This document shows positions 1 to 33,161 of a stretch of 33,161 bases of DNA, piece after piece. The stretch lies in the IMG/VR virus record IMGVR_UViG_2690316097_000007. One strand, 5' to 3'. The notes under the pieces are model-generated. The model made no database searches. It worked only from the letters and a program-made list of their open reading frames with translations, and was not told where the DNA came from. Each line of letters begins with the position of its first letter. Position 1 is the stretch's first letter. This stretch comes from a virus (lineage: Duplodnaviria; Heunggongvirae; Uroviricota; Caudoviricetes). The position numbers and the translations under genes were made by a program.

Positions 1-29
1 CAAAGTGATCTACTATTCCGCGCAGCTAT

Positions 30-494
30 TTAGATTCGTCTCGCCTGCCAGAAATTTTTCTGCCAATAGACATTATCAAGTGAGGAACGCATCACTCCCT
101 TGCTGGTAGAGGCGTGGATAAATTGGTTGTTGGTATCGTAAATACCTACATGCAAACCATTTTGTCCGGAACCCGTTTTGAAAAAGACCAGGTCACCAGG
201 CAGCAACTCGTCTTTATCAATTTGCGTGCCGATAGAGGCTTGTTCTTTGGTTTCTCGGGGCAGCTGCAAATCGAAACGATCGCGCATCGTTACAACCACA
301 AATCCCGAACAGTCCACACCGCGCCGCGTCATGCCACCATAACGATACGGCGTGCCATGCCAGCTTTGTAGCTGGTCGTTCAAACCGGCAATAACGGTAA
401 TCGAATCAGAAAGTCTGGCATTTGGCAGCGGTGCTTTATGGTGGCTACACCCGGCCAGAAACAGTGCTGTGATCAAAATAAGGCAGAAACGCAT
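30..494 (-). CDS. nlpC: NlpC/P60-family lipoprotein (peptidoglycan endopeptidase)
   Basis: 154-aa ORF with N-terminal signal and lipobox (LFLAGC) and a Cys-containing NlpC/P60 motif (GVDCSGFV). It lies directly beside btuD, as in the E. coli nlpC-btuD-btuE-btuC arrangement. Recognised from the translation, no search run. Confidence 0.85.
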   Translation of the reverse strand: MRFCLILITALFLAGCSHHKAPLPNARLSDSITVIAGLNDQLQSWHGTPYRYGGMTRRGVDCSGFVVVTMRDRFDLQLPRETKEQASIGTQIDKDELLPGDLVFFKTGSGQNGLHVGIYDTNNQFIHASTSKGVMRSSLDNVYWQKNFWQARRI

Positions 495-571
495 TCCGTA
501 CGGTTCCTCTGTTTTTTATTCTTGCATTAATTTAGCGTCGTAATTACCCGATTTTCAAGATACTAATGAAA

Positions 572-1321
572 TCAGATGGTCGAAATCAGCATTCTGTGAC
601 CTTCGATATCCAGACGGCGAAAATTCATCCCATAGGCCTGCGCCAGATTTGGCGGCGTGAGCACCTCTTCTCTGCGTCCACTGGCCAGCATTTTTCCACC
701 TTTTAGCAACCACGCCCGATGCGCATGACGCAATGTGTGGTTGAGATCGTGACTGCTCATCACAATCGCCAGTCCTTGCTGACACAGAGCGCTCAGAATT
801 TTGTCTAACGCACTTTGTTGCGCAACATCAAGACTGTTCATCGGCTCATCAAGAAGCAGCAATTGGCCTGCGGGATTGGCTTGTGGTGTGATTTGCAGCA
901 CCACCGCAGCAAGACGTACGCGTTGCCATTCACCGCCGGAAAGTTGATTGGTGCTACGTCCGAGTTTGTCATCAAGAGCCAGCGCCCCTGCGACATCATT
1001 CAGTAGTTCGGTACGCGTTTTATCGTGCTGATGCAGTGTCAGATAGTGCCAGACCGGCATTGCAAACGGCGGCGTCTGCTGTTGTGAAAGATAGGCGCGA
1101 TGCAGCGCGAGTTTTGTTGCGGACCATGCTTCCAGTGGTTGCCCCGCGAACTGAATACTTCCCTTACCGCTGGTCATTCCGGCCATTCGTGCCAGTAAGG
1201 TACTCTTACCCGCGCCATTCGGCCCCACCAGGTGCAGGATCTCCCCAGCCCGAACCTCGCCAGAAAGTGGCCCCAGGCGGGTAGATTCCGCAACATCCTG
1301 TAACTGCATCACAATAGACAT
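572..1321 (-). CDS. btuD: Vitamin B12 ABC transporter ATP-binding protein
   Basis: 249-aa ORF with Walker A (GPNGAGKST), ABC signature (LSGGEWQR) and Walker B (LLLLDEP). Its stop/start overlaps btuE, matching the btuCED operon. Confidence 0.9.
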
Positions 1322-1872
1322 TATTTTGCCAACGCCAGTTTAATGCTTTCCATCACAATGGGGTCTTCCGGCGTCATATCCGGGGAAAAACGCTGGATGA
1401 CCAATCCGTCCCTGCCAACTAAAAATTTCTCAAAATTCCATAAAATATCATCAGGGTACAGCGGTGCACGACCTTTGCTGACCATACGGGCATAGAATCC
1501 GCTCTCTTCCGGCGCGACTGCGGTCGGCGCTGCGGCAATCAATTTTTGATACAGCGGATGGCGTCCTTCGCCGTTAACTTCAATCTTACTGAACATCGGG
1601 AACGTCACCCCCCATGTGGTGGTACAGTAAGTTTTAATCTCTTCATCGCTGCCCGGTTCTTGTTCCAGAAACTGGTTGCACGGGAATCCCAGCACCACAA
1701 AACCTCGATCGGCCCAGGCTTTCTGAATATTCTCCAACTGCTCATATTGCGGCGTTAAGCCACACTTTGAGGCGACATTGACAATCAACAGCACATTACC
1801 GGCGTACTTCTCCAGCGTGGTCACTTCACCGTCGATATCTTTCACTACGGTCGTCAGAATGGAATCTTGCAT
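1321..1872 (-). CDS. btuE: Glutathione peroxidase-family protein
   Basis: 183-aa ORF of glutathione peroxidase family, positioned between btuC and btuD as in enterobacterial btuCED. Confidence 0.85.
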
Positions 1873-1934
1873 CGTTTCTCCTGGGTGTGGTCAGTAAAAA
1901 TCTTAGCTTTTAATCATAGACCGTCTTTTTGCGG

Positions 1935-2915
1935 CTAACGTCCTGCTTTTAACAATAACCAGATAAACACCGGCGCACCCAACGTTGCGGTGACCACGCC
2001 AATAGGCAGCTCTGCGGCAGCTAATGCCAGGCGCGCTACAATATCGGCCAGCAGCACTGCGCTCGCCCCTGCCAGCGCGCAGCCGGGAAGTAATACGCGA
2101 TGATCGGTTAAACCACACAACCGAAGAATATGTGGGATCACCAGACCAATAAAGCCGATAGCACCCGCCAGCGCCACACTGACGCCAACCATCCAGCCGG
2201 TCGCTGCCACCAGCACATTGCGCCAGAACCACAGGGGTAAACCCAGTTGCCGCGCCGAGATCTCGCCAAGTGCTAACATATTCATCGGCCTGGACTGACA
2301 ACAGATCCACAACAACACGGGGATCAATGCCAGCATCAGCCAGCTTTGCCGCCAGTCTACGCCGCCAAAACCGCCCATCATCCAGTACATCAGCTGACGT
2401 AAATCAACAGAGGTGGAAAAGTAGATAGCCCACGTCATTAGTGCGCTACAGATAATCCCTAATGCAACGCCAGCCAGCAATAACCGACTGGTCGAAAGAT
2501 GACGACGGGCGAAACGTAAGAGTATTAAAGTGATGATAAGCGCGCCAGCAATCGCACACAGCCCTAGCGCCCAGTTGGGGAGTTGCCCTTGCCCAAGCAA
2601 TACCGCGGCGATAAGCCCCACGCCTGCGCCGTTAGAGACGCCAAGTAGTCCAGGTTCTGCCAGAGGATTTTCAAACAACGCCTGCATTACAGCGCCGGAT
2701 ATAGCCAGCGCCGCACCAACCAGCAATACAGCCAGCGTACGTGGCAGGCGAATTTGCCAGACGAACAGTTCGCCACGAGGAGTAAACCAGTCACCTGGCG
2801 AAATCCATTGTTCACCGGCGCAAAGGCTTAAGAGAAGCGCCAGCAGCATCAAAACTGACAGGCATAATAACCAGCGAATATTTTGTCGCTGTTGTTGGCG
2901 GGCAAGTGTCAGCAT
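1935..2915 (-). CDS. btuC: Vitamin B12 ABC transporter permease
   Basis: 326-aa highly hydrophobic multi-pass membrane protein of the FecCD/BtuC permease type, first gene of the btuCED cluster. Confidence 0.9.
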
Positions 2916-2972
2916 GGTATCCGTTCTGCTGAAGTGTCATGGCGTTGATTTTACGGTGACTCTTCGACAGTG

Positions 2973-2998
2973 AAAAGAAAAAAGGCCGCAGAGCGGCC
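2973..2998 (-). terminator. Candidate rho-independent terminator (minus strand)
   Basis: Plus strand reads AAAAGAAAAAA then GGCCGC-AGA-GCGGCC; on the minus strand this is a 6-bp GC stem with 3-nt loop followed by a T-run. It lies about 110 bp downstream of the minus-strand gene ending at 3108 and upstream of btuC. Confidence 0.55.
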
Positions 2999-3107
2999 AT
3001 AAACACAAACAAAAATCAATAAGTTAGGTAATTATCAAAGACTTACAGACACACAAAAACACAGCCAACCACAACAAATAACAGAGATGTGGTCAATTTG
3101 TGGATCA

Positions 3108-3545
3108 TCAGCCAACAAATTTAGCAACAAATACAGCAACCGCCGCTGTGAAAATGGTTGTGCACACTGGCACAATAATGCCACTCCAACGCCACTTCGT
3201 ATTATCATCAACCTTGTCAAACCGCCGATTCATCTCATCCATAATCTTGTCAAAGCGTTTATCCATCGCTTCGGTAAGCTCACCCTTCAGGCTGTTAATG
3301 TCTGATTTGAGCTGCTCTTTCAGGTTAGCTGTATCAGATTTAAGCTCACCTTTCAGATTCGCAATATCGCATTCAAGATCACCTTTCAGATGTGCTATGT
3401 CTGCTTTGAGTTCACCTTTCACCTCACCAACATCGGCTTTAGTTGAGAGGTTTGTAGTGCGTTCAGCAAGCGTCGCAAGGTCGTTTCTTGTTAGCGATAA
3501 ATCACCTTCGAGCCGCTCAATTCGCCTTTCAAGTTTATCTGACAT
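3108..3545 (-). CDS. Tail-anchored coiled-coil membrane protein with five 11-residue repeats (function unknown)
   Basis: Start placed at the internal Met (MSDKLERR...) because GGAGG lies about 5 nt upstream; the track ORF extends to 3662 with a poor RBS. The protein has five hendecad repeats (D-x-x-x-L-K-G-E-L-K-x) and a C-terminal hydrophobic helix (IIVPVCTTIFTAAVAVFVAKFV). AT-rich. Confidence 0.6.
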   Translation of the reverse strand: MSDKLERRIERLEGDLSLTRNDLATLAERTTNLSTKADVGEVKGELKADIAHLKGDLECDIANLKGELKSDTANLKEQLKSDINSLKGELTEAMDKRFDKIMDEMNRRFDKVDDNTKWRWSGIIVPVCTTIFTAAVAVFVAKFVG

Positions 3546-3645
3546 TCCGCCTCCACTACTGCCGCCATCGCCACCATGATAAAGCACATCACGCTCAGAA
3601 TGCGACACACTACCTGCTGAATTACCGAAAAGATTTCTTGCTACA

Positions 3646-4146
3646 TTACCCATTATCACCATCCTGCGCTTTGTCTTTCTCCAACCACTTCAGCACCGCA
3701 GACGTACGATAAAGGCTCAGGTAACCACAATTCAGGCAATGCAGCGTGTAATAAGTTTTGCGCATATCAGGTATGCTCTTAACATCACCCAAAAAAGCAT
3801 AAGATACATAATGCTTTATGTTCTCTTTAATTAACTCACTCTGTTCCTCCAGGGGTAGATTGTTAAAATTTTCTGGTTTCTTATTTTTATCCCAGCAAAG
3901 ATCCATACTTTCTGGAACAGATAATCGCGACGATCCACATGAAGGGCAGACACTGGAGACCCCCTTCTCAGACAAGAAACGGAAGAAGATTTCTGGCGTA
4001 ATCTCCATCAGCCGCTCTTTATGTTTTTTGACACGACTCATCGACTTCTTATTGATTTCATCAGCTTCTTCTTTGCATTTATCTTCTATATATTTCGATA
4101 GTAAATAGTCATATAACTCTTTTTTTGTAGGTTTTTTTATTTCCAT
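3646..4146 (-). CDS. Hypothetical Cys-pair (putative zinc-ribbon) protein, AT-rich cargo gene
   Basis: 166-aa ORF with CPSCG and CLNCG motifs about 70 residues apart and Lys/Glu-rich N-terminus. Its start codon lies 2 nt downstream of the int stop on the same strand, suggesting co-transcription with C-int. Confidence 0.6.
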   Translation of the reverse strand: MEIKKPTKKELYDYLLSKYIEDKCKEEADEINKKSMSRVKKHKERLMEITPEIFFRFLSEKGVSSVCPSCGSSRLSVPESMDLCWDKNKKPENFNNLPLEEQSELIKENIKHYVSYAFLGDVKSIPDMRKTYYTLHCLNCGYLSLYRTSAVLKWLEKDKAQDGDNG

Positions 4147-4148
4147 AG

Positions 4149-5126
4149 TTACATTCCTCCCAAGGGATTAAACCTCACCGCATCCTGCAAGTAATCCGGC
4201 GCAAGATGGGCATAAATCATCGTTGTCTGAATCTTTGCGTGCCCCAGAATTTTCTGGAGCGTCAGAATATTGCCGCCGTTCATCATGAAATGACTGGCGA
4301 AGGTGTGGCGCAGCGCATGAACAGCCTGGCCGTCAGGAACATCAGGTGCGACCGTTTTGATGACATCGCGAACCAATGAATAATCCAGCGTCGGAAACAC
4401 CAGTTTCCCGCCCCGTTTTTTGATCTTTTCAAACAGGCTTTCAGAAATAGGAACGGTACGGTTTTTGCTGTTCTTCGTTTTTGAAAAAGTGATTCGACAA
4501 TGAAGAACACGGCGCTGCTCCAGTGCCGCTACCTCGCCCCATCGCGCCCCGGTCGACAGAAGGATTTCGACGGCCAGCCGTTCATCGGGATTTTCAGCCA
4601 GTGCATCCAGCAACTGAACACATTCAGACTTACTCAGATATCCCATTTCACGCTCGTTAACCTTCATTCCTTTAAGGCCTTGAACGGGGTTATCGTTAAG
4701 AAAATGGCCGGATGAGATGAGTGCGGTAAACATCGCGCTTAACGCCCCAATCTCTCGATTTATGGTGCTGGGCTGTATCCCCTGCTCTATCCTGGACACA
4801 CGTAGCTCGGTGAGCATCGTTGTATTAAGTTTATGCACGCACGGGTCATCCATTGCCTCACTCAAGCGCAGCAATTTAAGGCGCGTGTTATGCCCTGACT
4901 TCATTAGCTGGCCGTGGTATTTCCACCACAAGTCAATAAGCACTGACAGCGGACGGCGATCAATGGAGTTTCCTTTCCACTCATTGTTATGCTGTTGCGC
5001 CAGCACCCACCGCTCATATAAAACTGCATCCGATTTCGTTTTAAATTTTTTGCGAATGCGTTTGCCTTTACGCCCCTCAGGACGCATGTCAAGAAGATAC
5101 CCTCCCGGAATTGATTTTATGCTCAT
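4149..5126 (-). CDS. int: Phage tyrosine integrase (P2-like)
   Basis: C-terminal catalytic region HALRHTFASHF...LGHAKIQTTMIYAHL (R, H-x-x-R and catalytic Tyr). Start placed at internal Met (MSIKSIPGG) giving about 325 aa; the 375-aa track ORF has a non-conserved-looking extension. Lies beside a C-like repressor and divergent cox as in P2. Confidence 0.85.
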   Translation of the reverse strand: MSIKSIPGGYLLDMRPEGRKGKRIRKKFKTKSDAVLYERWVLAQQHNNEWKGNSIDRRPLSVLIDLWWKYHGQLMKSGHNTRLKLLRLSEAMDDPCVHKLNTTMLTELRVSRIEQGIQPSTINREIGALSAMFTALISSGHFLNDNPVQGLKGMKVNEREMGYLSKSECVQLLDALAENPDERLAVEILLSTGARWGEVAALEQRRVLHCRITFSKTKNSKNRTVPISESLFEKIKKRGGKLVFPTLDYSLVRDVIKTVAPDVPDGQAVHALRHTFASHFMMNGGNILTLQKILGHAKIQTTMIYAHLAPDYLQDAVRFNPLGGM

Positions 5127-5175
5127 TCGTGAAGCCCCAGCGTTACAAGACCACCATGCCCCCAGCGTTCCATGA

Positions 5176-5487
5176 TTAGCCGGGCTGTGTGCCAGTCTTG
5201 CGGGATTTTTGAGAAGACGATGTGTTTTCTGGCCCATCAGGGGAGAGAGAAGGACTGATCTGCCCAGCAGCCTCATTTGTTTCGTTACTCATCAACCACG
5301 TAGTGTATTTTTTAAATTCCGGGTGCATTGTGATTTTCAGTAAAACCTCCGTTCCCACACCTCGAATACCAGTCTCGTATTGCTTAACCGTACCAACCGC
5401 AATACCTATTGAATCCGCGAACTTTGCCTGACTAAGCCCCTCAGATTCTCGAATTGCTTTTAGCTTCTTTGATATCTCTATTGACAT
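5176..5487 (-). CDS. C: Immunity repressor (P2 C-like HTH protein)
   Basis: About 104 aa from internal Met (MSIEISKKLKAIRESEGLSQAKFADSIG...), HTH of XRE type, resembles P2 repressor C from memory (FKKYTTWLMSNE vs P2 FTKYTLWFMTNQ). Upstream of int on the same strand, divergent from cox. Confidence 0.75.
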   Translation of the reverse strand: MSIEISKKLKAIRESEGLSQAKFADSIGIAVGTVKQYETGIRGVGTEVLLKITMHPEFKKYTTWLMSNETNEAAGQISPSLSPDGPENTSSSQKSRKTGTQPG

Positions 5488-5582
5488 GGTGTGCACCTGA
5501 ATACCATATTGGTTATCAGTTGAGTACCACTTGACGCTACAAAGAGCCACAAATAGCACCAGATTGAATAGGTTATCACACC
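5488..5582. promoter_or_regulatory. Divergent immunity-switch region (Pc/Pe-like promoters and operators)
   Basis: 95-bp intergenic region between divergent C and cox. Contains direct repeats of GGTTATCA (about 5509 and 5568) that could be operator half-sites. Assigned by position, analogous to the P2 C/cox switch. Confidence 0.45.
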
Positions 5583-5861
5583 ATGGCAAAAGTCCTTAAC
5601 ACATACGAACAAGCGGATTTTGAGCGTTTGGCGGCGTTCTACCCATACCGTAATGAACATGGGCTACCGGTACTTGAAGAAAGCCTAGAGGATTATGCGA
5701 AACGCACAAATCAAAGCATTCTCGCTGTAAGAAGGCAGGCTGATAGATCGGTAATTCCCGTTACTCAAGAAGGAAGAAACACAAAACGCAAAGTAAATCT
5801 CTTCGCAATTTTCCTGAAAACCATCAGAAACGCAGAGAAATACGTGCAGATGACAAAATAA
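5583..5861 (+). CDS. cox: Cox-like excisionase/transcriptional regulator
   Basis: 92-aa ORF transcribed divergently from C, same size and position as P2 Cox. Confidence 0.65.
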   Translation: MAKVLNTYEQADFERLAAFYPYRNEHGLPVLEESLEDYAKRTNQSILAVRRQADRSVIPVTQEGRNTKRKVNLFAIFLKTIRNAEKYVQMTK

Positions 5862-5875
5862 CGAGGTGTCATTTT

Positions 5876-6214
5876 ATGCTGAAGCAACGCCGTAATTTTT
5901 GTACCGGAACAGAACGCCACGCTAACCGTTTCACTACCAGTGCATCACGCAGCAACATCCGCTACAGCCTGAGTGATACACACGCAACGCCGGATGGCTA
6001 CCCAGTAAAACAAATCGGCGAGCACGCCTGGCTGATTGAGAAAGCTGGAATCGTGATCCACAAATGCCCACGCAATCCGTTTACCGGAAACCGCATTTTT
6101 GCACTGAGCTGTGGCGACAATCAGTTCGGGCAGGATTTCACATTATACGAAGCACTTCGCACGGTTGATCGTCTGCTTCGCGGGCAAAGTTTTATTAAAC
6201 AGGCTGATTTATAA
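5876..6214 (+). CDS. Hypothetical phage early protein
   Basis: 112-aa ORF in the early rightward operon between cox and A; no recognisable motif. Confidence 0.5.
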   Translation: MLKQRRNFCTGTERHANRFTTSASRSNIRYSLSDTHATPDGYPVKQIGEHAWLIEKAGIVIHKCPRNPFTGNRIFALSCGDNQFGQDFTLYEALRTVDRLLRGQSFIKQADL

Positions 6215-6224
6215 CAGGTGCTTT

Positions 6225-6512
6225 ATGACCAAAGACAATGCACAAGGTGTATTTATCCGTTTTATTGATTTTCGCGGTGAACTGTTATTACGTGCATCCG
6301 CTATTGACGGAGTGACTCCGGCGGGTAAAAACGGAGCCGACGAAGCCACTTACGTTTATCTGAACGGCACGCGACTGCTTGTGGAACTTCCGTACCAGAC
6401 CGTACGAGAAATCATCAGCGAAGATGAAAAGGCACGCCAGGTTAATGGCGATGAACCCTATATCGAAATTATTTGTATGGATTCAGAAGCTGAAATACAG
6501 AAAGCAGATTAA
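6225..6512 (+). CDS. Hypothetical phage early protein
   Basis: About 95 aa from ATG at 6225 (MTKDNAQGVF...); the track ORF starting at 6111 overlaps the previous gene. Early-operon position. Confidence 0.5.
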   Translation: MTKDNAQGVFIRFIDFRGELLLRASAIDGVTPAGKNGADEATYVYLNGTRLLVELPYQTVREIISEDEKARQVNGDEPYIEIICMDSEAEIQKAD

Positions 6513-6520
6513 AGGGCGTT

Positions 6521-6766
6521 GTGATGGGCAAAGAATATAAAACTCTCATTAACAAAGCACTTGAGCGTTTTTATTTTCGCTTAAGTGCATCAGGCGCTCA
6601 TGCTGAACGTGCGGCCCGTGACTCATTGACCAGAGCAATCCGAAGTCTGTATGACGTGGCTTTTTACGCTGATGATCTGGATGCACTTAACGAACTTTCC
6701 GAGCTGATCTGTGCCGCAGAATGCGGGGAACATATTGAACCGTATAAGCTGGGAAATATCGCATGA
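6521..6766 (+). CDS. Hypothetical phage early protein
   Basis: 81-aa ORF in the early operon, tightly spaced with neighbours. Confidence 0.5.
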   Translation: MMGKEYKTLINKALERFYFRLSASGAHAERAARDSLTRAIRSLYDVAFYADDLDALNELSELICAAECGEHIEPYKLGNIA

Positions 6767-6876
6767 GTATATTTATTTCATGGCTTGTTCTGATTATTTC
6801 GGTGGTCTGCGCCATTGGGATTATGCGAATTATTAATTCAGTAAAAAAGATTGAACGCTTTTTCACTGAAGAATAA
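6763..6876 (+). CDS. Putative small membrane peptide (37 aa)
   Basis: ATG at 6763 overlaps the upstream stop (ATGA). Translation MSIFISWLVLIISVVCAIGIMRIINSVKKIERFFTEE is a single hydrophobic helix with a basic tail. Below the ORF-track size cutoff; found by reading the sequence. Confidence 0.35.
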   Translation: MSIFISWLVLIISVVCAIGIMRIINSVKKIERFFTEE

Positions 6877-6962
6877 CCGCGCAAATAAGACCCCAGGTTA
6901 AATAAGAAAATGTGAAAACAATCCGCATTCGCGGAGGTATTCGCACACGCCAAGGAGGCGTA

Positions 6963-7166
6963 ATGGCAATTAAGCATTTTCCTGTCGTTCGTTTCACCTC
7001 CAGAGGACGTGAATACGAAGTTGACGAACGCCTGATTACCACAATCGACAAACACCGTTCAGAAAAGGATGCACATCATATCTATCTCACTGACGGCACT
7101 TACTTCTGCGCCACCAACGTGGTGCAGGTGAATCTTATCAGACAGGTACAGGAGTCACGCAGATGA
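6963..7166 (+). CDS. Hypothetical phage early protein
   Basis: ATG at 6963 (MAIKHFPVV...) preceded by AAGGAGG about 6 nt upstream; the track ORF begins at a GTG at 6912. Confidence 0.5.
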   Translation: MAIKHFPVVRFTSRGREYEVDERLITTIDKHRSEKDAHHIYLTDGTYFCATNVVQVNLIRQVQESRR

Positions 7167-7408
7167 CCATTCTGGACTACATCGCTGCCAATCCGGGTTG
7201 TAGCAGTGGAGAAATCGCCGCAGCACTGAATACACCAACCACAACCATTAATGCGGAGCTACGCCGTCTCTGGCGCAGCGGTTTAGTCACAAGAAAAGAG
7301 CGCAAAACAGGCGGTCGCTTTTCTTATCAGGTAAACCTGATGCCGTTTGGGTGTAGCAACCCACTAACCCAGATGTTCAACCAGCTACTGAGGGAAATCA
7401 GAGCATGA
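7163..7408 (+). CDS. Putative winged-helix DNA-binding protein
   Basis: 81-aa ORF; segment SSGEIAAALNTPTTTINAELRRLWRSGLV resembles a winged-helix recognition unit. Start overlaps the upstream stop. Confidence 0.45.
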   Translation: MTILDYIAANPGCSSGEIAAALNTPTTTINAELRRLWRSGLVTRKERKTGGRFSYQVNLMPFGCSNPLTQMFNQLLREIRA

Positions 7409-7549
7409 GCACCTCCAACTGCCGGAAACCACGTCGGGCTTCAGCAGCTCATCCGGCAGCAAAACAAACTCCATTAATTCCTGTTCCGGGCCTTTCCTGC
7501 ACCTTGCGGCGGGAGGCCTTCGCACATCTGTAACAAGAGGATTGCCGCA

Positions 7550-7915
7550 ATGATTCTCGCCAACGACTTTCTTGAATACCTGCTCAACACAGAGCGTGAT
7601 CTTGCCGCTCGCGTGCGTGATCGTTATGACATGTACCTGAAATCCCTGCCTGTACCGCAGCTCGCTGACGGAAAGATTGTTATTGATGGTCGCTACATGA
7701 TTGACAGCCACGAGGGAAATTACAGGCTTTACCGCATTGAAGGTGGCACCCCGTCCGTTATTGGCATTTACCAGCGCCCATCCTCTGCAATCGTCGATGT
7801 GATTGCCGACAGCATCCGCATCACACATCGCCATGCCGACACAGAAGACACCGTGCTGGAAATTCAGCGGCTGGCTACAGTCTGCCGCGACACCCTGAAT
7901 GGCATGACGAAGTAA
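7550..7915 (+). CDS. Hypothetical phage early protein
   Basis: 121-aa ORF immediately upstream of the replication gene. Confidence 0.5.
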   Translation: MILANDFLEYLLNTERDLAARVRDRYDMYLKSLPVPQLADGKIVIDGRYMIDSHEGNYRLYRIEGGTPSVIGIYQRPSSAIVDVIADSIRITHRHADTEDTVLEIQRLATVCRDTLNGMTK

Positions 7916-7921
7916 ATCACT

Positions 7922-10744
7922 ATGACGGCAGAGTACATCAGGGACTGGCAACAACCGCGCCACGCAGTGGGGCGTGAAGGAACGGGGATCCCCGCTCCTG
8001 AATCCGCGCTTTCCTCCTGGCTGGATGCCCACCGGGCAGAGAACGAGCGCCGCCAGGAAATGGCTGATGCGGCGTTCTCCGCCACGCCACTGGGCAACCT
8101 GATTAATAAAAGCCTGGACGCACAGGAAAAACAGGACAAAACCATCACACTGGCAGGAGACGCCAGAAAACAGGCACGCGGCGCGGTGGATGAAGCCATG
8201 GCCTCGCTGCGCCTGCTGCCGTCCTATCTGCGCGATCCGCTTATTCGCCACCTCTCCTTCCTGCGCAAAAAACAGGAAGCCGATCGCCGGAAAGGCAAAA
8301 AGAGCTGGCAGGCGGAACGCTATGCACGCGGAACCCTGCGCAAAATATTCGAACGTCTGGATCGCACTGACGGACACTGGCTGACACCGGGTTATCGCTC
8401 CCTTGCCGGACGTGAACGCCTGGACGATTTGCTTTACCTGCCGCAACTCAACAAACACCAGATACAGACGCTGGCCACCATGACGGCGGCGATGTTCAGC
8501 AGCACCTTCGAAAAACTCTGCGATGGTTTTGGCGCGACTGATGGCGAGCTGACCATGGATGTAACGCTGAAGGCGTATCAGATGCTGGCCCGCATGGCGT
8601 TACACTTACACGCCATGCCTCCGCATTATGACGCACTGACAACAGACAAAGACCGGAGGCACGAACCGGACACAGAACTGCTGCCGGGCGCAATCCTTCG
8701 CCTGACCTGTGCGGAATGGTGGAAACGCAAACTGTGGCTGTTACGTTGCGAGTGGAGAGAAGAACAACTTCGCGCCGCCTGTCTGGTTTCCAGAAAAACA
8801 TCGCCCTATCTGAGCCAGGACGCGTTAAGCGAGTTTCGCGCACAGCGCGAGAAAACACGCGATTTCCTGAAAAGTTTCATGCTGGAAAATGAAGACGGGT
8901 TCACGATTGATCTCGAGACGGTGTATTACGCGGGAGTAAGTAACCCGGTTCACCGTAAGGCAGAAATGATGGCCACCATGAAGGGGCTGGAACTTCTGGC
9001 CGAAGCCCGTGGCGACAAAGCGGTGTTTCTGACTGTCACCTGCCCGTCAAAATACCACGCCACAACGGAGAACGGTCATCCGAATCCCAAATGGAACGGG
9101 GCCACAATGCGCGACTCCAGCGATTACCTGGTTAACACGTTTTTTGCGACGGTCCGCAAAAAACTGAACCGCGACGGCCTGCGCTGGTATGGCATCCGCA
9201 CGGCGGAGCCTCACCATGACGGCACCGTGCACTGGCATATGATGGTCTTTGCTCATCCGGAAGAAATCGACACCATTGTGTCCCACACCCGCGATATTGC
9301 CATTCAGGAAGATCGTCACGAGCTGGGCGATGACATAACTCCGCGCTTTAAGGCGGAGTATGTAGACGGCTCAAAAGGCACGCCAACCAGCTACATCGCC
9401 ACCTACATCGGGAAAAACCTGGACAGCCGCGCCGTGGATGGCATCGACCCGAAAACGGGCAAGCCACGCGTTGACCACGAAACCGGAAAATCAATGGCCG
9501 AGAGCGTGGAACGCGCCATCGGCTGGGCGCGCCTTCACCGGGTCCGCCAGTTCCAGTTCTTTGGCATCCCCTCCCGCCAGGTATGGCGTGAACTGCGCCG
9601 CCTTGCCAGCCAGATGGCACGCAACCCGGAAGGCCCGCAACGGCTGAAGGATGACGCAATGGATGCGGTTCTTGCCGCCGCTGATGCCGGATGTTTTGCC
9701 ACCTACATAGAGAAACAGGGCGGCGTACTTGTTCCACGCAAAGACTACCTGATTCGCACCGCCTACGACCTCGCCGATGAGCTGAACGATTACGGCGAAC
9801 AGAGCGTACAGATTTACGGGATCTGGTCACCACTCATCGGGGAATCCTCCCGTGTGTGCACGCATCCGGATAACTGGAAGCTGGTAAGACGCAAACCGGA
9901 AGCGGAAGACAGCGCCCGCGAAAATGGTTTTGACCTTCAGGGCGGCCCTGCCGCCCCTTGGACTCGTGGCAATAACTGTCCCCGTGTACAGGAAACGGAC
10001 AACAACGGGACAGAACAGCCGGAAGAACGGCCAGCACCGTGGCCGCAGCTCCCTGACGGCGTTGATGTGGATGAATGGATGCGCTCACTGAAACGGCACG
10101 AACGCCGGGCGCTGATGCGTTCGCTTCGTGACAAACAGGCAAAAAACAGCAGTGATGAAATGCAGAGCTGGACACAGAGCCGCAAACAGCAGCGGCCTTT
10201 GCCTGATAACCACGAATTACTCGCTAAAGAATGGCGGGAGTCTGCTGAATCTCTCGGCCTGCATATCGGTGAACAACAGATGCAGCACCTGTTACGGGGC
10301 GGCAGTCTGTACGTTGACGGCAGCATCATTGCACCGCAGGGATTTGAAATTGTACGCAAACCGGATACCCGCCCGGACAGCCGAATCACGCAGCTCTGGC
10401 AGCGCCTGAGCCGTAATCATGGCGTAAGCAGCACGGAGATCCGCCATAACCCGGTCGCCAGCTATCTGACACAGCTGGGGGCATCAGACCCTGAAGCCGC
10501 CGCACGCCTGGCATCCACACTTCAGCAGGACCAGAACACCATGAAAACACCCGTTACCGTGCTTTCTGACATGCTGCGCGCCATCCGCGACGCAGAGCAC
10601 GCACAGAGAATCAGTGAAACCACTGAACGCGCCCGCCGCAAAGCAGACCTGCTGCGGGGTGGCCTGACCAGTGGAAACAAAAAACAGACAGAAACGGGAC
10701 TCACGAATCCCGTAAATGAGCAAAAAACGCGCAGCGATATATGA
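7922..10744 (+). CDS. A: Rolling-circle replication initiator endonuclease (P2 gpA-like)
   Basis: 940-aa ORF with HUH-type motif (GTVHWHMMVF) and downstream Tyr-containing segment (TSYIATYIGKN) typical of P2 A-type replication proteins. Sits after the early operon as in P2. Longer than P2 A as I recall it (about 760 aa). Confidence 0.85.
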   Translation: MTAEYIRDWQQPRHAVGREGTGIPAPESALSSWLDAHRAENERRQEMADAAFSATPLGNLINKSLDAQEKQDKTITLAGDARKQARGAVDEAMASLRLLPSYLRDPLIRHLSFLRKKQEADRRKGKKSWQAERYARGTLRKIFERLDRTDGHWLTPGYRSLAGRERLDDLLYLPQLNKHQIQTLATMTAAMFSSTFEKLCDGFGATDGELTMDVTLKAYQMLARMALHLHAMPPHYDALTTDKDRRHEPDTELLPGAILRLTCAEWWKRKLWLLRCEWREEQLRAACLVSRKTSPYLSQDALSEFRAQREKTRDFLKSFMLENEDGFTIDLETVYYAGVSNPVHRKAEMMATMKGLELLAEARGDKAVFLTVTCPSKYHATTENGHPNPKWNGATMRDSSDYLVNTFFATVRKKLNRDGLRWYGIRTAEPHHDGTVHWHMMVFAHPEEIDTIVSHTRDIAIQEDRHELGDDITPRFKAEYVDGSKGTPTSYIATYIGKNLDSRAVDGIDPKTGKPRVDHETGKSMAESVERAIGWARLHRVRQFQFFGIPSRQVWRELRRLASQMARNPEGPQRLKDDAMDAVLAAADAGCFATYIEKQGGVLVPRKDYLIRTAYDLADELNDYGEQSVQIYGIWSPLIGESSRVCTHPDNWKLVRRKPEAEDSARENGFDLQGGPAAPWTRGNNCPRVQETDNNGTEQPEERPAPWPQLPDGVDVDEWMRSLKRHERRALMRSLRDKQAKNSSDEMQSWTQSRKQQRPLPDNHELLAKEWRESAESLGLHIGEQQMQHLLRGGSLYVDGSIIAPQGFEIVRKPDTRPDSRITQLWQRLSRNHGVSSTEIRHNPVASYLTQLGASDPEAAARLASTLQQDQNTMKTPVTVLSDMLRAIRDAEHAQRISETTERARRKADLLRGGLTSGNKKQTETGLTNPVNEQKTRSDI

Positions 10745-10789
10745 AGCGCGCACAAAACAGGCAAAAACGGGATTTCAGAATCCCGTAAA
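10690..10789. repeat. Two copies of a 27-bp element with an internal palindrome
   Basis: Copy 1 at 10690-10716 (AGAAACGGGACTCACGAATCCCGTAAA, inside the 3' end of A). Copy 2 at 10763-10789 (AAAAACGGGATTTCAGAATCCCGTAAA, perfect 8-bp stem ACGGGATT/AATCCCGT). On the minus strand each hairpin is followed by a T-rich run. Confidence 0.6.
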
Positions 10790-10820
10790 CGATTAATTAA
10801 TCAACATAAGGAAAAGCGAC

Positions 10821-11780
10821 ATGAAAATTTGTATCGACGACGGCTCCACCAACATCAAGCTGGCATGGACTGAGAACGGCGAACGCCGCAACGCCATCAG
10901 CCCGAACAGCTTCAAGTCGGAATGGTCTGCGCCGTTCGGTGGCATGCAGCCCGCGAACTACATGCTTGATGGCGTGCGCTATGGTTTTGATCCGGTCAGC
11001 GATCGCTTTGTCCAGACAACCGACACGCAATACCAGTACAGCGATGTAAATGTCATTGCCATTCATCACGCGCTGGTCAAATCAGGCATCACGCCACAGG
11101 AGGTGGATGTGGTTGTCCCCCTGCCACTGAGCGAGTATTTCGACACAAACGCACAGCCGGACATGGCCAACATCAACCGCAAAAAAGCGAACGTTATGCG
11201 CCCGGTGGAGTACCAGAACGGCGAAGCATTCACTATCCGTAACGTGCGGGTTATGCCTGAATCCATTCCGGCTGGCTTTAAGGCACTGGCTGACATGAGT
11301 CCGTTTGAATCCCTGCTGATTGTGGATTTGGGCGGAACCACGCTGGATGTGGCAAAGGTTCAGGGGCAACTGGCAGGTATCAGCCAGGTGTTTTGCGATC
11401 CACACGTAGGCGTTTCTCTGATGGCCGATGCCGTACTGTCGGTGATGGCCACTAACGGTATGCGCACCAGTCACCACATCGCCAATACCATTATCGAACA
11501 TCGCCATGATGAAGCCTGGCTGCGCCAGCACATCCACAATGACGCGCATTACGCCAGCCTGATGGCGGTTATTCGTGAAAAGGAAGAAACACTGAAACAA
11601 CGCGTGATCCGCGCGCTGGCGGGTTTTTCGGGTTACGGGCGGGTGATGGTTGTCGGTGGAGGGGCGGAGATTGTGGCACCCGCTATCCGCGAAGCCTGCG
11701 GAGTTAATGCGACTTTCATCGCGGACGGGGTGCCACAGTTTGCTCTGGTTAATGGGCTGTACGCAATGGACAAGGAGTAA
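10821..11780 (+). CDS. parM: ParM/StbA-like actin-family ATPase
   Basis: 319-aa ORF. N-terminal phosphate-1 motif IDDGSTNIKLAW, then YSDVNVIAIHHAL, VMPESIPAG, LIVDLGGTTLD and VGGGAE all align in order with plasmid R1 ParM as I recall it. No search run. Confidence 0.8.
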   Translation: MKICIDDGSTNIKLAWTENGERRNAISPNSFKSEWSAPFGGMQPANYMLDGVRYGFDPVSDRFVQTTDTQYQYSDVNVIAIHHALVKSGITPQEVDVVVPLPLSEYFDTNAQPDMANINRKKANVMRPVEYQNGEAFTIRNVRVMPESIPAGFKALADMSPFESLLIVDLGGTTLDVAKVQGQLAGISQVFCDPHVGVSLMADAVLSVMATNGMRTSHHIANTIIEHRHDEAWLRQHIHNDAHYASLMAVIREKEETLKQRVIRALAGFSGYGRVMVVGGGAEIVAPAIREACGVNATFIADGVPQFALVNGLYAMDKE

Positions 11781-11784
11781 ACCA

Positions 11785-12096
11785 ATGACGACACCAACCA
11801 GACGGATAAGTTTCTATCTGAAGCCTGCGGCCGTCAAGAACGAAAGCGAAGCATGCGCCTGGCTGGGCAGCCTTACACCAGAAGCCCGCAAAAGCGGCCA
11901 ACGCGTGGCTTTTCTGGCCGGGCTGGCACTTCTGAAAATGAATCCAGCAGAGGCTTACCGACTGGCTGCATGGGCTGACGATGAGGCGTTATCGGTGACA
12001 CAAACCAGGACAGAACGCCCCGTGCCACAGCCAGTACCAACCGCACAGATAACCAGTCAGATAGCAGGGAATATCCGGGCATTATTTCCTGAATGA
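11785..12096 (+). CDS. parR: ParR-like small DNA-binding adaptor protein
   Basis: About 103 aa from ATG at 11785 (MTTPTRRISFYLKP...). Resembles R1 ParR at the N-terminus (RRxIxFxLxP ... AxLAGLAL) and at the C-terminal LFPE. Immediately downstream of parM as in parMR operons. Confidence 0.6.
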   Translation: MTTPTRRISFYLKPAAVKNESEACAWLGSLTPEARKSGQRVAFLAGLALLKMNPAEAYRLAAWADDEALSVTQTRTERPVPQPVPTAQITSQIAGNIRALFPE

Positions 12097-12156
12097 CGAA
12101 TTTGACGGCTTTTAATTTTATCGGGGTGCACTGTCGCCCCGCACGAGGAAAACACG

Positions 12157-12681
12157 ATGAAAAAATACGAATACATGCTAATGAAAGAAGCACTGCGGGC
12201 TGGTCTGGCTCCCTGTCCTGTATCCGTAGAAGCTGTTGTTGGGAACACGATTTTCCGAACGCTGCGAAATCGCGTATCCGTGAAGATGGTTCACCAACCA
12301 CCCAAATCTACCAGCATGATCTATCTGCCGCTGCCCGAGGCTATCAAACTTATGCGTTCGCTGAAATTTGCGATTTGGATGCAGACACAAATCAACAAAG
12401 CGGTGCAAAACACCTTCGTTAAGAGACTAATACCGGAGCTTGCTGCCAGATGTGCAAAATGTACCAGACCCGCACTTCAATTTGATCTGTCATTGATTCA
12501 ACAAGCTACGGAGGCAGAACTGTACCGCCTGTCACCTATCCGTGATGCTCACACGGAAGCATCAGAAATGTTCCGGCTCATGTTTCAATTTAATTTTGCC
12601 GTTCGACGCACACGCGTTCAGGTCAATCGCATGATGCAGGAGCAGGAAGAGTTAACACAGTACAAAGGGGGCAGCCAGTGA
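12157..12681 (+). CDS. Hypothetical protein (hotspot cargo)
   Basis: 174-aa ORF with a GAGG-type RBS; no recognisable motif. Stop overlaps the next start. Confidence 0.55.
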   Translation: MKKYEYMLMKEALRAGLAPCPVSVEAVVGNTIFRTLRNRVSVKMVHQPPKSTSMIYLPLPEAIKLMRSLKFAIWMQTQINKAVQNTFVKRLIPELAARCAKCTRPALQFDLSLIQQATEAELYRLSPIRDAHTEASEMFRLMFQFNFAVRRTRVQVNRMMQEQEELTQYKGGSQ

Positions 12682-12917
12682 GTAATTCAGCACGACTACA
12701 GCTTGGTTTTTCACCGCTATCAAAAACCATCGTATTGGCAAAAATGCGTGACTTAGGAGACGGAACAAAACGCCGCGTAGGAAATGATCGCGGTCGCGAT
12801 GTAACCAACGAGGCCGCTCAACTCGTTTGGCATCTAGTCATGGCAGAAGGCGGTGAAATTAATTGGGAGCTGGATGATGGTTCTCGTATGATTTTGAGGG
12901 CCGAGAAGAGTAAATAG
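12678..12917 (+). CDS. Hypothetical protein (hotspot cargo)
   Basis: 79-aa ORF with GTG start overlapping the upstream stop (GTGA), suggesting translational coupling. Confidence 0.45.
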   Translation: MSNSARLQLGFSPLSKTIVLAKMRDLGDGTKRRVGNDRGRDVTNEAAQLVWHLVMAEGGEINWELDDGSRMILRAEKSK

Positions 12918-12931
12918 CTCAAGGGGGATTA

Positions 12932-13117
12932 ATGCTAAATGATGATGAAGAAGAGCTGCTTATGCAGGAATGGTCGCTCGGTGATTATGATAATGGTGAA
13001 AATGGGTGCCCGCATTGTGGCCGTTATCGTTTATGTATCTGCCAGAATGGAAAACACAGATGTGAAAAGTGCAATTGGTCTCCGGAACTTAATGACTACG
13101 TGCCGATCGAGTGGTAG
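12932..13117 (+). CDS. Small Cys-rich (putative zinc-ribbon) protein
   Basis: 61-aa ORF with strong RBS (AGGGGG). Motifs CPHCG...CICQ...HRCEKC give 7 Cys/His ligand candidates; acidic N-terminus. Confidence 0.5.
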   Translation: MLNDDEEELLMQEWSLGDYDNGENGCPHCGRYRLCICQNGKHRCEKCNWSPELNDYVPIEW

Positions 13118-13157
13118 AGGTAAGTCACACTAGGTGTTTTTTAGTTGATTTTATAAA

Positions 13158-13184
13158 TGCACAATAGTGCACAAATTTGCACAA
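13158..13184. repeat. Three direct TGCACAA repeats at 10-bp phasing
   Basis: TGCACAA at 13158, 13168 and 13178, followed by a T7 run, just downstream of the last cargo ORF in the non-coding region before the portal gene. Confidence 0.6.
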
Positions 13185-13608
13185 TTTTTTTGAACGACTT
13201 TTTGCCCTTCCGGCCCGCGTGGCGGCTGGATCCGTCAAGGATCCGTGCATGCACAAAAAAACGCGTTTTTTCTGCGCGCAGGTGACGGGGGAACAGCCCG
13301 CGTTTCAGGGGGTAAATAGCATTCCCTGAACGATGTCGCAGAGATACAACAGAATGGCTGTATTTCTCACGCTGAGCGTGAAAAAGACGTGAGGGCTTTT
13401 GATTTGATGGGGTGAAAGGTAAGGCCGTCAAAATCGCACTGAGACGGCGAGAATATGCAGTCAACGAGGTGGGATTGCGTAAGAGTCTGACTGTCGATGA
13501 TGGCAATCAGCAGGAAAGCGTCGTGAAATTATCTGACTGATACAGGAGCTGGAGAGTCGGGGCATAAATTTTTTATGCCCCGGCGAAGCAGCAGACAAGC
13601 GAAGCGCG

Positions 13609-14655
13609 TCAGGATGTGGGCTGGGTGTCTAACAGTGCGTAAGGGTTAAAGCGGATCACCTCTTCGCCAAGCCAGTCATTGATGTGCTTCATGGCCTCCA
13701 TGACGGGCATCAGCTCGTTAATTGCGTAAACCCGCGCGGCCTTCTCCACATCACCAAACGCACTTTTTTCGCCCGGCATCGCCCCCATCAGTTGCGGCGG
13801 AACGCGGTGCGCAGCCAGCACATCATCACGGGATGCCGCCTTAACATTCATGAACTCATCCTTTGCGGTGATCTGCTGGAACGGCAAAATTTGCACCCCC
13901 TCTTTGCCCCCGTTGGGCGCATGAATGAGCACGTTTTTAAACGCACCACCACCACGTGCCCCCTGTAGCGTTTCTTTCAGGGAGTCCATGCTTTCGCGGT
14001 TTACCTGCGCTGCACCGATGTAGATGATGCACCCGGCGTGGGATCCGTTGTCGTAGTACAGTTTTCTGAACATGTCCGCCGAATGAGAAAGGCTGGCCGA
14101 GAGTAATGCGCCAAGATATTCCGGCATGCCGTAGATTTCCTGGTTAATATCCGGATTCATCAGGTGGCACACTTTGCCAGGACGAAACTGAAACGCATCC
14201 TTGCCATCCTGCACATACCACCATGATTCAAGATCGCTTCCGCGTCGCATGTATTTCGCCAGGGCGTGCCGTAATTTAAGCGGTTCGCCGAGCATATTGC
14301 TCCGAAGCTCAAGGAATGCGTTACCGAACACAAACCAGTCCAGCGCCAGCGCCGAGAAATCCTGCCGGGAAAGCAGCGGGTGCGGAATATAGCAGCCGAG
14401 CAATACATTGCGCTTAAAGTAAAGCGCAGACTGATGCCAGGACGTTTGCCGGGCAGCTCTTGCCAGACCGTACCAGTCCACCGGGGTTTCATACCACCGC
14501 CCGTTATCAGCACAGTACATATTGTCCAGCAGGTCATGCCCGGTCAGGCGGTAAGGACCATCAAATGTGAATGCACTGAGCGACGATTCTTTCCTGAGCG
14601 CATCAGCGAGATCAATGCGTGAACTCATGCGCACTTTTTTATTTTTTCTGCTCAT
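13609..14655 (-). CDS. Q: Portal protein (P2 gpQ-like)
   Basis: 348-aa ORF, same size as P2 gpQ, directly downstream of and overlapping the terminase large-subunit gene on the minus strand. Confidence 0.85.
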   Translation of the reverse strand: MSRKNKKVRMSSRIDLADALRKESSLSAFTFDGPYRLTGHDLLDNMYCADNGRWYETPVDWYGLARAARQTSWHQSALYFKRNVLLGCYIPHPLLSRQDFSALALDWFVFGNAFLELRSNMLGEPLKLRHALAKYMRRGSDLESWWYVQDGKDAFQFRPGKVCHLMNPDINQEIYGMPEYLGALLSASLSHSADMFRKLYYDNGSHAGCIIYIGAAQVNRESMDSLKETLQGARGGGAFKNVLIHAPNGGKEGVQILPFQQITAKDEFMNVKAASRDDVLAAHRVPPQLMGAMPGEKSAFGDVEKAARVYAINELMPVMEAMKHINDWLGEEVIRFNPYALLDTQPTS

Positions 14656-16437
14656 CAGAACTCCATAACCGTGAAACGCTCGTTTTCTCCTTCGCCGCCA
14701 ATCGGTTCGTTAATGACAGCAAGCATGGTTGCCCACGCAAGGTCGCCGTGGCTGATCCCCCTCGCGCGGTCCGTTTCGTAAGTGATAAAACCGCCCGGTG
14801 TTTTCACCTTACGCACGGCGTTAAAGGCCGCAACCAGCTCGCGTTCGGCGCGATCGTATTCCCACCGCCCGGCACGCATTATTTGCAGCATTTTCAGTAC
14901 CAGCGACCGTTTTGATGACAGCGTGAAGGTGTAAGGGATGGCGGCGGGAAAAAACCGTTTCACTATCTGATAGACGGCATCCCCGTGCCCTCCCGTCGCA
15001 TCAATGCCGATGTGTTCCACGTTGTAGCGATACGTGAACTCTTCAATAACTCTGGCCTGCTCTTCAAATTCCAGCCCCTGAACGCGTCGCGTCTCCACCG
15101 TTCTGAAACGACCACCAGGAACAGCCGGAGGAACCACCACGGACACAGCGCCGCTGTCGCCGTTACCACTGCTGCCGTTTGCGTCATACCCAATCCATAC
15201 CGGACGATTCCCCATCGGGCGGGGGGCAAAGGGTTTCCAGTCTTTCCAGTCGTCGTATCCGTCAACACCGCAGCCAATCAGGATATTCAGGTTAAATGCC
15301 GATTCCCCTTCGCGGACAAACTCACACATATAGAGATTGCGGAACTCGTCTTCGGTGTTTTCATCACGAATTTCATCAATATCGGTGTGTTTCCAGCCGT
15401 GATTAACCACATCTTCCAGCGTGACAATTTGCCGCCACGTCCGGTCAGGGCAGATAAGCCCGTTATGCAGCGTTTTCCAGTCCACAGAAAAACGCTGGCG
15501 TTTATGCGCGGCCTTTTTCTCGTTCCAGCGGTCGCCGTTCCAGTAGGCGTATGCCTCGTGCGTTTCGGTGGATGGCGTGGAGAAGCAGGTGCGCCGCAGT
15601 CCGCTGAGGGTTGCCATAGCGCCAGCCACCTTGCGCAGTTCAGCAAAGCGACTGACCCAGAAAAATTCATCAAAATAAAAATTGCCCGTGTAAGATTGCG
15701 CCGTCGCAGCAGAAGTGCCGAGAAAATGCATCTCTGCGCCGTTGGAGAGGATGATTTTATCGCCCCCTTTCAGCTCCACATCGACTTCAGCCGCGGCCTT
15801 CTGAATAATGCTTTTAAACTGGAANNNNNNNNNNNNNNNNNNNNNNNNNNNNNNNNNNNNNNNNNNNNNNNNNNNNNNNNNNNNNNNNNNNNNNNNNNNN
15901 NNNNNNNNNNNNNNNNNNNNNNNNNNNNNNNNNNNNNNNNNNNNNNNNNNNNNNNNNNNNNNNNNNNNNNNNNNNNNNNNNNNNNNNNNNNNNNNNNNNN
16001 NNNNNNNNNNNNNNNNNNNNNNNNNNNNNNNNNNNNNNNNNNNNNNNNNNNNNNNNNNNNNNNNNNNNNNNNNNNNNNNNNNNNNCGGCAATCTGTTCCG
16101 GCGTGAAATGATTTTTGAGTTTTTTCGCCCGGCCTTTCTTTCCTGTGGCCGTCGCATCCGGCTGGCCATCATGCAGTTTTTTAAGCTGCCGGGTCAGCAG
16201 GTCTATTTCCTTAAAGTCACCACCTGTTTTATTCTGTTTTTCAGTAAGCTGGATGAGGCGCGCATCGATGGACTGCGTGACACGCTGCACGGGTGGCGTT
16301 TCATCCCACTGGTCGCGTTTTTTCCACGCATAAATCGTGTTCGGGTTTATTCCCATCAGACGTGATATTTCTGCGGGCGGATAACCCTGCCAGTAAAGTT
16401 GCCGCGCACGCTGGCGCACAAAAGCGTCCTGAATCAT
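14655..16437 (-). CDS. P: Terminase large (ATPase) subunit (P2 gpP-like), interrupted by an N-run
   Basis: N-terminus MIQDAFVRQRARQLYWQGYPPAEISRLMGINPNTIYAWKKRDQWDE is the HTH-containing start typical of P2 gpP. The C-terminal part continues below the gap to 14655 in a different frame. Span is about 593 codons, close to the size of P2 gpP. Confidence 0.8.
15825..16085. other. Run of 261 N (assembly gap or masked sequence) inside the terminase gene
   Basis: Directly visible. The coding frames on the two sides differ by one position, so the gap length is approximate. Confidence 0.95.
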
Positions 16438-16591
16438 TGCTCCCCCTGAGTAATTACAGGAAGATTACCCGCGCGCGAAACCGTTCTCCTTAACCCCCTG
16501 TTCTGGCCGTTTTCTTACAACAAAAGCCCTTTGTATCAGCCTGTTACGCTTTGCCATCATGACTGAAGAACCAGTCAGAGGGGCAAAAACT
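16438..16591. promoter_or_regulatory. Divergent late promoter region between P and O
   Basis: Intergenic region between divergent terminase and scaffold operons, the position of the P2 late promoters. Contains the dyad TACA-N12-TGTA at 16516-16535, reminiscent of the TGT-N12-ACA activator site of P2 late promoters. Assigned by position. Confidence 0.35.
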
Positions 16592-17428
16592 ATGGCTAAT
16601 GAAAAAAAGACATCCCGCAAAAAGTTTCGCGTGGCTGTCTCCGGATCAACTGTTGATGGCCGTGAAATCAGTCCGGTGCATCTGCGTGAAGCCGCCGAGA
16701 ACTTCAACCCGGATGTTTACGCTGCCCGCGTGAACGTTGAGCACTATCTCTCGCCATGCCCGTCAAGCGAATTTTCCGCAATGGGCGATGTCACCGCACT
16801 GAGTACGGAAGACATTACGGAAGGTCCGCTGGCCGGACGTACTGCGCTGTATGCAGAAATCGAACCGACCGAGCGCATGAAGCAGCTTGTCGCGGACGGC
16901 AAGAAAATCTATTCCAGTATCGAACTGCACCCGCAGTTCTCCGTTAACGGGCGCGCCTATCTGGTCGGGCTGGCGATGACCGACACCCCGGCAAGCCTGG
17001 GCACTGAGCGCCTGAAATTCACGGCACAGCAACGTCAGGCGGTGATGACGTTCAACAGTATCCAGGGTGAAGCACCGCTTATCTCCGAAGCCATCGAGTC
17101 TGAAATCATCGAAATGGCAGAACAACGCCAGGAAGAAGGCACCCAGTGGTTTAACCGCGTAATGGGGATTATTGGTCGTGGCCGCAAAGCGGATGACGCC
17201 AGTTTCTCCCGTATTCAGGAAGCGGTGGAAAGCGTCGCAACGTCACAGGCCGACATTATCGACCGTTTTAATGCGCTGGAAACACGCCATCAGCAGGACA
17301 GCCAGAAAATCACTTTACTGACCACGGAGCTGACAGCACTGAAGGAAAAACTGCGCACGCAGGACGGCGATCCGCAGAACCGGTTCACCGCAACGGGCGC
17401 AGCCTCCGACCAGCTGGCTGACTTCTGA
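16592..17428 (+). CDS. O: Capsid scaffolding protein (P2 gpO-like)
   Basis: Start at MANEKKTSRKKFRVAVSGSTVDGREI, resembling the N-terminus of P2 gpO; about 278 aa; directly upstream of the major capsid gene. Confidence 0.8.
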   Translation: MANEKKTSRKKFRVAVSGSTVDGREISPVHLREAAENFNPDVYAARVNVEHYLSPCPSSEFSAMGDVTALSTEDITEGPLAGRTALYAEIEPTERMKQLVADGKKIYSSIELHPQFSVNGRAYLVGLAMTDTPASLGTERLKFTAQQRQAVMTFNSIQGEAPLISEAIESEIIEMAEQRQEEGTQWFNRVMGIIGRGRKADDASFSRIQEAVESVATSQADIIDRFNALETRHQQDSQKITLLTTELTALKEKLRTQDGDPQNRFTATGAASDQLADF

Positions 17429-17451
17429 TAAGACAAAGGAGCAAATTTTTT

Positions 17452-18504
17452 ATGAATCTGGTGATGTCAGATATTACCCGCAACAAGCTGGGTTGCTATA
17501 TGGCGCAGCAGGCGTCGCTTAACAATATCCCGGTTTCTGCACTGGTATCGCGATTTACCGTGGAACCTGCGGTGCAGCAACGTTTTGAAAACGCCTCAAA
17601 GGATAGCACCGAACTTACAAAAAAAATTAACGTGATCGGCGTGACCGACCAGAAAGGCGAAAAAATCCTCCTGGACACCACAGGACCGATTGCACGCACA
17701 AATACCAGTTATGACGGAACAAAACGCCGTAACCCGAATAACGTGGTTGATCTGAAAAACCGCAAATACCAGTGCGAACAGGTGAACTACGACACGTTTA
17801 TTTCGTATCCGCAGCTTGATGCCTGGTCGGCACACAGCGATTTTCAGTCCCGCATCAGCGCACAGATTGCCCGACAGGTGGCACTTGACCGCATCATGAT
17901 CGGTTTCAACGGCACATCTCACGCGGATGAGTCCAACTTCAGCACCAACAAGCTGCTTCAGGACGTTAACGTGGGGTGGCTGGAGCACATCAGAACCAAT
18001 GCCAGCGAGCGCGTAATGAATGACGTGACGCTGACTTCCCGCAACATGGACAACACCGTGGCGCACGCGGGTAAATACGCGAACCCTGATGCACTGGTAC
18101 AGGACGCGCGCTCATCTCTGCTGGATGAATGGCACAAGGAAGCTGACGACCTCGTGGTGATTATGGGGCGCAACCTGTTTAACTCGCTGCGTCTGCCAGT
18201 GCTGAACAGCATCAGCGGCCAGAATCCCAATGCGGAATTACTTGCCGGGCAGCTCATCCTGTCATCGCGCACCATTGGCGGGCTGGGTGTGTTCCTTGCA
18301 CCGTTCTTCCCGGATGCAACGATGCTGATCACCTCATTCAACAACCTGTCGATTTACTGGCAGAAAGGTTCAATGCGTCGTCTGATGAAAGACGAACCGG
18401 AATACAACCGCATCGCCACCTACCAGTCCATCAATGACGCTTATGTCGTTGAAGACTATGGCAAGTGCGCGATGGTCACTGGCCTGAAGTTCGCCGACAG
18501 CTAA
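17452..18504 (+). CDS. N: Major capsid protein (P2 gpN-like)
   Basis: 350-aa ORF. Segments VSALVSRFTVEP and NRKYQCEQVNYDTFI resemble P2 gpN as recalled (KKFTVEP, NKYECDQINFDFYI). Position is between O and M. Confidence 0.85.
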   Translation: MNLVMSDITRNKLGCYMAQQASLNNIPVSALVSRFTVEPAVQQRFENASKDSTELTKKINVIGVTDQKGEKILLDTTGPIARTNTSYDGTKRRNPNNVVDLKNRKYQCEQVNYDTFISYPQLDAWSAHSDFQSRISAQIARQVALDRIMIGFNGTSHADESNFSTNKLLQDVNVGWLEHIRTNASERVMNDVTLTSRNMDNTVAHAGKYANPDALVQDARSSLLDEWHKEADDLVVIMGRNLFNSLRLPVLNSISGQNPNAELLAGQLILSSRTIGGLGVFLAPFFPDATMLITSFNNLSIYWQKGSMRRLMKDEPEYNRIATYQSINDAYVVEDYGKCAMVTGLKFADS

Positions 18505-18549
18505 TCAACTCACGGCGGGCATCATGCCCGCCTGTAACGGAGAGAAAAA

Positions 18550-19350
18550 ATGATTACTCCTGCACAGCAACACTGGCAGAACGTGATGGCACAGCGCGCA
18601 GGCCGGGCGAATGAAGGTGTGGACCACGCCGCGCGTACCGCGCATGAAGAGGTGCTGTATCGTCTGCGTCTGGCACAGGCCCGGCTTAAGGGCGTACAGG
18701 CCAGAAGCGCGAAAGCCGACATCAAAAAAGCGTTGTTGCCGGACTTTTCCGGCTGGATTGAGGGAACGCTGGAGGCTGACGGCGGGCAACAGGACGAAGT
18801 GATTGCCACGCTGATGGTGTGGGCGATTGACTGCGGCGATCTTCCGCTTGCGCTGCGTATTGGTGCGTATGCGGTCCGTCACAACCTCATCATGCCGGAT
18901 AACTTTGGCCGTACTGCTGCCACAGTGCTGACCGAAGAAATCTGCAATCCGGTACTGACGCAGGCCGGGACGGATGCCGACGCGGATTTGTCCGTCTTTA
19001 TCGAACCACTGGACACACTTTGGGAAATTGTCGCCAACCAGGATATGCCGGACGAAGTGCGCGCCAAATTATGCAAGGCGTGCGCCTTTGCCCGCCGTGG
19101 CCTGAGCGATGCGGACAGCATGGCCTCATCACTGAAGCTGCTGCGCGAAGCGATGCATCTGAACCAGAACGCAGGTGTGAAACGCGAGATTGCAACCCTT
19201 TCCCGCGCCCTGAAAAAAGCCGATTCCGCAGCCGCACCAGAAGACGCCAGCGCACAGCAGGCGCAGGACGAAAGCAGCGAAAGTAAAAAGACAACGCGGA
19301 AGCCTGCAACACGAAAAACCACCGCGACGCAGAAGGCGAAGCGCGGTTAA
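18550..19350 (+). CDS. M: Terminase small subunit (P2 gpM-like)
   Basis: 266-aa ORF with MPDEVRAKL and QNAGVKREI matching P2 gpM as recalled (MPDEVRAKL, QAGVKKEI), and a basic C-terminal tail. Confidence 0.8.
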   Translation: MITPAQQHWQNVMAQRAGRANEGVDHAARTAHEEVLYRLRLAQARLKGVQARSAKADIKKALLPDFSGWIEGTLEADGGQQDEVIATLMVWAIDCGDLPLALRIGAYAVRHNLIMPDNFGRTAATVLTEEICNPVLTQAGTDADADLSVFIEPLDTLWEIVANQDMPDEVRAKLCKACAFARRGLSDADSMASSLKLLREAMHLNQNAGVKREIATLSRALKKADSAAAPEDASAQQAQDESSESKKTTRKPATRKTTATQKAKRG

Positions 19351-19442
19351 CGACTGACCCCGTCAGCGGGCGGCGTGCGCGGTGTTCCGGTTTGGCTCCG
19401 TGACCGTTTACACCGCGCACCCACCGCCCGATTTTTTCAGGA

Positions 19443-19946
19443 GTGAACCCCATGAGTATGGTTGCCAGAACTGAACCCGGACCCGCAGAGGACGACATCA
19501 CCGACACCGAAGATGGCGATACCCGTATTTCAGCGGGTGCATTCTGGCCGGATATTGTGCTGCGCGAGCTGCGTCTGGCGGTACGACTGCCGGGCCGCGT
19601 GACCACCTCCCGCCTGCTGCATACCGCCACCGGGGCCGTGGCACACGTTACCCGCGAGCTGGAAGCATGGCAGCAGGAACAGCAGGCGGCTGGCCATCAG
19701 ACGCTGGCCGATGTTCCGGCACCTGTAATTAACGGAGAAAGCGTCAATCTCTGGCACTGGCGCAATGCTGTTTATACCGCCACACGCGCCCTGATTCTGG
19801 AGCGTTACCGCGATGCGGACACAACGGACAAGGGCGACCGCCGGGCGGACGCACTGGATATACAGACATCGGATTTGTGGCGCGATGTGAGCTGGGCCAT
19901 CTCTGACATTCTGTGCCGCCCGCGAATCTTTGCGGAGTTGTGCTGA
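19443..19946 (+). CDS. L: Head completion/stabilisation protein (P2 gpL-like)
   Basis: 167-aa ORF ending ...DLWRDVSWAISDILCRPRIFAELC, close to the P2 gpL C-terminus as recalled. Precise start is uncertain (several Met near the N-terminus). Confidence 0.75.
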   Translation: MNPMSMVARTEPGPAEDDITDTEDGDTRISAGAFWPDIVLRELRLAVRLPGRVTTSRLLHTATGAVAHVTRELEAWQQEQQAAGHQTLADVPAPVINGESVNLWHWRNAVYTATRALILERYRDADTTDKGDRRADALDIQTSDLWRDVSWAISDILCRPRIFAELC

Positions 19947-20143
19947 TGAAAGTGAAGACACTGGAAGGCGACACCGTGGATTCGCTCTGTTTCCGGTACT
20001 ACGGCACGACGCAGGGCGTCACCGAAAAGGTGCTGGATGCCAACCCCGGACTCTGCCGACAGGTATTTCTGGAAGCCGGACAGGAGGTGGAAATGCCGGA
20101 GCCGGAGAAGAAAAAACAACGAGAGATGATACAGCTATGGTAA
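19946..20143 (+). CDS. X: Tail protein X (P2 gpX-like)
   Basis: 65-aa ORF from ATG overlapping the L stop (TGATGA). MKVKTLEGDTVDSLCFRYYG...ANPGL resembles P2 gpX. Confidence 0.75.
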   Translation: MKVKTLEGDTVDSLCFRYYGTTQGVTEKVLDANPGLCRQVFLEAGQEVEMPEPEKKKQREMIQLW

Positions 20144-20439
20144 CAGGTTTTTTTCTGCGGGTGAGTGACTGGATCACCTTCTGGGCATCAGTCACAGCCA
20201 CCACAATAGGCGTGATGACCATCAGTGAAAAAATCGCCCTTGCCGGGTTGTTACTCGGTTCTCTGTCTGCATTACATGCCTGGCGACATCGCCGCCTGAT
20301 GGAAACCGCCATGCAGCGTCGCAATGAACTCATCGCCAGTATCCTGGCGCAGTCAGACGCACGGCCACTTCACGACAGTGAGCGTCAGGCTCTGAACATT
20401 CTGCGGGATAACGATACACATGATAAAGCTGCCCGTTAA
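20137..20439 (+). CDS. Putative holin
   Basis: About 100 aa with two predicted TM helices (ITFWASVTATTIGVMTI, IALAGLLLGSLSALHAW) and a charged C-terminus. Lies between X and the endolysin, the holin position in P2-like lysis cassettes. No similarity to P2 gpY recognised. Confidence 0.5.
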   Translation: MVTGFFLRVSDWITFWASVTATTIGVMTISEKIALAGLLLGSLSALHAWRHRRLMETAMQRRNELIASILAQSDARPLHDSERQALNILRDNDTHDKAAR

Positions 20440-20875
20440 ACGTTACGCCGTAGCCGCCATTGTGGCGCTGGGGTTCTCCATTGCCCCTCACAAACTCCGG
20501 ACCAGCCCGGAAGCGCAAATCCGCATTGCCACATGGGAGGACTGTCGCGCAACGCCTTACCGGGATATTGCCGGGGTAATGACCGTGGGGTGCGGCTCGA
20601 CCGGGCATGTGGAAAATCGTCTGTACACCGAAACGGAAGTCGCCGGGCGCTGGGTTAATGATATGCAACATGCAGAAAACTGCATAAATCAGAACTTCAG
20701 CGGCAACGCCATGCCACAGTCCGCGTTTGAGGCAATGACAGATGCCGCCTTTAATCTTGGATGCAGAAATCTTATGTGGTTCAGGGATAAGAACCGTAAC
20801 TACCACCGCACCACTATCTGGAAACATGCACAGGCGCACAACTGGCCTGACATGTGCAACAGACTGACTTCGTGA
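20420..20875 (+). CDS. Endolysin, T4-lysozyme-like with signal-anchor-release-type N-terminus
   Basis: 151-aa ORF. Catalytic pattern E-x8-D-x5-T (TWEDCRATPYRDIAGVMTV) preceded by a Gly/Ala-rich hydrophobic N-terminal segment (YAVAAIVALGFSIA), as in SAR endolysins such as phage 21 R. Confidence 0.7.
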   Translation: MIKLPVKRYAVAAIVALGFSIAPHKLRTSPEAQIRIATWEDCRATPYRDIAGVMTVGCGSTGHVENRLYTETEVAGRWVNDMQHAENCINQNFSGNAMPQSAFEAMTDAAFNLGCRNLMWFRDKNRNYHRTTIWKHAQAHNWPDMCNRLTS

Positions 20876-20960
20876 ACAGCGGCGGCGAACGCTCACAGGG
20901 ACTGGTTAACCGTCGTACTGATTTTCGTGCATGGTGCTTACGTGACACCGGAGGCCAGTC

Positions 20961-21434
20961 ATGAAAGTGCGTTACATCCTGATGATGGCACTGACCGTCC
21001 TCACGCTGCTGACCATAACACTCTGGCAGACATTCAGACTGGGGCAGGAAGACGGACACAACCGTTATACACAGGCGCAACTGGACGATTACAGCCGGAC
21101 CCTGAAAGAGGCCGGCACCATCATCAGCACCGCATCCGGTGTACTGCGTGACGTCATGACAGCGCGCCAGAACCGACAACAGGAAGGGGAAATCCGACGT
21201 GAACAGCTACGCAACGATATCACGACAGATGCATGTGCCCGCGCTGTTCCTGACGCTCGCTTTACTGAGCGGTTGCACCAGCACGCAGAACGCGTCCGCG
21301 CCGCCGCCGTCGTTCCGTTTCATCCCGGAAGGGCTGACCGCCCCCGTACTTCCCCCGCCGTTTCCGGTGACGCCATCATGGGGAAACATCGGGATATGGA
21401 GCGACAGCCTCATGGACGCACTGGAAACCTGTAA
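20961..21434 (+). CDS. Rz-like inner-membrane spanin (LysB-like)
   Basis: 157-aa ORF with N-terminal TM helix and charged coiled-coil-like middle; GGAGG RBS; contains the nested Rz1-like gene in another frame. Confidence 0.6.
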   Translation: MKVRYILMMALTVLTLLTITLWQTFRLGQEDGHNRYTQAQLDDYSRTLKEAGTIISTASGVLRDVMTARQNRQQEGEIRREQLRNDITTDACARAVPDARFTERLHQHAERVRAAAVVPFHPGRADRPRTSPAVSGDAIMGKHRDMERQPHGRTGNL

Positions 21435-21519
21435 CGCCGATAAGCGGGCCATTGAATTACTGGAACAGCGCAGGCTGCAACGACTGAACAACGAGGACAA
21501 CAACCATGCTGAAAACTGA
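21229..21519 (+). CDS. Rz1-like outer-membrane lipoprotein spanin (LysC-like)
   Basis: Starts inside the Rz-like gene in a different frame. Signal peptide with lipobox LLSGC followed by a Pro-rich region (PPPSF...PVLPPPFPVTP). Confidence 0.6.
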   Translation: MHVPALFLTLALLSGCTSTQNASAPPPSFRFIPEGLTAPVLPPPFPVTPSWGNIGIWSDSLMDALETCNADKRAIELLEQRRLQRLNNEDNNHAEN

Positions 21520-21973
21520 TTCCCTGCGTGAAGCCATGACCCGTTCATGCCGGTGGTGTCATGCCAACCCGGAAAAATTCACCATTTTCGTGGAGAGCGG
21601 CAACATTGAAACGACCGGAGAAACCCCATCGTTTGTTTACCGCTATCAGATAGTGATGTTTGTCATGGATTACGCCGGAGAGCTGGACGACCTCACGCTG
21701 CCGCTGCTGGCGTGGTTATCCGAAAATCAGCCACAGTTGTTGCTCAATCCGGAGCGTAATCAGGACATCAAATTTTCCGCCGTTATCAATGACGATGACA
21801 GCGCCGATCTCCTGTTTACGCTCCCCCTGCGGGAACGCGTTCGCATCACGCGCAGCAGTCAGGGCACACCGCAGGCAGAACACCTGCCGGAGCCAAAACC
21901 CCGCCTGCCCTCTTCCGAAGGCGACTGGTCGCATGTATTCCAGGATGTGACGTGGGGGGAAAGCGATGGATAA
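21506..21973 (+). CDS. R: Tail completion protein (P2 gpR-like)
   Basis: 155-aa ORF with N-terminus MLKTDSLREAMT and internal LPLLAWLSENQP resembling P2 gpR (same length). Confidence 0.75.
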   Translation: MLKTDSLREAMTRSCRWCHANPEKFTIFVESGNIETTGETPSFVYRYQIVMFVMDYAGELDDLTLPLLAWLSENQPQLLLNPERNQDIKFSAVINDDDSADLLFTLPLRERVRITRSSQGTPQAEHLPEPKPRLPSSEGDWSHVFQDVTWGESDG

Positions 21974-22601
21974 GGCATTCACCCGCGTGGATGAAACCTT
22001 TGAGGCTATCCGCGACAGCCTGAATCAGCAGGCCATTAATAACATCGCCAGAAAGCTGGCACAGGATTTACGCCGCGCCCAGCAGGCGCGTATCCGGTCA
22101 CAGAAAGCGCCGGACGGGACCGCATGGACACCACGCAGACGCCGCGTAACCCGGATACAGGAGCGCATTCGCTTTATCTGGAATAACGAAGCACGCACGC
22201 TGAAAAACTGGCATCACGACACGGGGAAATACGGGCGAACCATCACCGGGTGGGATGAGGATAAAAACAATATCCGCACGTTTTACCGGGATGACATCGA
22301 CCGTTTTCTGGAAATACGCACCCGGCGCATCAACCAGGACAGCACCAGGCGCGTCTCCATGTTCGTAAAACTGCGCACCGCCCGCTACCTGAAAGCCCGT
22401 GCAGATGCTTCCGGTGTGACGGTGGGTTACAGCGGCGTGGCCGCACGTATTGCACGCGTTCATCAGTTCGGTGAGCGCGATCAGGTTGCGCCGGGCATTT
22501 TCACCGATTACCCGGTACGTGAGCTGCTGGGTATCAGCCAGGCAGATGAGCGCCTGATTTATAACACGGTGCTGGGCCGGATTGCGGAGGCTGTACGATG
22601 A
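21966..22601 (+). CDS. S: Tail completion/virion morphogenesis protein (P2 gpS-like)
   Basis: 211-aa ORF directly after R and before V. Assigned by synteny; it is longer than the roughly 150 aa I recall for P2 gpS. Confidence 0.6.
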   Translation: MDKAFTRVDETFEAIRDSLNQQAINNIARKLAQDLRRAQQARIRSQKAPDGTAWTPRRRRVTRIQERIRFIWNNEARTLKNWHHDTGKYGRTITGWDEDKNNIRTFYRDDIDRFLEIRTRRINQDSTRRVSMFVKLRTARYLKARADASGVTVGYSGVAARIARVHQFGERDQVAPGIFTDYPVRELLGISQADERLIYNTVLGRIAEAVR

Positions 22602-23179
22602 GCGCAGAACTCATGCGACTGCTGAGCAATATCATCCGCACCGGGATCATCTCTGAAGTTGATGAGGAATCCTGGTGCGTGCGCGTTCGCAGCGGCGAAC
22701 TGGAAACAGGCTGGCTGCGCTGGAACACCACGCGCGCGGGAGACTTCAACGTGTGGTTTCCGCCATCACCAGGCGAACAGGTGGCAATTGCCTGCATCGG
22801 CGGCAACCCGGAAACCGCCATGATAATCGGCAGCCTGTGGAGTGATGCCATTCCGGCACCCGGCAAAAGCCTGAAAGAAATCGTGGTCAGCGCGCCGGAC
22901 GGCGCGGTGTTCCGCTACGACGCGGACGCAGGCGCACTGAGCGCAAGCGGCATGAAAACGGCCACTTTGCAGGCATCCATCAGCGTGACACTGAACACGC
23001 CTGTCGTGGAATGCACAGACCTTCTGAGAACAGCGACGCTTGACGTCACAAAAGGGGGAACGATGAGCGGCAATATCACGCACAGCGGCGGCGATTTCAC
23101 CTCAAACGGCATCACAGTGCATACGCATAAGCACGGTGGCGTTAAAGGTGGCAGCGATTCGACAGGAGGCCCGCAGTGA
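22598..23179 (+). CDS. V: Baseplate spike protein (P2 gpV-like)
   Basis: 193-aa ORF with Gly-rich C-terminus (HTHKHGGVKGGSDSTGG), in the gpV position. Confidence 0.75.
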   Translation: MSAELMRLLSNIIRTGIISEVDEESWCVRVRSGELETGWLRWNTTRAGDFNVWFPPSPGEQVAIACIGGNPETAMIIGSLWSDAIPAPGKSLKEIVVSAPDGAVFRYDADAGALSASGMKTATLQASISVTLNTPVVECTDLLRTATLDVTKGGTMSGNITHSGGDFTSNGITVHTHKHGGVKGGSDSTGGPQ

Positions 23180-23526
23180 CAACCCGCTACACAGGAATGA
23201 ACCCGGACGGGACGGGAAACCTGAACGATATGGCGCACCTGAAACAGTCAGTCAGGGACATCCTGACCACCCCGCTGGCAAGCCGGGTTATGCGACGGGA
23301 ATATGGCAGCCTTGTGCCTGATTTGATTGACGAACCCATGAATAACACCACGCGTCTGCAATGCATGAGTGCTACCGTGATTGCACTGACACGATGGGAA
23401 CCACGCATTGCCCTGAACGCCATCGACGTTGTCTGGAAGGCAGGAGGCCACGCCGGGGTGACGCTGTCGGGCACTGTCATGCAGACCATGCAGAATGTTG
23501 AATTAACCATCACGCTGAGGGAGTAA
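23176..23526 (+). CDS. W: Baseplate protein (P2 gpW / gp25-like)
   Basis: 116-aa ORF of the size and position of P2 gpW; start overlaps V stop. Confidence 0.75.
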   Translation: MTTRYTGMNPDGTGNLNDMAHLKQSVRDILTTPLASRVMRREYGSLVPDLIDEPMNNTTRLQCMSATVIALTRWEPRIALNAIDVVWKAGGHAGVTLSGTVMQTMQNVELTITLRE

Positions 23527-23529
23527 ATC

Positions 23530-24426
23530 ATGCCTGCCGTTGACCTTTCCCAGTTACCGGAACCCGCCATCATCGCGGAGCCTGACTTTGAGGCAATTCT
23601 GGCTGACACAAAGGCCATGATGATTGCAGCTTATCCCGCCGAACAGCGTGAAGTCGTCTCCGCCGCACTGGAACTGGAATCGGAACCCCTGAACGTTATC
23701 GCTCAAACCATGTCGTTTCGTGAAATGCTGTTACGCCAGCGGGTCAATGAGGCCGCACGCGCCTGCATGTTGAGCCACAGCGCCGGAACAGACCTGGACA
23801 ACCTCGCGGGCAATATGAACACAAAGCGCCTGGTTATCACTCCGGCAACGGATACCACCGACGTGGTGATGGAGAACGACACCTCGCTGAGACTGCGGGC
23901 GCAGCGGGCGTATGACGGCCTGAGTGTTGCAGGCCCGTCAGGCGCATACGAGTATTTTGCCCGCAGCGCCAGCGGTCTGGTGCGCGATGCGCGGGCCATC
24001 AGTCCGTCTCCGGCAAATGTGACGGTTTCCATCCTGTCCACTGAGGGCGACGGCACAGCAACGGAGGCGTTGCTTAATACCGTTCGCGCCGTTCTGAATG
24101 CAGAGGATACCCGCCCGGTGGCCGACCGCCTGACCGTACAGAGTGCCAGAATCGTGACATGGCGGCTGAATGCAAAACTGTACTTTTACCCCGGTCCGGA
24201 ATCCGAACCTATTCTGGCTGCGGCTGAATCGTCGTTCAGGAAGTGGCTGGCTGAGCAGGGGCTTATCGGTCAGGACGTGGCGTTGTCCGCCATTGCTGCC
24301 GCACTGCATGTGCACGGTGTGCAACGCGTGGAGATAATCGAACCCACACAGAATATGGCCATCAGCGACATACAGGCGGCGCGCTGTGAGTCATTCACCA
24401 TCAGCGAAGGTGGGCGTAATGAGTAA
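23530..24426 (+). CDS. J: Baseplate assembly protein (P2 gpJ-like)
   Basis: 298-aa ORF following W, same size class as P2 gpJ; stop overlaps the I start. Confidence 0.8.
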   Translation: MPAVDLSQLPEPAIIAEPDFEAILADTKAMMIAAYPAEQREVVSAALELESEPLNVIAQTMSFREMLLRQRVNEAARACMLSHSAGTDLDNLAGNMNTKRLVITPATDTTDVVMENDTSLRLRAQRAYDGLSVAGPSGAYEYFARSASGLVRDARAISPSPANVTVSILSTEGDGTATEALLNTVRAVLNAEDTRPVADRLTVQSARIVTWRLNAKLYFYPGPESEPILAAAESSFRKWLAEQGLIGQDVALSAIAAALHVHGVQRVEIIEPTQNMAISDIQAARCESFTISEGGRNE

Positions 24427-24949
24427 TTCACTGTTACCACCATCAGCCAGCAATTTCATGCGTTGTGCCGAAGCCGTCGGAACACGCATTACAGACATTC
24501 CGGCAGACCTCAACACGCTGTGGTCGCCGGACACCTGCCCGGTGCATCTGCTGCCTTATCTCGCCTGGGCGTTTTCCGTTGACCGCTGGGATCGCAACTG
24601 GCCGGAAGAGACAAAGCGACAGGTGATTCGTGATGCATGGCTGATACACCGACACAAAGGAACCATCAGCGCCCTGCGACGGGCCATTGAGCCGCTGGGA
24701 TACCTCATTCGCGTGTCTGAGTGGTGGGAGTTCAACGGCGAACCCGGAACATTCAAGATTGATGTTGGCACGCTGGACAGTGGCGTGACGGAGGAAATGT
24801 ATCTGGAAATGGAGCGGTTGATTGCTGATGCCCGCCCGGTCAGCCGCCACATGACAGGGCTGAATATCATTCAGGAGATTCAGGGAGATATTTTCGCGGC
24901 AGCAGCAACTTACGACGGTGAAGTCATTACCATTTATCCGGACGATTAA
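24419..24949 (+). CDS. I: Baseplate/tail protein (P2 gpI-like)
   Basis: 176 aa from ATG at 24419 (MSNSLLPPSASNF...), same length as P2 gpI. The track ORF starts at an upstream GTG. Confidence 0.75.
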   Translation: MSNSLLPPSASNFMRCAEAVGTRITDIPADLNTLWSPDTCPVHLLPYLAWAFSVDRWDRNWPEETKRQVIRDAWLIHRHKGTISALRRAIEPLGYLIRVSEWWEFNGEPGTFKIDVGTLDSGVTEEMYLEMERLIADARPVSRHMTGLNIIQEIQGDIFAAAATYDGEVITIYPDD

Positions 24950-24951
24950 GC

Positions 24952-26661
24952 ATGAGTACCACAACACGAAAATTTAAAACCATTATCACCGATACGGGTG
25001 CAAAAAAATTAGCGCAGGCAACCGCGCCAGATGGGAAACCTGTCCGCCTGACACATATGGCCGTGGGTGACGGCGGCGGTACTTTACCCACGCCAGACAG
25101 TAAGCAGACCCGTCTTGTGCATGAGGTGTGGCGACATACCGTTAATCGCGTCACCCTGGACGCAACACATCAGAACCACATTATTGCGGAGCTGGTTATT
25201 CCTCCTGAAACGGGCGGATTCTGGATCCGGGAAATTGGTGTGTTTGATGAGCACGGCGATTTGATCGCGGTAGGCAATACTGCCGAAAGTTACAAGCCAA
25301 CCGTTGCCGAAGGATCCGGACGTGCACAAACATTTCGCACCATTCTGACCGTATCCAGCACTGCCACTGTGGCGCTTACCGTGGATAACACCATGGTGAT
25401 GGCCACAGTGAATTACGTGGATGACAAACTGAAAGAGCATGAACAGTCACGACGTCACCCGGACGCCTCGCTGACCGCAAAAGGCCTTGTCCAGCTCAGC
25501 AACGCCACCAACAGCACGTCTGAAACGCTGGCAGCGACACCAAAAGCCGTTAAGGCAGTAATGGATGAAACGAACAAGAAAGCCCCATTAAACAGCCCGG
25601 CACTGACCGGAACGCCAACAACACCAACTGCGCGACAGGGAACGAATAATACCCAAATCGCAAGCACGGCTTTCGTTATGGCTGCGATTGCCGCACTTGT
25701 AGACTCTTCGCCTGATGCACTGAACACACTGAACGAGCTGGCGGCGGCGCTGGGCAACGACCCGAATTTTGCGACCACCATGACTAACGCGCTTGCGGGT
25801 AAGCAACCGAAAGATGCCACTCTGACGGCGCTGGCGGGGCTTGCTACTGCGGCAGACAGGTTTCCGTATTTTACGGGGAATGATGTCGCCAGCCTGGCAA
25901 CCCTGACAAAAGTCGGGCGGGATATTCTTGCGAAATCGACCGTTGCTGCCGTTATCGAATACCTCGGTTTACAGGAAACGGTAAATCAGGCTTCTGGCGC
26001 ATTACAGAAAAACCAGAACGGCGCAGATATTCCGGGGAAAGATACCTTCACCAAAAATATTGGTGCCTGCCGCGCATATAGCTCATGGCTGAATATTGGT
26101 GGCGATAGTCAGGTCTGGACAACCGCGCAATTTATTTCGTGGCTGGAGAGTCAGGGAGCATTTAACCATCCTTACTGGATGTGCAAAGGCTCATGGGCTT
26201 ATGCAAATAATAAGGTCATTACAGATACAGGTTGCGGAAATATTTGTCTTGCAGGTGCTGTGGTGGAAGTTATTGGCACTCGCGGCGCAATGACCATACG
26301 CGTTACCACGCCGAGCACGTCCAGCGGTGGCGGAATTACTAACGCTCAATTCACTTATATTAATCATGGTGATGCTTACGCTCCTGGCTGGCGACGAGAC
26401 TACAACACGAAAAATCAACAACCTGCATTTGCTTTAGGGCAAACAGGAAGCACTGTCGGAAATGATAAAGCTGTTGGCTGGAACTGGAATAGCGGGGTCT
26501 ATAACGCAAACATTGGTGGCGCATCGACATTAATCCTCCACTTCAATATGAATACGGGGAGCTGCCCTGCTGTACAGTTCCGCGTGAATTACAGGAACGG
26601 CGGTATTTTTTATCGTTCAGCGCGTGATGGTTATGGCTTTGAAGCTGACTGGTCAGAGTGA
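24952..26661 (+). CDS. H: Tail fibre protein (P2 gpH-like N-terminus with a shared C-terminal distal domain)
   Basis: 569-aa ORF directly after I. The N-terminal region is of the P2 H type; the C-terminal roughly 360 aa are identical to the C-terminus of the stf gene at 30182-33134. The stop codon TGA (26659-26661) coincides with the first 3 nt of the IS. Confidence 0.8.
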   Translation: MSTTTRKFKTIITDTGAKKLAQATAPDGKPVRLTHMAVGDGGGTLPTPDSKQTRLVHEVWRHTVNRVTLDATHQNHIIAELVIPPETGGFWIREIGVFDEHGDLIAVGNTAESYKPTVAEGSGRAQTFRTILTVSSTATVALTVDNTMVMATVNYVDDKLKEHEQSRRHPDASLTAKGLVQLSNATNSTSETLAATPKAVKAVMDETNKKAPLNSPALTGTPTTPTARQGTNNTQIASTAFVMAAIAALVDSSPDALNTLNELAAALGNDPNFATTMTNALAGKQPKDATLTALAGLATAADRFPYFTGNDVASLATLTKVGRDILAKSTVAAVIEYLGLQETVNQASGALQKNQNGADIPGKDTFTKNIGACRAYSSWLNIGGDSQVWTTAQFISWLESQGAFNHPYWMCKGSWAYANNKVITDTGCGNICLAGAVVEVIGTRGAMTIRVTTPSTSSGGGITNAQFTYINHGDAYAPGWRRDYNTKNQQPAFALGQTGSTVGNDKAVGWNWNSGVYNANIGGASTLILHFNMNTGSCPAVQFRVNYRNGGIFYRSARDGYGFEADWSE

Positions 26662-26688
26662 GGTAGCCTGAGTTTAACGGACACTCCT
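25601..26688 (+). repeat. About 1.09-kb near-identical direct repeat, copy 1 (3' end of H plus IS left end)
   Basis: Matches 32074-33161 at a fixed offset of 6473 nt; only 3 mismatches seen in the first 150 nt. Flanking similarity decays upstream (about 80-85% over 25480-25600 vs 31953-32073), as expected for a recombination boundary. Confidence 0.85.
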
Positions 26689-26722
26689 TCCTGAAATAGA
26701 ATGGCATCAGAAGGAGCTAATA

Positions 26723-27025
26723 ATGAGCAGAAAAACCCAACGTTACTCTAAAGAGTTCAAAGCCGAAGCTGTCAGAACGGTTCTTGAAAATCAACTTTCG
26801 ATCAGTGAAGGCGCTTCCCGATTATCTCTTCCTGAAGGCACTTTAGGACAATGGGTTACCGCCGCCAGAAAAGGGCTCGGTACTCCTGGTTCCCGCACGG
26901 TGGCTGAACTGGAATCTGAAATTCTGCAACTGCGTAAGGCGTTAAATGAAGCTCGCCTTGAGCGAGATATATTAAAAAAAGCAACAGCGTATTTTGCACA
27001 GGAGTCGCTGAAAAATACGCGTTAA
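26723..27025 (+). CDS. IS3-family transposase OrfA (HTH plus leucine-zipper part)
   Basis: 100-aa ORF with AAGGAG RBS; ends ...ERDILKKATAYFAQESLKNTR, typical of IS3-family OrfA proteins. Confidence 0.85.
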   Translation: MSRKTQRYSKEFKAEAVRTVLENQLSISEGASRLSLPEGTLGQWVTAARKGLGTPGSRTVAELESEILQLRKALNEARLERDILKKATAYFAQESLKNTR

Positions 27026-27060
27026 TCGAACAATGGCGACAACAATTTCCCATTGAAGCG

Positions 27061-27879
27061 ATGTGTCAGGTATTTGGTGTATCCAGGAGCGGTTATTACA
27101 ACTGGGTACAGCATGAACCCTCAGACAGAAAACAAAGTGATGAGCGGCTAAAACTGGAGATTAAGGTGGCACATATCCGCACTCGCGAAACATATGGAAC
27201 CCGGCGGCTCCAGACGGAGCTGGCAGAGAATGGCATCATCGTTGGTCGTGACCGACTGGCACGTCTTCGTAAGGAGCTAAGGCTACGCTGTAAGCAGAAA
27301 CGCAAGTTCAGAGCGACTACGAACTCGAACCACAATCTGCCAGTTGCGCCAAATCTGCTGAACCAGACGTTCGCTCCTACAGCACCAAATCAGGTCTGGG
27401 TGGCGGACCTGACGTATGTTGCCACACAGGAGGGATGGTTGTACCTCGCTGGCATCAAAGATGTTTATACGTGCGAAATTGTCGGCTACGCCATGGGAGA
27501 GCGCATGACAAAAGAGCTGACAGGTAAAGCCCTGTTTATGGCGCTCAGGAGCCAGCGCCCACCTGCCGGGCTAATCCACCACTCTGATCGAGGTTCACAG
27601 TACTGCGCATACGATTACCGGGTCATACAGGAGCAGTCTGGTCTGAAAACATCAATGTCGCGTAAAGGTAACTGTTACGACAACGCTCCGATGGAAAGCT
27701 TCTGGGGAACGCTGAAAAATGAGAGCCTGAGCCACTATCGTTTTAATAACCGGGATGAAGCCATCTCAGTAATACGGGAATACATTGAGATTTTCTACAA
27801 TCGTCAGCGTCGTCACTCTCGTCTGGGGAATATCTCCCCGGCAGCCTTCAGGGAAAAATATCATCAGATGGCTGCTTAA
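27061..27879 (+). CDS. IS3-family transposase OrfB (DDE catalytic domain), expressed as an OrfAB fusion by -1 frameshift
   Basis: 272-aa ORF in the -1 frame relative to orfA. The -1 frame is open from the slippery site (26974) through 27061. DDE-type motifs are visible (WVADLTYV, HHSDRGSQY, integrase-core-like C-terminus). Confidence 0.85.
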   Translation: MCQVFGVSRSGYYNWVQHEPSDRKQSDERLKLEIKVAHIRTRETYGTRRLQTELAENGIIVGRDRLARLRKELRLRCKQKRKFRATTNSNHNLPVAPNLLNQTFAPTAPNQVWVADLTYVATQEGWLYLAGIKDVYTCEIVGYAMGERMTKELTGKALFMALRSQRPPAGLIHHSDRGSQYCAYDYRVIQEQSGLKTSMSRKGNCYDNAPMESFWGTLKNESLSHYRFNNRDEAISVIREYIEIFYNRQRRHSRLGNISPAAFREKYHQMAA

Positions 27880-27923
27880 AAAAAGAACAAATGGTAGTGT
27901 CCGCTATTGCCAGTACACCTCAN

Positions 27924-28606
27924 TTAATCCTGCGAATGGCAACACAAAGCCGATGTTTGTTGGTCAGGGCGATCAGATATTCATGAACGACGTGTTCCTG
28001 AAACGCCTGACGGCTCCCACCATTACCAGCGGCGGTAATCCTCCGGCATTTTCCCTGACACCGGACGGAAAACTGACCGCTAAAAATGCAGATATCAGTG
28101 GCAGTGTGAATGCGAACGCCGGGACGCTCAACAATGTCACAATTAATGAGAACTGTCAGATTAAGGGGAAACTGTCAGCCAACCAGATTGAAGGCGATAT
28201 AGTCAAAACAGTGGGTAAGGCTTTTCCGCGGGACTCCCGGGCACCGGAGCGGTGGCCATCAGGGACCATTACCGTCAGGATTTATGACGATCAGCCTTTT
28301 GACAGGCAAATTGTTATTCCGGCGGTGGCATTCAGCGGCGCTAAACATGAGCGGGAGAATAACGATATTTATTCGTCATGCCGCCTGATAGTACGGAAAA
28401 ACGGTGCTGAAATTTATAACCGTACCGCGCTGGATAATACGCTGATTTACAGTGGTGTTATTGATATGCCAGCTGGTCGCGGCCACATGACGCTGGAGTT
28501 TTCGGTGTCAGCATGGCTGGTGAATAACTGGTATCCCACAGCAAGTATCAGCGATTTGCTGGTTGTGGTGATGAAGAAAGCCACCGCAGGCATCAGTATC
28601 AGCTGA
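27924..28606 (+). pseudogene. J: 3' fragment of a lambda J-like host-specificity (central tail fibre) gene
   Basis: About 227 codons after the IS. Resembles the C-terminal receptor-binding part of lambda J as recalled ([29 protein letters not shown]...; ends [10 protein letters not shown] vs lambda KKQALGISVV). The rest of J (about 900 codons) is missing; followed by lom as in lambda. Confidence 0.75.
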
Positions 28607-28673
28607 ATTTTATAACCCATATACGGGCGCCAGAAATGGCGCCTTTTTTATTGCAGAAAAGCGAGAGGTAATT

Positions 28674-29273
28674 ATGCGTAAAGTTTGTGCAGCCATTTTG
28701 TCCGCAGCCATCTGTCTGTCCGTATCCGGTGCGCCTGCATGGGCGTCTGAACATCAGTCCACACTGAGCGCGGGGTATCTTCATGCCCGTACGAACGCTC
28801 CCGGCAGCGATAATCTGAACGGGATTAACGTGAAATACCGTTATGAGTTTACGGACGCGCTGGGGCTGATTACGTCCTTCAGTTATGCCAATGCTGAGGA
28901 TGAGCAAAAAACGCACTACAGCGATACCCGCTGGCATGAAGATTCCGTGCGTAACCGCTGGTTCAGCGTGATGGCGGGGCCGTCTGTACGCGTGAATGAA
29001 TGGTTCAGCGCGTATGCGATGGTGGGTGTGGCTTACAGCCGTGTGTCGACTTTCTCCGGGGATTATCTCCGCGTAACTGACAACAAGGGGAAAACGCACG
29101 ATGTGCTGACCGGAAGTGATGACGGTCGCCACAGCAACACGTCTCTGGCGTGGGGGGCTGGCGTGCAGTTTAACCCGACCGAATCCGTGACCATTGACCT
29201 TGCTTATGAAGGTTCCGGTAGTGGTGACTGGCGAACGGATGCATTTATTGTTGGTATCGGATACCGTATCTGA
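28674..29273 (+). CDS. lom: Lom-like outer-membrane beta-barrel protein (Ail/Lom family)
   Basis: 199-aa ORF with signal peptide and C-terminal aromatic residue pattern (IVGIGYRI), in the lambda position between J and stf. Confidence 0.85.
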   Translation: MRKVCAAILSAAICLSVSGAPAWASEHQSTLSAGYLHARTNAPGSDNLNGINVKYRYEFTDALGLITSFSYANAEDEQKTHYSDTRWHEDSVRNRWFSVMAGPSVRVNEWFSAYAMVGVAYSRVSTFSGDYLRVTDNKGKTHDVLTGSDDGRHSNTSLAWGAGVQFNPTESVTIDLAYEGSGSGDWRTDAFIVGIGYRI

Positions 29274-29424
29274 CAACAGACGCCGATTTATCTTCTGTAA
29301 ATATTGTTATGATACGCAGGTTCATCCACCTTATGGGGTGAACTGCGTTTGAGGAAACGTAAAGTTACACTGTCCTGAAGCCCGTGGCGTCACTGCTGCG
29401 GGCTTTTTTTATTGGTGGAAAAGT

Positions 29425-30129
29425 ATGACAGTAAAAATTTCTGGCGTGCTTAAAGATGGCACAGGAAAACCAGTACAGAACTGCACCATTGTGCTGAAGG
29501 CCAGACGAACCAGCAGCACGATGGTGGTGAACACGGTGGCCTCTGAAAATCCGGATGAAGCCGGACGTTACAGCATGGATGTTGAGCATGGTCAGTACAG
29601 CGTCACCCTGCTGGTTGAAGGTTTTCCGCCTTCACATGCCGGGACCATTACCGTCTATGAAGGTTCCAGACCAGGTACGCTGAATGATTTTCTCGGTGCC
29701 ATGACGGAGGATGATGTCCGACCGGAGGCACTGCGCCGCTTTGAGCAGATGGTGGAAGAGGTGTCACGTAACGCCTCCGCGGTTGCACAGAATACGGCAG
29801 CCGCGAAAAAATCAGCCAGCGAGGCGGCAACTCATGCAACCGATGCTGCAGCCTCAGCACGTGCCGCCAGCACGTCAGCCGGACAGGCCGCGTCGTCGGC
29901 TCAGTCAGCGTCTTCCAGCGCAGGAACGGCATCGACAAAGGCCCGTGAAGCAGCAAAAAGTGCTGCTGCAGAGTCATCAAAAAGCGCGGCAGCTACCAGC
30001 GCCAGTGCCGCGAAAACGTCAGAAACGAATGCCGCAGCATCACAAAAATCGGCAGCCACTTCTGCATCCACAGCGACCACGAAGGCGTCAGAAGCTGCCA
30101 CCTCGGCACGGGGTGNATTAGCCAGGTAA
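29425..30129 (+). pseudogene. Truncated N-terminal copy of a side tail fibre gene (stf-like, about 231 codons)
   Basis: N-terminus MTVKISGVLKDGTGKPVQNCTIVLKAR... is about 90% identical to the start of the full stf at 30182 and matches the lambda Stf N-terminus as recalled. Reading frame ends just after an N at 30116 and is followed by a terminator. Confidence 0.65.
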
Positions 30130-30143
30130 CACAGTGTTATGAC

Positions 30144-30171
30144 AGCCCGCCGGTTCAGGCGGGCTTTTTTG
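30144..30171 (+). terminator. Rho-independent terminator
   Basis: Perfect 8-bp GC-rich stem AGCCCGCC / GGCGGGCT with 6-nt loop GGTTCA, followed by TTTTTT. Lies between the truncated stf fragment and the full stf gene. Confidence 0.7.
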
Positions 30172-30181
30172 TGGGGTGAAT

Positions 30182-33134
30182 ATGGCAGTAAAGATTTCAG
30201 GTGTACTGAAAGACGGCACAGGAAAACCGGTACAGAACTGCACAATCCAGCTGAAAGCAAAACGTAACAGCACCACGGTGGTGGTGAACACGCTGGCCTC
30301 AGAAAATCCGGATGAAGCCGGGCGTTACAGCATGGACGTTGAGTACGGTCAGTACAGCGTTATTCTGTTGGTGGAAGGATTCCCGCCGTCACATGCCGGG
30401 ACCATCACCGTGTATGAAGATTCCCGACCCGGTACGCTGAATGATTTTCTCGGTGCCATGACGGAGGATGATGCCCGTCCGGAGGCACTGCGCCGTTTTG
30501 AGCTGATGGTGGAAGAGGTGGCGCGTAACGCGTCCGCGGTGGCACAGAACACGGCAGCCGCGAAGAAATCAGCCAGCGATGCCAGCACATCAGCCCGTGA
30601 GGCGGCAACCCATGCGACTGATGCTGCAGATTCAGCACGTGCAGCCAGCACGTCAGCCGGACAGGCCGCTTCGTCGGCTCAGTCAGCGTCTTCCAGCGCA
30701 GGAACGGCATCAACAAAGGCCACTGAAGCCTCAAAAAGTGCTGCCGCTGCAGAGTCCTCAAAAAGCGCGGCGGCTACCAGTGCCGGTGCGGCGAAAACGT
30801 TAGAAACGAATGCGGCAGCGTCACAACAATCAGCAGCCACTTCTGCATCCACCGCGACCACGAAAGCGTCAGAAGCTGCCACCTCAGCCCGGGATGCGTC
30901 GGCTTCAAAAGAGGCGGCAAAATCATCAGAAACGAACGCATCATCAAGCGCCAGTAGCGCAGCTTCCTCGGCGACGGCGGCTGCAAATTCTGCGAAGGCG
31001 GCCAAAACGTCCGAGACGAACGCCAGGTCTTCTGAAACGGCAGCGGGACAGAGTGCCTCAGCTGCGGCAGGCTCAAAAACAGCGGCTGCGTCGTCTGCCA
31101 GCGCCGCGTCAACAAGTGCCGGGCAGNNNNNNNNNNNNNNNNNNNNNNNNNNNNNNNNNNNNNNNNNNNNNNNNNNNNNNNNNNNNNNNNNNNNNNNNNN
31201 NNNNNNNNNNNNNNNNNNNNNNNNNNNNNNNNNNNNNNNNNNNNNNNNNNNNNNNNNNNNNNNNNNAGCAGCGGGACAGAGCGCCTCAGCTGCGGCAGGT
31301 TCAAAAACAGCGGCTGCATTATCTGCCAGTGCCGCGTCAACAAGTGCCGGGCAGGCCTCAGCCAGTGCCACCGCCGCCGGAAAATCGGCAGAAAGCGCCG
31401 CATCATCCGCTTCAACAGCCACAACGAAGGCTGGCGAAGCCACTGAGCAGGCCACGGCAGCAGCTCAGAGCAAANNNNNNNNNNNNNNNNNNNNNNNNNN
31501 NNNNNNNNNNNNNNNNNNNNNNNNNNNNNNNNNNNNNNNNNNNNNNNNCATCATCCGCTTCAACAGCCACAACGAAGGCTGGCAAAGCCACTGAGCAAGC
31601 CACTGCAGCAGCGAGGTCTGCTTCTGCAGCAAAAACCTCTGAAACAAATGCAAAGACTTCAGCAGACAATGCTGCTTCCTCTAAGGCAGCAGCCGCATCG
31701 TCAGCCAGTTCAGCGGCGTCATCGGCATCATCTGCGTCTGCTTCAAAAGATGAGGCGACCAGACAAGCGTCAGCAGCGAAAGGTAGTGCCACGACAGCAA
31801 CAACGAAAGCATCAGAGGCGGCAGGCAGTGCGACGGCTGCATCTCAGAGCAAAGTTGCTGCTGAATCCGCGGCAACGCGCGCCGAGACAGCAGCAAAACG
31901 GGCAGAGGATATTGCATCCGCCGTGGCGCTGGAGGATGCGAGCACGACGAAAAAGGGGATAGTACAGCTCAGCAGTGCGACCAACAGCACTTCCGAGTCA
32001 CTGGCGGCAACGCCAAAAGCGGTTAAGGCGGTAATGGGTGAAACGAACAAGAAAGCGCCCTTAAATAGTCCTGCACTGACCGGAACGCCAACAACACCAA
32101 CTGCGCGACAGGGAACGAATAATACCCAAATCGCAAGCACGGCTTTCGTTATGGCTGCGATTGCCGCACTTGTAGACTCTTCACCTGATGCACTGAACAC
32201 GCTGAACGAGCTGGCTGCGGCGCTGGGCAACGACCCGAATTTTGCGACCACCATGACTAACGCGCTTGCGGGTAAGCAACCGAAAGATGCCACTCTGACG
32301 GCGCTGGCGGGGCTTGCTACTGCGGCAGACAGGTTTCCGTATTTTACGGGGAATGATGTCGCCAGCCTGGCAACCCTGACAAAAGTCGGGCGGGATATTC
32401 TTGCGAAATCGACCGTTGCTGCCGTTATCGAATACCTCGGTTTACAGGAAACGGTAAATCAGGCTTCTGGCGCATTACAGAAAAACCAGAACGGCGCAGA
32501 TATTCCGGGGAAAGATACCTTCACCAAAAATATTGGTGCCTGCCGCGCATATAGCTCATGGCTGAATATTGGTGGCGATAGTCAGGTCTGGACAACCGCG
32601 CAATTTATTTCGTGGCTGGAGAGTCAGGGAGCATTTAACCATCCTTACTGGATGTGCAAAGGCTCATGGGCTTATGCAAATAATAAGGTCATTACAGATA
32701 CAGGTTGCGGAAATATTTGTCTTGCAGGTGCTGTGGTGGAAGTTATTGGCACTCGCGGCGCAATGACCATACGCGTTACCACGCCGAGCACGTCCAGCGG
32801 TGGCGGAATTACTAACGCTCAATTCACTTATATTAATCATGGTGATGCTTACGCTCCTGGCTGGCGACGAGACTACAACACGAAAAATCAACAACCTGCA
32901 TTTGCTTTAGGGCAAACAGGAAGCACTGTCGGAAATGATAAAGCTGTTGGCTGGAACTGGAATAGCGGGGTCTATAACGCAAACATTGGTGGCGCATCGA
33001 CATTAATCCTCCACTTCAATATGAATACGGGGAGCTGCCCTGCTGTACAGTTCCGCGTGAATTACAGGAACGGCGGTATTTTTTATCGTTCAGCGCGTGA
33101 TGGTTATGGCTTTGAAGCTGACTGGTCAGAGTGA
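30182..33134 (+). CDS. stf: Side tail fibre protein (lambda Stf-like), interrupted by two N-runs
   Basis: N-terminus MAVKISGVLKDGTGKPVQNCTIQLKAKRNSTTVVVNT...GFPPSHAGTITVYEDSRPGTLNDFLGAMTEDDARPEALRR matches lambda Stf closely as recalled. Long Ala/Ser-rich repetitive middle. The sense frame changes across the N-run at 31475-31548 (gap length inexact). C-terminal roughly 360 aa are identical to the H C-terminus. Confidence 0.8.
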
Positions 33135-33161
33135 GGTAGCCTGAGTTTAACGGACACTCCT
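32074..33161 (+). repeat. About 1.09-kb near-identical direct repeat, copy 2 (3' end of stf plus IS left end, runs to window edge)
   Basis: Matches 25601-26688. The last 27 nt of the window (GGTAGCCTGAGTTTAACGGACACTCCT) are identical to the sequence following the H stop, i.e. the IS left terminus. Confidence 0.85.

Follow-up and report, generated by a model that had tools for sequence, protein, structure and literature searches.

A mobile two-gene cassette between the integrase gene and the attachment site of a P2-like prophage, a candidate phage-exclusion pair

The prophage end contained in the 33,161-nucleotide stretch of DNA analysed here (the window) raises the question of why two small genes, designated A and B, stand between the integrase gene and the host btuC gene, whether they belong to the phage and what they may do in the lysogen. 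The prophage is P2-like and occupies the ihfA-btuC site of E. coli. The initial annotation regarded the two genes as a candidate undescribed, AT-rich prophage module coupled to int, and both open reading frames were indeed present on the minus strand of this interval. The features of the locus are collected in Table 1.

Table 1. Coordinates of the int–att interval and its neighbouring genes in the window
Feature	Position	Strand	Details and basis
att core, attL copy	2974..2998		25 bp, AAAGAAAAAAGGCCGCAGAGCGGCC; identical in the empty MG1655 site and at attR
attL-proximal phage arm	2999..3107		AT-rich, GC 0.32; prophage sequence starts at 2999
Gene B	3108..3653	-	181 aa, tail-anchored coiled-coil protein of the DUF1640/CCDC90 type; ORF, start overlap, hhalign, AF2
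B N-terminal peptide and glycine-rich linker	3546..3653	-	Residues 1–26 and 27–36 (GGDGGSSGGG); alignments
B beta-layer motif	3432..3449	-	L-S-T-K-A-D, residues 69–74, start of the stalk; K72 and D74 nearly invariant
B 11-residue (hendecad) repeats	3261..3425	-	Five, consensus LKGELKxDIAN, residues 77–131
B C-terminal transmembrane anchor	3123..3179	-	Residues 159–177 of 181; Kyte-Doolittle maximum 2.43
Gene A	3646..4146	-	166 aa, soluble protein, predicted zinc-ribbon
A first CxxC knuckle	3937..3948	-	C67-P-S-C70; invariant
A second CxxC knuckle	3727..3738	-	C137-L-N-C140; invariant
P2-type tyrosine integrase	4149..5126	-	325 aa by the RefSeq start; Pfam Int_N and Phage_integrase, RefSeq annotation
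C-type HTH immunity repressor	5176..5487	-	RefSeq annotation of the identical region and ORF

To locate the prophage end, the window was aligned with the empty btuC-ihfA site of MG1655 and of other empty-site genomes. The host match stopped at 2998 in the listed genomes and the prophage sequence continued from 2999, placing the host/prophage junction at 2998/2999. As attL lies past A and B, both genes are inside the prophage; the alignment was run as a refutation test of the claim that they are prophage cargo, and the claim withstood it. The second copy of the 25-bp att core, at attR, was found at 27424–27448 of L035, which contains the complete RM8426 prophage. A terminator scan detected a hairpin on the minus strand at 2998–2984 (GGCCGCTCTGCGGCC), which is followed by T6 and lies 109 nt from the stop codon of B. 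Thus, the terminator-like hairpin reported after the second gene does exist, but it is not the module's own: because the empty MG1655 site contains it and attR carries a second copy, it corresponds to the att core and the intrinsic terminator of ihfA, and a module-owned hairpin was rejected for the same reason. The arm that separates the core from B is common to FDAARGOS_403 and ETEC4068 up to approximately 3106, the window diverging from both past that point, and it is kept among prophages with differing cargo. It presumably represents the Int/IHF arm region and may contain the respective binding sites.

The order int, A, B, arm, and att core is that of an int–att hotspot cargo. The TAA stop codon of int (4151–4149) is separated from the ATG of A (4146–4144) by 2 nt, exactly as had been noted, and the Shine-Dalgarno sequence of A (GGAGGA, 4160–4155) lies within the 3′-end of int. 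The A and B reading frames share 8 nt in the window, and a scripted check of nine diverged loci showed an overlap between the B start codon and the A stop at each of them (9/9, with overlaps of 1–20 nt). The terminator scan revealed no convincing terminator between C and the att core, the latter being the sole strong terminator on the minus strand downstream of C. Since the intergenic gaps do not exceed 49 nt and a convincing terminator is missing, the C repressor is presumed to be the first gene of a C-int-A-B transcript. An Rfam search of the 2800–5800 region gave nothing beyond a sub-threshold, split match to STnc540. The GC content is 0.385 in A, 0.452 in B, and 0.421 in the A+B module, compared with 0.494 in int, 0.535 in the prophage, and 0.532 in the window, so the GC profile bore out an AT-rich island, which is modest yet real.

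Protein A has a long helix at its N-terminus and a conserved TPELFxxFL helix, together with two CxxC knuckles; several residues of its short C-terminal tail are acidic. The paired CxxC motifs ascribed to one of the proteins were confirmed here, and their four cysteines (C67, C70, C137, and C140) are invariant across 21 sequences whose identity goes down to 20%. On the basis of these two family-wide knuckles A is a zinc-ribbon protein with predicted metal binding; its matches to the Zn-ribbon families of Pfam are at sub-threshold scores only. A falls into PHROG 4293, a group of unknown function (E=8.1e-23, covering profile positions 4–121 of 124). The family is rare, with 91 representatives among 1.8 billion, and one homologue of A is found without a recognisable B. 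Neither a tblastn search of 50,697 phage records nor the comparison of the A profile with PDB sequences gave a match, and none was found among solved or predicted viral structures.

The 5′-end of gene B allowed several interpretations. The longest ORF (3108–3662) starts from an alternative upstream ATG at 3662 and encodes 184 aa, and the RefSeq start is an internal ATG at 3545, which gives 145 aa. The start at 3653 is the most likely one. The RefSeq start was rejected as the sole start of B because the upstream frame is open and overlaps the stop of A in nine of nine loci. Past the glycine run, B has a conserved Met with GGAGG upstream, and a short isoform may therefore be the main product. 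In the AF2 monomer model, residues 1–36 are disordered (pLDDT below 50 over residues 1–31), and helices extend over residues 37–69, 72–146, and 150–180. The helix break at residues 70–71 coincides with the beta-layer motif. The hallmark of DUF1640 membrane proteins is the motif [aliphatic]-A-T-K-[polar]-[DE] (PMC4786415), which B carries with S in place of A. In the B partner proteins of other loci the beta-layer reads FATKSD or FSTKSD, and one of them (L013) contains six ATKADLQxF nonads. The initial description of one protein as a tail-anchored coiled coil with five 11-residue repeats fits B in full. The hydrophobic periodicity of the repeats is 3.65, and Tandem Repeats Finder recognised 3.2 copies of a 33-nt unit at 3317–3421. 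The hendecad copy number differs between the B alleles, and the lengths of the homologues step by 11 residues (148/159/170/181/192 and 112/123/134/145/156 aa). The anchor is the one hydrophobic segment in B, preceded by NTKWRW and followed by just 4 residues, and this (N/Q)TKW plus TM layout is conserved in the B partner proteins.

When B was compared with bona fide DUF1640 proteins, hhalign gave a probability of 98.4% and E=1e-14 (alignment A6 versus A7), the homology being limited to the part from the beta-layer through the TM, with none N-terminal of the beta-layer. The Pfam model PF07798 matched B with 24.1 bits and did not reach the gathering threshold of 33.5, and PF07798 is among the precomputed database matches for a protein 97% identical to B (P0019). 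The single C-terminal TM helix of the DUF1640/CCDC90 proteins is present in B, and tblastn against the 50,697 phage records returned only weak matches, namely to DUF1640 genes in Liberibacter and APSE phages. Judged from these alignments, B can be assigned as a stalk protein of the DUF1640/CCDC90 type, though it stays below the Pfam threshold. It shares with this family (PF07798, including MCUR1, CCDC90B, and prokaryotic homologues) the beta-layer, the LKGELKxDIAN hendecads, and the single C-terminal TM, but in place of the family's head domain it appears to carry a peptide predicted to be disordered, followed by the glycine linker and a helix with heptads, and unlike the family it always has a zinc-ribbon gene as its partner within the lysogeny operon of a phage. 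DUF1640-type stalks are trimers where structures have been solved, and we know of no prokaryotic DUF1640 member with a known function.

Homologues of A and B with 45–58% identity occur in Salmonella and Providencia and, because they share the same paired layout, A and B are considered real genes and not chance ORFs. At the loci examined, A-B pairs with 20–58% identity were located after int, between C and int, or after a lambda-type cI gene. Besides the btuC site, the order int-A-B-att was found at two more places in the chromosome, beside prc/proQ (L033) and beside spoVR (L044/L045), while the 186-like prophages have the order C-A-B-int, L013 having two additional genes between C and A. In a lambdoid contig (L043), A-B follows directly the lambda-type cI (S24 peptidase), that is, the position that rexAB has in lambda. 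In Providencia and in one metagenome contig, the pair adjoins ogr and tail genes. Since the homologous pairs reside in repressor/integrase operons of several phage types, expression of A-B in the lysogen is likely, as the position and coupling of the genes also suggest; lysogenic expression is less obvious for the pairs adjacent to ogr and tail genes. The carriers of A-B include clinically important EHEC lineages, namely O26, O103, O111-related, O145, and O157.

A matching integrase was present in 299 E. coli genomes, in 292 of which it was at least 95% identical. At the position sampled, 158 of 5,426 genomes have an unrelated single gene encoding a 131-aa protein (WP_000416308.1) beside a near-identical integrase, the B of the window was found in 39 and the A+B of the window in 23 of the 5,426, and other strains contain remote A-B alleles at the same position. 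The breakpoints of the cargo fall at the 3′-end of int and near 3106, so that alternative, unrelated contents lie beside conserved flanks, as in a hotspot. The exchange also affects the cassette internally: three loci (L038, L040, and L041) encode a 28%-identical A together with a different N-peptide of B on the same stalk, and the stalk plus anchor are about 92–98% identical at the DNA level across the swapped A/N-peptide types. The type of A and the N-peptide of B change together, which could also mean no more than that the two are physically linked and that recombination breaks at the glycine linker. Temperate phages carry A-B as a mobile accessory cassette of two genes. As a prior for such cargo, six of eight randomly chosen cargoes of unknown function in P4 hotspots gave phage protection (PMC13586616).

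Neither protein matched a Pfam or NCBIfam family above the curated threshold. In PADLOC-DB 2.0, A had no real match (DUF3800_VII at E=0.005 only) and B had only matches of coiled-coil level to LmuB, ZorA, and LeoBC, all with at most 21 bits. No toxin or antitoxin domain was detected in A or B by Pfam, NCBIfam, and PADLOC, and phmmer gave nothing significant for B against PDB. The sequences of solved structures contained no match to A or B, and single-protein scans of viral sequences also returned no match. Accordingly, the initial annotation was right in that no known defence or toxin family is found for the pair in PADLOC, Pfam, and NCBIfam, but its proteins are not without relatives, B having a stalk of the DUF1640/CCDC90 type and A being a member of PHROG 4293. 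Likewise, the term undescribed suits the A-B pair itself, which does not appear in the literature searched, including DUF1640, CCDC90, and XhlA in connection with prophage or defence, but not its location, since an earlier study described the int–att interval of P2-like phages as a minor defence hotspot (PMC13586616).

It is plausible from the sequence features that the A-B pair is a phage-exclusion cassette, and we tentatively favour the reading that this mobile cassette at the int/attP arm is expressed in the lysogen and may act as an exclusion or abortive-infection pair analogous to RexAB. C, int, A, and B would most likely be co-transcribed from the lysogenic promoter up to the att-core hairpin, and transcription of A-B with C and int from this promoter would mean that both proteins are made in the lysogen. 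B would be inserted into the inner membrane by its C-terminal anchor with the coiled-coil stalk, probably a trimer whose length would depend on how many 11-residue repeats it has, pointing into the cytoplasm, and the stalk tip would consist of the glycine linker and the disordered N-terminal peptide. A, as a cytoplasmic zinc-ribbon protein, may dock on the N-peptide of its cognate B and be the subunit that confers specificity or acts as the sensor. On detection of a superinfecting phage, B might perturb the membrane or block a membrane-proximal step, whereby the infection would be excluded or aborted similarly to RexA/RexB action. The single C-terminal TM of B, which lacks a pore-forming signature, speaks against an action like that of RexB. 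A more far-reaching idea, possible yet doubtful, is an undescribed type of anti-phage system, in which prokaryotic and phage relatives of the mitochondrial MCUR1/CCDC90 stalk proteins would be membrane-tethered immune effectors: A bound to the N-peptide would form an exchangeable sensor head, carried by a trimeric alpha/beta coiled coil of variable length that would serve as a 'ruler' at the inner membrane face, expressed from the repressor operon in P2-like, 186-like, and lambdoid prophages.

The small size of the two genes and the overlap of the upstream A with the downstream B by 1–20 nt at 9/9 loci are reminiscent of a type II toxin-antitoxin layout. The pair might hence be an addiction module stabilising the prophage, with B as a membrane toxin and A as its cognate antitoxin, where a phage trigger would be optional. 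The acidic residues in the C-terminal tail of A, the co-variation of A and the B N-peptide as cognate sets, and a hok/gef gene at the other end of the same prophage in RM8426 are in line with this. We nevertheless consider it unlikely, as there is no similarity to the toxin or antitoxin families of Pfam, NCBIfam, and PADLOC, a structural stalk of approximately 120 residues with variable repeat number would be unusual for a small membrane toxin, and the unrelated single gene replaces the cassette in the 158 genomes without an obvious remnant antitoxin. It is quite unlikely that the pair is a lysogenic-conversion scaffold, in which B, in analogy to mitochondrial MCUR1/CCDC90B, would arrange or regulate a complex of the host inner membrane, A serving as adaptor, and would alter host physiology, not phage sensitivity. 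Rapid allele swapping and repeat-number variation suit conflict-driven evolution better than a housekeeping-type scaffold, and the gene context points to no host partner. The location of the pair in the lysogeny operon would agree with such a role, as would the homology of the B stalk to DUF1640/CCDC90, whose eukaryotic members are described as inner-membrane scaffold factors, but this homology includes the stalk and anchor only and excludes the head domain.

A role in lysis, with B as an XhlA-like holin accessory and A as its regulator in the lytic cycle, appears very unlikely. The Pfam XhlA scores of short B partners were 30.5, 19.1, and 17.3 bits, all below the cutoff of 34.7, the highest just under it, and weak PHROG matches pointed to holin, spanin, and XhlA-type 'hemolysin'. 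However, XhlA is missing from the best 25 of the 26 Pfam matches of the window's B at E<=1, the pair belongs to the repressor/integrase operon on the opposite strand, distant from the late lysis cassette, and it follows cI in the lambdoid contig. Moreover, the RM8426 prophage possesses a full set of holin, endolysin, LysB-like, and LysC genes. It is highly improbable that A-B assists Int in integration or excision, for example, as a recombination directionality or att-site architecture factor. The coupling of translation to int, the neighbouring att arm, and the potential of a zinc-ribbon to bind nucleic acid would agree with such a role, but integrases nearly identical to this one operate where an unrelated gene takes the place of A-B, the pair also occurs after cI without adjacent int and beside ogr, and B is a membrane protein. 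The chance that A and B lie outside the prophage, as host genes or spurious ORFs, is practically negligible, as the attL/attR mapping and the end of the host match at 2998 in the listed empty-site genomes refute this, the genes are present in just 23–39 of 5,426 genomes, and both proteins are conserved across genera.

If the pair does exclude phages, it would be a new two-protein system among the prophage-carried defences and would provide the first role for the widespread and uncharacterised bacterial DUF1640/CCDC90 family of membrane stalks. The natural alleles, in which the zinc-ribbon/N-peptide 'head' is swapped on a constant stalk and the stalk length also varies in 11-residue steps, are ready material for specificity experiments. 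Since EHEC lineages are among the carriers, the cassette could affect phage susceptibility and the outcome of phage therapy or typing there. Should phage exclusion not be its role, A-B nonetheless illustrates cleanly how cassettes are exchanged at a P2-like int–att junction.

Among the known systems, RexA/RexB of lambda, which are encoded in the cI-rexA-rexB operon and cause abortive-infection exclusion, form a two-gene cassette on the lysogenic transcript, as A-B presumably does, and likewise encode a soluble protein together with one of the inner membrane. However, no sequence or fold relation was found between them, and B has a single anchor at its C-terminus plus a stalk that would reach far into the cytoplasm, in contrast to the four TMs of RexB. 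XhlA (PF10779), a coiled-coil protein with a tail anchor from the PBSX-type lysis cassettes of Bacillus, is similar to B in that a small coiled coil is followed by an xTKW-like motif and a C-terminal TM, but it belongs to a lysis cassette instead of a lysogeny operon, and the B of the window is twice as long. Sbash gp30/31 and Butters gp30/31 are two-gene prophage defence cassettes located beside the repressor/integrase genes of temperate mycobacteriophages; each of them combines a cytoplasmic with a membrane protein, is prophage-expressed close to the immunity genes, and excludes heterotypic phages. Their proteins and hosts are unrelated to those of A-B, so the likeness is an analogy only. 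Finally, A-B, which matches no DefenseFinder- or PADLOC-type system and is a candidate only, has in common with the defence cargo of the P2-like int–att hotspot (PMC13586616) and of the classical P2 hotspots (PMC9122126) the rapid replacement of cargo beside conserved core genes.

Among the insert-free genomes listed, the match to the 2700-3250 part of the window ended at 2998, and alignment to the empty btuC-ihfA site of MG1655 placed the junction after ...GGCCGCAGAGCGGCC. In the O26 strain RM8426, where the prophage is complete and matches the window at 99.9% identity from int (the P2-type integrase gene) up to the btuC start, a 25 bp sequence (AAAGAAAAAAGGCCGCAGAGCGGCC) is repeated at the other prophage end, adjoining ihfA. 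Thus, the att core occupies 2974-2998 and both gene A, encoding a zinc-ribbon protein, and gene B, encoding a tail-anchored coiled-coil stalk protein, lie within the element, so the empty-site comparison decided in favour of the initial annotation, which had placed attL beyond them. The core coincides with the intrinsic terminator of ihfA. The terminator-like hairpin reported after the second gene does exist, but its assignment to the A-B module was rejected: it is the att core itself, 109 nt downstream of the B stop, and it is also found 3′ of B in the excised phage because the core belongs to attP. The empty site carries the sRNA STnc540 (RF02082, 67 bits) from the 3′-end of ihfA to the btuC start; this locus, which includes the terminator, is split by the prophage, and the window retains only a fragmentary 22-bit match. 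The gene immediately downstream of the putative phage operon C-int-A-B (C, immunity repressor gene) is now btuC, with the attL copy of the terminator in between.

As originally described, two minus-strand ORFs separate int from btuC and the A start codon (4146) follows the int stop (4151-4149) after 2 nt, with a GGAGGA located ahead of it within the 3′-end of int. A overlaps the 181-aa form of B by 8 nt (ATGGGTAA). Windowed GC content bore out the proposed AT-rich island (0.421 for the pair, 0.385 for A and 0.452 for B, vs 0.494 for int and 0.53 for both the prophage and the window). Across contexts, the pair and its neighbours overlap or are separated by <50 nt, and in a terminator scan of the window the att core was the sole convincing minus-strand terminator after C, which makes co-transcription of A-B with the repressor and integrase genes the economical reading of the sequence. 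The P2-like prophage also has divergent early genes, ParM/partition genes and P2-type structural genes.

Coordinates of features in the window, in protein B and in the loci compared
Feature	Position	Strand	Remarks
nlpC, btuD, btuE, btuC	30-2915	minus	E. coli chromosome, left end
STnc540 locus	2916-3039; L002 1417-1575		Rfam sRNA
att core	2974-2998
AT-rich arm	2999-3107		109 nt, GC 0.32; common to prophages with different cargo
B	3108-3653/3662	minus	181/184 aa
A	3646-4146	minus	166 aa
Integrase (int)	4149-5126	minus	P2-like prophage
C-type repressor (C)	5176-5487	minus	P2-like prophage
Replication endonuclease	7922-10744		P2-like prophage
ParM and partition/stability gene	10821-12096		after replication endonuclease
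Replication-portal interval	12097-13155		ORFs 12157-12681, 12678-12917
P2-type tail-fibre gene	24952-26661
Segments beyond the P2-type tail-fibre gene	26723-27879, 27785-29273, 29425-33134
Repeats	25479-25778/31952-32251; 26038-26406/32511-32879
N runs	15825-16085, 27923, 30116, 31127-31266, 31475-31548
B, N-peptide	residues 1-26		variable, predicted disordered
B, linker	residues 27-36		GGDGGSSGGG
B, heptad helix	residues 37-69		LERRIERLEGDL...
B, L-S-T-K-A-D	residues 69-74
B, hendecad helix	residues 72-146		repeats LKGELKxDIAN
B, NTKWRW			between hendecad helix and anchor
B, membrane anchor	residues 159-177 of 181		single hydrophobic segment, then four residues
WP_000416308.1	L003 6406-6801		alternative int-att cargo; also L036, L039
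P0094-type A	L038 1697-2176; L041 1938-2417		DEC5B and strain 2D
Distant A homologue P0110	L046 2537-2980		147 aa
Secreted and Flk_N proteins	L013 2804-3896
PIN_12 protein	L048 5687-6766
594-aa protein	L044 6056-7840
Truncated A	L029 4112-4782		IMG/VR contig
Serine O-acetyltransferase	L035 17015-17587		RM8426
PIN_4-domain protein	L035 24822-26324		RM8426, 500 aa
hok/gef gene	L035 27019-27159		RM8426

Protein A reached the curated threshold of no Pfam, NCBIfam or PADLOC family and matched PHROG 4293 (function unknown, E=8e-23). Its family is rare: a word-indexed search of 5.8 billion clusters yielded 18 protein clusters, and searching 1.84 billion proteins exhaustively by profile yielded 91 representatives at 50% identity. 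Four cysteines, which form the two CxxC pairs noticed at the outset, together with F54, L58 and W154, do not vary even in members only 20% identical; the conserved motifs are VTPxLFxxFLxEKGV...CxxCG and YYxxxCxNCG...VLxWxE, and the short C-terminal tail has several acidic residues. AlphaFold modelled A with confidence (pLDDT 82), giving a long N-terminal helix, a short one, a C-terminal one and a small β-sheet that bears the knuckles; family members of only about 110-135 aa lack the N-terminal helix.

RefSeq gives B as 145 aa instead of 181, starting from an internal Met at 3545 and leaving a gap at 3545-3653. The start was checked in nine loci whose A proteins are about 58% to about 24% identical: in all nine the B frame was open upstream of this Met, past the A stop, and its start codon overlapped the A stop by 1-20 nt, which makes the 181-aa form the conserved one. 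The N-terminus is usually M-[G/S/N]-N, and an additional internal start may follow the glycine run. The tail-anchored coiled-coil with five 11-residue repeats recognized earlier was found again: the repeats fall at residues 77-131, are visible in the DNA as a 33-nt period and have a hydrophobic periodicity of 3.65, near 11/3. Homologues differ in length by steps of exactly 11 residues (148/159/170/181/192 aa in the long form; 112 to 156 aa by RefSeq start), and one B-type partner has six ATKADLQxF nonads. Since B has no signal peptide and its anchor is C-terminal, the stalk would have to be cytoplasmic. At the start of the stalk there is a motif resembling [aliphatic]-A-T-K-[polar]-[DE], the β-layer described as characteristic of prokaryotic and organellar DUF1640 membrane proteins (Hartmann et al., PMC4786415). 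When a profile of the B family was aligned to one of bona fide DUF1640 proteins, the probability was 98.4% from the β-layer to the anchor; the single-sequence Pfam score was below threshold (24.1 vs 33.5). Short B-type partners came near the XhlA threshold (30.5 vs 34.7). The initial statement that neither protein could be assigned to a known defence or toxin family holds for the resources searched; A falls in PHROG 4293, and the B stalk is of the DUF1640 type.

A matching integrase was present in 299 of 5,426 complete E. coli genomes (at least 95% identical in 292 of those), window-type B in 39 and window-type A+B in 23. The unrelated 131-aa gene WP_000416308.1, without Pfam or PADLOC match, occurred in 158, including O111 strains, and lay between int and the arm in all four loci sampled, O104:H4 HUSEC2011 among them. 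The A (120 aa) of strain 98234 is remote and is accompanied by a B of 145 aa. DEC5B, 2D and STEC388 carry a different A (132 aa, P0094-type, 28% identical) together with a B that has an unrelated N-peptide but a stalk and anchor sharing 92-98% DNA identity with those of the window. A and the N-peptide are thus swapped jointly while the stalk stays constant, and the glycine linker is the junction. Such exchange would fit binding of A to the N-peptide, or it may just follow from linkage. The P0094-type A is unannotated in DEC5B and 2D despite its intact ORF.

The order int-A-B-att at btuC/ihfA is shared by E. coli alleles and Salmonella, and int-A-B also adjoins prc/proQ (L033) and spoVR (L044/L045, with more cargo downstream of B). 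C-A-B-int and C-x-x-A-B-int occur in 186-like prophages; in Providencia and one metagenome contig the pair adjoins ogr and tail genes. The solitary A of L046, with a long acidic tail and without recognisable B, sits 1.1 kb upstream of csy1-csy4 (type I-F Cas). Other genes seen beside the pair encode a 135-aa secreted protein and one with a Flk_N domain and a tail anchor (C/int operon of L013), a PIN_12 protein after int (C/int operon of L048) and, after B, a protein with no Pfam match on record (L044). In L029, a 5′-truncated A adjoins IS-type transposase genes and the downstream B is intact; decay of the cassette may be under way in certain elements.

Elsewhere in the window, the approximately 1 kb following the partition genes, between the replication and portal genes, is absent from RM8426; this interval is the main P2 defence hotspot according to the hotspot papers. 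After the P2-type tail-fibre gene the window departs from the RM8426 prophage and contains IS3-family transposase ORFs and duplicated genes for alanine-rich side tail fibres, in which the C-terminus of the P2-type fibre is repeated. This right end also holds what we take to be the C-terminal part of a lambda J-type tail-tip protein and a 199-aa ORF presumably of the Lom outer-membrane type. Either an IS mediated its fusion to a lambdoid prophage or it is an artefact of scaffolding. RM8426 itself has a PIN_4-domain protein without PADLOC match between gpD and ogr, a hok/gef gene adjoining attR and a serine O-acetyltransferase after the tail-fibre assembly gene.

We regard it as settled that A and B are real genes and prophage cargo with which Int can dispense, that the coupling between the two is tight, and that they recur in lysogeny operons of several temperate-phage types and diversify rapidly in their alleles. 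The resources searched, including PADLOC and the literature, gave no defence, toxin or literature match for the pair. The best-supported mechanism, put forward tentatively, would be exclusion or abortive infection by a RexAB-like pair, in which both proteins would be expressed in the lysogen, B would form a trimer and A would dock onto it. A toxin-antitoxin-like addiction module seems unlikely, and a membrane scaffold changing host physiology is somewhat less likely again. An XhlA-like role in lysis is improbable, and an accessory role for Int very improbable.

The suggestion of an undescribed module stands for the proteins themselves and for their modular build, but not for their setting. The location is an already known kind of hotspot: the P2-like int-att interval was recently described as a minor defence hotspot with 3% of P2 systems, and in P4 hotspots six of eight cargoes of unknown function gave phage protection (PMC13586616). 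Likewise, the logic of a soluble and a membrane protein expressed in the lysogen would correspond to an already known kind of system; in the lambdoid contig L043, where A-B stands between a lambda-type cI (HTH and S24 peptidase) and recE, the pair takes the same position after cI as rexAB of lambda.

Follow-up and report, generated by a model that had tools for sequence, protein, structure and literature searches.

Plasmid R1, a theta-replicating plasmid, carries the ParMRC partition system (StbA/StbB of R100), arranged in the order repeats, parM, parR. Its centromere, parC, consists of ten 11-bp iterons in two sets of five that flank a promoter. Phage 186 does without parMR. P2 does likewise, its own gpA-to-portal interval holding orf91, tin and old, with tin/old expressed from their own mapped transcript start.

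The ParMR partition system of P88-like phages is already known, from GenBank annotation and from two surveys, each of which also proposed that these phages may be episomes (Pfeifer 2021; Rousset 2022). In the screen of Pfeifer 2021, P88 was scored with plasmid-like replication genes that were not named. The gpA-gpQ interval is a recognised hotspot where many defence systems are found (Rousset 2022). Three other phage systems bear on the comparison. [quoted passage not shown] The plasmid prophage D6 (91 kb) carries a ParM, a following ParR homologue, short upstream iterons and an extra ParA-like gene. KS14, a proven P2-like plasmid prophage, has RepB and ParA and lacks gpA.

Setting of the locus

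We analysed a window of 33,161 nucleotides, the whole stretch of viral DNA in IMG/VR record IMGVR_UViG_2690316097_000007. The window contains the host genes nlpC/btuD/btuE/btuC (30-2915) and an integrase (4149-5276), and the P88-like P2-family prophage in it is integrated. All five co-directional ORFs described in an earlier note on this DNA were found at the coordinates given there, and the position that it had assigned them, in the recognised hotspot between gpA and the portal gene, was borne out (Table 1). Gene A forms the left anchor of a conserved A-parM-parR block, and the minus-strand portal gene is the right anchor of the interval. P88 and other Xuanwuvirus members (P88-like Peduoviridae) match the window in genes, position and flanks, at 96-99% identity. 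The one difference is the cargo after parR, which in P88 comprises a ClpX-type zinc-finger protein and small ORFs. For comparison with the conserved cos-proximal block, P2 cos lies 168 nt past the portal stop; the P2 cos 19-mer had no conserved counterpart in this block of the window.

Table 1. Coordinates of features between gene A and the portal gene of the prophage.
Feature	Position	Strand	Description
gene A (gpA)	7922..10744	+	940-aa rolling-circle initiator; Pfam Phage_GPA E 6.6e-131; phrog_91 'nicking at origin of replication'
42-nt direct repeat, copy 1	10678..10719		holds 20-bp palindrome ACGGGACTCACGAATCCCGT at 10694-10713; within last 30 codons of gene A
42-nt direct repeat, copy 2	10751..10792		holds palindrome ACGGGATTTCAGAATCCCGT at 10767-10786; palindrome ends 34 nt before parM ATG
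parM	10821..11780	+	319-aa actin-like segregation ATPase; Pfam StbA_N E 4.9e-81, ParM C-terminal domain E 1.3e-68
parR	11785..12096	+	103-aa StbB-type adaptor; Pfam Plasmid_stab_B E 2e-23 (model 1-71 of 72); phrog_2515 E 2.3e-56
variable cargo segment	12097..13157		parR stop to conserved cos-proximal block; ~1 kb
orf174 (cargo module 1)	12157..12681	+	near-orphan protein
junction linker	12657..12685	+	AAAGGGGGCAGCCAGTGAGTAA; Shine-Dalgarno and GTG start overlapping upstream TGA stop
orf79 (cargo module 2a)	12678..12917	+	Pfam DUF7446 E 1e-16; phrog_1578
orf61 (cargo module 2b)	12932..13117	+	six Cys, CxxC-x5-CxC-x6-CxxC; phrog_24897 E 2.6e-46; putative zinc-ribbon
cos-proximal block	13158..13608		conserved, non-coding; 97% conserved across all P88-like records; between cargo and portal gene
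terminator-like hairpin and T-run	13167..13195	+	GTGCACAAATTTGCAC AATTTTTTTG; directly after cargo, within conserved block; probable end of rightward transcription unit
hairpin after portal gene	13558-13582		within conserved cos-proximal block
portal gene (gpQ homologue)	13609..14655	-	phrog_68 E 4.2e-153; Pfam Phage_portal

ParM and ParR

The earlier identification of the first two genes as a ParM/StbA-type ATPase and a ParR-like protein was upheld by the Pfam matches and by a full-length alignment of ParM residues 2-316 with plasmid R1 ParM (1mwk, E 5.9e-92). The phosphate-binding and adenosine motifs of the two proteins are identical (DDGSTNIK, MPESIPAG, DLGGTTLD and GGGAE), and the equivalents of R1 ParM E148 and D170 are among the residues kept. 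Homology identifies the protein as a ParM with its ATPase motifs intact. Protein identity of ParM over 14 P88-like phage records was 95-99%. The dN/dS of parM was 0.05-0.15, tighter than that of the gpA C-terminus, and parM is under purifying selection.

Only 4 nt separate the parM stop from the parR start. As in R1, the adaptor belongs to Plasmid_stab_B and combines a DNA-binding N-terminus with a conserved C-terminal tail, here an RRISFYLKP strand and helices, a Pro-rich linker and an N-x3-LFP tail; homology assigns it as ParR. No genuine plasmid in PLSDB carried this ParR subtype.

Distribution of parMR

The order gpA-ParM-ParR was kept in all 14 P88-like (Xuanwuvirus) phage records and recurred in Hafnia, Plesiomonas, Serratia and Enterobacter prophages, where ParM identity was 54-62%. 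In an Escherichia albertii hybrid whose late genes had been replaced, parMR still accompanied gpA. Similarity among relatives ends exactly at the parR stop codon. These comparisons identify ParM-ParR as an invariant backbone of the P88-like replication module, not cargo.

We found parMR in 1,307 of 5,426 complete E. coli genomes (24%), and such phages are routinely annotated with it. The view that an actin segregation system is unexpected in a P2-like prophage did not survive this distribution and the reports already in print. The earlier note had also considered that the cassette might be a widely annotated P2-family core feature of known function; the wide distribution and annotation were confirmed, and the known function was not. 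The ParMR system of this integrated P88-like prophage is real and intact, and already in the literature.

Candidate centromere

Two 20-bp palindromes, 73 bp apart, lie at the A/parM junction within the 42-nt repeats. The motif had two matches in the window against 0.02 expected by chance, and across P88-like loci its arms were conserved while its spacer varied. The Plesiomonas prophage likewise has two copies, with a CGGGA..CCCG core and a spacing of 72 bp. Repeats were also present immediately upstream of parM in the Enterobacter and Serratia prophages, the former having two additional genes between gpA and parM. The Hafnia relative showed no convincing repeats, and the palindrome motif was absent from the P2 gpA/ori region.

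The repeat motif co-varied with the N-terminal strand of ParR, with pairings of RRIS and CGGGA, RKIS and TGGGAA/TTCCCA, and, in D6, KKVM and TCTCA iterons. We propose copies 1 and 2 as putative ParR-binding sites, that is, candidate parC halves 1 and 2; copy 2 is also a candidate operator. Against this proposal, the window contained only these two candidate ParR sites, compared with the ten iterons of R1 parC, and the Hafnia relative had no convincing counterpart. The order of repeats, parM and parR is that of R1. However, unlike the R1 centromere, the candidate centromere here comprises two 20-bp palindromes, one of which falls within gene A, with no evident promoter between the two sites, and the module sits beside a rolling-circle initiator in an integrating phage. 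The D6 locus resembles that of the window in its upstream iterons and in the architecture of its ParR homologue, but its iterons are of the TCTCA type and not CGGGA palindromes.

Transcription signals

No plus-strand terminator was found between gene A and parM. A consensus scan of positions 10300-13700, which could miss a weak or non-sigma-70 promoter expressing parMR in the lysogen, returned one promoter-like site, within orf79 just before orf61, a number below chance expectation; none lay ahead of the cargo as a whole. Because parMR follows gene A immediately and in the same orientation, without a terminator or recognisable promoter between them, it is probably part of the early lytic transcript.

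Variable cargo after parR

The earlier note had treated the five genes as one cassette. Comparison across prophages separated them: ParMR was fixed beside gpA, the conserved blocks ended at ~12094 and resumed at ~13158, and relatives carried alternative cargo in the slot between. Like other cargo of this hotspot, the three downstream genes varied even between close relatives. The cargo swapped as two independent modules, orf174 alone and DUF7446 together with orf61. Alignment of the relatives places the start of the true hotspot after the parR stop codon. On our reading, the cargo proteins are not partners of ParM.

No match for orf174 was found in Pfam, PHROGs, PADLOC, NCBIfam or PDB. Searches of 5.8e9 proteins and of 1.84e9 representatives gave 8 and 3 clusters, respectively, its AF2 model had a pLDDT of 49.5, and the exact protein occurred on 820 contigs. 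The overlap of the orf79 GTG start with the orf174 TGA stop (GTGA) and the Cys-rich 61-aa protein were both present as first described. The orf79 protein is predicted to be translationally coupled to whatever gene precedes it; its AF2 model (pLDDT 63.7) gave no fold match. DUF7446 comprised 370 clusters in Enterobacterales. The Zn_ribbon match of orf61 was weak and sub-threshold (E 0.005), and the exact protein was present on 643 contigs, with orf61 downstream of DUF7446 in both types of arrangement seen.

The two modules are joined by a conserved 25-nt SD-GTGA linker common to both parental arrangements. In P2-like, P1-like and Yersinia phages, four upstream genes unrelated to one another terminate in this linker, which probably marks a recombination joint. 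Elsewhere, DUF7446 genes are found directly behind Ead/Ea22-like genes; in P1-like plasmids the junction is the same SD-GTGA overlap. Ea22-like genes fill the same cargo slot in other P88-like prophages. In lambdoid phages, genes of the exo-xis region are expressed early and modulate the lysis-lysogeny decision. However, the window encodes no Ead_Ea22 domain protein, and the orf79 sequence is unrelated to Ea22. The cargo probably consists of small early-expressed accessory proteins from the pool of Ea22/exo-xis-type genes of lambdoid and P1-like phages, an 'early accessory' label based only on strand, spacing and co-travelling genes. None of the complete E. coli genomes had the combination of orf174, DUF7446 and orf61, which is frequent in Shigella sonnei and E. 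coli O28ac.

Proposed function of the parMR module

Our tentative joint reading, to which we give slightly less than an even chance, is that the locus combines a ParMRC-like module segregating phage circles with a separate hotspot after parR that holds two swappable modules. Two putative ParR-binding palindromes, ParM and ParR would form a type II module within the replication/early module. After infection or induction, parMR would probably be expressed together with the other early lytic genes while gpA makes circular phage genomes; ParR dimers bound to the palindromes of each circle would cap ParM-ATP filaments, and filament growth would push the circles apart. Replicating genomes would be spread or positioned, and/or copies would reach both daughter cells before integration or lysis; parMR would therefore serve a transient extrachromosomal phase of an integrating phage. 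Most likely, ParMRC works on phage circles outside the chromosome once the phage has infected or been induced, with no permanent plasmid upkeep. CGP3 AlpAC offers the proposed functional parallel, in which excised phage circles are acted on soon after induction, although its actin-like family, adaptor and host phylum are different. Against this lytic-phase reading, what a segregation machine would gain in a short lytic cycle is not obvious.

We regard as unlikely that P88-like phages are facultative phage-plasmids, alternating between integration and a stable episome partitioned by ParMRC as in D6, the episome idea of Pfeifer 2021 and Rousset 2022. parMR is a complete plasmid-type partition module, and the nearest phage-borne ParM outside the clade is StbA of the plasmid prophage D6 (47.5% identity). 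However, of the 1,455 positions at which complete E. coli genomes carry parMR, 1,453 were chromosomal and 2 were on plasmids, no intact attP junction was found in the 5,426 genomes, and P88-like phages retain their tyrosine integrase. No RepB-type plasmid initiator was present among the ORFs scanned, unlike in KS14. In P2 biology, gene A belongs to an early operon repressed by immunity, and a repressed episome would therefore not replicate. One database record gives a whole P88-like phage as a circle, an observation that also counts against the lytic-phase reading. It is 34,461 bp long and was deposited as a plasmid, but its origin coincides with the att break, as expected of an assembly-graph node from excised, induced phage.

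A defence role, in which ParM with ParR and/or the three cargo proteins would exclude superinfecting phages or plasmids like P2 tin/old, is very improbable. The gpA-gpQ interval is a site of many defence systems, and in some relatives the neighbouring cargo slot is occupied by toxin-antitoxin or KAP NTPase genes. However, none of the five proteins matched PADLOC, and ParM retains its full resemblance to a genuine segregation ATPase. The three downstream genes are exchanged independently beside a constant ParMR, and the five therefore form no obligate unit. P2 tin/old and ST131-type cargo lie on the opposite strand, whereas the cargo here is co-directional with the early operon and has no promoter of its own ahead of it. 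The partition system was placed under non-defence functions by Rousset 2022.

Least probable of all, and already disfavoured, is that parMR is a decaying or neutral passenger, acquired once by an ancestor as a plasmid partition cassette and now without function: P2 and 186 do manage without parMR, but purifying selection on parM, the intactness of every catalytic motif, the near-identity of ParM in the 14 P88-like records, synteny kept across five genera at 54-62% ParM identity and a ParR C-terminal tail that is invariant or nearly so in all relatives aligned argue against it.

The parMR genes in the A-to-portal interval of a P88-like prophage

By identity and synteny the element in the window is a P88-like prophage (genus Xuanwuvirus, Peduoviridae), and it is integrated in the chromosome, as the host nlpC/btuD/btuE/btuC flank and the tyrosine integrase indicate. 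P88 and about a dozen relatives were 96-97% identical to the window from 10690 to ~12094 and over ~13158-13600, while the ~1 kb between these blocks was not conserved; agreement with P88 in sequence and gene order ran across gpA-parM-parR and cos-portal-terminase. The ParM proteins of P88 and the window were 99.4% identical. All five co-directional ORFs that the earlier note had placed between replication gene A and the portal gene were found, and the features of the locus are collected below.

Features of the A-to-portal locus and its surroundings (window coordinates)
Feature	Position	Description
Host nlpC/btuD/btuE/btuC	30-2915	Bacterial flank
Tyrosine integrase	4149-5276	
gpA	7922-10744	940 aa, P2-type replication gene; 5' flank of the locus
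42-nt direct repeat		Two copies, 73 bp apart, each with a 20-bp palindrome, ACGGGA-N8-TCCCGT
Palindrome 1	10694-10713	In the last ~30 codons of gene A; encodes T-G-L-T-N-P-V
Palindrome 2	10767-10786	Ends 34 nt 5' of the parM ATG
parM	10821-11780	319 aa; co-directional with the other four ORFs; Pfam StbA_N and ParM C-terminal domain
parR	11785-12096	103 aa; begins 4 nt past the parM stop; Pfam Plasmid_stab_B
True variable segment	12097-13157	Filled by orf174, orf79 and orf61
orf174	12157-12681	Co-directional with parM
Linker	12657-12685	~25 nt, AAAGGAGGCAAcCAGTGAGyAA; Shine-Dalgarno and GTG start overlapping TGA stop (alignment A3)
orf79	12678-12917	GTG start overlaps the orf174 TGA stop; DUF7446 (Pfam E 1e-16)
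orf61	12932-13117	Six Cys, CxxC-x5-CxC-x6-CxxC; phrog_24897 over full length
Terminator-like hairpin	13167	3' of orf61
Portal gene		3' flank of the locus

The gpA protein was longer in the window than in P2 (761 aa, 28034-30319 of the P2 locus L019). The best match in the window to the P2 cos 19-mer carried six mismatches. A run of N (masked or unsequenced) at 15825-16085 breaks the gene for the terminase large subunit, which is unreadable through in the window.

The assignment of the first two genes as ParM/StbA-type and ParR-like was borne out. The product of parM matched StbA_N (E 4.9e-81) and the ParM C-terminal domain (E 1.3e-68), and its residues 2-316 aligned with ParM of plasmid R1 (PDB 1mwk, E 5.9e-92). 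Loss of the ParM-fold nucleotide-binding residues had been named as grounds for abandoning the idea; the DDGSTNIK, MPESIPAG, DLGGTTLD and GGGAE motifs were identical to those of R1 ParM, including the equivalents of R1 E148 and D170, the latter being D169 in the window protein. ParR matched Plasmid_stab_B over model positions 1-71 of 72 (E 2e-23) and had no match in the PDB. The locus therefore has two marks of a type II partition system, an actin-fold ATPase with its nucleotide-binding and catalytic motifs intact and a small adaptor gene immediately 3' of it.

The ParR homologues in all these phages were built in three parts: an RRISFYLKP-type strand with helices at the N-terminus, a conserved N-x3-LFP tail at the C-terminus, and between them a Pro-rich linker that varies (alignment A6). 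Judged from the alignment, this layout is as expected for an adaptor that binds a centromere and docks on ParM through a peptide. Two ParR alleles, ~54% identical, coexisted with near-identical ParM proteins (98-99%; an ST131 prophage, L006, and an E. albertii prophage, L007, compared with the window, A6). Both alleles kept the RRISFYLKP strand and a C-terminal N-x3-(L/F)FP tail, and diverged in the linker and second half. Many E. coli matches ended at window ~11839 or ~11930, recombination breakpoints inside parR. The dN/dS of parM was 0.05-0.15, against 0.14-0.5 for the gpA C-terminus (more diverged pairs), and by this measure parM is under strong purifying selection.

ParMR as a gpA-linked backbone

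The earlier note had regarded a plasmid-style partition module as unexpected in a P2-like prophage. This did not hold, since 1,307 of 5,426 complete E. coli genomes (24%) carried the parM-parR DNA and the genes are labelled as partition proteins by PGAP, PHROGs and phage records. The partition system of P88-like phages is already known: Rousset et al. (2022) reported it from a survey of the gpA-gpQ interval that covered 18,150 P2-like loci of E. coli, and P88 came up in the phage-plasmid screen of Pfeifer et al. (2021), who put forward "episomal and integrative states" for it. New here are the placing of ParMR as a gpA-linked backbone, a two-palindrome candidate centromere, evidence against a standing plasmid, and a linker that would explain the mosaic of cargo genes.

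ParM was 95-99% identical across all 14 of 14 P88-like phage records. Outside these records the sole other phage with a related ParM was the plasmid prophage D6 (47.5%), where it is annotated "similar to phage P88 StbA protein". The system also occurred in Shigella, Salmonella, Citrobacter and E. albertii. ParM identity showed a gap between the P88-like clade (>=91%) and its next relatives (<=62%), which came from Hafnia, Plesiomonas, Serratia and Enterobacter and all lay in P2-like prophages. A genome-contig scan with a single ParM query gave only three close relatives, and the diverged contexts were taken from the protein database and contig look-ups. In those four genera the order was gpA, zero to two small genes, ParM, ParR, variable genes (including HicAB, a KAP NTPase, Ogr and unknowns), portal and terminase.

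In a hybrid prophage of E. albertii NBRC 107761 (L007), P88-like gpA and parMR (ParM 99%) were followed by an Ogr-like zinc-finger gene and then by a portal (344 aa) and a terminase (595 aa) of another set; this combination indicates that parMR moves with the replication module. Among P88-like relatives similarity stopped at the parR stop codon. The view that the five genes move together as one cassette was thus not upheld: ParMR goes with gpA and the genes downstream shuffle. Content varying among near-identical prophages, the mark of gpA-gpQ cargo, was found for 12097-13157 only, parM and parR being invariant. On these comparisons ParMR is a backbone tied to gpA, and not cargo.

A 226-kb contig labelled as the Gram-positive Vagococcus sp. 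WN89Y (L008) carried P88-like gpA and portal genes together with a ParM of 97% identity; the attribution is probably contamination or a mislabelled assembly.

A candidate centromere at the A/parM junction

The palindrome matched twice in the window, where chance would give 0.02 matches. In P88-like relatives its arms were kept and its spacer varied, and the repeats were positionally linked to parM. The Plesiomonas prophage had the two-copy layout of the window, 72 bp apart, with a CGGGA..CCCG core. Enterobacter and Serratia had TTCCCA/TGGGAA-type repeats directly 5' of parM, in Enterobacter with two extra genes between gpA and parM, and D6 had TCTCA iterons at the equivalent position. Compared across these phages, the repeat motif varied together with the N-terminal strand of ParR (RRIS, RKIS, KKVM).

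The palindromes might instead be elements of the gpA origin. P2, which has gpA and lacks ParMR, has no such motif near gene A and its ori is nicked 427 nt into A, and the Enterobacter repeats stay with parM; the origin reading was rejected for these reasons and the palindromes were assigned to parMR. As terminators they were terminator-like on the minus strand only, where no gene reads into them. We propose the two palindromes as a candidate parC, the centromere of the system, with each a putative ParR site. The parC of R1 has ten iterons, far more than the two sites here.

Chromosomal location and transcription

The places of parMR in the 5,426 complete E. coli genomes were 1,453 chromosomal and two plasmid. 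A 1.3-kb probe across the attP junction of the one 34.5-kb circular "plasmid" record found no intact attP junction in complete E. coli genomes, and 591 of 591 chromosomal matches to it broke at the att core. This ParR subtype was on no genuine plasmid in PLSDB. Carriage on an autonomously replicating low-copy replicon, a further mark of type II systems, was not borne out: the genes were almost always chromosomal, the window is integrated and no attP was intact. Nor did the elements look like phage-plasmids, given this location, the tyrosine integrase and a P2-type gpA as replication gene. KS14, a proven P2-like plasmid prophage, has gpA replaced by RepB and carries ParA, whereas P88-like phages keep gpA and the integrase. 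This database evidence speaks against a plasmid as the standing form of the element.

The circular "plasmid" record NZ_CP148288.1 (L003, 34,461 bp) held an entire P88-like phage including its integrase. Its origin lay within 1 nt of the chromosomal att break, which fits an assembly-graph node of the excised phage.

On the plus strand no terminator separated A from parM. In 10300-13700 a single promoter-like site was found, inside orf79, and one site is below the chance expectation. The simplest reading is that parMR extends the early operon, and the cargo genes probably do likewise. The early operon, parMR included, would then be expressed while the phage is extrachromosomal and replicating.

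A possible role in the replicating phage

The parMR system appears to be functional, and the candidates for its role are lytic replication, the establishment of lysogeny and an occasional plasmid state. The closest studied analogue is AlpA/AlpC/alpS of the integrated Corynebacterium glutamicum prophage CGP3, which is induced early, binds sites 5' of its own operon and is required for efficient phage DNA replication (PMC4446434). Our tentative proposal, which we consider possible rather than probable, is that ParMRC is a cytoskeletal system that the virus itself owns, in a Gram-negative integrating phage. Its task would be to separate or position actively the genome circles made by gpA during a transient extrachromosomal phase; the A/parM junction would supply a minimal centromere, made of the two palindromic sites beside the replication gene, and the benefit would be a higher burst size or lysogenisation frequency.

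If true, the AlpAC paradigm would apply beyond the single Corynebacterium prophage, to elements that about a quarter of E. coli genomes carry, and it would be clear why a phage that integrates keeps a "plasmid" system under strong purifying selection. To establish which of the three roles applies would clarify P2-family biology, test the over-calling of P88-type elements by phage-plasmid screens, and help hotspot surveys of the gpA-gpQ interval to tell backbone from true cargo. The candidate centromere and the Shine-Dalgarno-GTGA linker are small, directly testable additions.

Variable cargo genes and their linker

All three cargo genes of the window occurred together in no complete E. coli genome. 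The gene orf174 was found with an Ea22-like gene in about 30 of these genomes, and orf79 with orf61 in another lineage, 3' of a ClpX zinc-finger gene and a 75-aa ORF. In Shigella sonnei and E. coli O28ac exactly the arrangement of the window was common; identical copies of each protein were on 640-910 contigs, and several 5-Mb chromosomes had all five genes in this order. This particular window is nothing exceptional. Alternative cargo in relatives comprised a ClpX-type zinc-finger protein, Ead/Ea22-like proteins, a YafO toxin, and DUF4760 with a 280-aa protein on the opposite strand.

The orf174-type and orf79-orf61-type arrangements overlap at the ~25-nt linker. In P2-like, P1-like and Yersinia phages the same linker stands at the end of four upstream genes that are unrelated (junctions in the comparison loci L001, L004, L017 and L018), and it also heads an Ea22-like gene. 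Shared in this way, it offers a simple recombination route for module shuffling, and it has the look of a joint at which small early phage genes are generally exchanged as modules.

The translational coupling of the 79-aa gene and the Cys-rich, putative zinc-ribbon character of the 61-aa protein, both proposed earlier, agree with the overlap and cysteine spacing listed in the table. We take orf61 to encode a small, putatively zinc-ribbon-like protein; in tblastn against phages it gave weak Lactococcus matches only. The orf174 protein had no match in Pfam, PHROGs, NCBIfam or the PDB, its relatives came to only eight clusters in a word-indexed search and three in an exhaustive HMMER search, and its AF2 model was unusable (pLDDT 49.5). 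DUF7446, the family of orf79, is widespread; the AF2 model was mediocre (pLDDT 63.7) and gave no fold match in Foldseek against the PDB (best E 0.36).

Ea22/exo-xis genes act early to modulate the choice between lysis and lysogeny, and DUF7446 genes elsewhere sit immediately after Ea22-like genes. No window protein matched Ead_Ea22 (PF13935) in the Pfam search, and orf79 was unrelated to the 196-aa Ea22-like protein that replaces it in strain EA2 (BLASTP E 7.5). The tie is a hint from neighbourhood association, not homology.

An exclusion or defence role of the actin-like ATPase with the three downstream proteins, offered earlier as one explanation, found no backing, as none of the five proteins matched a PADLOC-DB 2.0 family at E <= 0.1. 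A second cargo-like site (att-int) lay on the minus strand at 3108-4146, between host btuC and the integrase, with a low GC of 0.42-0.44. Its two overlapping ORFs, one for a coiled-coil protein of 184 aa and the other for a protein of 166 aa that had a weak zinc-ribbon match, matched only function-unknown PHROGs and weak coiled-coil-type PADLOC families (LmuB/ZorA segments, E about 1e-4). In the ST131 P88-like prophage (L006 2994-4373), DUF4760 and the 280-aa unknown protein are encoded on the opposite strand, as are tin and old in P2, and this pair could be an uncharacterised defence candidate.

Follow-up and report, generated by a model that had tools for sequence, protein, structure and literature searches.

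What is the role of two near-identical palindromes that stand in front of an actin-like partition gene in an integrated phage genome? The stretch of DNA analysed here (the window, 33,161 bases) is a P88-like (Xuanwuvirus, P2-like) prophage in which parM and parR follow gene A. An earlier note, made from the sequence, had described two palindromic copies 73 bp apart at this junction, one within the last codons of A and the other just before parM, and had proposed that they are either the centromere or operator site of the ParR-like protein or terminators of minus-strand transcription. The copies, the genes beside them and their counterparts in related prophages are described below, and the readings that they allow are weighed.

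The paired elements and the par genes of the prophage

A pattern scan of the window for AAACGGGA-N6-AATCCCGTAAA confirmed the pair, giving exactly two matches, even with up to three mismatches tolerated: AAACGGGACTCACGAATCCCGTAAA at 10692-10716 (copy 1, distal to parM) and AAACGGGATTTCAGAATCCCGTAAA at 10765-10789 (copy 2, proximal). The search for further copies in the prophage that had been suggested earlier is answered by the same scan, there being two in the whole window; none is expected by chance, and none of 100 dinucleotide-preserving shuffles of the window held a match. The inverted repeat described for each copy, with a perfect 8-bp stem in copy 2, is likewise present, copy 1 showing a single arm mismatch (ACGGGACT), and the repetition proved to be wider than reported, each palindrome being embedded in a 42-nt direct repeat (81% identity between the units, start-to-start spacing 73 bp; Table 1). 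The positions given for the copies also hold: copy 1 occupies codons 923-932 of the 940-codon gene A, whose stop codon is at 10742-10744, and copy 2 ends 31 nt before the parM ATG, with the dyad cores at −127 and −54 relative to that codon. Gene A, whose 3′ end overlaps the distal element, is context only and lies outside the par module.

Table 1. Features of the gene A-parM-parR region; positions refer to the window
Feature	Position	Strand	Evidence or remark
gene A, P2-type rolling-circle replication initiator, 940 aa	7922..10744	+	Pfam Phage_GPA 6.6e-131; 30% identity to P2 A
distal 42-nt repeat unit (copy 1), in last codons of gene A	10678..10719		direct-repeat family D1
distal dyad core ACGGGACT-CACG-AATCCCGT	10694..10713		skeleton GGG(10696-10698)-N10-CCC(10709-10711)
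53-bp spacer between dyads, A-rich, holds A stop codon	10714..10766		weak iteron-like AAAC(A/G)(G/C) words
proximal 42-nt repeat unit (copy 2), A-parM intergenic region	10751..10792		direct repeat
proximal dyad core ACGGGATT-TCAG-AATCCCGT, perfect 8-bp arms around 4-nt centre	10767..10786		skeleton GGG(10769-10771)-N10-CCC(10782-10784)
TTAATCAA box (10797-10804), then parM Shine-Dalgarno AAGGA (about 10809-10813)	10797..10813	+	sequence
parM, actin-like partition ATPase, 319 aa	10821..11780	+	Pfam StbA_N 4.9e-81; ParM C-terminal domain 1.3e-68
parR, predicted ribbon-helix-helix adaptor, 103 aa, directly after parM	11785..12096	+	Pfam PF10784 Plasmid_stab_B 2e-23

Repeat searches of the window returned only the two-copy 42-nt family, and the same search applied to R1 gives its 11-bp array. 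A candidate third copy at 28819-28841 (ACGGGATT-N7-AATACCGT) was rejected, as it has another spacing and one mismatch and lies in the tail-gene region; half-sites are no more frequent in the window than chance allows (28, with 24 expected). AAAC(A/G)(G/C) words recur in phase in the A-rich flanks (5 against 0.3 expected), but they were not taken as evidence of 11-bp iterons, since the excess was noticed post hoc and derives in part from the duplication. The TTAATCAA box between copy 2 and the Shine-Dalgarno sequence is kept in the E. coli, Plesiomonas and Hafnia lineages and may belong either to a weak −10 element or to the translation initiation region.

To judge from their homologies, parM and parR are a true R1-family pair. 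ParM aligns with the R1 ParM structure 1mwk over residues 2-316 (E 5.9e-92). ParR as a single sequence had no match in the PDB; as a profile it aligns over residues 7-67 with the pB171-type ParR (hhalign probability 75%, E 2.6e-5). The protein has an N-terminal strand, TRRISFYLKP, and a conserved C-terminal tail, NIRALFPE, in which N96, I97, F101 and P102 are invariant, NI..LFPE being retained even in an allele of 52% identity. The tail would be the part that contacts ParM. An actin-like ParM, a small ParR adaptor encoded directly after it and a repeated cis site upstream of parM, seen here as two 42-nt repeats and conserved as a pair in four lineages, are features of type II par loci. Carriage on a low-copy plasmid, a usual trait of such loci, is absent from this P88-like P2-family prophage, and plasmid-style partition is not obviously needed because the host element is integrated. 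Of 5426 complete E. coli genomes, 1302 (about a quarter) carry the prophage, O157:H7 and O26 strains among them, and it is chromosomal at 1439 of its 1441 places there; plasmid matches of the locus are prophages within plasmids or phage-sized records. One E. coli genome, EC7518, is without both elements, and is a deletion derivative that is also without A.

A promoter scan found no sigma-70-like site in 10300-11000, nor in the Hafnia and Plesiomonas loci. This absence carries little weight because the scan also misses the known R1 promoter; it does find a promoter between the iteron clusters of another locus, L105. A promoter may lie within the 53-bp spacer, and an operator role for the elements is unsupported. 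The parM promoter named in the earlier note was an assumption.

Conservation of the pair and the ParR clades

The window was compared with P2-like prophages of Salmonella, Plesiomonas and Hafnia, with ParM identity down to 62%. In each of the four lineages the 170 nt upstream of parM contain exactly two GGG-N10-CCC skeletons, located from the parM ATG at −125 and −52 in E. coli and Salmonella (spacing 73 bp), at −131 and −59 in Plesiomonas (72 bp) and at −128 and −55 in Hafnia (73 bp). When the window and the Plesiomonas and Hafnia sequences (L091 and L089) were scanned in full, against a background of 0.18-0.63 GGG-N10-CCC hits per kb, this was the sole pair at a spacing of 71-74 bp in each. 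Three-way identity amounts to 11 of 23 positions in the distal element and 10 of 23 in the proximal one, and to 0 of 29 in the flank just upstream of the latter; the spacer between the elements is unconserved in sequence and kept in length. Since the pair is retained at the same spacing where the surrounding DNA no longer aligns, selection is required.

The neighbourhood of the distal element differs among these lineages. In Plesiomonas the C-terminus of A is non-homologous to that of the window, and in Hafnia an unrelated 167-aa ORF precedes parM, with the GGG in a different codon phase. These alignments support the view that the element pair travels with parM and not with gene A or whichever gene lies upstream. 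A P88-type A lacking parMR was sought as a control for the distal copy and none was obtained, the A C-terminal domain occurring only in the same 14 phage records. Scans of IMG/VR for further members returned one locus of another clade with the Hafnia query and none with the Plesiomonas query. The 16-base palindrome is not a generic element, as 115 of its 120 viral-contig matches lie beside parM or gpA.

The ParR strand TRR(I/V)SFYL is common to all motif-bearing lineages. Upstream of parM in other ParR clades the GGG-N10-CCC element was found in 0 of 72 loci, several of which show, on inspection by eye, different repeats of their own. A sister prophage clade with the ParR strand NRKISFYL has a different layout, and Serratia and Enterobacter P2-like prophages contain A and parMR without the motif. 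The distribution supports confinement of the paired elements to the TRR(I/V)SFYL clade, a link drawn from three deep lineages only. Strands and sites can be arranged as a series, in which TRR(I/V)SFYL is accompanied by GGG-N10-CCC, NRKISFYL by ATAGAAAAAT-type repeats, RRKITFYL by TTCTC iterons and KKFTLYL by ACTCA..TGAGT dyads.

Among the P88-like relatives copy 1 is mostly perfect, as ACGGGATT-CACA-AATCCCGT, a form found exactly in 31 of 80 IMG/VR loci. The proximal right arm reads CCT instead of CCC in about 20 of about 80 relatives, the most variable part of the proximal element is its 4-nt centre, and in this close set conservation of the arms does not clearly exceed that of the intergenic DNA beside them. 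The ParR allele of 52% overall identity keeps the N-terminal 18 residues, and its elements are near-identical, a single base being altered in the middle of copy 1. Covariation of ParR and site within the group was unusable as a source of evidence, the N-terminal strand being invariant in 84 of the 84 relatives found.

Probable ParR binding and the competing readings

Considering that (i) parM and parR form a true ParM/ParR pair; (ii) the elements follow parM, and (iii) they belong to one ParR clade, we propose that the type II ParMRC module of the prophage probably has its cis-acting site in the two elements together, as a two-site parC that ParR binds and that serves as centromere, operator or both. 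The first of the two earlier proposals is in this way strengthened by comparative evidence. In the model, ParR acts as ribbon-helix-helix dimers, and at every GGGA / TCCC half-site one dimer would place its N-terminal β-ribbon (TRRISFYL) in the major groove. With about 13 bp between their centres, two half-sites are too widely spaced to share one ribbon, and each 20-bp dyad would accommodate a dimer of dimers. The 73 bp between the dyads correspond to about 7 helical turns, which would place them on the same face of the helix, where they could be bridged or wrapped into one ParR-DNA complex in a manner resembling the split parC of R1. The C-terminal tails of ParR (NI..LFPE) gathered in that complex would capture the ends of ParM filaments, coupling the phage DNA to the filament, and the same complex could limit transcription into parM-parR. 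We infer ParR binding itself, as well as its stoichiometry, the looping, the repression and when in the phage life cycle the module would act. With only two strong sites, the dyads might recruit too little ParR for a segrosome of ring shape.

The E. coli sequence agrees with the second earlier proposal, in which the hairpins would end minus-strand transcripts as intrinsic terminators and so keep antisense transcription out of gene A and the early operon. Both elements pass a scan for minus-strand terminators (8-pair stem with 4 G-C pairs, 4-nt loop and T-rich tail), the minus-strand RNA hairpins reach −10.2 and −10.4 kcal/mol (z about −2.4 and −2.8), the 42-nt repeat includes the A-tract from which the minus-strand T-run arises, and some relatives have a minus-strand cargo gene directly after parR. 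However, in Plesiomonas and Hafnia the stems of the distal elements are reduced to about 4 bp, with −4.6 and −5.8 kcal/mol, respectively, no better than shuffles; a T-run is found in 0 of the 4 elements of these lineages and no terminator is called, and nonetheless position and spacing are conserved. Conservation of stem and minus-strand T-run ends with the E. coli/Salmonella lineage, so the function common to all lineages is not termination. Nor is a source of antisense transcripts evident, as the minus strand from 10800 to 13600 contains no convincing gene (the longest ORF has 172 aa, and all overlap plus-strand genes) and no promoter-like site, and a separate hairpin with T-runs on both sides is located directly downstream of the portal gene (about 13556-13575). 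Two terminators placed 73 bp apart, 1.3 kb past any possible source, would be an odd design, and the common variant GCGGGATTTAAAAATCCTGT (15 loci) breaks two minus-strand pairs. Compensatory variation is slight: two of the 8 stem pairs never vary, three change on both sides (in 4 of 272 cells), and in distant lineages pairing at the inner three has disappeared, so that RNA covariation lends no support to selection on pairing. As an explanation of the pair, minus-strand termination is unlikely; it could be a lesser function that particular lineages add to the proposed binding of ParR.

Dyad symmetry and conserved helical phasing point to a dimeric DNA-binding protein and leave its identity unspecified, and a binder other than ParR would satisfy them too, be it a phage regulator, a host factor or protein A itself at an accessory replication site. 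The P2 A protein acts in cis, and the distal copy lies inside gene A. Such a binder is nevertheless quite improbable, as the elements co-occur with parM-parR rather than with a particular A protein or upstream gene and are restricted to one ParR clade. Against it also stand the Serratia and Enterobacter prophages, with A and parMR but no motif, and the location of the replication origin. The P2 ori nick is at 29892 of that phage, within ...GCGCCTCGGAGTCCTGTCAATAAC..., and its homologue here, GCCGCCCCTTGGACTCGTGGCAATAACTGT, is found at about 9941-9982, some 750 bp upstream of the elements, for which reason the elements were also rejected as a P2-type ori.

The elements might instead operate as plus-strand RNA hairpins in an early transcript running from A to parM, serving in processing, mRNA stabilisation or the tuning of parM translation. 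In P2 the gene after A overlaps the end of A, consistent with co-transcription. The plus-strand hairpins have folding energies of −9.0 and −10.7 kcal/mol (z −2.4 and −3.2), and the A-to-G and C-to-T changes often met in copy 2 still allow pairing, as G.U, on that strand alone. Other variants, however, favour the minus strand, leaving no consistent strand bias, and the same loss of stems in Plesiomonas and Hafnia applies to the plus strand. Between the end of the proximal hairpin and the Shine-Dalgarno sequence there are 22 nt, and the latter is left unoccluded; Rfam gave no match at E up to 1 for 10400-11000 on either strand, and a conserved spacing of 72-73 bp would have no obvious meaning for two independent small hairpins. 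We consider an RNA function very unlikely. Direct repeats of 42 nt that straddle a gene end might be the scar of a duplication. It is hardly credible, however, that the repeat has no function and was left behind when 73 bp were duplicated locally or a par cassette was inserted, given that retention of pair and spacing amid unalignable DNA requires selection.

Significance and comparison with known partition systems

A par operon can be expected to contain a parC, so that the putative site, taken as a sequence feature, causes moderate surprise; it is the setting, not the type of element, that is unusual. If ParR binds it, the locus would offer a compact two-site parC of about 100 bp, easily manipulated, with which the fewest ParR dimers needed for a segrosome or for ParM capture could be tested; it would mark the cis site for the partition system of an integrating P2-like phage, and the strand-and-site series would provide a natural set of ParR-clade specificities for studying how β-ribbons read DNA and how partition incompatibility groups originate. 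It is conceivable, though doubtful, that the P88-like ParMRC is complete and active with a minimal two-dyad centromere and, rather than ensuring inheritance in the manner of a plasmid, acts either on excised, replicating phage DNA or as an incompatibility weapon. In the first case it would position or separate genomes during lytic growth or in a transient episomal state, as AlpAC does for CGP3; in the second, partition incompatibility would be turned on superinfecting phages related to it. An E. coli phage would then possess its own cytoskeleton, and two ParR dimers of dimers 7 turns apart would suffice to cap a ParM filament. No study of a ParMRC role in this P2-like phage was found in the literature searched.

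Known type II parC sites are located directly upstream of parM (PMC5016525), and the closest reference is R1 ParMRC. Both systems have a closely homologous ParM, a ParR of the Pfam family PF10784 and a site directly upstream of parM; moreover, R1 parC is also split in two around a centre of about 50 bp with A-rich flanks, and in R1 that centre holds the promoter and loops out (PMC5016525). The differences concern the site, its reader and its setting. R1 parC consists of ten tandem 11-bp A/C-rich direct iterons of the AAACCC type, whereas here there are two 20-bp GGG-N10-CCC dyads and no clear tandem array; the recognition strand of ParR is RRTIAFKL in R1 and TRRISFYL here; and R1 is a plasmid, whereas the present site belongs to an integrated prophage and its distal part overlaps a coding region. 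In pSK41 there are eight iterons, compared with the two strong sites here. The earlier note had regarded the direct iterons of R1 as a difficulty for a palindromic centromere. This is no obstacle because the two elements are themselves direct repeats and parC sites with dyad-containing or palindromic repeats exist, both palindromic parC repeats and two-repeat ParR sites being already precedented.

For the two-repeat layout the precedent is pB171, whose ParR reportedly binds only two repeats in front of parM (PMC9426499). As a stand-in for pB171 we used a pB171-type locus (L087) whose ParR matches PDB 2JD3. In this locus CTCA(A/G)ATTGAGTATT occurs twice, both times with an internal dyad, at a spacing of 41 bp and ending just before the parM ribosome-binding site, and we infer that these repeats are the published pB171 ParR sites; pB171-type loci, read by eye, have two to four dyad-containing repeats upstream of parM. 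The overall layout of two dyad repeats upstream of parM is shared with the P88-like locus, whereas the stand-in differs in its motif (ACTCA..TGAGT), in its spacing (41 against 73 bp), in its ParR strand (KKFTLYLHP) and in belonging to a plasmid double-par locus. For palindromes the precedent is the chromosomal cParC of C. botulinum, whose palindromic repeats are bound by cParR in EMSA (PMC12270681). That cParCMR system resembles the present one in its chromosome-borne ParM/ParR and palindromic parC, and differs from it in having three palindromes, distant proteins, a Firmicute host and no described link to a P2-like phage.

The setting itself has its counterpart in the AlpAC/alpS system of the C. 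glutamicum prophage CGP3, in which the adaptor binds repeats upstream of the operon and the system serves efficient replication of phage DNA, for which it is needed, and not plasmid inheritance (PMC4446434). There, too, an integrated prophage encodes an actin-like filament protein and a repeat-binding adaptor, although the adaptor gene comes first, the repeats are 24 short TTAAnnG sequences and the proteins are not close to R1 ParM/ParR. AlpAC is the best functional model for the possible role of a ParMRC module in a prophage.

Paired elements in a P88-like prophage

The pattern AAACGGGA-N6-AATCCCGTAAA has two matches in the window, upstream of parM, and none in shuffled sequence, which bears out the paired elements that the earlier note had placed at 10690-10789; further copies, whose search it had proposed, are absent from the window even at up to three mismatches. 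The repeat is wider than this pattern, extending over 42 nt with 81% identity and a spacing of 73 bp, and each unit contains one 20-bp dyad, ACGGGA(C/T)T-N4-AATCCCGT. The related match within a tail-region ORF differs in spacing, has one mismatch and was rejected as chance.

Features of the window and of compared loci
Feature	Sequence	Position	Strand	Remark
Gene A, replication initiator	window	7922-10744	+	Pfam Phage_GPA, 6.6e-131
Homologue of the P2 ori nick region	window	~9941-9982		GCCGCCCCTTGGACTCGTGGCAATAACTGT; gene A codons ~674-687
42-nt repeat, first unit	window	10678-10719		
Distal element (copy 1)	window	10692-10716		within codons 923-932 of gene A
42-nt repeat, second unit	window	10751-10792		
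Proximal element (copy 2)	window	10765-10789		intergenic; 31 nt from its end to parM ATG
TTAATCAA box	window	10797-10804		17-24 nt before parM ATG
TTAATCAA box	L089 (Hafnia)	3477-3484		17-24 nt before parM ATG
TTAATCAA box	L091 (Plesiomonas)	3473-3480		17-24 nt before parM ATG
parM	window	10821-11780	+	StbA_N, 4.9e-81; ParM C-terminal domain, 1.3e-68
parR	window	11785-12096	+	PF10784 Plasmid_stab_B, 2e-23
parR, other allele	L002 (P88-like)	2501-2815		
AT-rich palindromic stretch, G+C-rich repeats	window	13160-13330		
Hairpin GGGGCATAAATTTTTTATGCCCC	window	13556-13575		T-runs on both sides; directly downstream of portal gene
ACGGGATT-N7-AATACCGT	window	28819-28841		chance match
Sister-clade upstream layout	L092	3355-3480		
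Sister-clade upstream layout	L093	3360-3480		
Sister-clade upstream layout	L167	1360-1480		
parM upstream region compared with the sister-clade layout	L086	689-801		
DUF4761-parM junction	L293 (E. coli EC7518)	2420-2545		

Over the segment 10400-11100 the window shares 99.1% identity with Escherichia phage P88, and each of the 14 matching phage records is P88-like, which identifies it as a prophage of this type (Xuanwuvirus, Peduoviridae, P2 family). On the + strand, gene A is followed by parM and then parR. ParM matches the solved structure of R1 ParM (E 5.9e-92). For ParR, hhalign of a profile built from the phage clade finds pB171-type ParR (probability 75%, E 2.6e-5), the aligned residues 7-67 being those of the ribbon-helix-helix domain. 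Of 5426 complete E. coli genomes, 1302 (24%) contain the A-parM junction together with the two elements (10640-10830), at 1441 places of which 1439 are chromosomal; up to three copies occur in a single genome, and O157:H7 and O26 strains are among the carriers.

Two phage-sized, non-mobilizable records labelled as plasmids, NZ_CP148288.1 (34,461 bp) and NZ_CP049283.1 (26,762 bp), carry the ParR described here (94% and 56% identity). They may represent circular assemblies of P88-like genomes or true episomes, which would be relevant to the question of a plasmid state in which the par module is used. The E. coli EC7518 chromosome carries a prophage deletion derivative, devoid of gene A and of both dyads, in which a DUF4761 gene directly adjoins ...TAAACGATTAATTAATCAA-parM, the deletion endpoint lying immediately past the proximal element. 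The parM loci on contigs labelled Vagococcus, Streptomyces, Clostridiales, Lachnospiraceae and Micromonospora (L096, L120, L121, L134 and L163) are of the E. coli P88 or R1 type, agree with the enterobacterial sequence at 97-100%, and are most likely assembly contamination.

Conservation of the dyads with the par module

Distant loci were collected by a ParM homologue search and genomic context look-ups, and another 72 ParM loci, chiefly plasmid-borne, came from scanning one genome per species. The order A ... parM parR recurs in P2-like prophages of four further genera, Hafnia and Plesiomonas (ParM 62% identity in each), Serratia (58%) and Enterobacter (54%). Each of four lineages has exactly two GGG-N10-CCC skeletons in the 170 nt that precede parM: E. 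coli and Salmonella (both at -125 and -52 from the ATG, spacing 73), Plesiomonas (-131 and -59, spacing 72) and Hafnia (-128 and -55, spacing 73). In full scans of the window and of the Plesiomonas and Hafnia loci, where the skeleton has a background of 0.18-0.63 hits per kb, this is the sole pair spaced by 71-74 bp. The skeleton was found upstream of parM in none of 72 control loci from other ParR clades. An ungapped three-way comparison of E. coli, Plesiomonas and Hafnia gives 11/23 and 10/23 identical positions inside the elements and 0/29 in the stretch that precedes the proximal one.

The coding context of the elements is not maintained. In Hafnia an unrelated 167-aa ORF separates A from parM, its 3' end contains both elements, and the GGG stands in a codon phase unlike that of the window; in Plesiomonas the last ~90 residues of A are non-homologous to those of the window, the distal element still lying in the last codons. 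Since upstream gene and codon phase differ between lineages, the two elements are part of the par module, and the constraint on them acts on the DNA rather than on an encoded protein. The TTAATCAA box, too, has been kept in the lineages of E. coli, Hafnia and Plesiomonas despite diverged surroundings; it may belong to a weak -10 element or to the region of translation initiation.

Among 80 close IMG/VR loci (ParM 98-100% identical), the most frequent form of the distal element is a perfect dyad, ACGGGATT-CACA-AATCCCGT. The 4-nt dyad centres are the most variable positions and the arms show scattered single changes. In this set, whose members have diverged too little to yield a clean footprint, the arms do not clearly exceed the adjacent intergenic DNA in conservation. 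Of 120 viral-contig stretches with ACGGGATT-N4-AATCCCGT, 115 lie beside parM or gpA and the other five are unrelated singletons, which rules out a generic repeat.

Dyad skeleton and alternative roles

The inner arms, ATT/AAT, are lost outside the E. coli/Salmonella lineage, the elements reading CGGG-ACAACAAAAA-CCCG and CGGG-ACAACACTAA-CCCA in Plesiomonas and TGGG-ATTGAGGAAA-CCCA and CGGG-TTCATTAAAT-CCCA in Hafnia. When 34 distinct element sequences are aligned together, the two central G-C pairs are invariant, the inner three pairs are lost in distant lineages, and both-sided changes occupy 4 of 272 cells. Judged from these alignments, the conserved feature is the dyad skeleton and not the hairpin. 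Half-sites ~13 bp apart, occurring twice at a distance of ~7 helical turns, would be expected if selection came from a DNA-binding protein acting as a dimer or tetramer; such an arrangement would not be favoured in a terminator or an RNA hairpin.

Minus-strand terminators, the other role suggested for the elements, are very unlikely to be their primary function. The minus-strand RNA folds of the E. coli elements (-10.2 kcal/mol distal, -10.4 proximal) are not matched by the distal elements of Plesiomonas (-4.6) and Hafnia (-5.8), which fold no better than shuffles, while the proximal folds there (-16.2 and -9.3, respectively) involve outer flanking pairs and not the E. coli-type stem. The T-run is absent from all four Plesiomonas and Hafnia elements, where a terminator scan gave no calls; the alternative thus fails as a conserved function. 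Moreover, terminators at 10690-10790 would have little to stop, given that the window contains no convincing minus-strand gene or promoter-like site from parM to the portal gene and that another hairpin, flanked by T-runs on either side, stands just past the latter. Nevertheless, in some relatives parR is followed by a cargo gene on the minus strand, so the elements may in E. coli have a secondary terminator role specific to that lineage. The AT-rich palindrome and G+C-rich repeats near the portal-gene hairpin probably contain the cos region.

The remaining probability is divided among a role of the plus-strand RNA, a site for some other DNA-binding protein and a relic; no Rfam match was found to the element region. 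A replication origin at the elements is ruled out: the P2 nick site (29892, within P2 gene A) lies in the region GCCGCGCCTCGGAGTCCTGTCAATAACTGT, whose homologue in the window, ~750 bp upstream of the elements, is probably the origin of the P88-like prophage.

A proposed ParR-parC complex and its relation to known systems

The reading best supported by these comparisons, and a probable one, is that the two elements are a ParR site analogous to parC; the centromere or operator proposed in the earlier note thus stands as a candidate, the pair being conserved with the par module and with one ParR clade. We propose that each dyad would be occupied by two ParR dimers, whose N-terminal beta-ribbons would contact the GGGA and TCCC half-sites. 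The dyads, 73 bp apart on the same helix face, would be bridged or wrapped into one complex, in which the clustered ParR tails, with their conserved NI..LFPE, would hold the end of the ParM filament. The word AAAC(A/G)(G/C) occurs five times in 131 bp of the + strand (10682, 10692, 10725, 10755 and 10765; 0.3 expected), an excess spotted post hoc and due in part to the duplication, at offsets (0, 10, 43, 73 and 83) roughly in helical phase. These words, which recall R1 iterons, may be weak extra ParR sub-sites.

ParR has two allelic forms in P88-like phages, no more than 52% identical; the N-terminal 18 residues (MTTPTRRISFYLKPAAVK) and the NI..LFPE of the C-terminus are common to both. Between them ParM is 99% identical and the elements are essentially the same except for one base in the centre of the distal one. 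Retention of those 18 residues and of the elements across the alleles fits, without proving, a reading of the two elements by the N-terminal ParR strand. The difference between the alleles looks mosaic and lies in the middle and C-terminal part, which may be a recombination cassette that reaches into the variable downstream cargo region.

All motif-bearing lineages have the ParR strand TRR(I/V)SFYL(K/N)P. Sister P2-like prophages (Serratia, Enterobacter and IMG/VR locus L167) have NRKISFYLKP and another upstream layout, a long inverted repeat of ATAGAAAAAT / TTTCT(A/G)TTTC words with GGGAAC-(A/G)ATATAGAAAAAT ... ATTTTTCT(A/G)TTTC-GTTCCC around a small G+C hairpin. This layout shares CAATATAGAAAAAT with the iterons upstream of IncL/M (pOXA-48-type) parM, the strands being NRKISFYL in the sister prophages versus NRKCSFYI in pOXA-48. 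In other clades, by-eye reading assigned 11-bp AAACCC-type iterons in two clusters to RRTIAFKL (R1), TTCTC iterons flanking a clear promoter to RRKITFYL, and two to four ACTCA..TGAGT dyads, the last directly before the ribosome-binding site, to KKFTLYL (pB171 type, one of whose ParR proteins, from L087, matches PDB 2JD3). A pairing of the arginine-rich TRR strand with GGG/CCC, and of NRK with A/T-rich words, is suggestive across these few lineages.

The complex might also repress a promoter; no sigma-70-like site was found for parM, in a scan that also misses the known R1 promoter. As the gene after A overlaps the end of A in P2, parM-parR may by analogy be the tail of the early operon. The par module would then act on excised or replicating phage DNA, for which the prophage actin system AlpAC/alpS, which acts on such DNA (PMC4446434), is a model.

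By its proteins and layout the locus is a type II ParMRC module, differing from typical ones in not being plasmid-borne and in lacking tandem iterons. The literature searched, whose coverage is incomplete, yielded no study of ParMRC in P2-like phages; the interest of the site, which is moderate, lies in its setting, in how small it is and in its prevalence. All characterised ParR proteins bind direct repeats according to a 2022 paper, which also gives two repeats upstream of parM as the sites that pB171 ParR binds (PMC9426499), and a chromosomal parC of C. botulinum consists of three palindromic repeats bound by its own ParR (2025, PMC12270681). A two-site, dyad-containing parC has precedents in these two systems, and the proposed complex is comparable to the split parC of R1, whose central stretch loops out (review, PMC5016525).

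Follow-up and report, generated by a model that had tools for sequence, protein, structure and literature searches.

A P2-like tail fibre gene truncated by IS600 and, very probably, falsely joined to a lambdoid J fragment in a draft contig

The window (the whole stretch of DNA that was analysed, 33,161 nt) is the entire contig CXBK01000038.1 of assembly GCA_001257435.1. It contains the following features, numbered from its first letter.

15825-16085, 31127-31266 and 31475-31548: runs of N
24952-26661, + strand: P2-type tail fibre gene H, truncated, an open reading frame of 569 aa
25744-26658, + strand: block of 915 nt, repeated with 100% identity at 32217-33131
25951-25978: crossover site of the Gin/Pin/Cin type inside H, TTATCGAATACCTCGGTTTACAGGAAA, at the start of the variable part Sv(A)
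26659-27922, + strand: complete IS600 (IS3 family), 1264 bp
26659-26688 and 27893-27922: terminal inverted repeats of IS600, imperfect, with TG...CA ends; 20 of the first 30 positions match
26723-27879, + strand: whole transposase of IS600, a predicted fused OrfAB of 385 aa
26723-27025, + strand: IS600 orfA
27061-27879, + strand: IS600 orfB, in the -1 frame relative to orfA
27923: single N, a scaffold join and not a sequenced junction
27924-30115, + strand: piece A, an internal segment of the trpA-adjacent lambdoid prophage, 100.000% identical over 2192 nt
27924-28606, + strand: 3′ end of a lambda-type J gene, 683 nt (about 227 codons), aligning to the 3′ end of annotated gpJ
28674-29273, + strand: lom, with the Pfam match Ail_Lom
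29425-30115, + strand: 5′ part of stf, within piece A
30116: single N, joining two overlapping paralogous pieces
30117-33131, + strand: piece B, three sub-contigs split by runs of N
30117-31126, + strand: B1, 5′ part of the stf gene of a second lambdoid prophage
31267-31474: B2
31549-33131, + strand: B3, middle part of the trpA-lambdoid stf running into the Sv(A) block
33132-33161, + strand: first 30 nt of the left end of IS600, at the contig end

H lies after the baseplate genes V-W-J-I, and this gene order, together with the Pfam matches Phage_tail_fib and Phage_fiber_2, fits the tail fibre gene of a P2-like phage. The intact H of the closed genome L023 is 656 aa long, and 568 of the 569 residues encoded here are identical to it. 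Judged by this comparison H is not merely terminated but truncated by IS600, with loss of the C-terminal 87 residues (264 nt including the stop codon). The TGA that closes the reading frame is nt 1-3 of IS600. This has no special meaning, because each of the three frames meets a stop codon in the first 13 nt of the IS (TGA at nt 1, TAG at nt 6 and TGA at nt 11). The exact 569-aa product occurs only on two draft contigs, i.e. CXBK01000038.1 and one sibling, and a look-up with this protein found the H::IS600 insertion site in none of the closed genomes retrieved.

The inserted element is 99.9% identical over its full 1264 bp to copies annotated by PGAP as "IS3-like element IS600 family transposase" (1,750 E. 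coli records). It shares with IS600 of Shigella and E. coli (IS3 family, IS3 group) its length, ends, orfA and orfB frames, slippery site and domains, and in the element itself there is no difference from the known IS; only the insertion site is unseen in the other genomes retrieved. Its length falls in the range of about 1.2-1.5 kb that characterises the family. The left repeat reads TGAGGTAGCC... and the right repeat ...ACACCTCA. A slippery A7G motif (AAAAAAAG) is found at 26974-26981, and PGAP marks a "programmed frameshift" in copies identical to this one; a frameshift is accordingly a prediction from the sequence here too. Precomputed Pfam matches to the 385-aa OrfAB are HTH_Tnp_1 (PF01527), HTH_21 (PF13276), rve (PF00665) and rve_3 (PF13683), i.e. 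an N-terminal HTH and a DDE (rve) catalytic domain.

IS600 is flanked by GAG on the left and, across the scaffold N, by N-TT on the right, with no target-site duplication visible. At six of six independent IS600 sites in closed genomes the element is bordered by a perfect 3-bp duplication (CAT, GGG, GGC, AAT, AAC and CAC). The missing duplication at 26659-27922 fits flanks that do not belong together. A previous sequence-only reading had placed an IS3-family element at 26659-27923, with its left inverted repeat starting at the TGA of H. The family assignment and the left end at 26659 are upheld, and the element can now be named; its right end is at 27922, since 27923 is an N. We find likewise, as that reading had it, that there is no matching target-site duplication, that single Ns stand at 27923 and 30116, that the first of these is followed by the last ~227 codons of a lambda J-like gene, and that the left end of the IS recurs after the stf copy at the window edge.

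The part of H that is interrupted belongs to an invertible segment. As in the G segment of Mu, the C segment of P1 and the P segment of e14, H consists of constant and variable parts with a crossover site of ~26 bp between them; unlike these, one arm here carries IS600, and inversion is predicted from the sequence. In closed relatives the segment holds a pair of fibre-assembly genes facing opposite ways, an alternative variable part in inverted orientation, and a Resolvase-family gene of 195 aa. The inverted partner of the crossover site lies beside this Resolvase-family invertase gene in the closed relatives and also in L003 and L005. In L018, L021 and L023 the Sv(A) block comes directly after the constant part of H (99.9%), and in L017, L019 and L024 it stands in reverse at the segment's far end, both orientations being present among the closed genomes. 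The rest of the invertible segment and the invertase gene lie outside the window.

The 915-nt block reaches from the end of the constant part across the crossover site into Sv(A), of which it takes in 681 nt, and the identical crossover site is found again at 32424-32451. Invertase-mediated exchange between prophages was considered as the sole origin of the duplicate and rejected, as identity begins ~208 nt upstream of the crossover site. In B3 the sequence at 31549-32167 is identical to 11719-12337 of locus L008, and that at 32217-33131 is identical to the P2 copy; between them, at 32168-32216, diagnostic sites alternate in a manner resembling a chimeric consensus. A de Bruijn assembler would normally collapse a block and IS end occurring twice at 100% identity, and in the sibling scaffold the P2 constant part is linked to Sv(A)::IS600 as well as to a different variable part. 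On these grounds it could be argued that the only real Sv(A)::IS600 is the lambdoid stf copy (32217-33161), and that the copy in H was generated by gap-filling, H itself being uninterrupted. However, Sv(A) belongs to the P2-like invertible segment in the six closed genomes just named, the lambdoid stf of 53G is joined to a different variable part, and it is the lambdoid copy in B3 that has the appearance of a chimera. We regard this explanation as extremely unlikely.

Piece A, to the right of IS600, corresponds to positions 9251-11442 of the locus in L007-L013 and L016, and is present in nine genomes including that of S. sonnei 53G (HE616528.1). In those nine genomes J runs on upstream with no IS, and stf runs on downstream. 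The truncated J (termed J′ here) provides an open reading frame of 217 aa carrying the Pfam domain Ig_GpJ_C, i.e. a fragment of a lambda-type tip attachment protein J, with lom and stf after it. A 219-nt exact repeat common to two J genes contains the left edge of piece A. Contigs break within 30 nt of this edge in five independent assemblies; those of four other assemblies begin at L008 positions 9260, 9278, 9278 and 9280, without IS sequence. In none of the retrieved genomes and contigs does IS600 interrupt J here.

These data bear on whether two real IS600 insertions might have been collapsed, one in H and one, specific to this isolate, in J at 27923/27924, with the scaffolder leading the flanks of both through one consensus IS, so that the adjacency would be false and J nonetheless interrupted. 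Piece A does begin exactly beside the IS end, an ATT target would be possible if the N were the A at L008 9250, and recent IS600 activity in S. sonnei has been high (PMC7373316). Against this, the edge of piece A carries no IS600 nucleotides, and the breaks at 9260-9280 in the four other assemblies mark a generic repeat boundary. The 217-aa J′ frame is called in only five contigs, and an IS adjoins it in none except the present scaffold. A second insertion in J is thus highly improbable.

The N at 30116 is instructive as to the nature of these positions. The sequences at 29408-30115 and 30165-30896 match at 85-91%, and after the N the sequence restarts in the lom-stf intergenic region. Since the pieces around 30116 overlap as paralogues, the single Ns in this contig are joins and not miscalled bases.

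It had been proposed in the sequence-only reading that an IS-mediated deletion or rearrangement had fused the P2-like prophage to lambda J and removed the P2 tail genes. Neither part of this proposal is supported. No continuous sequence crosses both ends of IS600 into the two loci, as the right junction is only an N. The sibling assembly GCA_001250835.1 (L005) shares both the identical H::IS600 and the position of the N, and continues with L008 11550-13043 where the present contig has piece A, which is itself an unaltered internal segment in the nine genomes. Closed genomes in which the P2-like late region is 99.9-100% identical keep the full set of tail genes after H (fibre-assembly, invertase, U, tape-measure, E, tube, sheath, D and ogr). 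In CP032523.1 and CP044191.1, the two closed genomes that contain both prophages, J′ and H are on the same strand, with J′ upstream by 0.55 and 0.62 Mb. Given this co-orientation, an H-to-J′ junction would need either a deletion, with ~4.4 Mb lost, or a tandem duplication of ~0.55-0.62 Mb; an inversion would give the wrong orientation, and no single deletion or inversion generates H-IS600-J′ from the geometry of these two relatives, from which the chromosome order of the isolate itself may differ.

There are nevertheless observations that could hint at a real link. In both assemblies H::IS600 is followed by pieces that come from one and the same lambdoid tail region, the target-site duplication that IS600 normally makes is missing, and IS-mediated rearrangement is common in Shigella genomes (PMC7373316, Hawkey et al. 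2020). Homologous recombination between two direct copies of IS600, one in H and one in the lambdoid J, would leave a hybrid IS with no target-site duplication; this is the form that the fusion proposed earlier would take. Against such a junction stand the N without crossing sequence, the different piece found at the same N in the sibling, and the demonstrably artificial join at 30116. The copy of IS600 in J that it requires was not seen in the genomes and contigs retrieved, and the breaks of other assemblies within 30 nt of the same edge occur without an IS and are attributable to the exact repeat. In addition, the tandem duplication alone fits the relative positions of the two loci. We therefore consider recombination between IS600 copies to be highly improbable, and a true H-IS600-J′ joint created by the tandem duplication or by a more complex rearrangement, upon which the scaffold happened, to be still less probable.

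The explanation that very probably applies is a plain insertion of IS600 into H of the P2-like prophage, together with a false scaffold join to J′. That the adjacency arose in scaffolding, with the single Ns as its sign, had been offered previously as an alternative, and is favoured by the N joins, by the sibling assembly and by the intact J-lom-stf loci. On this account IS600, an ordinary insertion sequence present in many copies in Shigella, entered the C-terminal part of H that is variable and invertible (Sv), in a prophage beside btuC. It did so 264 nt before the natural stop codon, so that the last 87 residues are lost and the TGA at the tip of the IS closes the reading frame. The assembler or gap-filler may then have extended through the consensus of many IS600 copies as far as the end of the IS, where the copies diverge, after which the scaffolder would have set an unrelated 2.2-kb contig of the trpA-lambdoid prophage after a single N. 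The true right flank would be GAG, then the last 261 nt of H and after it the tail genes usual for P2, on another contig of this assembly.

This leads to a definite expectation for the true right junction, which should read …ACACCTCA then GAG then TTTTACACC…. With a simple insertion the right end of IS600 would run into GAGTTTTACACC, and the spanning string ACACCTCAGAGTTTTACACC would comprise the IS600 end, GAG and the rest of H; with a fusion it would run instead into TTAATCCTGCG. The GTDB representative genomes gave no exact match to either junction string, and the JGI metagenomes gave none to the expected right-junction string.

The contig is probably a short-read scaffold, and the accession series together with sequence identity indicates that the host isolate is probably Shigella sonnei. 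Accessions close by in the series (CXBN, CXBR and CXBV) belong to S. sonnei isolates from the Holt 2012 collection (PMC5447701), which was sequenced with paired reads averaging 59 nt (PMC7373316). On the same two grounds we infer that GCA_001257435.1 belongs to this collection and was assembled with the Velvet/SSPACE/GapFiller pipeline; its accession did not appear in the supplementary files of the Sanger pipeline paper (PMC5320598). The authors of that pipeline state that greedy SSPACE and GapFiller "can lead to false joins", and that joined contigs are separated by Ns; their most fragmented assemblies were those of S. sonnei, with a mean of 405 contigs (PMC5320598). The S. sonnei chromosome carries a median of 286 IS insertions (PMC7373316).

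The features seen here correspond to false joins of the SSPACE/GapFiller-on-Velvet type, to the extent that our attribution of the assembler to CXBK01000038.1 is correct. Joins of a single N stand at the ends of repeats, paralogous contigs follow one another, nearly identical blocks occur twice, and one contig end has different neighbours in sibling assemblies. Estimation of the k-mer size of the assembler from the reach of contig ends into repeats was tried and abandoned, as the values were inconsistent (30 nt into the IS compared with 80 nt to the end of the J repeat at 9330).

The analysis carries a caution for genomes that are rich in IS elements, such as those of Shigella. In a short-read scaffold, a full-length IS followed by a single N is no proof of adjacency, and prophage "fusions" taken from records of this type are probably artefacts. 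The real event is a further strain-specific insertion of IS600, by which the P2-like fibre loses one of its two alternative receptor-binding ends. This resembles the IS-driven prophage decay described in Shigella (PMC7373316), where IS600 likewise inactivates a prophage gene in an IS-rich genome; compared with the IS-mediated rearrangements reported there, simple gene disruption alone is supported here. As the junction is almost certainly a short-read scaffolding join, the finding is ordinary: H::IS600 is routine prophage decay of a known kind and raises no new question.

A search of complete E. coli genomes for the two junctions found IS600 near related genes, not at these junctions. The copy beside the P2 fibre gene in strain 720632 and those beside J or lom in O157-type strains occupy other sites and have proper target-site duplications, so they arose in different events. 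Further copies of IS600 are present within the same fibre segment of closed relatives.

The tail-fibre gene H of the P2-like prophage is interrupted by a complete copy of IS600. The sequence-only reading had recognized an IS3-family element at this position, and comparison with reference copies (1,750 E. coli records carrying PGAP-annotated IS600) fixes its ends at 26659 and 27922, the N at 27923 lying outside. It has TG...CA termini with imperfect inverted repeats, and the predicted orfA-orfB fusion product of 385 aa contains HTH and rve domains.

Features of H, IS600 and the sequence to their right
24952-26661, + strand: H open reading frame, 569 aa; the final TGA is nt 1-3 of IS600
25951-25978: Gin/Pin/Cin-type crossover site in H, TTATCGAATACCTCGGTTTACAGGAAA
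26659-27922, + strand: complete IS600 (IS3 family), 1264 bp, 99.9% full-length identity to annotated copies
26723-27025, + strand: orfA of IS600
26974-26981, + strand: A7G slippery motif linking orfA and orfB
27061-27879, + strand: orfB, in the -1 frame relative to orfA
27924-28606, + strand: 3' end of a lambda-type J gene (J'; last ~227 codons), right of the single N
28674-29273, + strand: lom, downstream of J'

The H reading frame does end at the element, and IS600 does supply its stop codon, but the latter has no special meaning since every reading frame meets a stop within the first 13 nt of the IS600 left end. The gene is truncated: intact H in the closed genome L023 encodes 656 aa, is identical at 568 of the 569 positions and is 87 residues longer, the IS target lying between ...GACTGGTCAGAG and TTTTACACC. 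An exact-protein look-up found the 569-aa product in only two draft contigs. This is an ordinary, apparently strain-specific insertion truncating one variable end of the fibre.

The crossover site is paired, in closed relatives and E. coli O111:H8, with an inverted partner next to a Resolvase-family gene of 195 aa; the segment bounded by the two sites contains two opposed tail-fibre-assembly genes and an alternative fibre end in inverted orientation. The likeness to Gin/Pin/Cin-type systems consists of the site in the window's H, with the partner and invertase gene seen in relatives. On this basis the 681 nt from the crossover site to IS600 is one variable arm, Sv(A), of a predicted invertible host-range segment. 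Sv(A) directly follows the constant part of H in the closed genomes L018, L021 and L023 (99.9%), and is inverted at the far end of the segment in L017 (100% over 698 nt), L019 and L024. Lying within this arm, IS600 would knock out one of two alternative fibre ends. We note that in three closed genomes IS600 lies inside the distal crossover site (L017 14627-15890; L018 and L021 15894-17157; target-site duplication AAC), splitting it into ATTATCTAAAAC and AACCTCGGTTTACAGGAAAC, so that their segment should be locked in a single orientation. L018 and L021 have an additional IS600 in a fibre-assembly gene, with the duplication CAC.

The left part of the window contains nlpC-btuDEC and then the P2-like prophage, with integrase, replication, portal, terminase, capsid, lysis and baseplate V-W-J-I-H genes. 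The sequence 16086-26658 is 99.92% identical to L017, L018 and L023 over 9.9-10.6 kb, and L017, L019 and L020 match the late block 22000-25743 at 100%. In these closed genomes H is followed by fibre-assembly genes, invertase, gpU, tape measure, E, tube, sheath, D and ogr. The suggestion that the P2 tail genes have been lost is therefore unsupported, and the supposed loss is best explained as a scaffolding artefact. For the P2 lysozyme gene (20420-20875) the called product is 151 aa both here and in the sibling assembly, compared with 181-182 aa in closed relatives; alignment of 16086-25992 has a single gap, a 4-nt indel, and the shorter call reflects a frameshift or else an error of assembly. 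At 10821-12100, downstream of the replication endonuclease gene, are a ParM-like segregation gene and a plasmid-partitioning family gene, the names being taken from an annotated E. coli prophage with 99% identity.

By exact-protein look-up, the window is the whole of record CXBK01000038.1 (GCA_001257435.1; 33,161 bp). This record contains three N-runs (15825-16085, 31127-31266 and 31475-31548) and two single Ns (27923 and 30116), and is therefore a scaffold. The first run, of 261 Ns, lies inside the terminase large-subunit gene. Around 30116, 29408-30115 matches 30165-30896 at 85-91%, the sequence restarting in the lom-stf intergenic region; this N joins mutually overlapping paralogous pieces, so the single Ns are contig joins.

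J' does lie one N beyond the IS, as had been noticed. The piece 27924-30115, which includes the 5' part of stf downstream of lom, matches positions 9251-11442 of the trpA-lambdoid locus at 100.000% identity over its full 2192 nt in nine genomes, S. sonnei 53G (HE616528.1) and several closed chromosomes among them. There the match is internal to an uninterrupted J-lom-stf adjoining trpA, with J extending upstream and stf downstream. Its left edge falls within a 219-nt exact repeat common to two J genes, and contigs of four other independent assemblies begin at locus positions 9260, 9278, 9278 and 9280 without IS sequence; to judge from these sequences, the edge is a generic assembly breakpoint. 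It is very unlikely, in view of those IS-free breaks, that J harbours a second, real IS600 which was collapsed into this scaffold position.

In the sibling assembly GCA_001250835.1 (CXBQ01000042.1) the identical H::IS600 is followed by an N at the identical position, but then by a different piece (11550-13043 of the trpA-lambdoid reference locus). The proposed fusion of the P2-like prophage to lambda J thus rests on an N join, and the adjacency at 27923 is very probably a scaffolding artefact, the alternative that the same reading had offered, and not a genomic junction. The consensus would have been extended through multi-copy IS600 up to its last base, where the copies diverge; this may be why the IS sequence ends exactly there. 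The true right junction was not found in exact-pattern scans of GTDB representative genomes and JGI metagenomes, and we therefore hold the artefact to be very probable rather than certain.

The flanks, GAG and N-TT, indeed show no target-site duplication, whereas six independent IS600 insertions in closed genomes are each flanked by a perfect 3-bp one (CAT, GGG, GGC, AAT, AAC and CAC); this fits flanks that do not belong together, and would also fit a true IS600-mediated rearrangement joining H and J'. Besides the differing sibling piece, chromosomal geometry makes such a rearrangement highly improbable. In CP032523.1 (loci both reversed) J' is at 4,278,386 and the H insertion point at 3,726,815; in CP044191.1 (both forward) they are at 4,754,390 and 331,407. 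In both of these closed chromosomes with both prophages H and J' are co-oriented, J' being 0.55 and 0.62 Mb 'upstream'. If the isolate shares this chromosome order, a direct joint needs a ~4.4 Mb deletion or a 0.55-0.62 Mb tandem duplication, and a single inversion cannot yield it.

Short-read library fragments are usually a few hundred bases, which we assume here, and reads of ~59 nt would then be unable to anchor both sides of a 1264-bp IS. S. sonnei is the probable host. In the same accession series, CXBN, CXBR and CXBV belong to S. sonnei isolates from the collection of Holt et al. 2012 (PMC5447701), for which paired reads averaging 59 nt were obtained on the Illumina GAII; the median number of IS insertions in S. 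sonnei is 286 (PMC7373316). The record was presumably made by the Sanger pipeline, in which joins are marked with Ns, whose authors describe SSPACE and GapFiller as greedy and able to produce false joins, and whose most fragmented assemblies were S. sonnei (PMC5320598); the assembly accession was not found in the supplements of that paper.

The window closes with a repeat of the first 30 nt of IS600, after an stf copy as had been observed; the 915 nt preceding it are identical to those before the first IS. The block 31549-33131 is a mosaic: 31549-32167 (619 nt) is identical to trpA-lambdoid stf (reference locus 11719-12337; 53G), 32217-33131 (915 nt) to the P2 copy of the Sv(A) block, and diagnostic sites at 32168-32216 alternate P2, lambdoid, P2. 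The mosaic represents a third allele or else a consensus of chimeric origin. Around the crossover site all fibre genes here have exact stretches in common, so the assembly graph cannot phase constant and variable parts; three different pairings occur across the two sibling scaffolds, and in closed genomes Sv(A) is located in the P2-like prophage. Sequences flanking the two stf N-runs match each other at 93-95% over 87 nt (31040-31126 / 31268-31354) and 64 nt (31401-31464 / 31549-31612). The neighbouring contigs are therefore overlapping paralogues, and the 'gaps' are not missing sequence.

Beyond another single N the sibling scaffold contains a second copy of a 4.1-kb P2 late block (S-V-W-J-I and the H constant part; 6939-11041 and 14468-18570). 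The copies differ at only 3 positions, none more than 75 nt from the crossover site, and the second continues into a variable part that matches the lambdoid prophage's at 99% identity; either the extra block belongs to a second prophage or the assembly pipeline duplicated it. Overlapping J fragments are strung in series, separated by N-runs or single Ns, in other public drafts (L026 1995-3980, GCA_009684325.1 WKWA01000206.1; L011 9066), so the artefact recurs at lambdoid tail genes.
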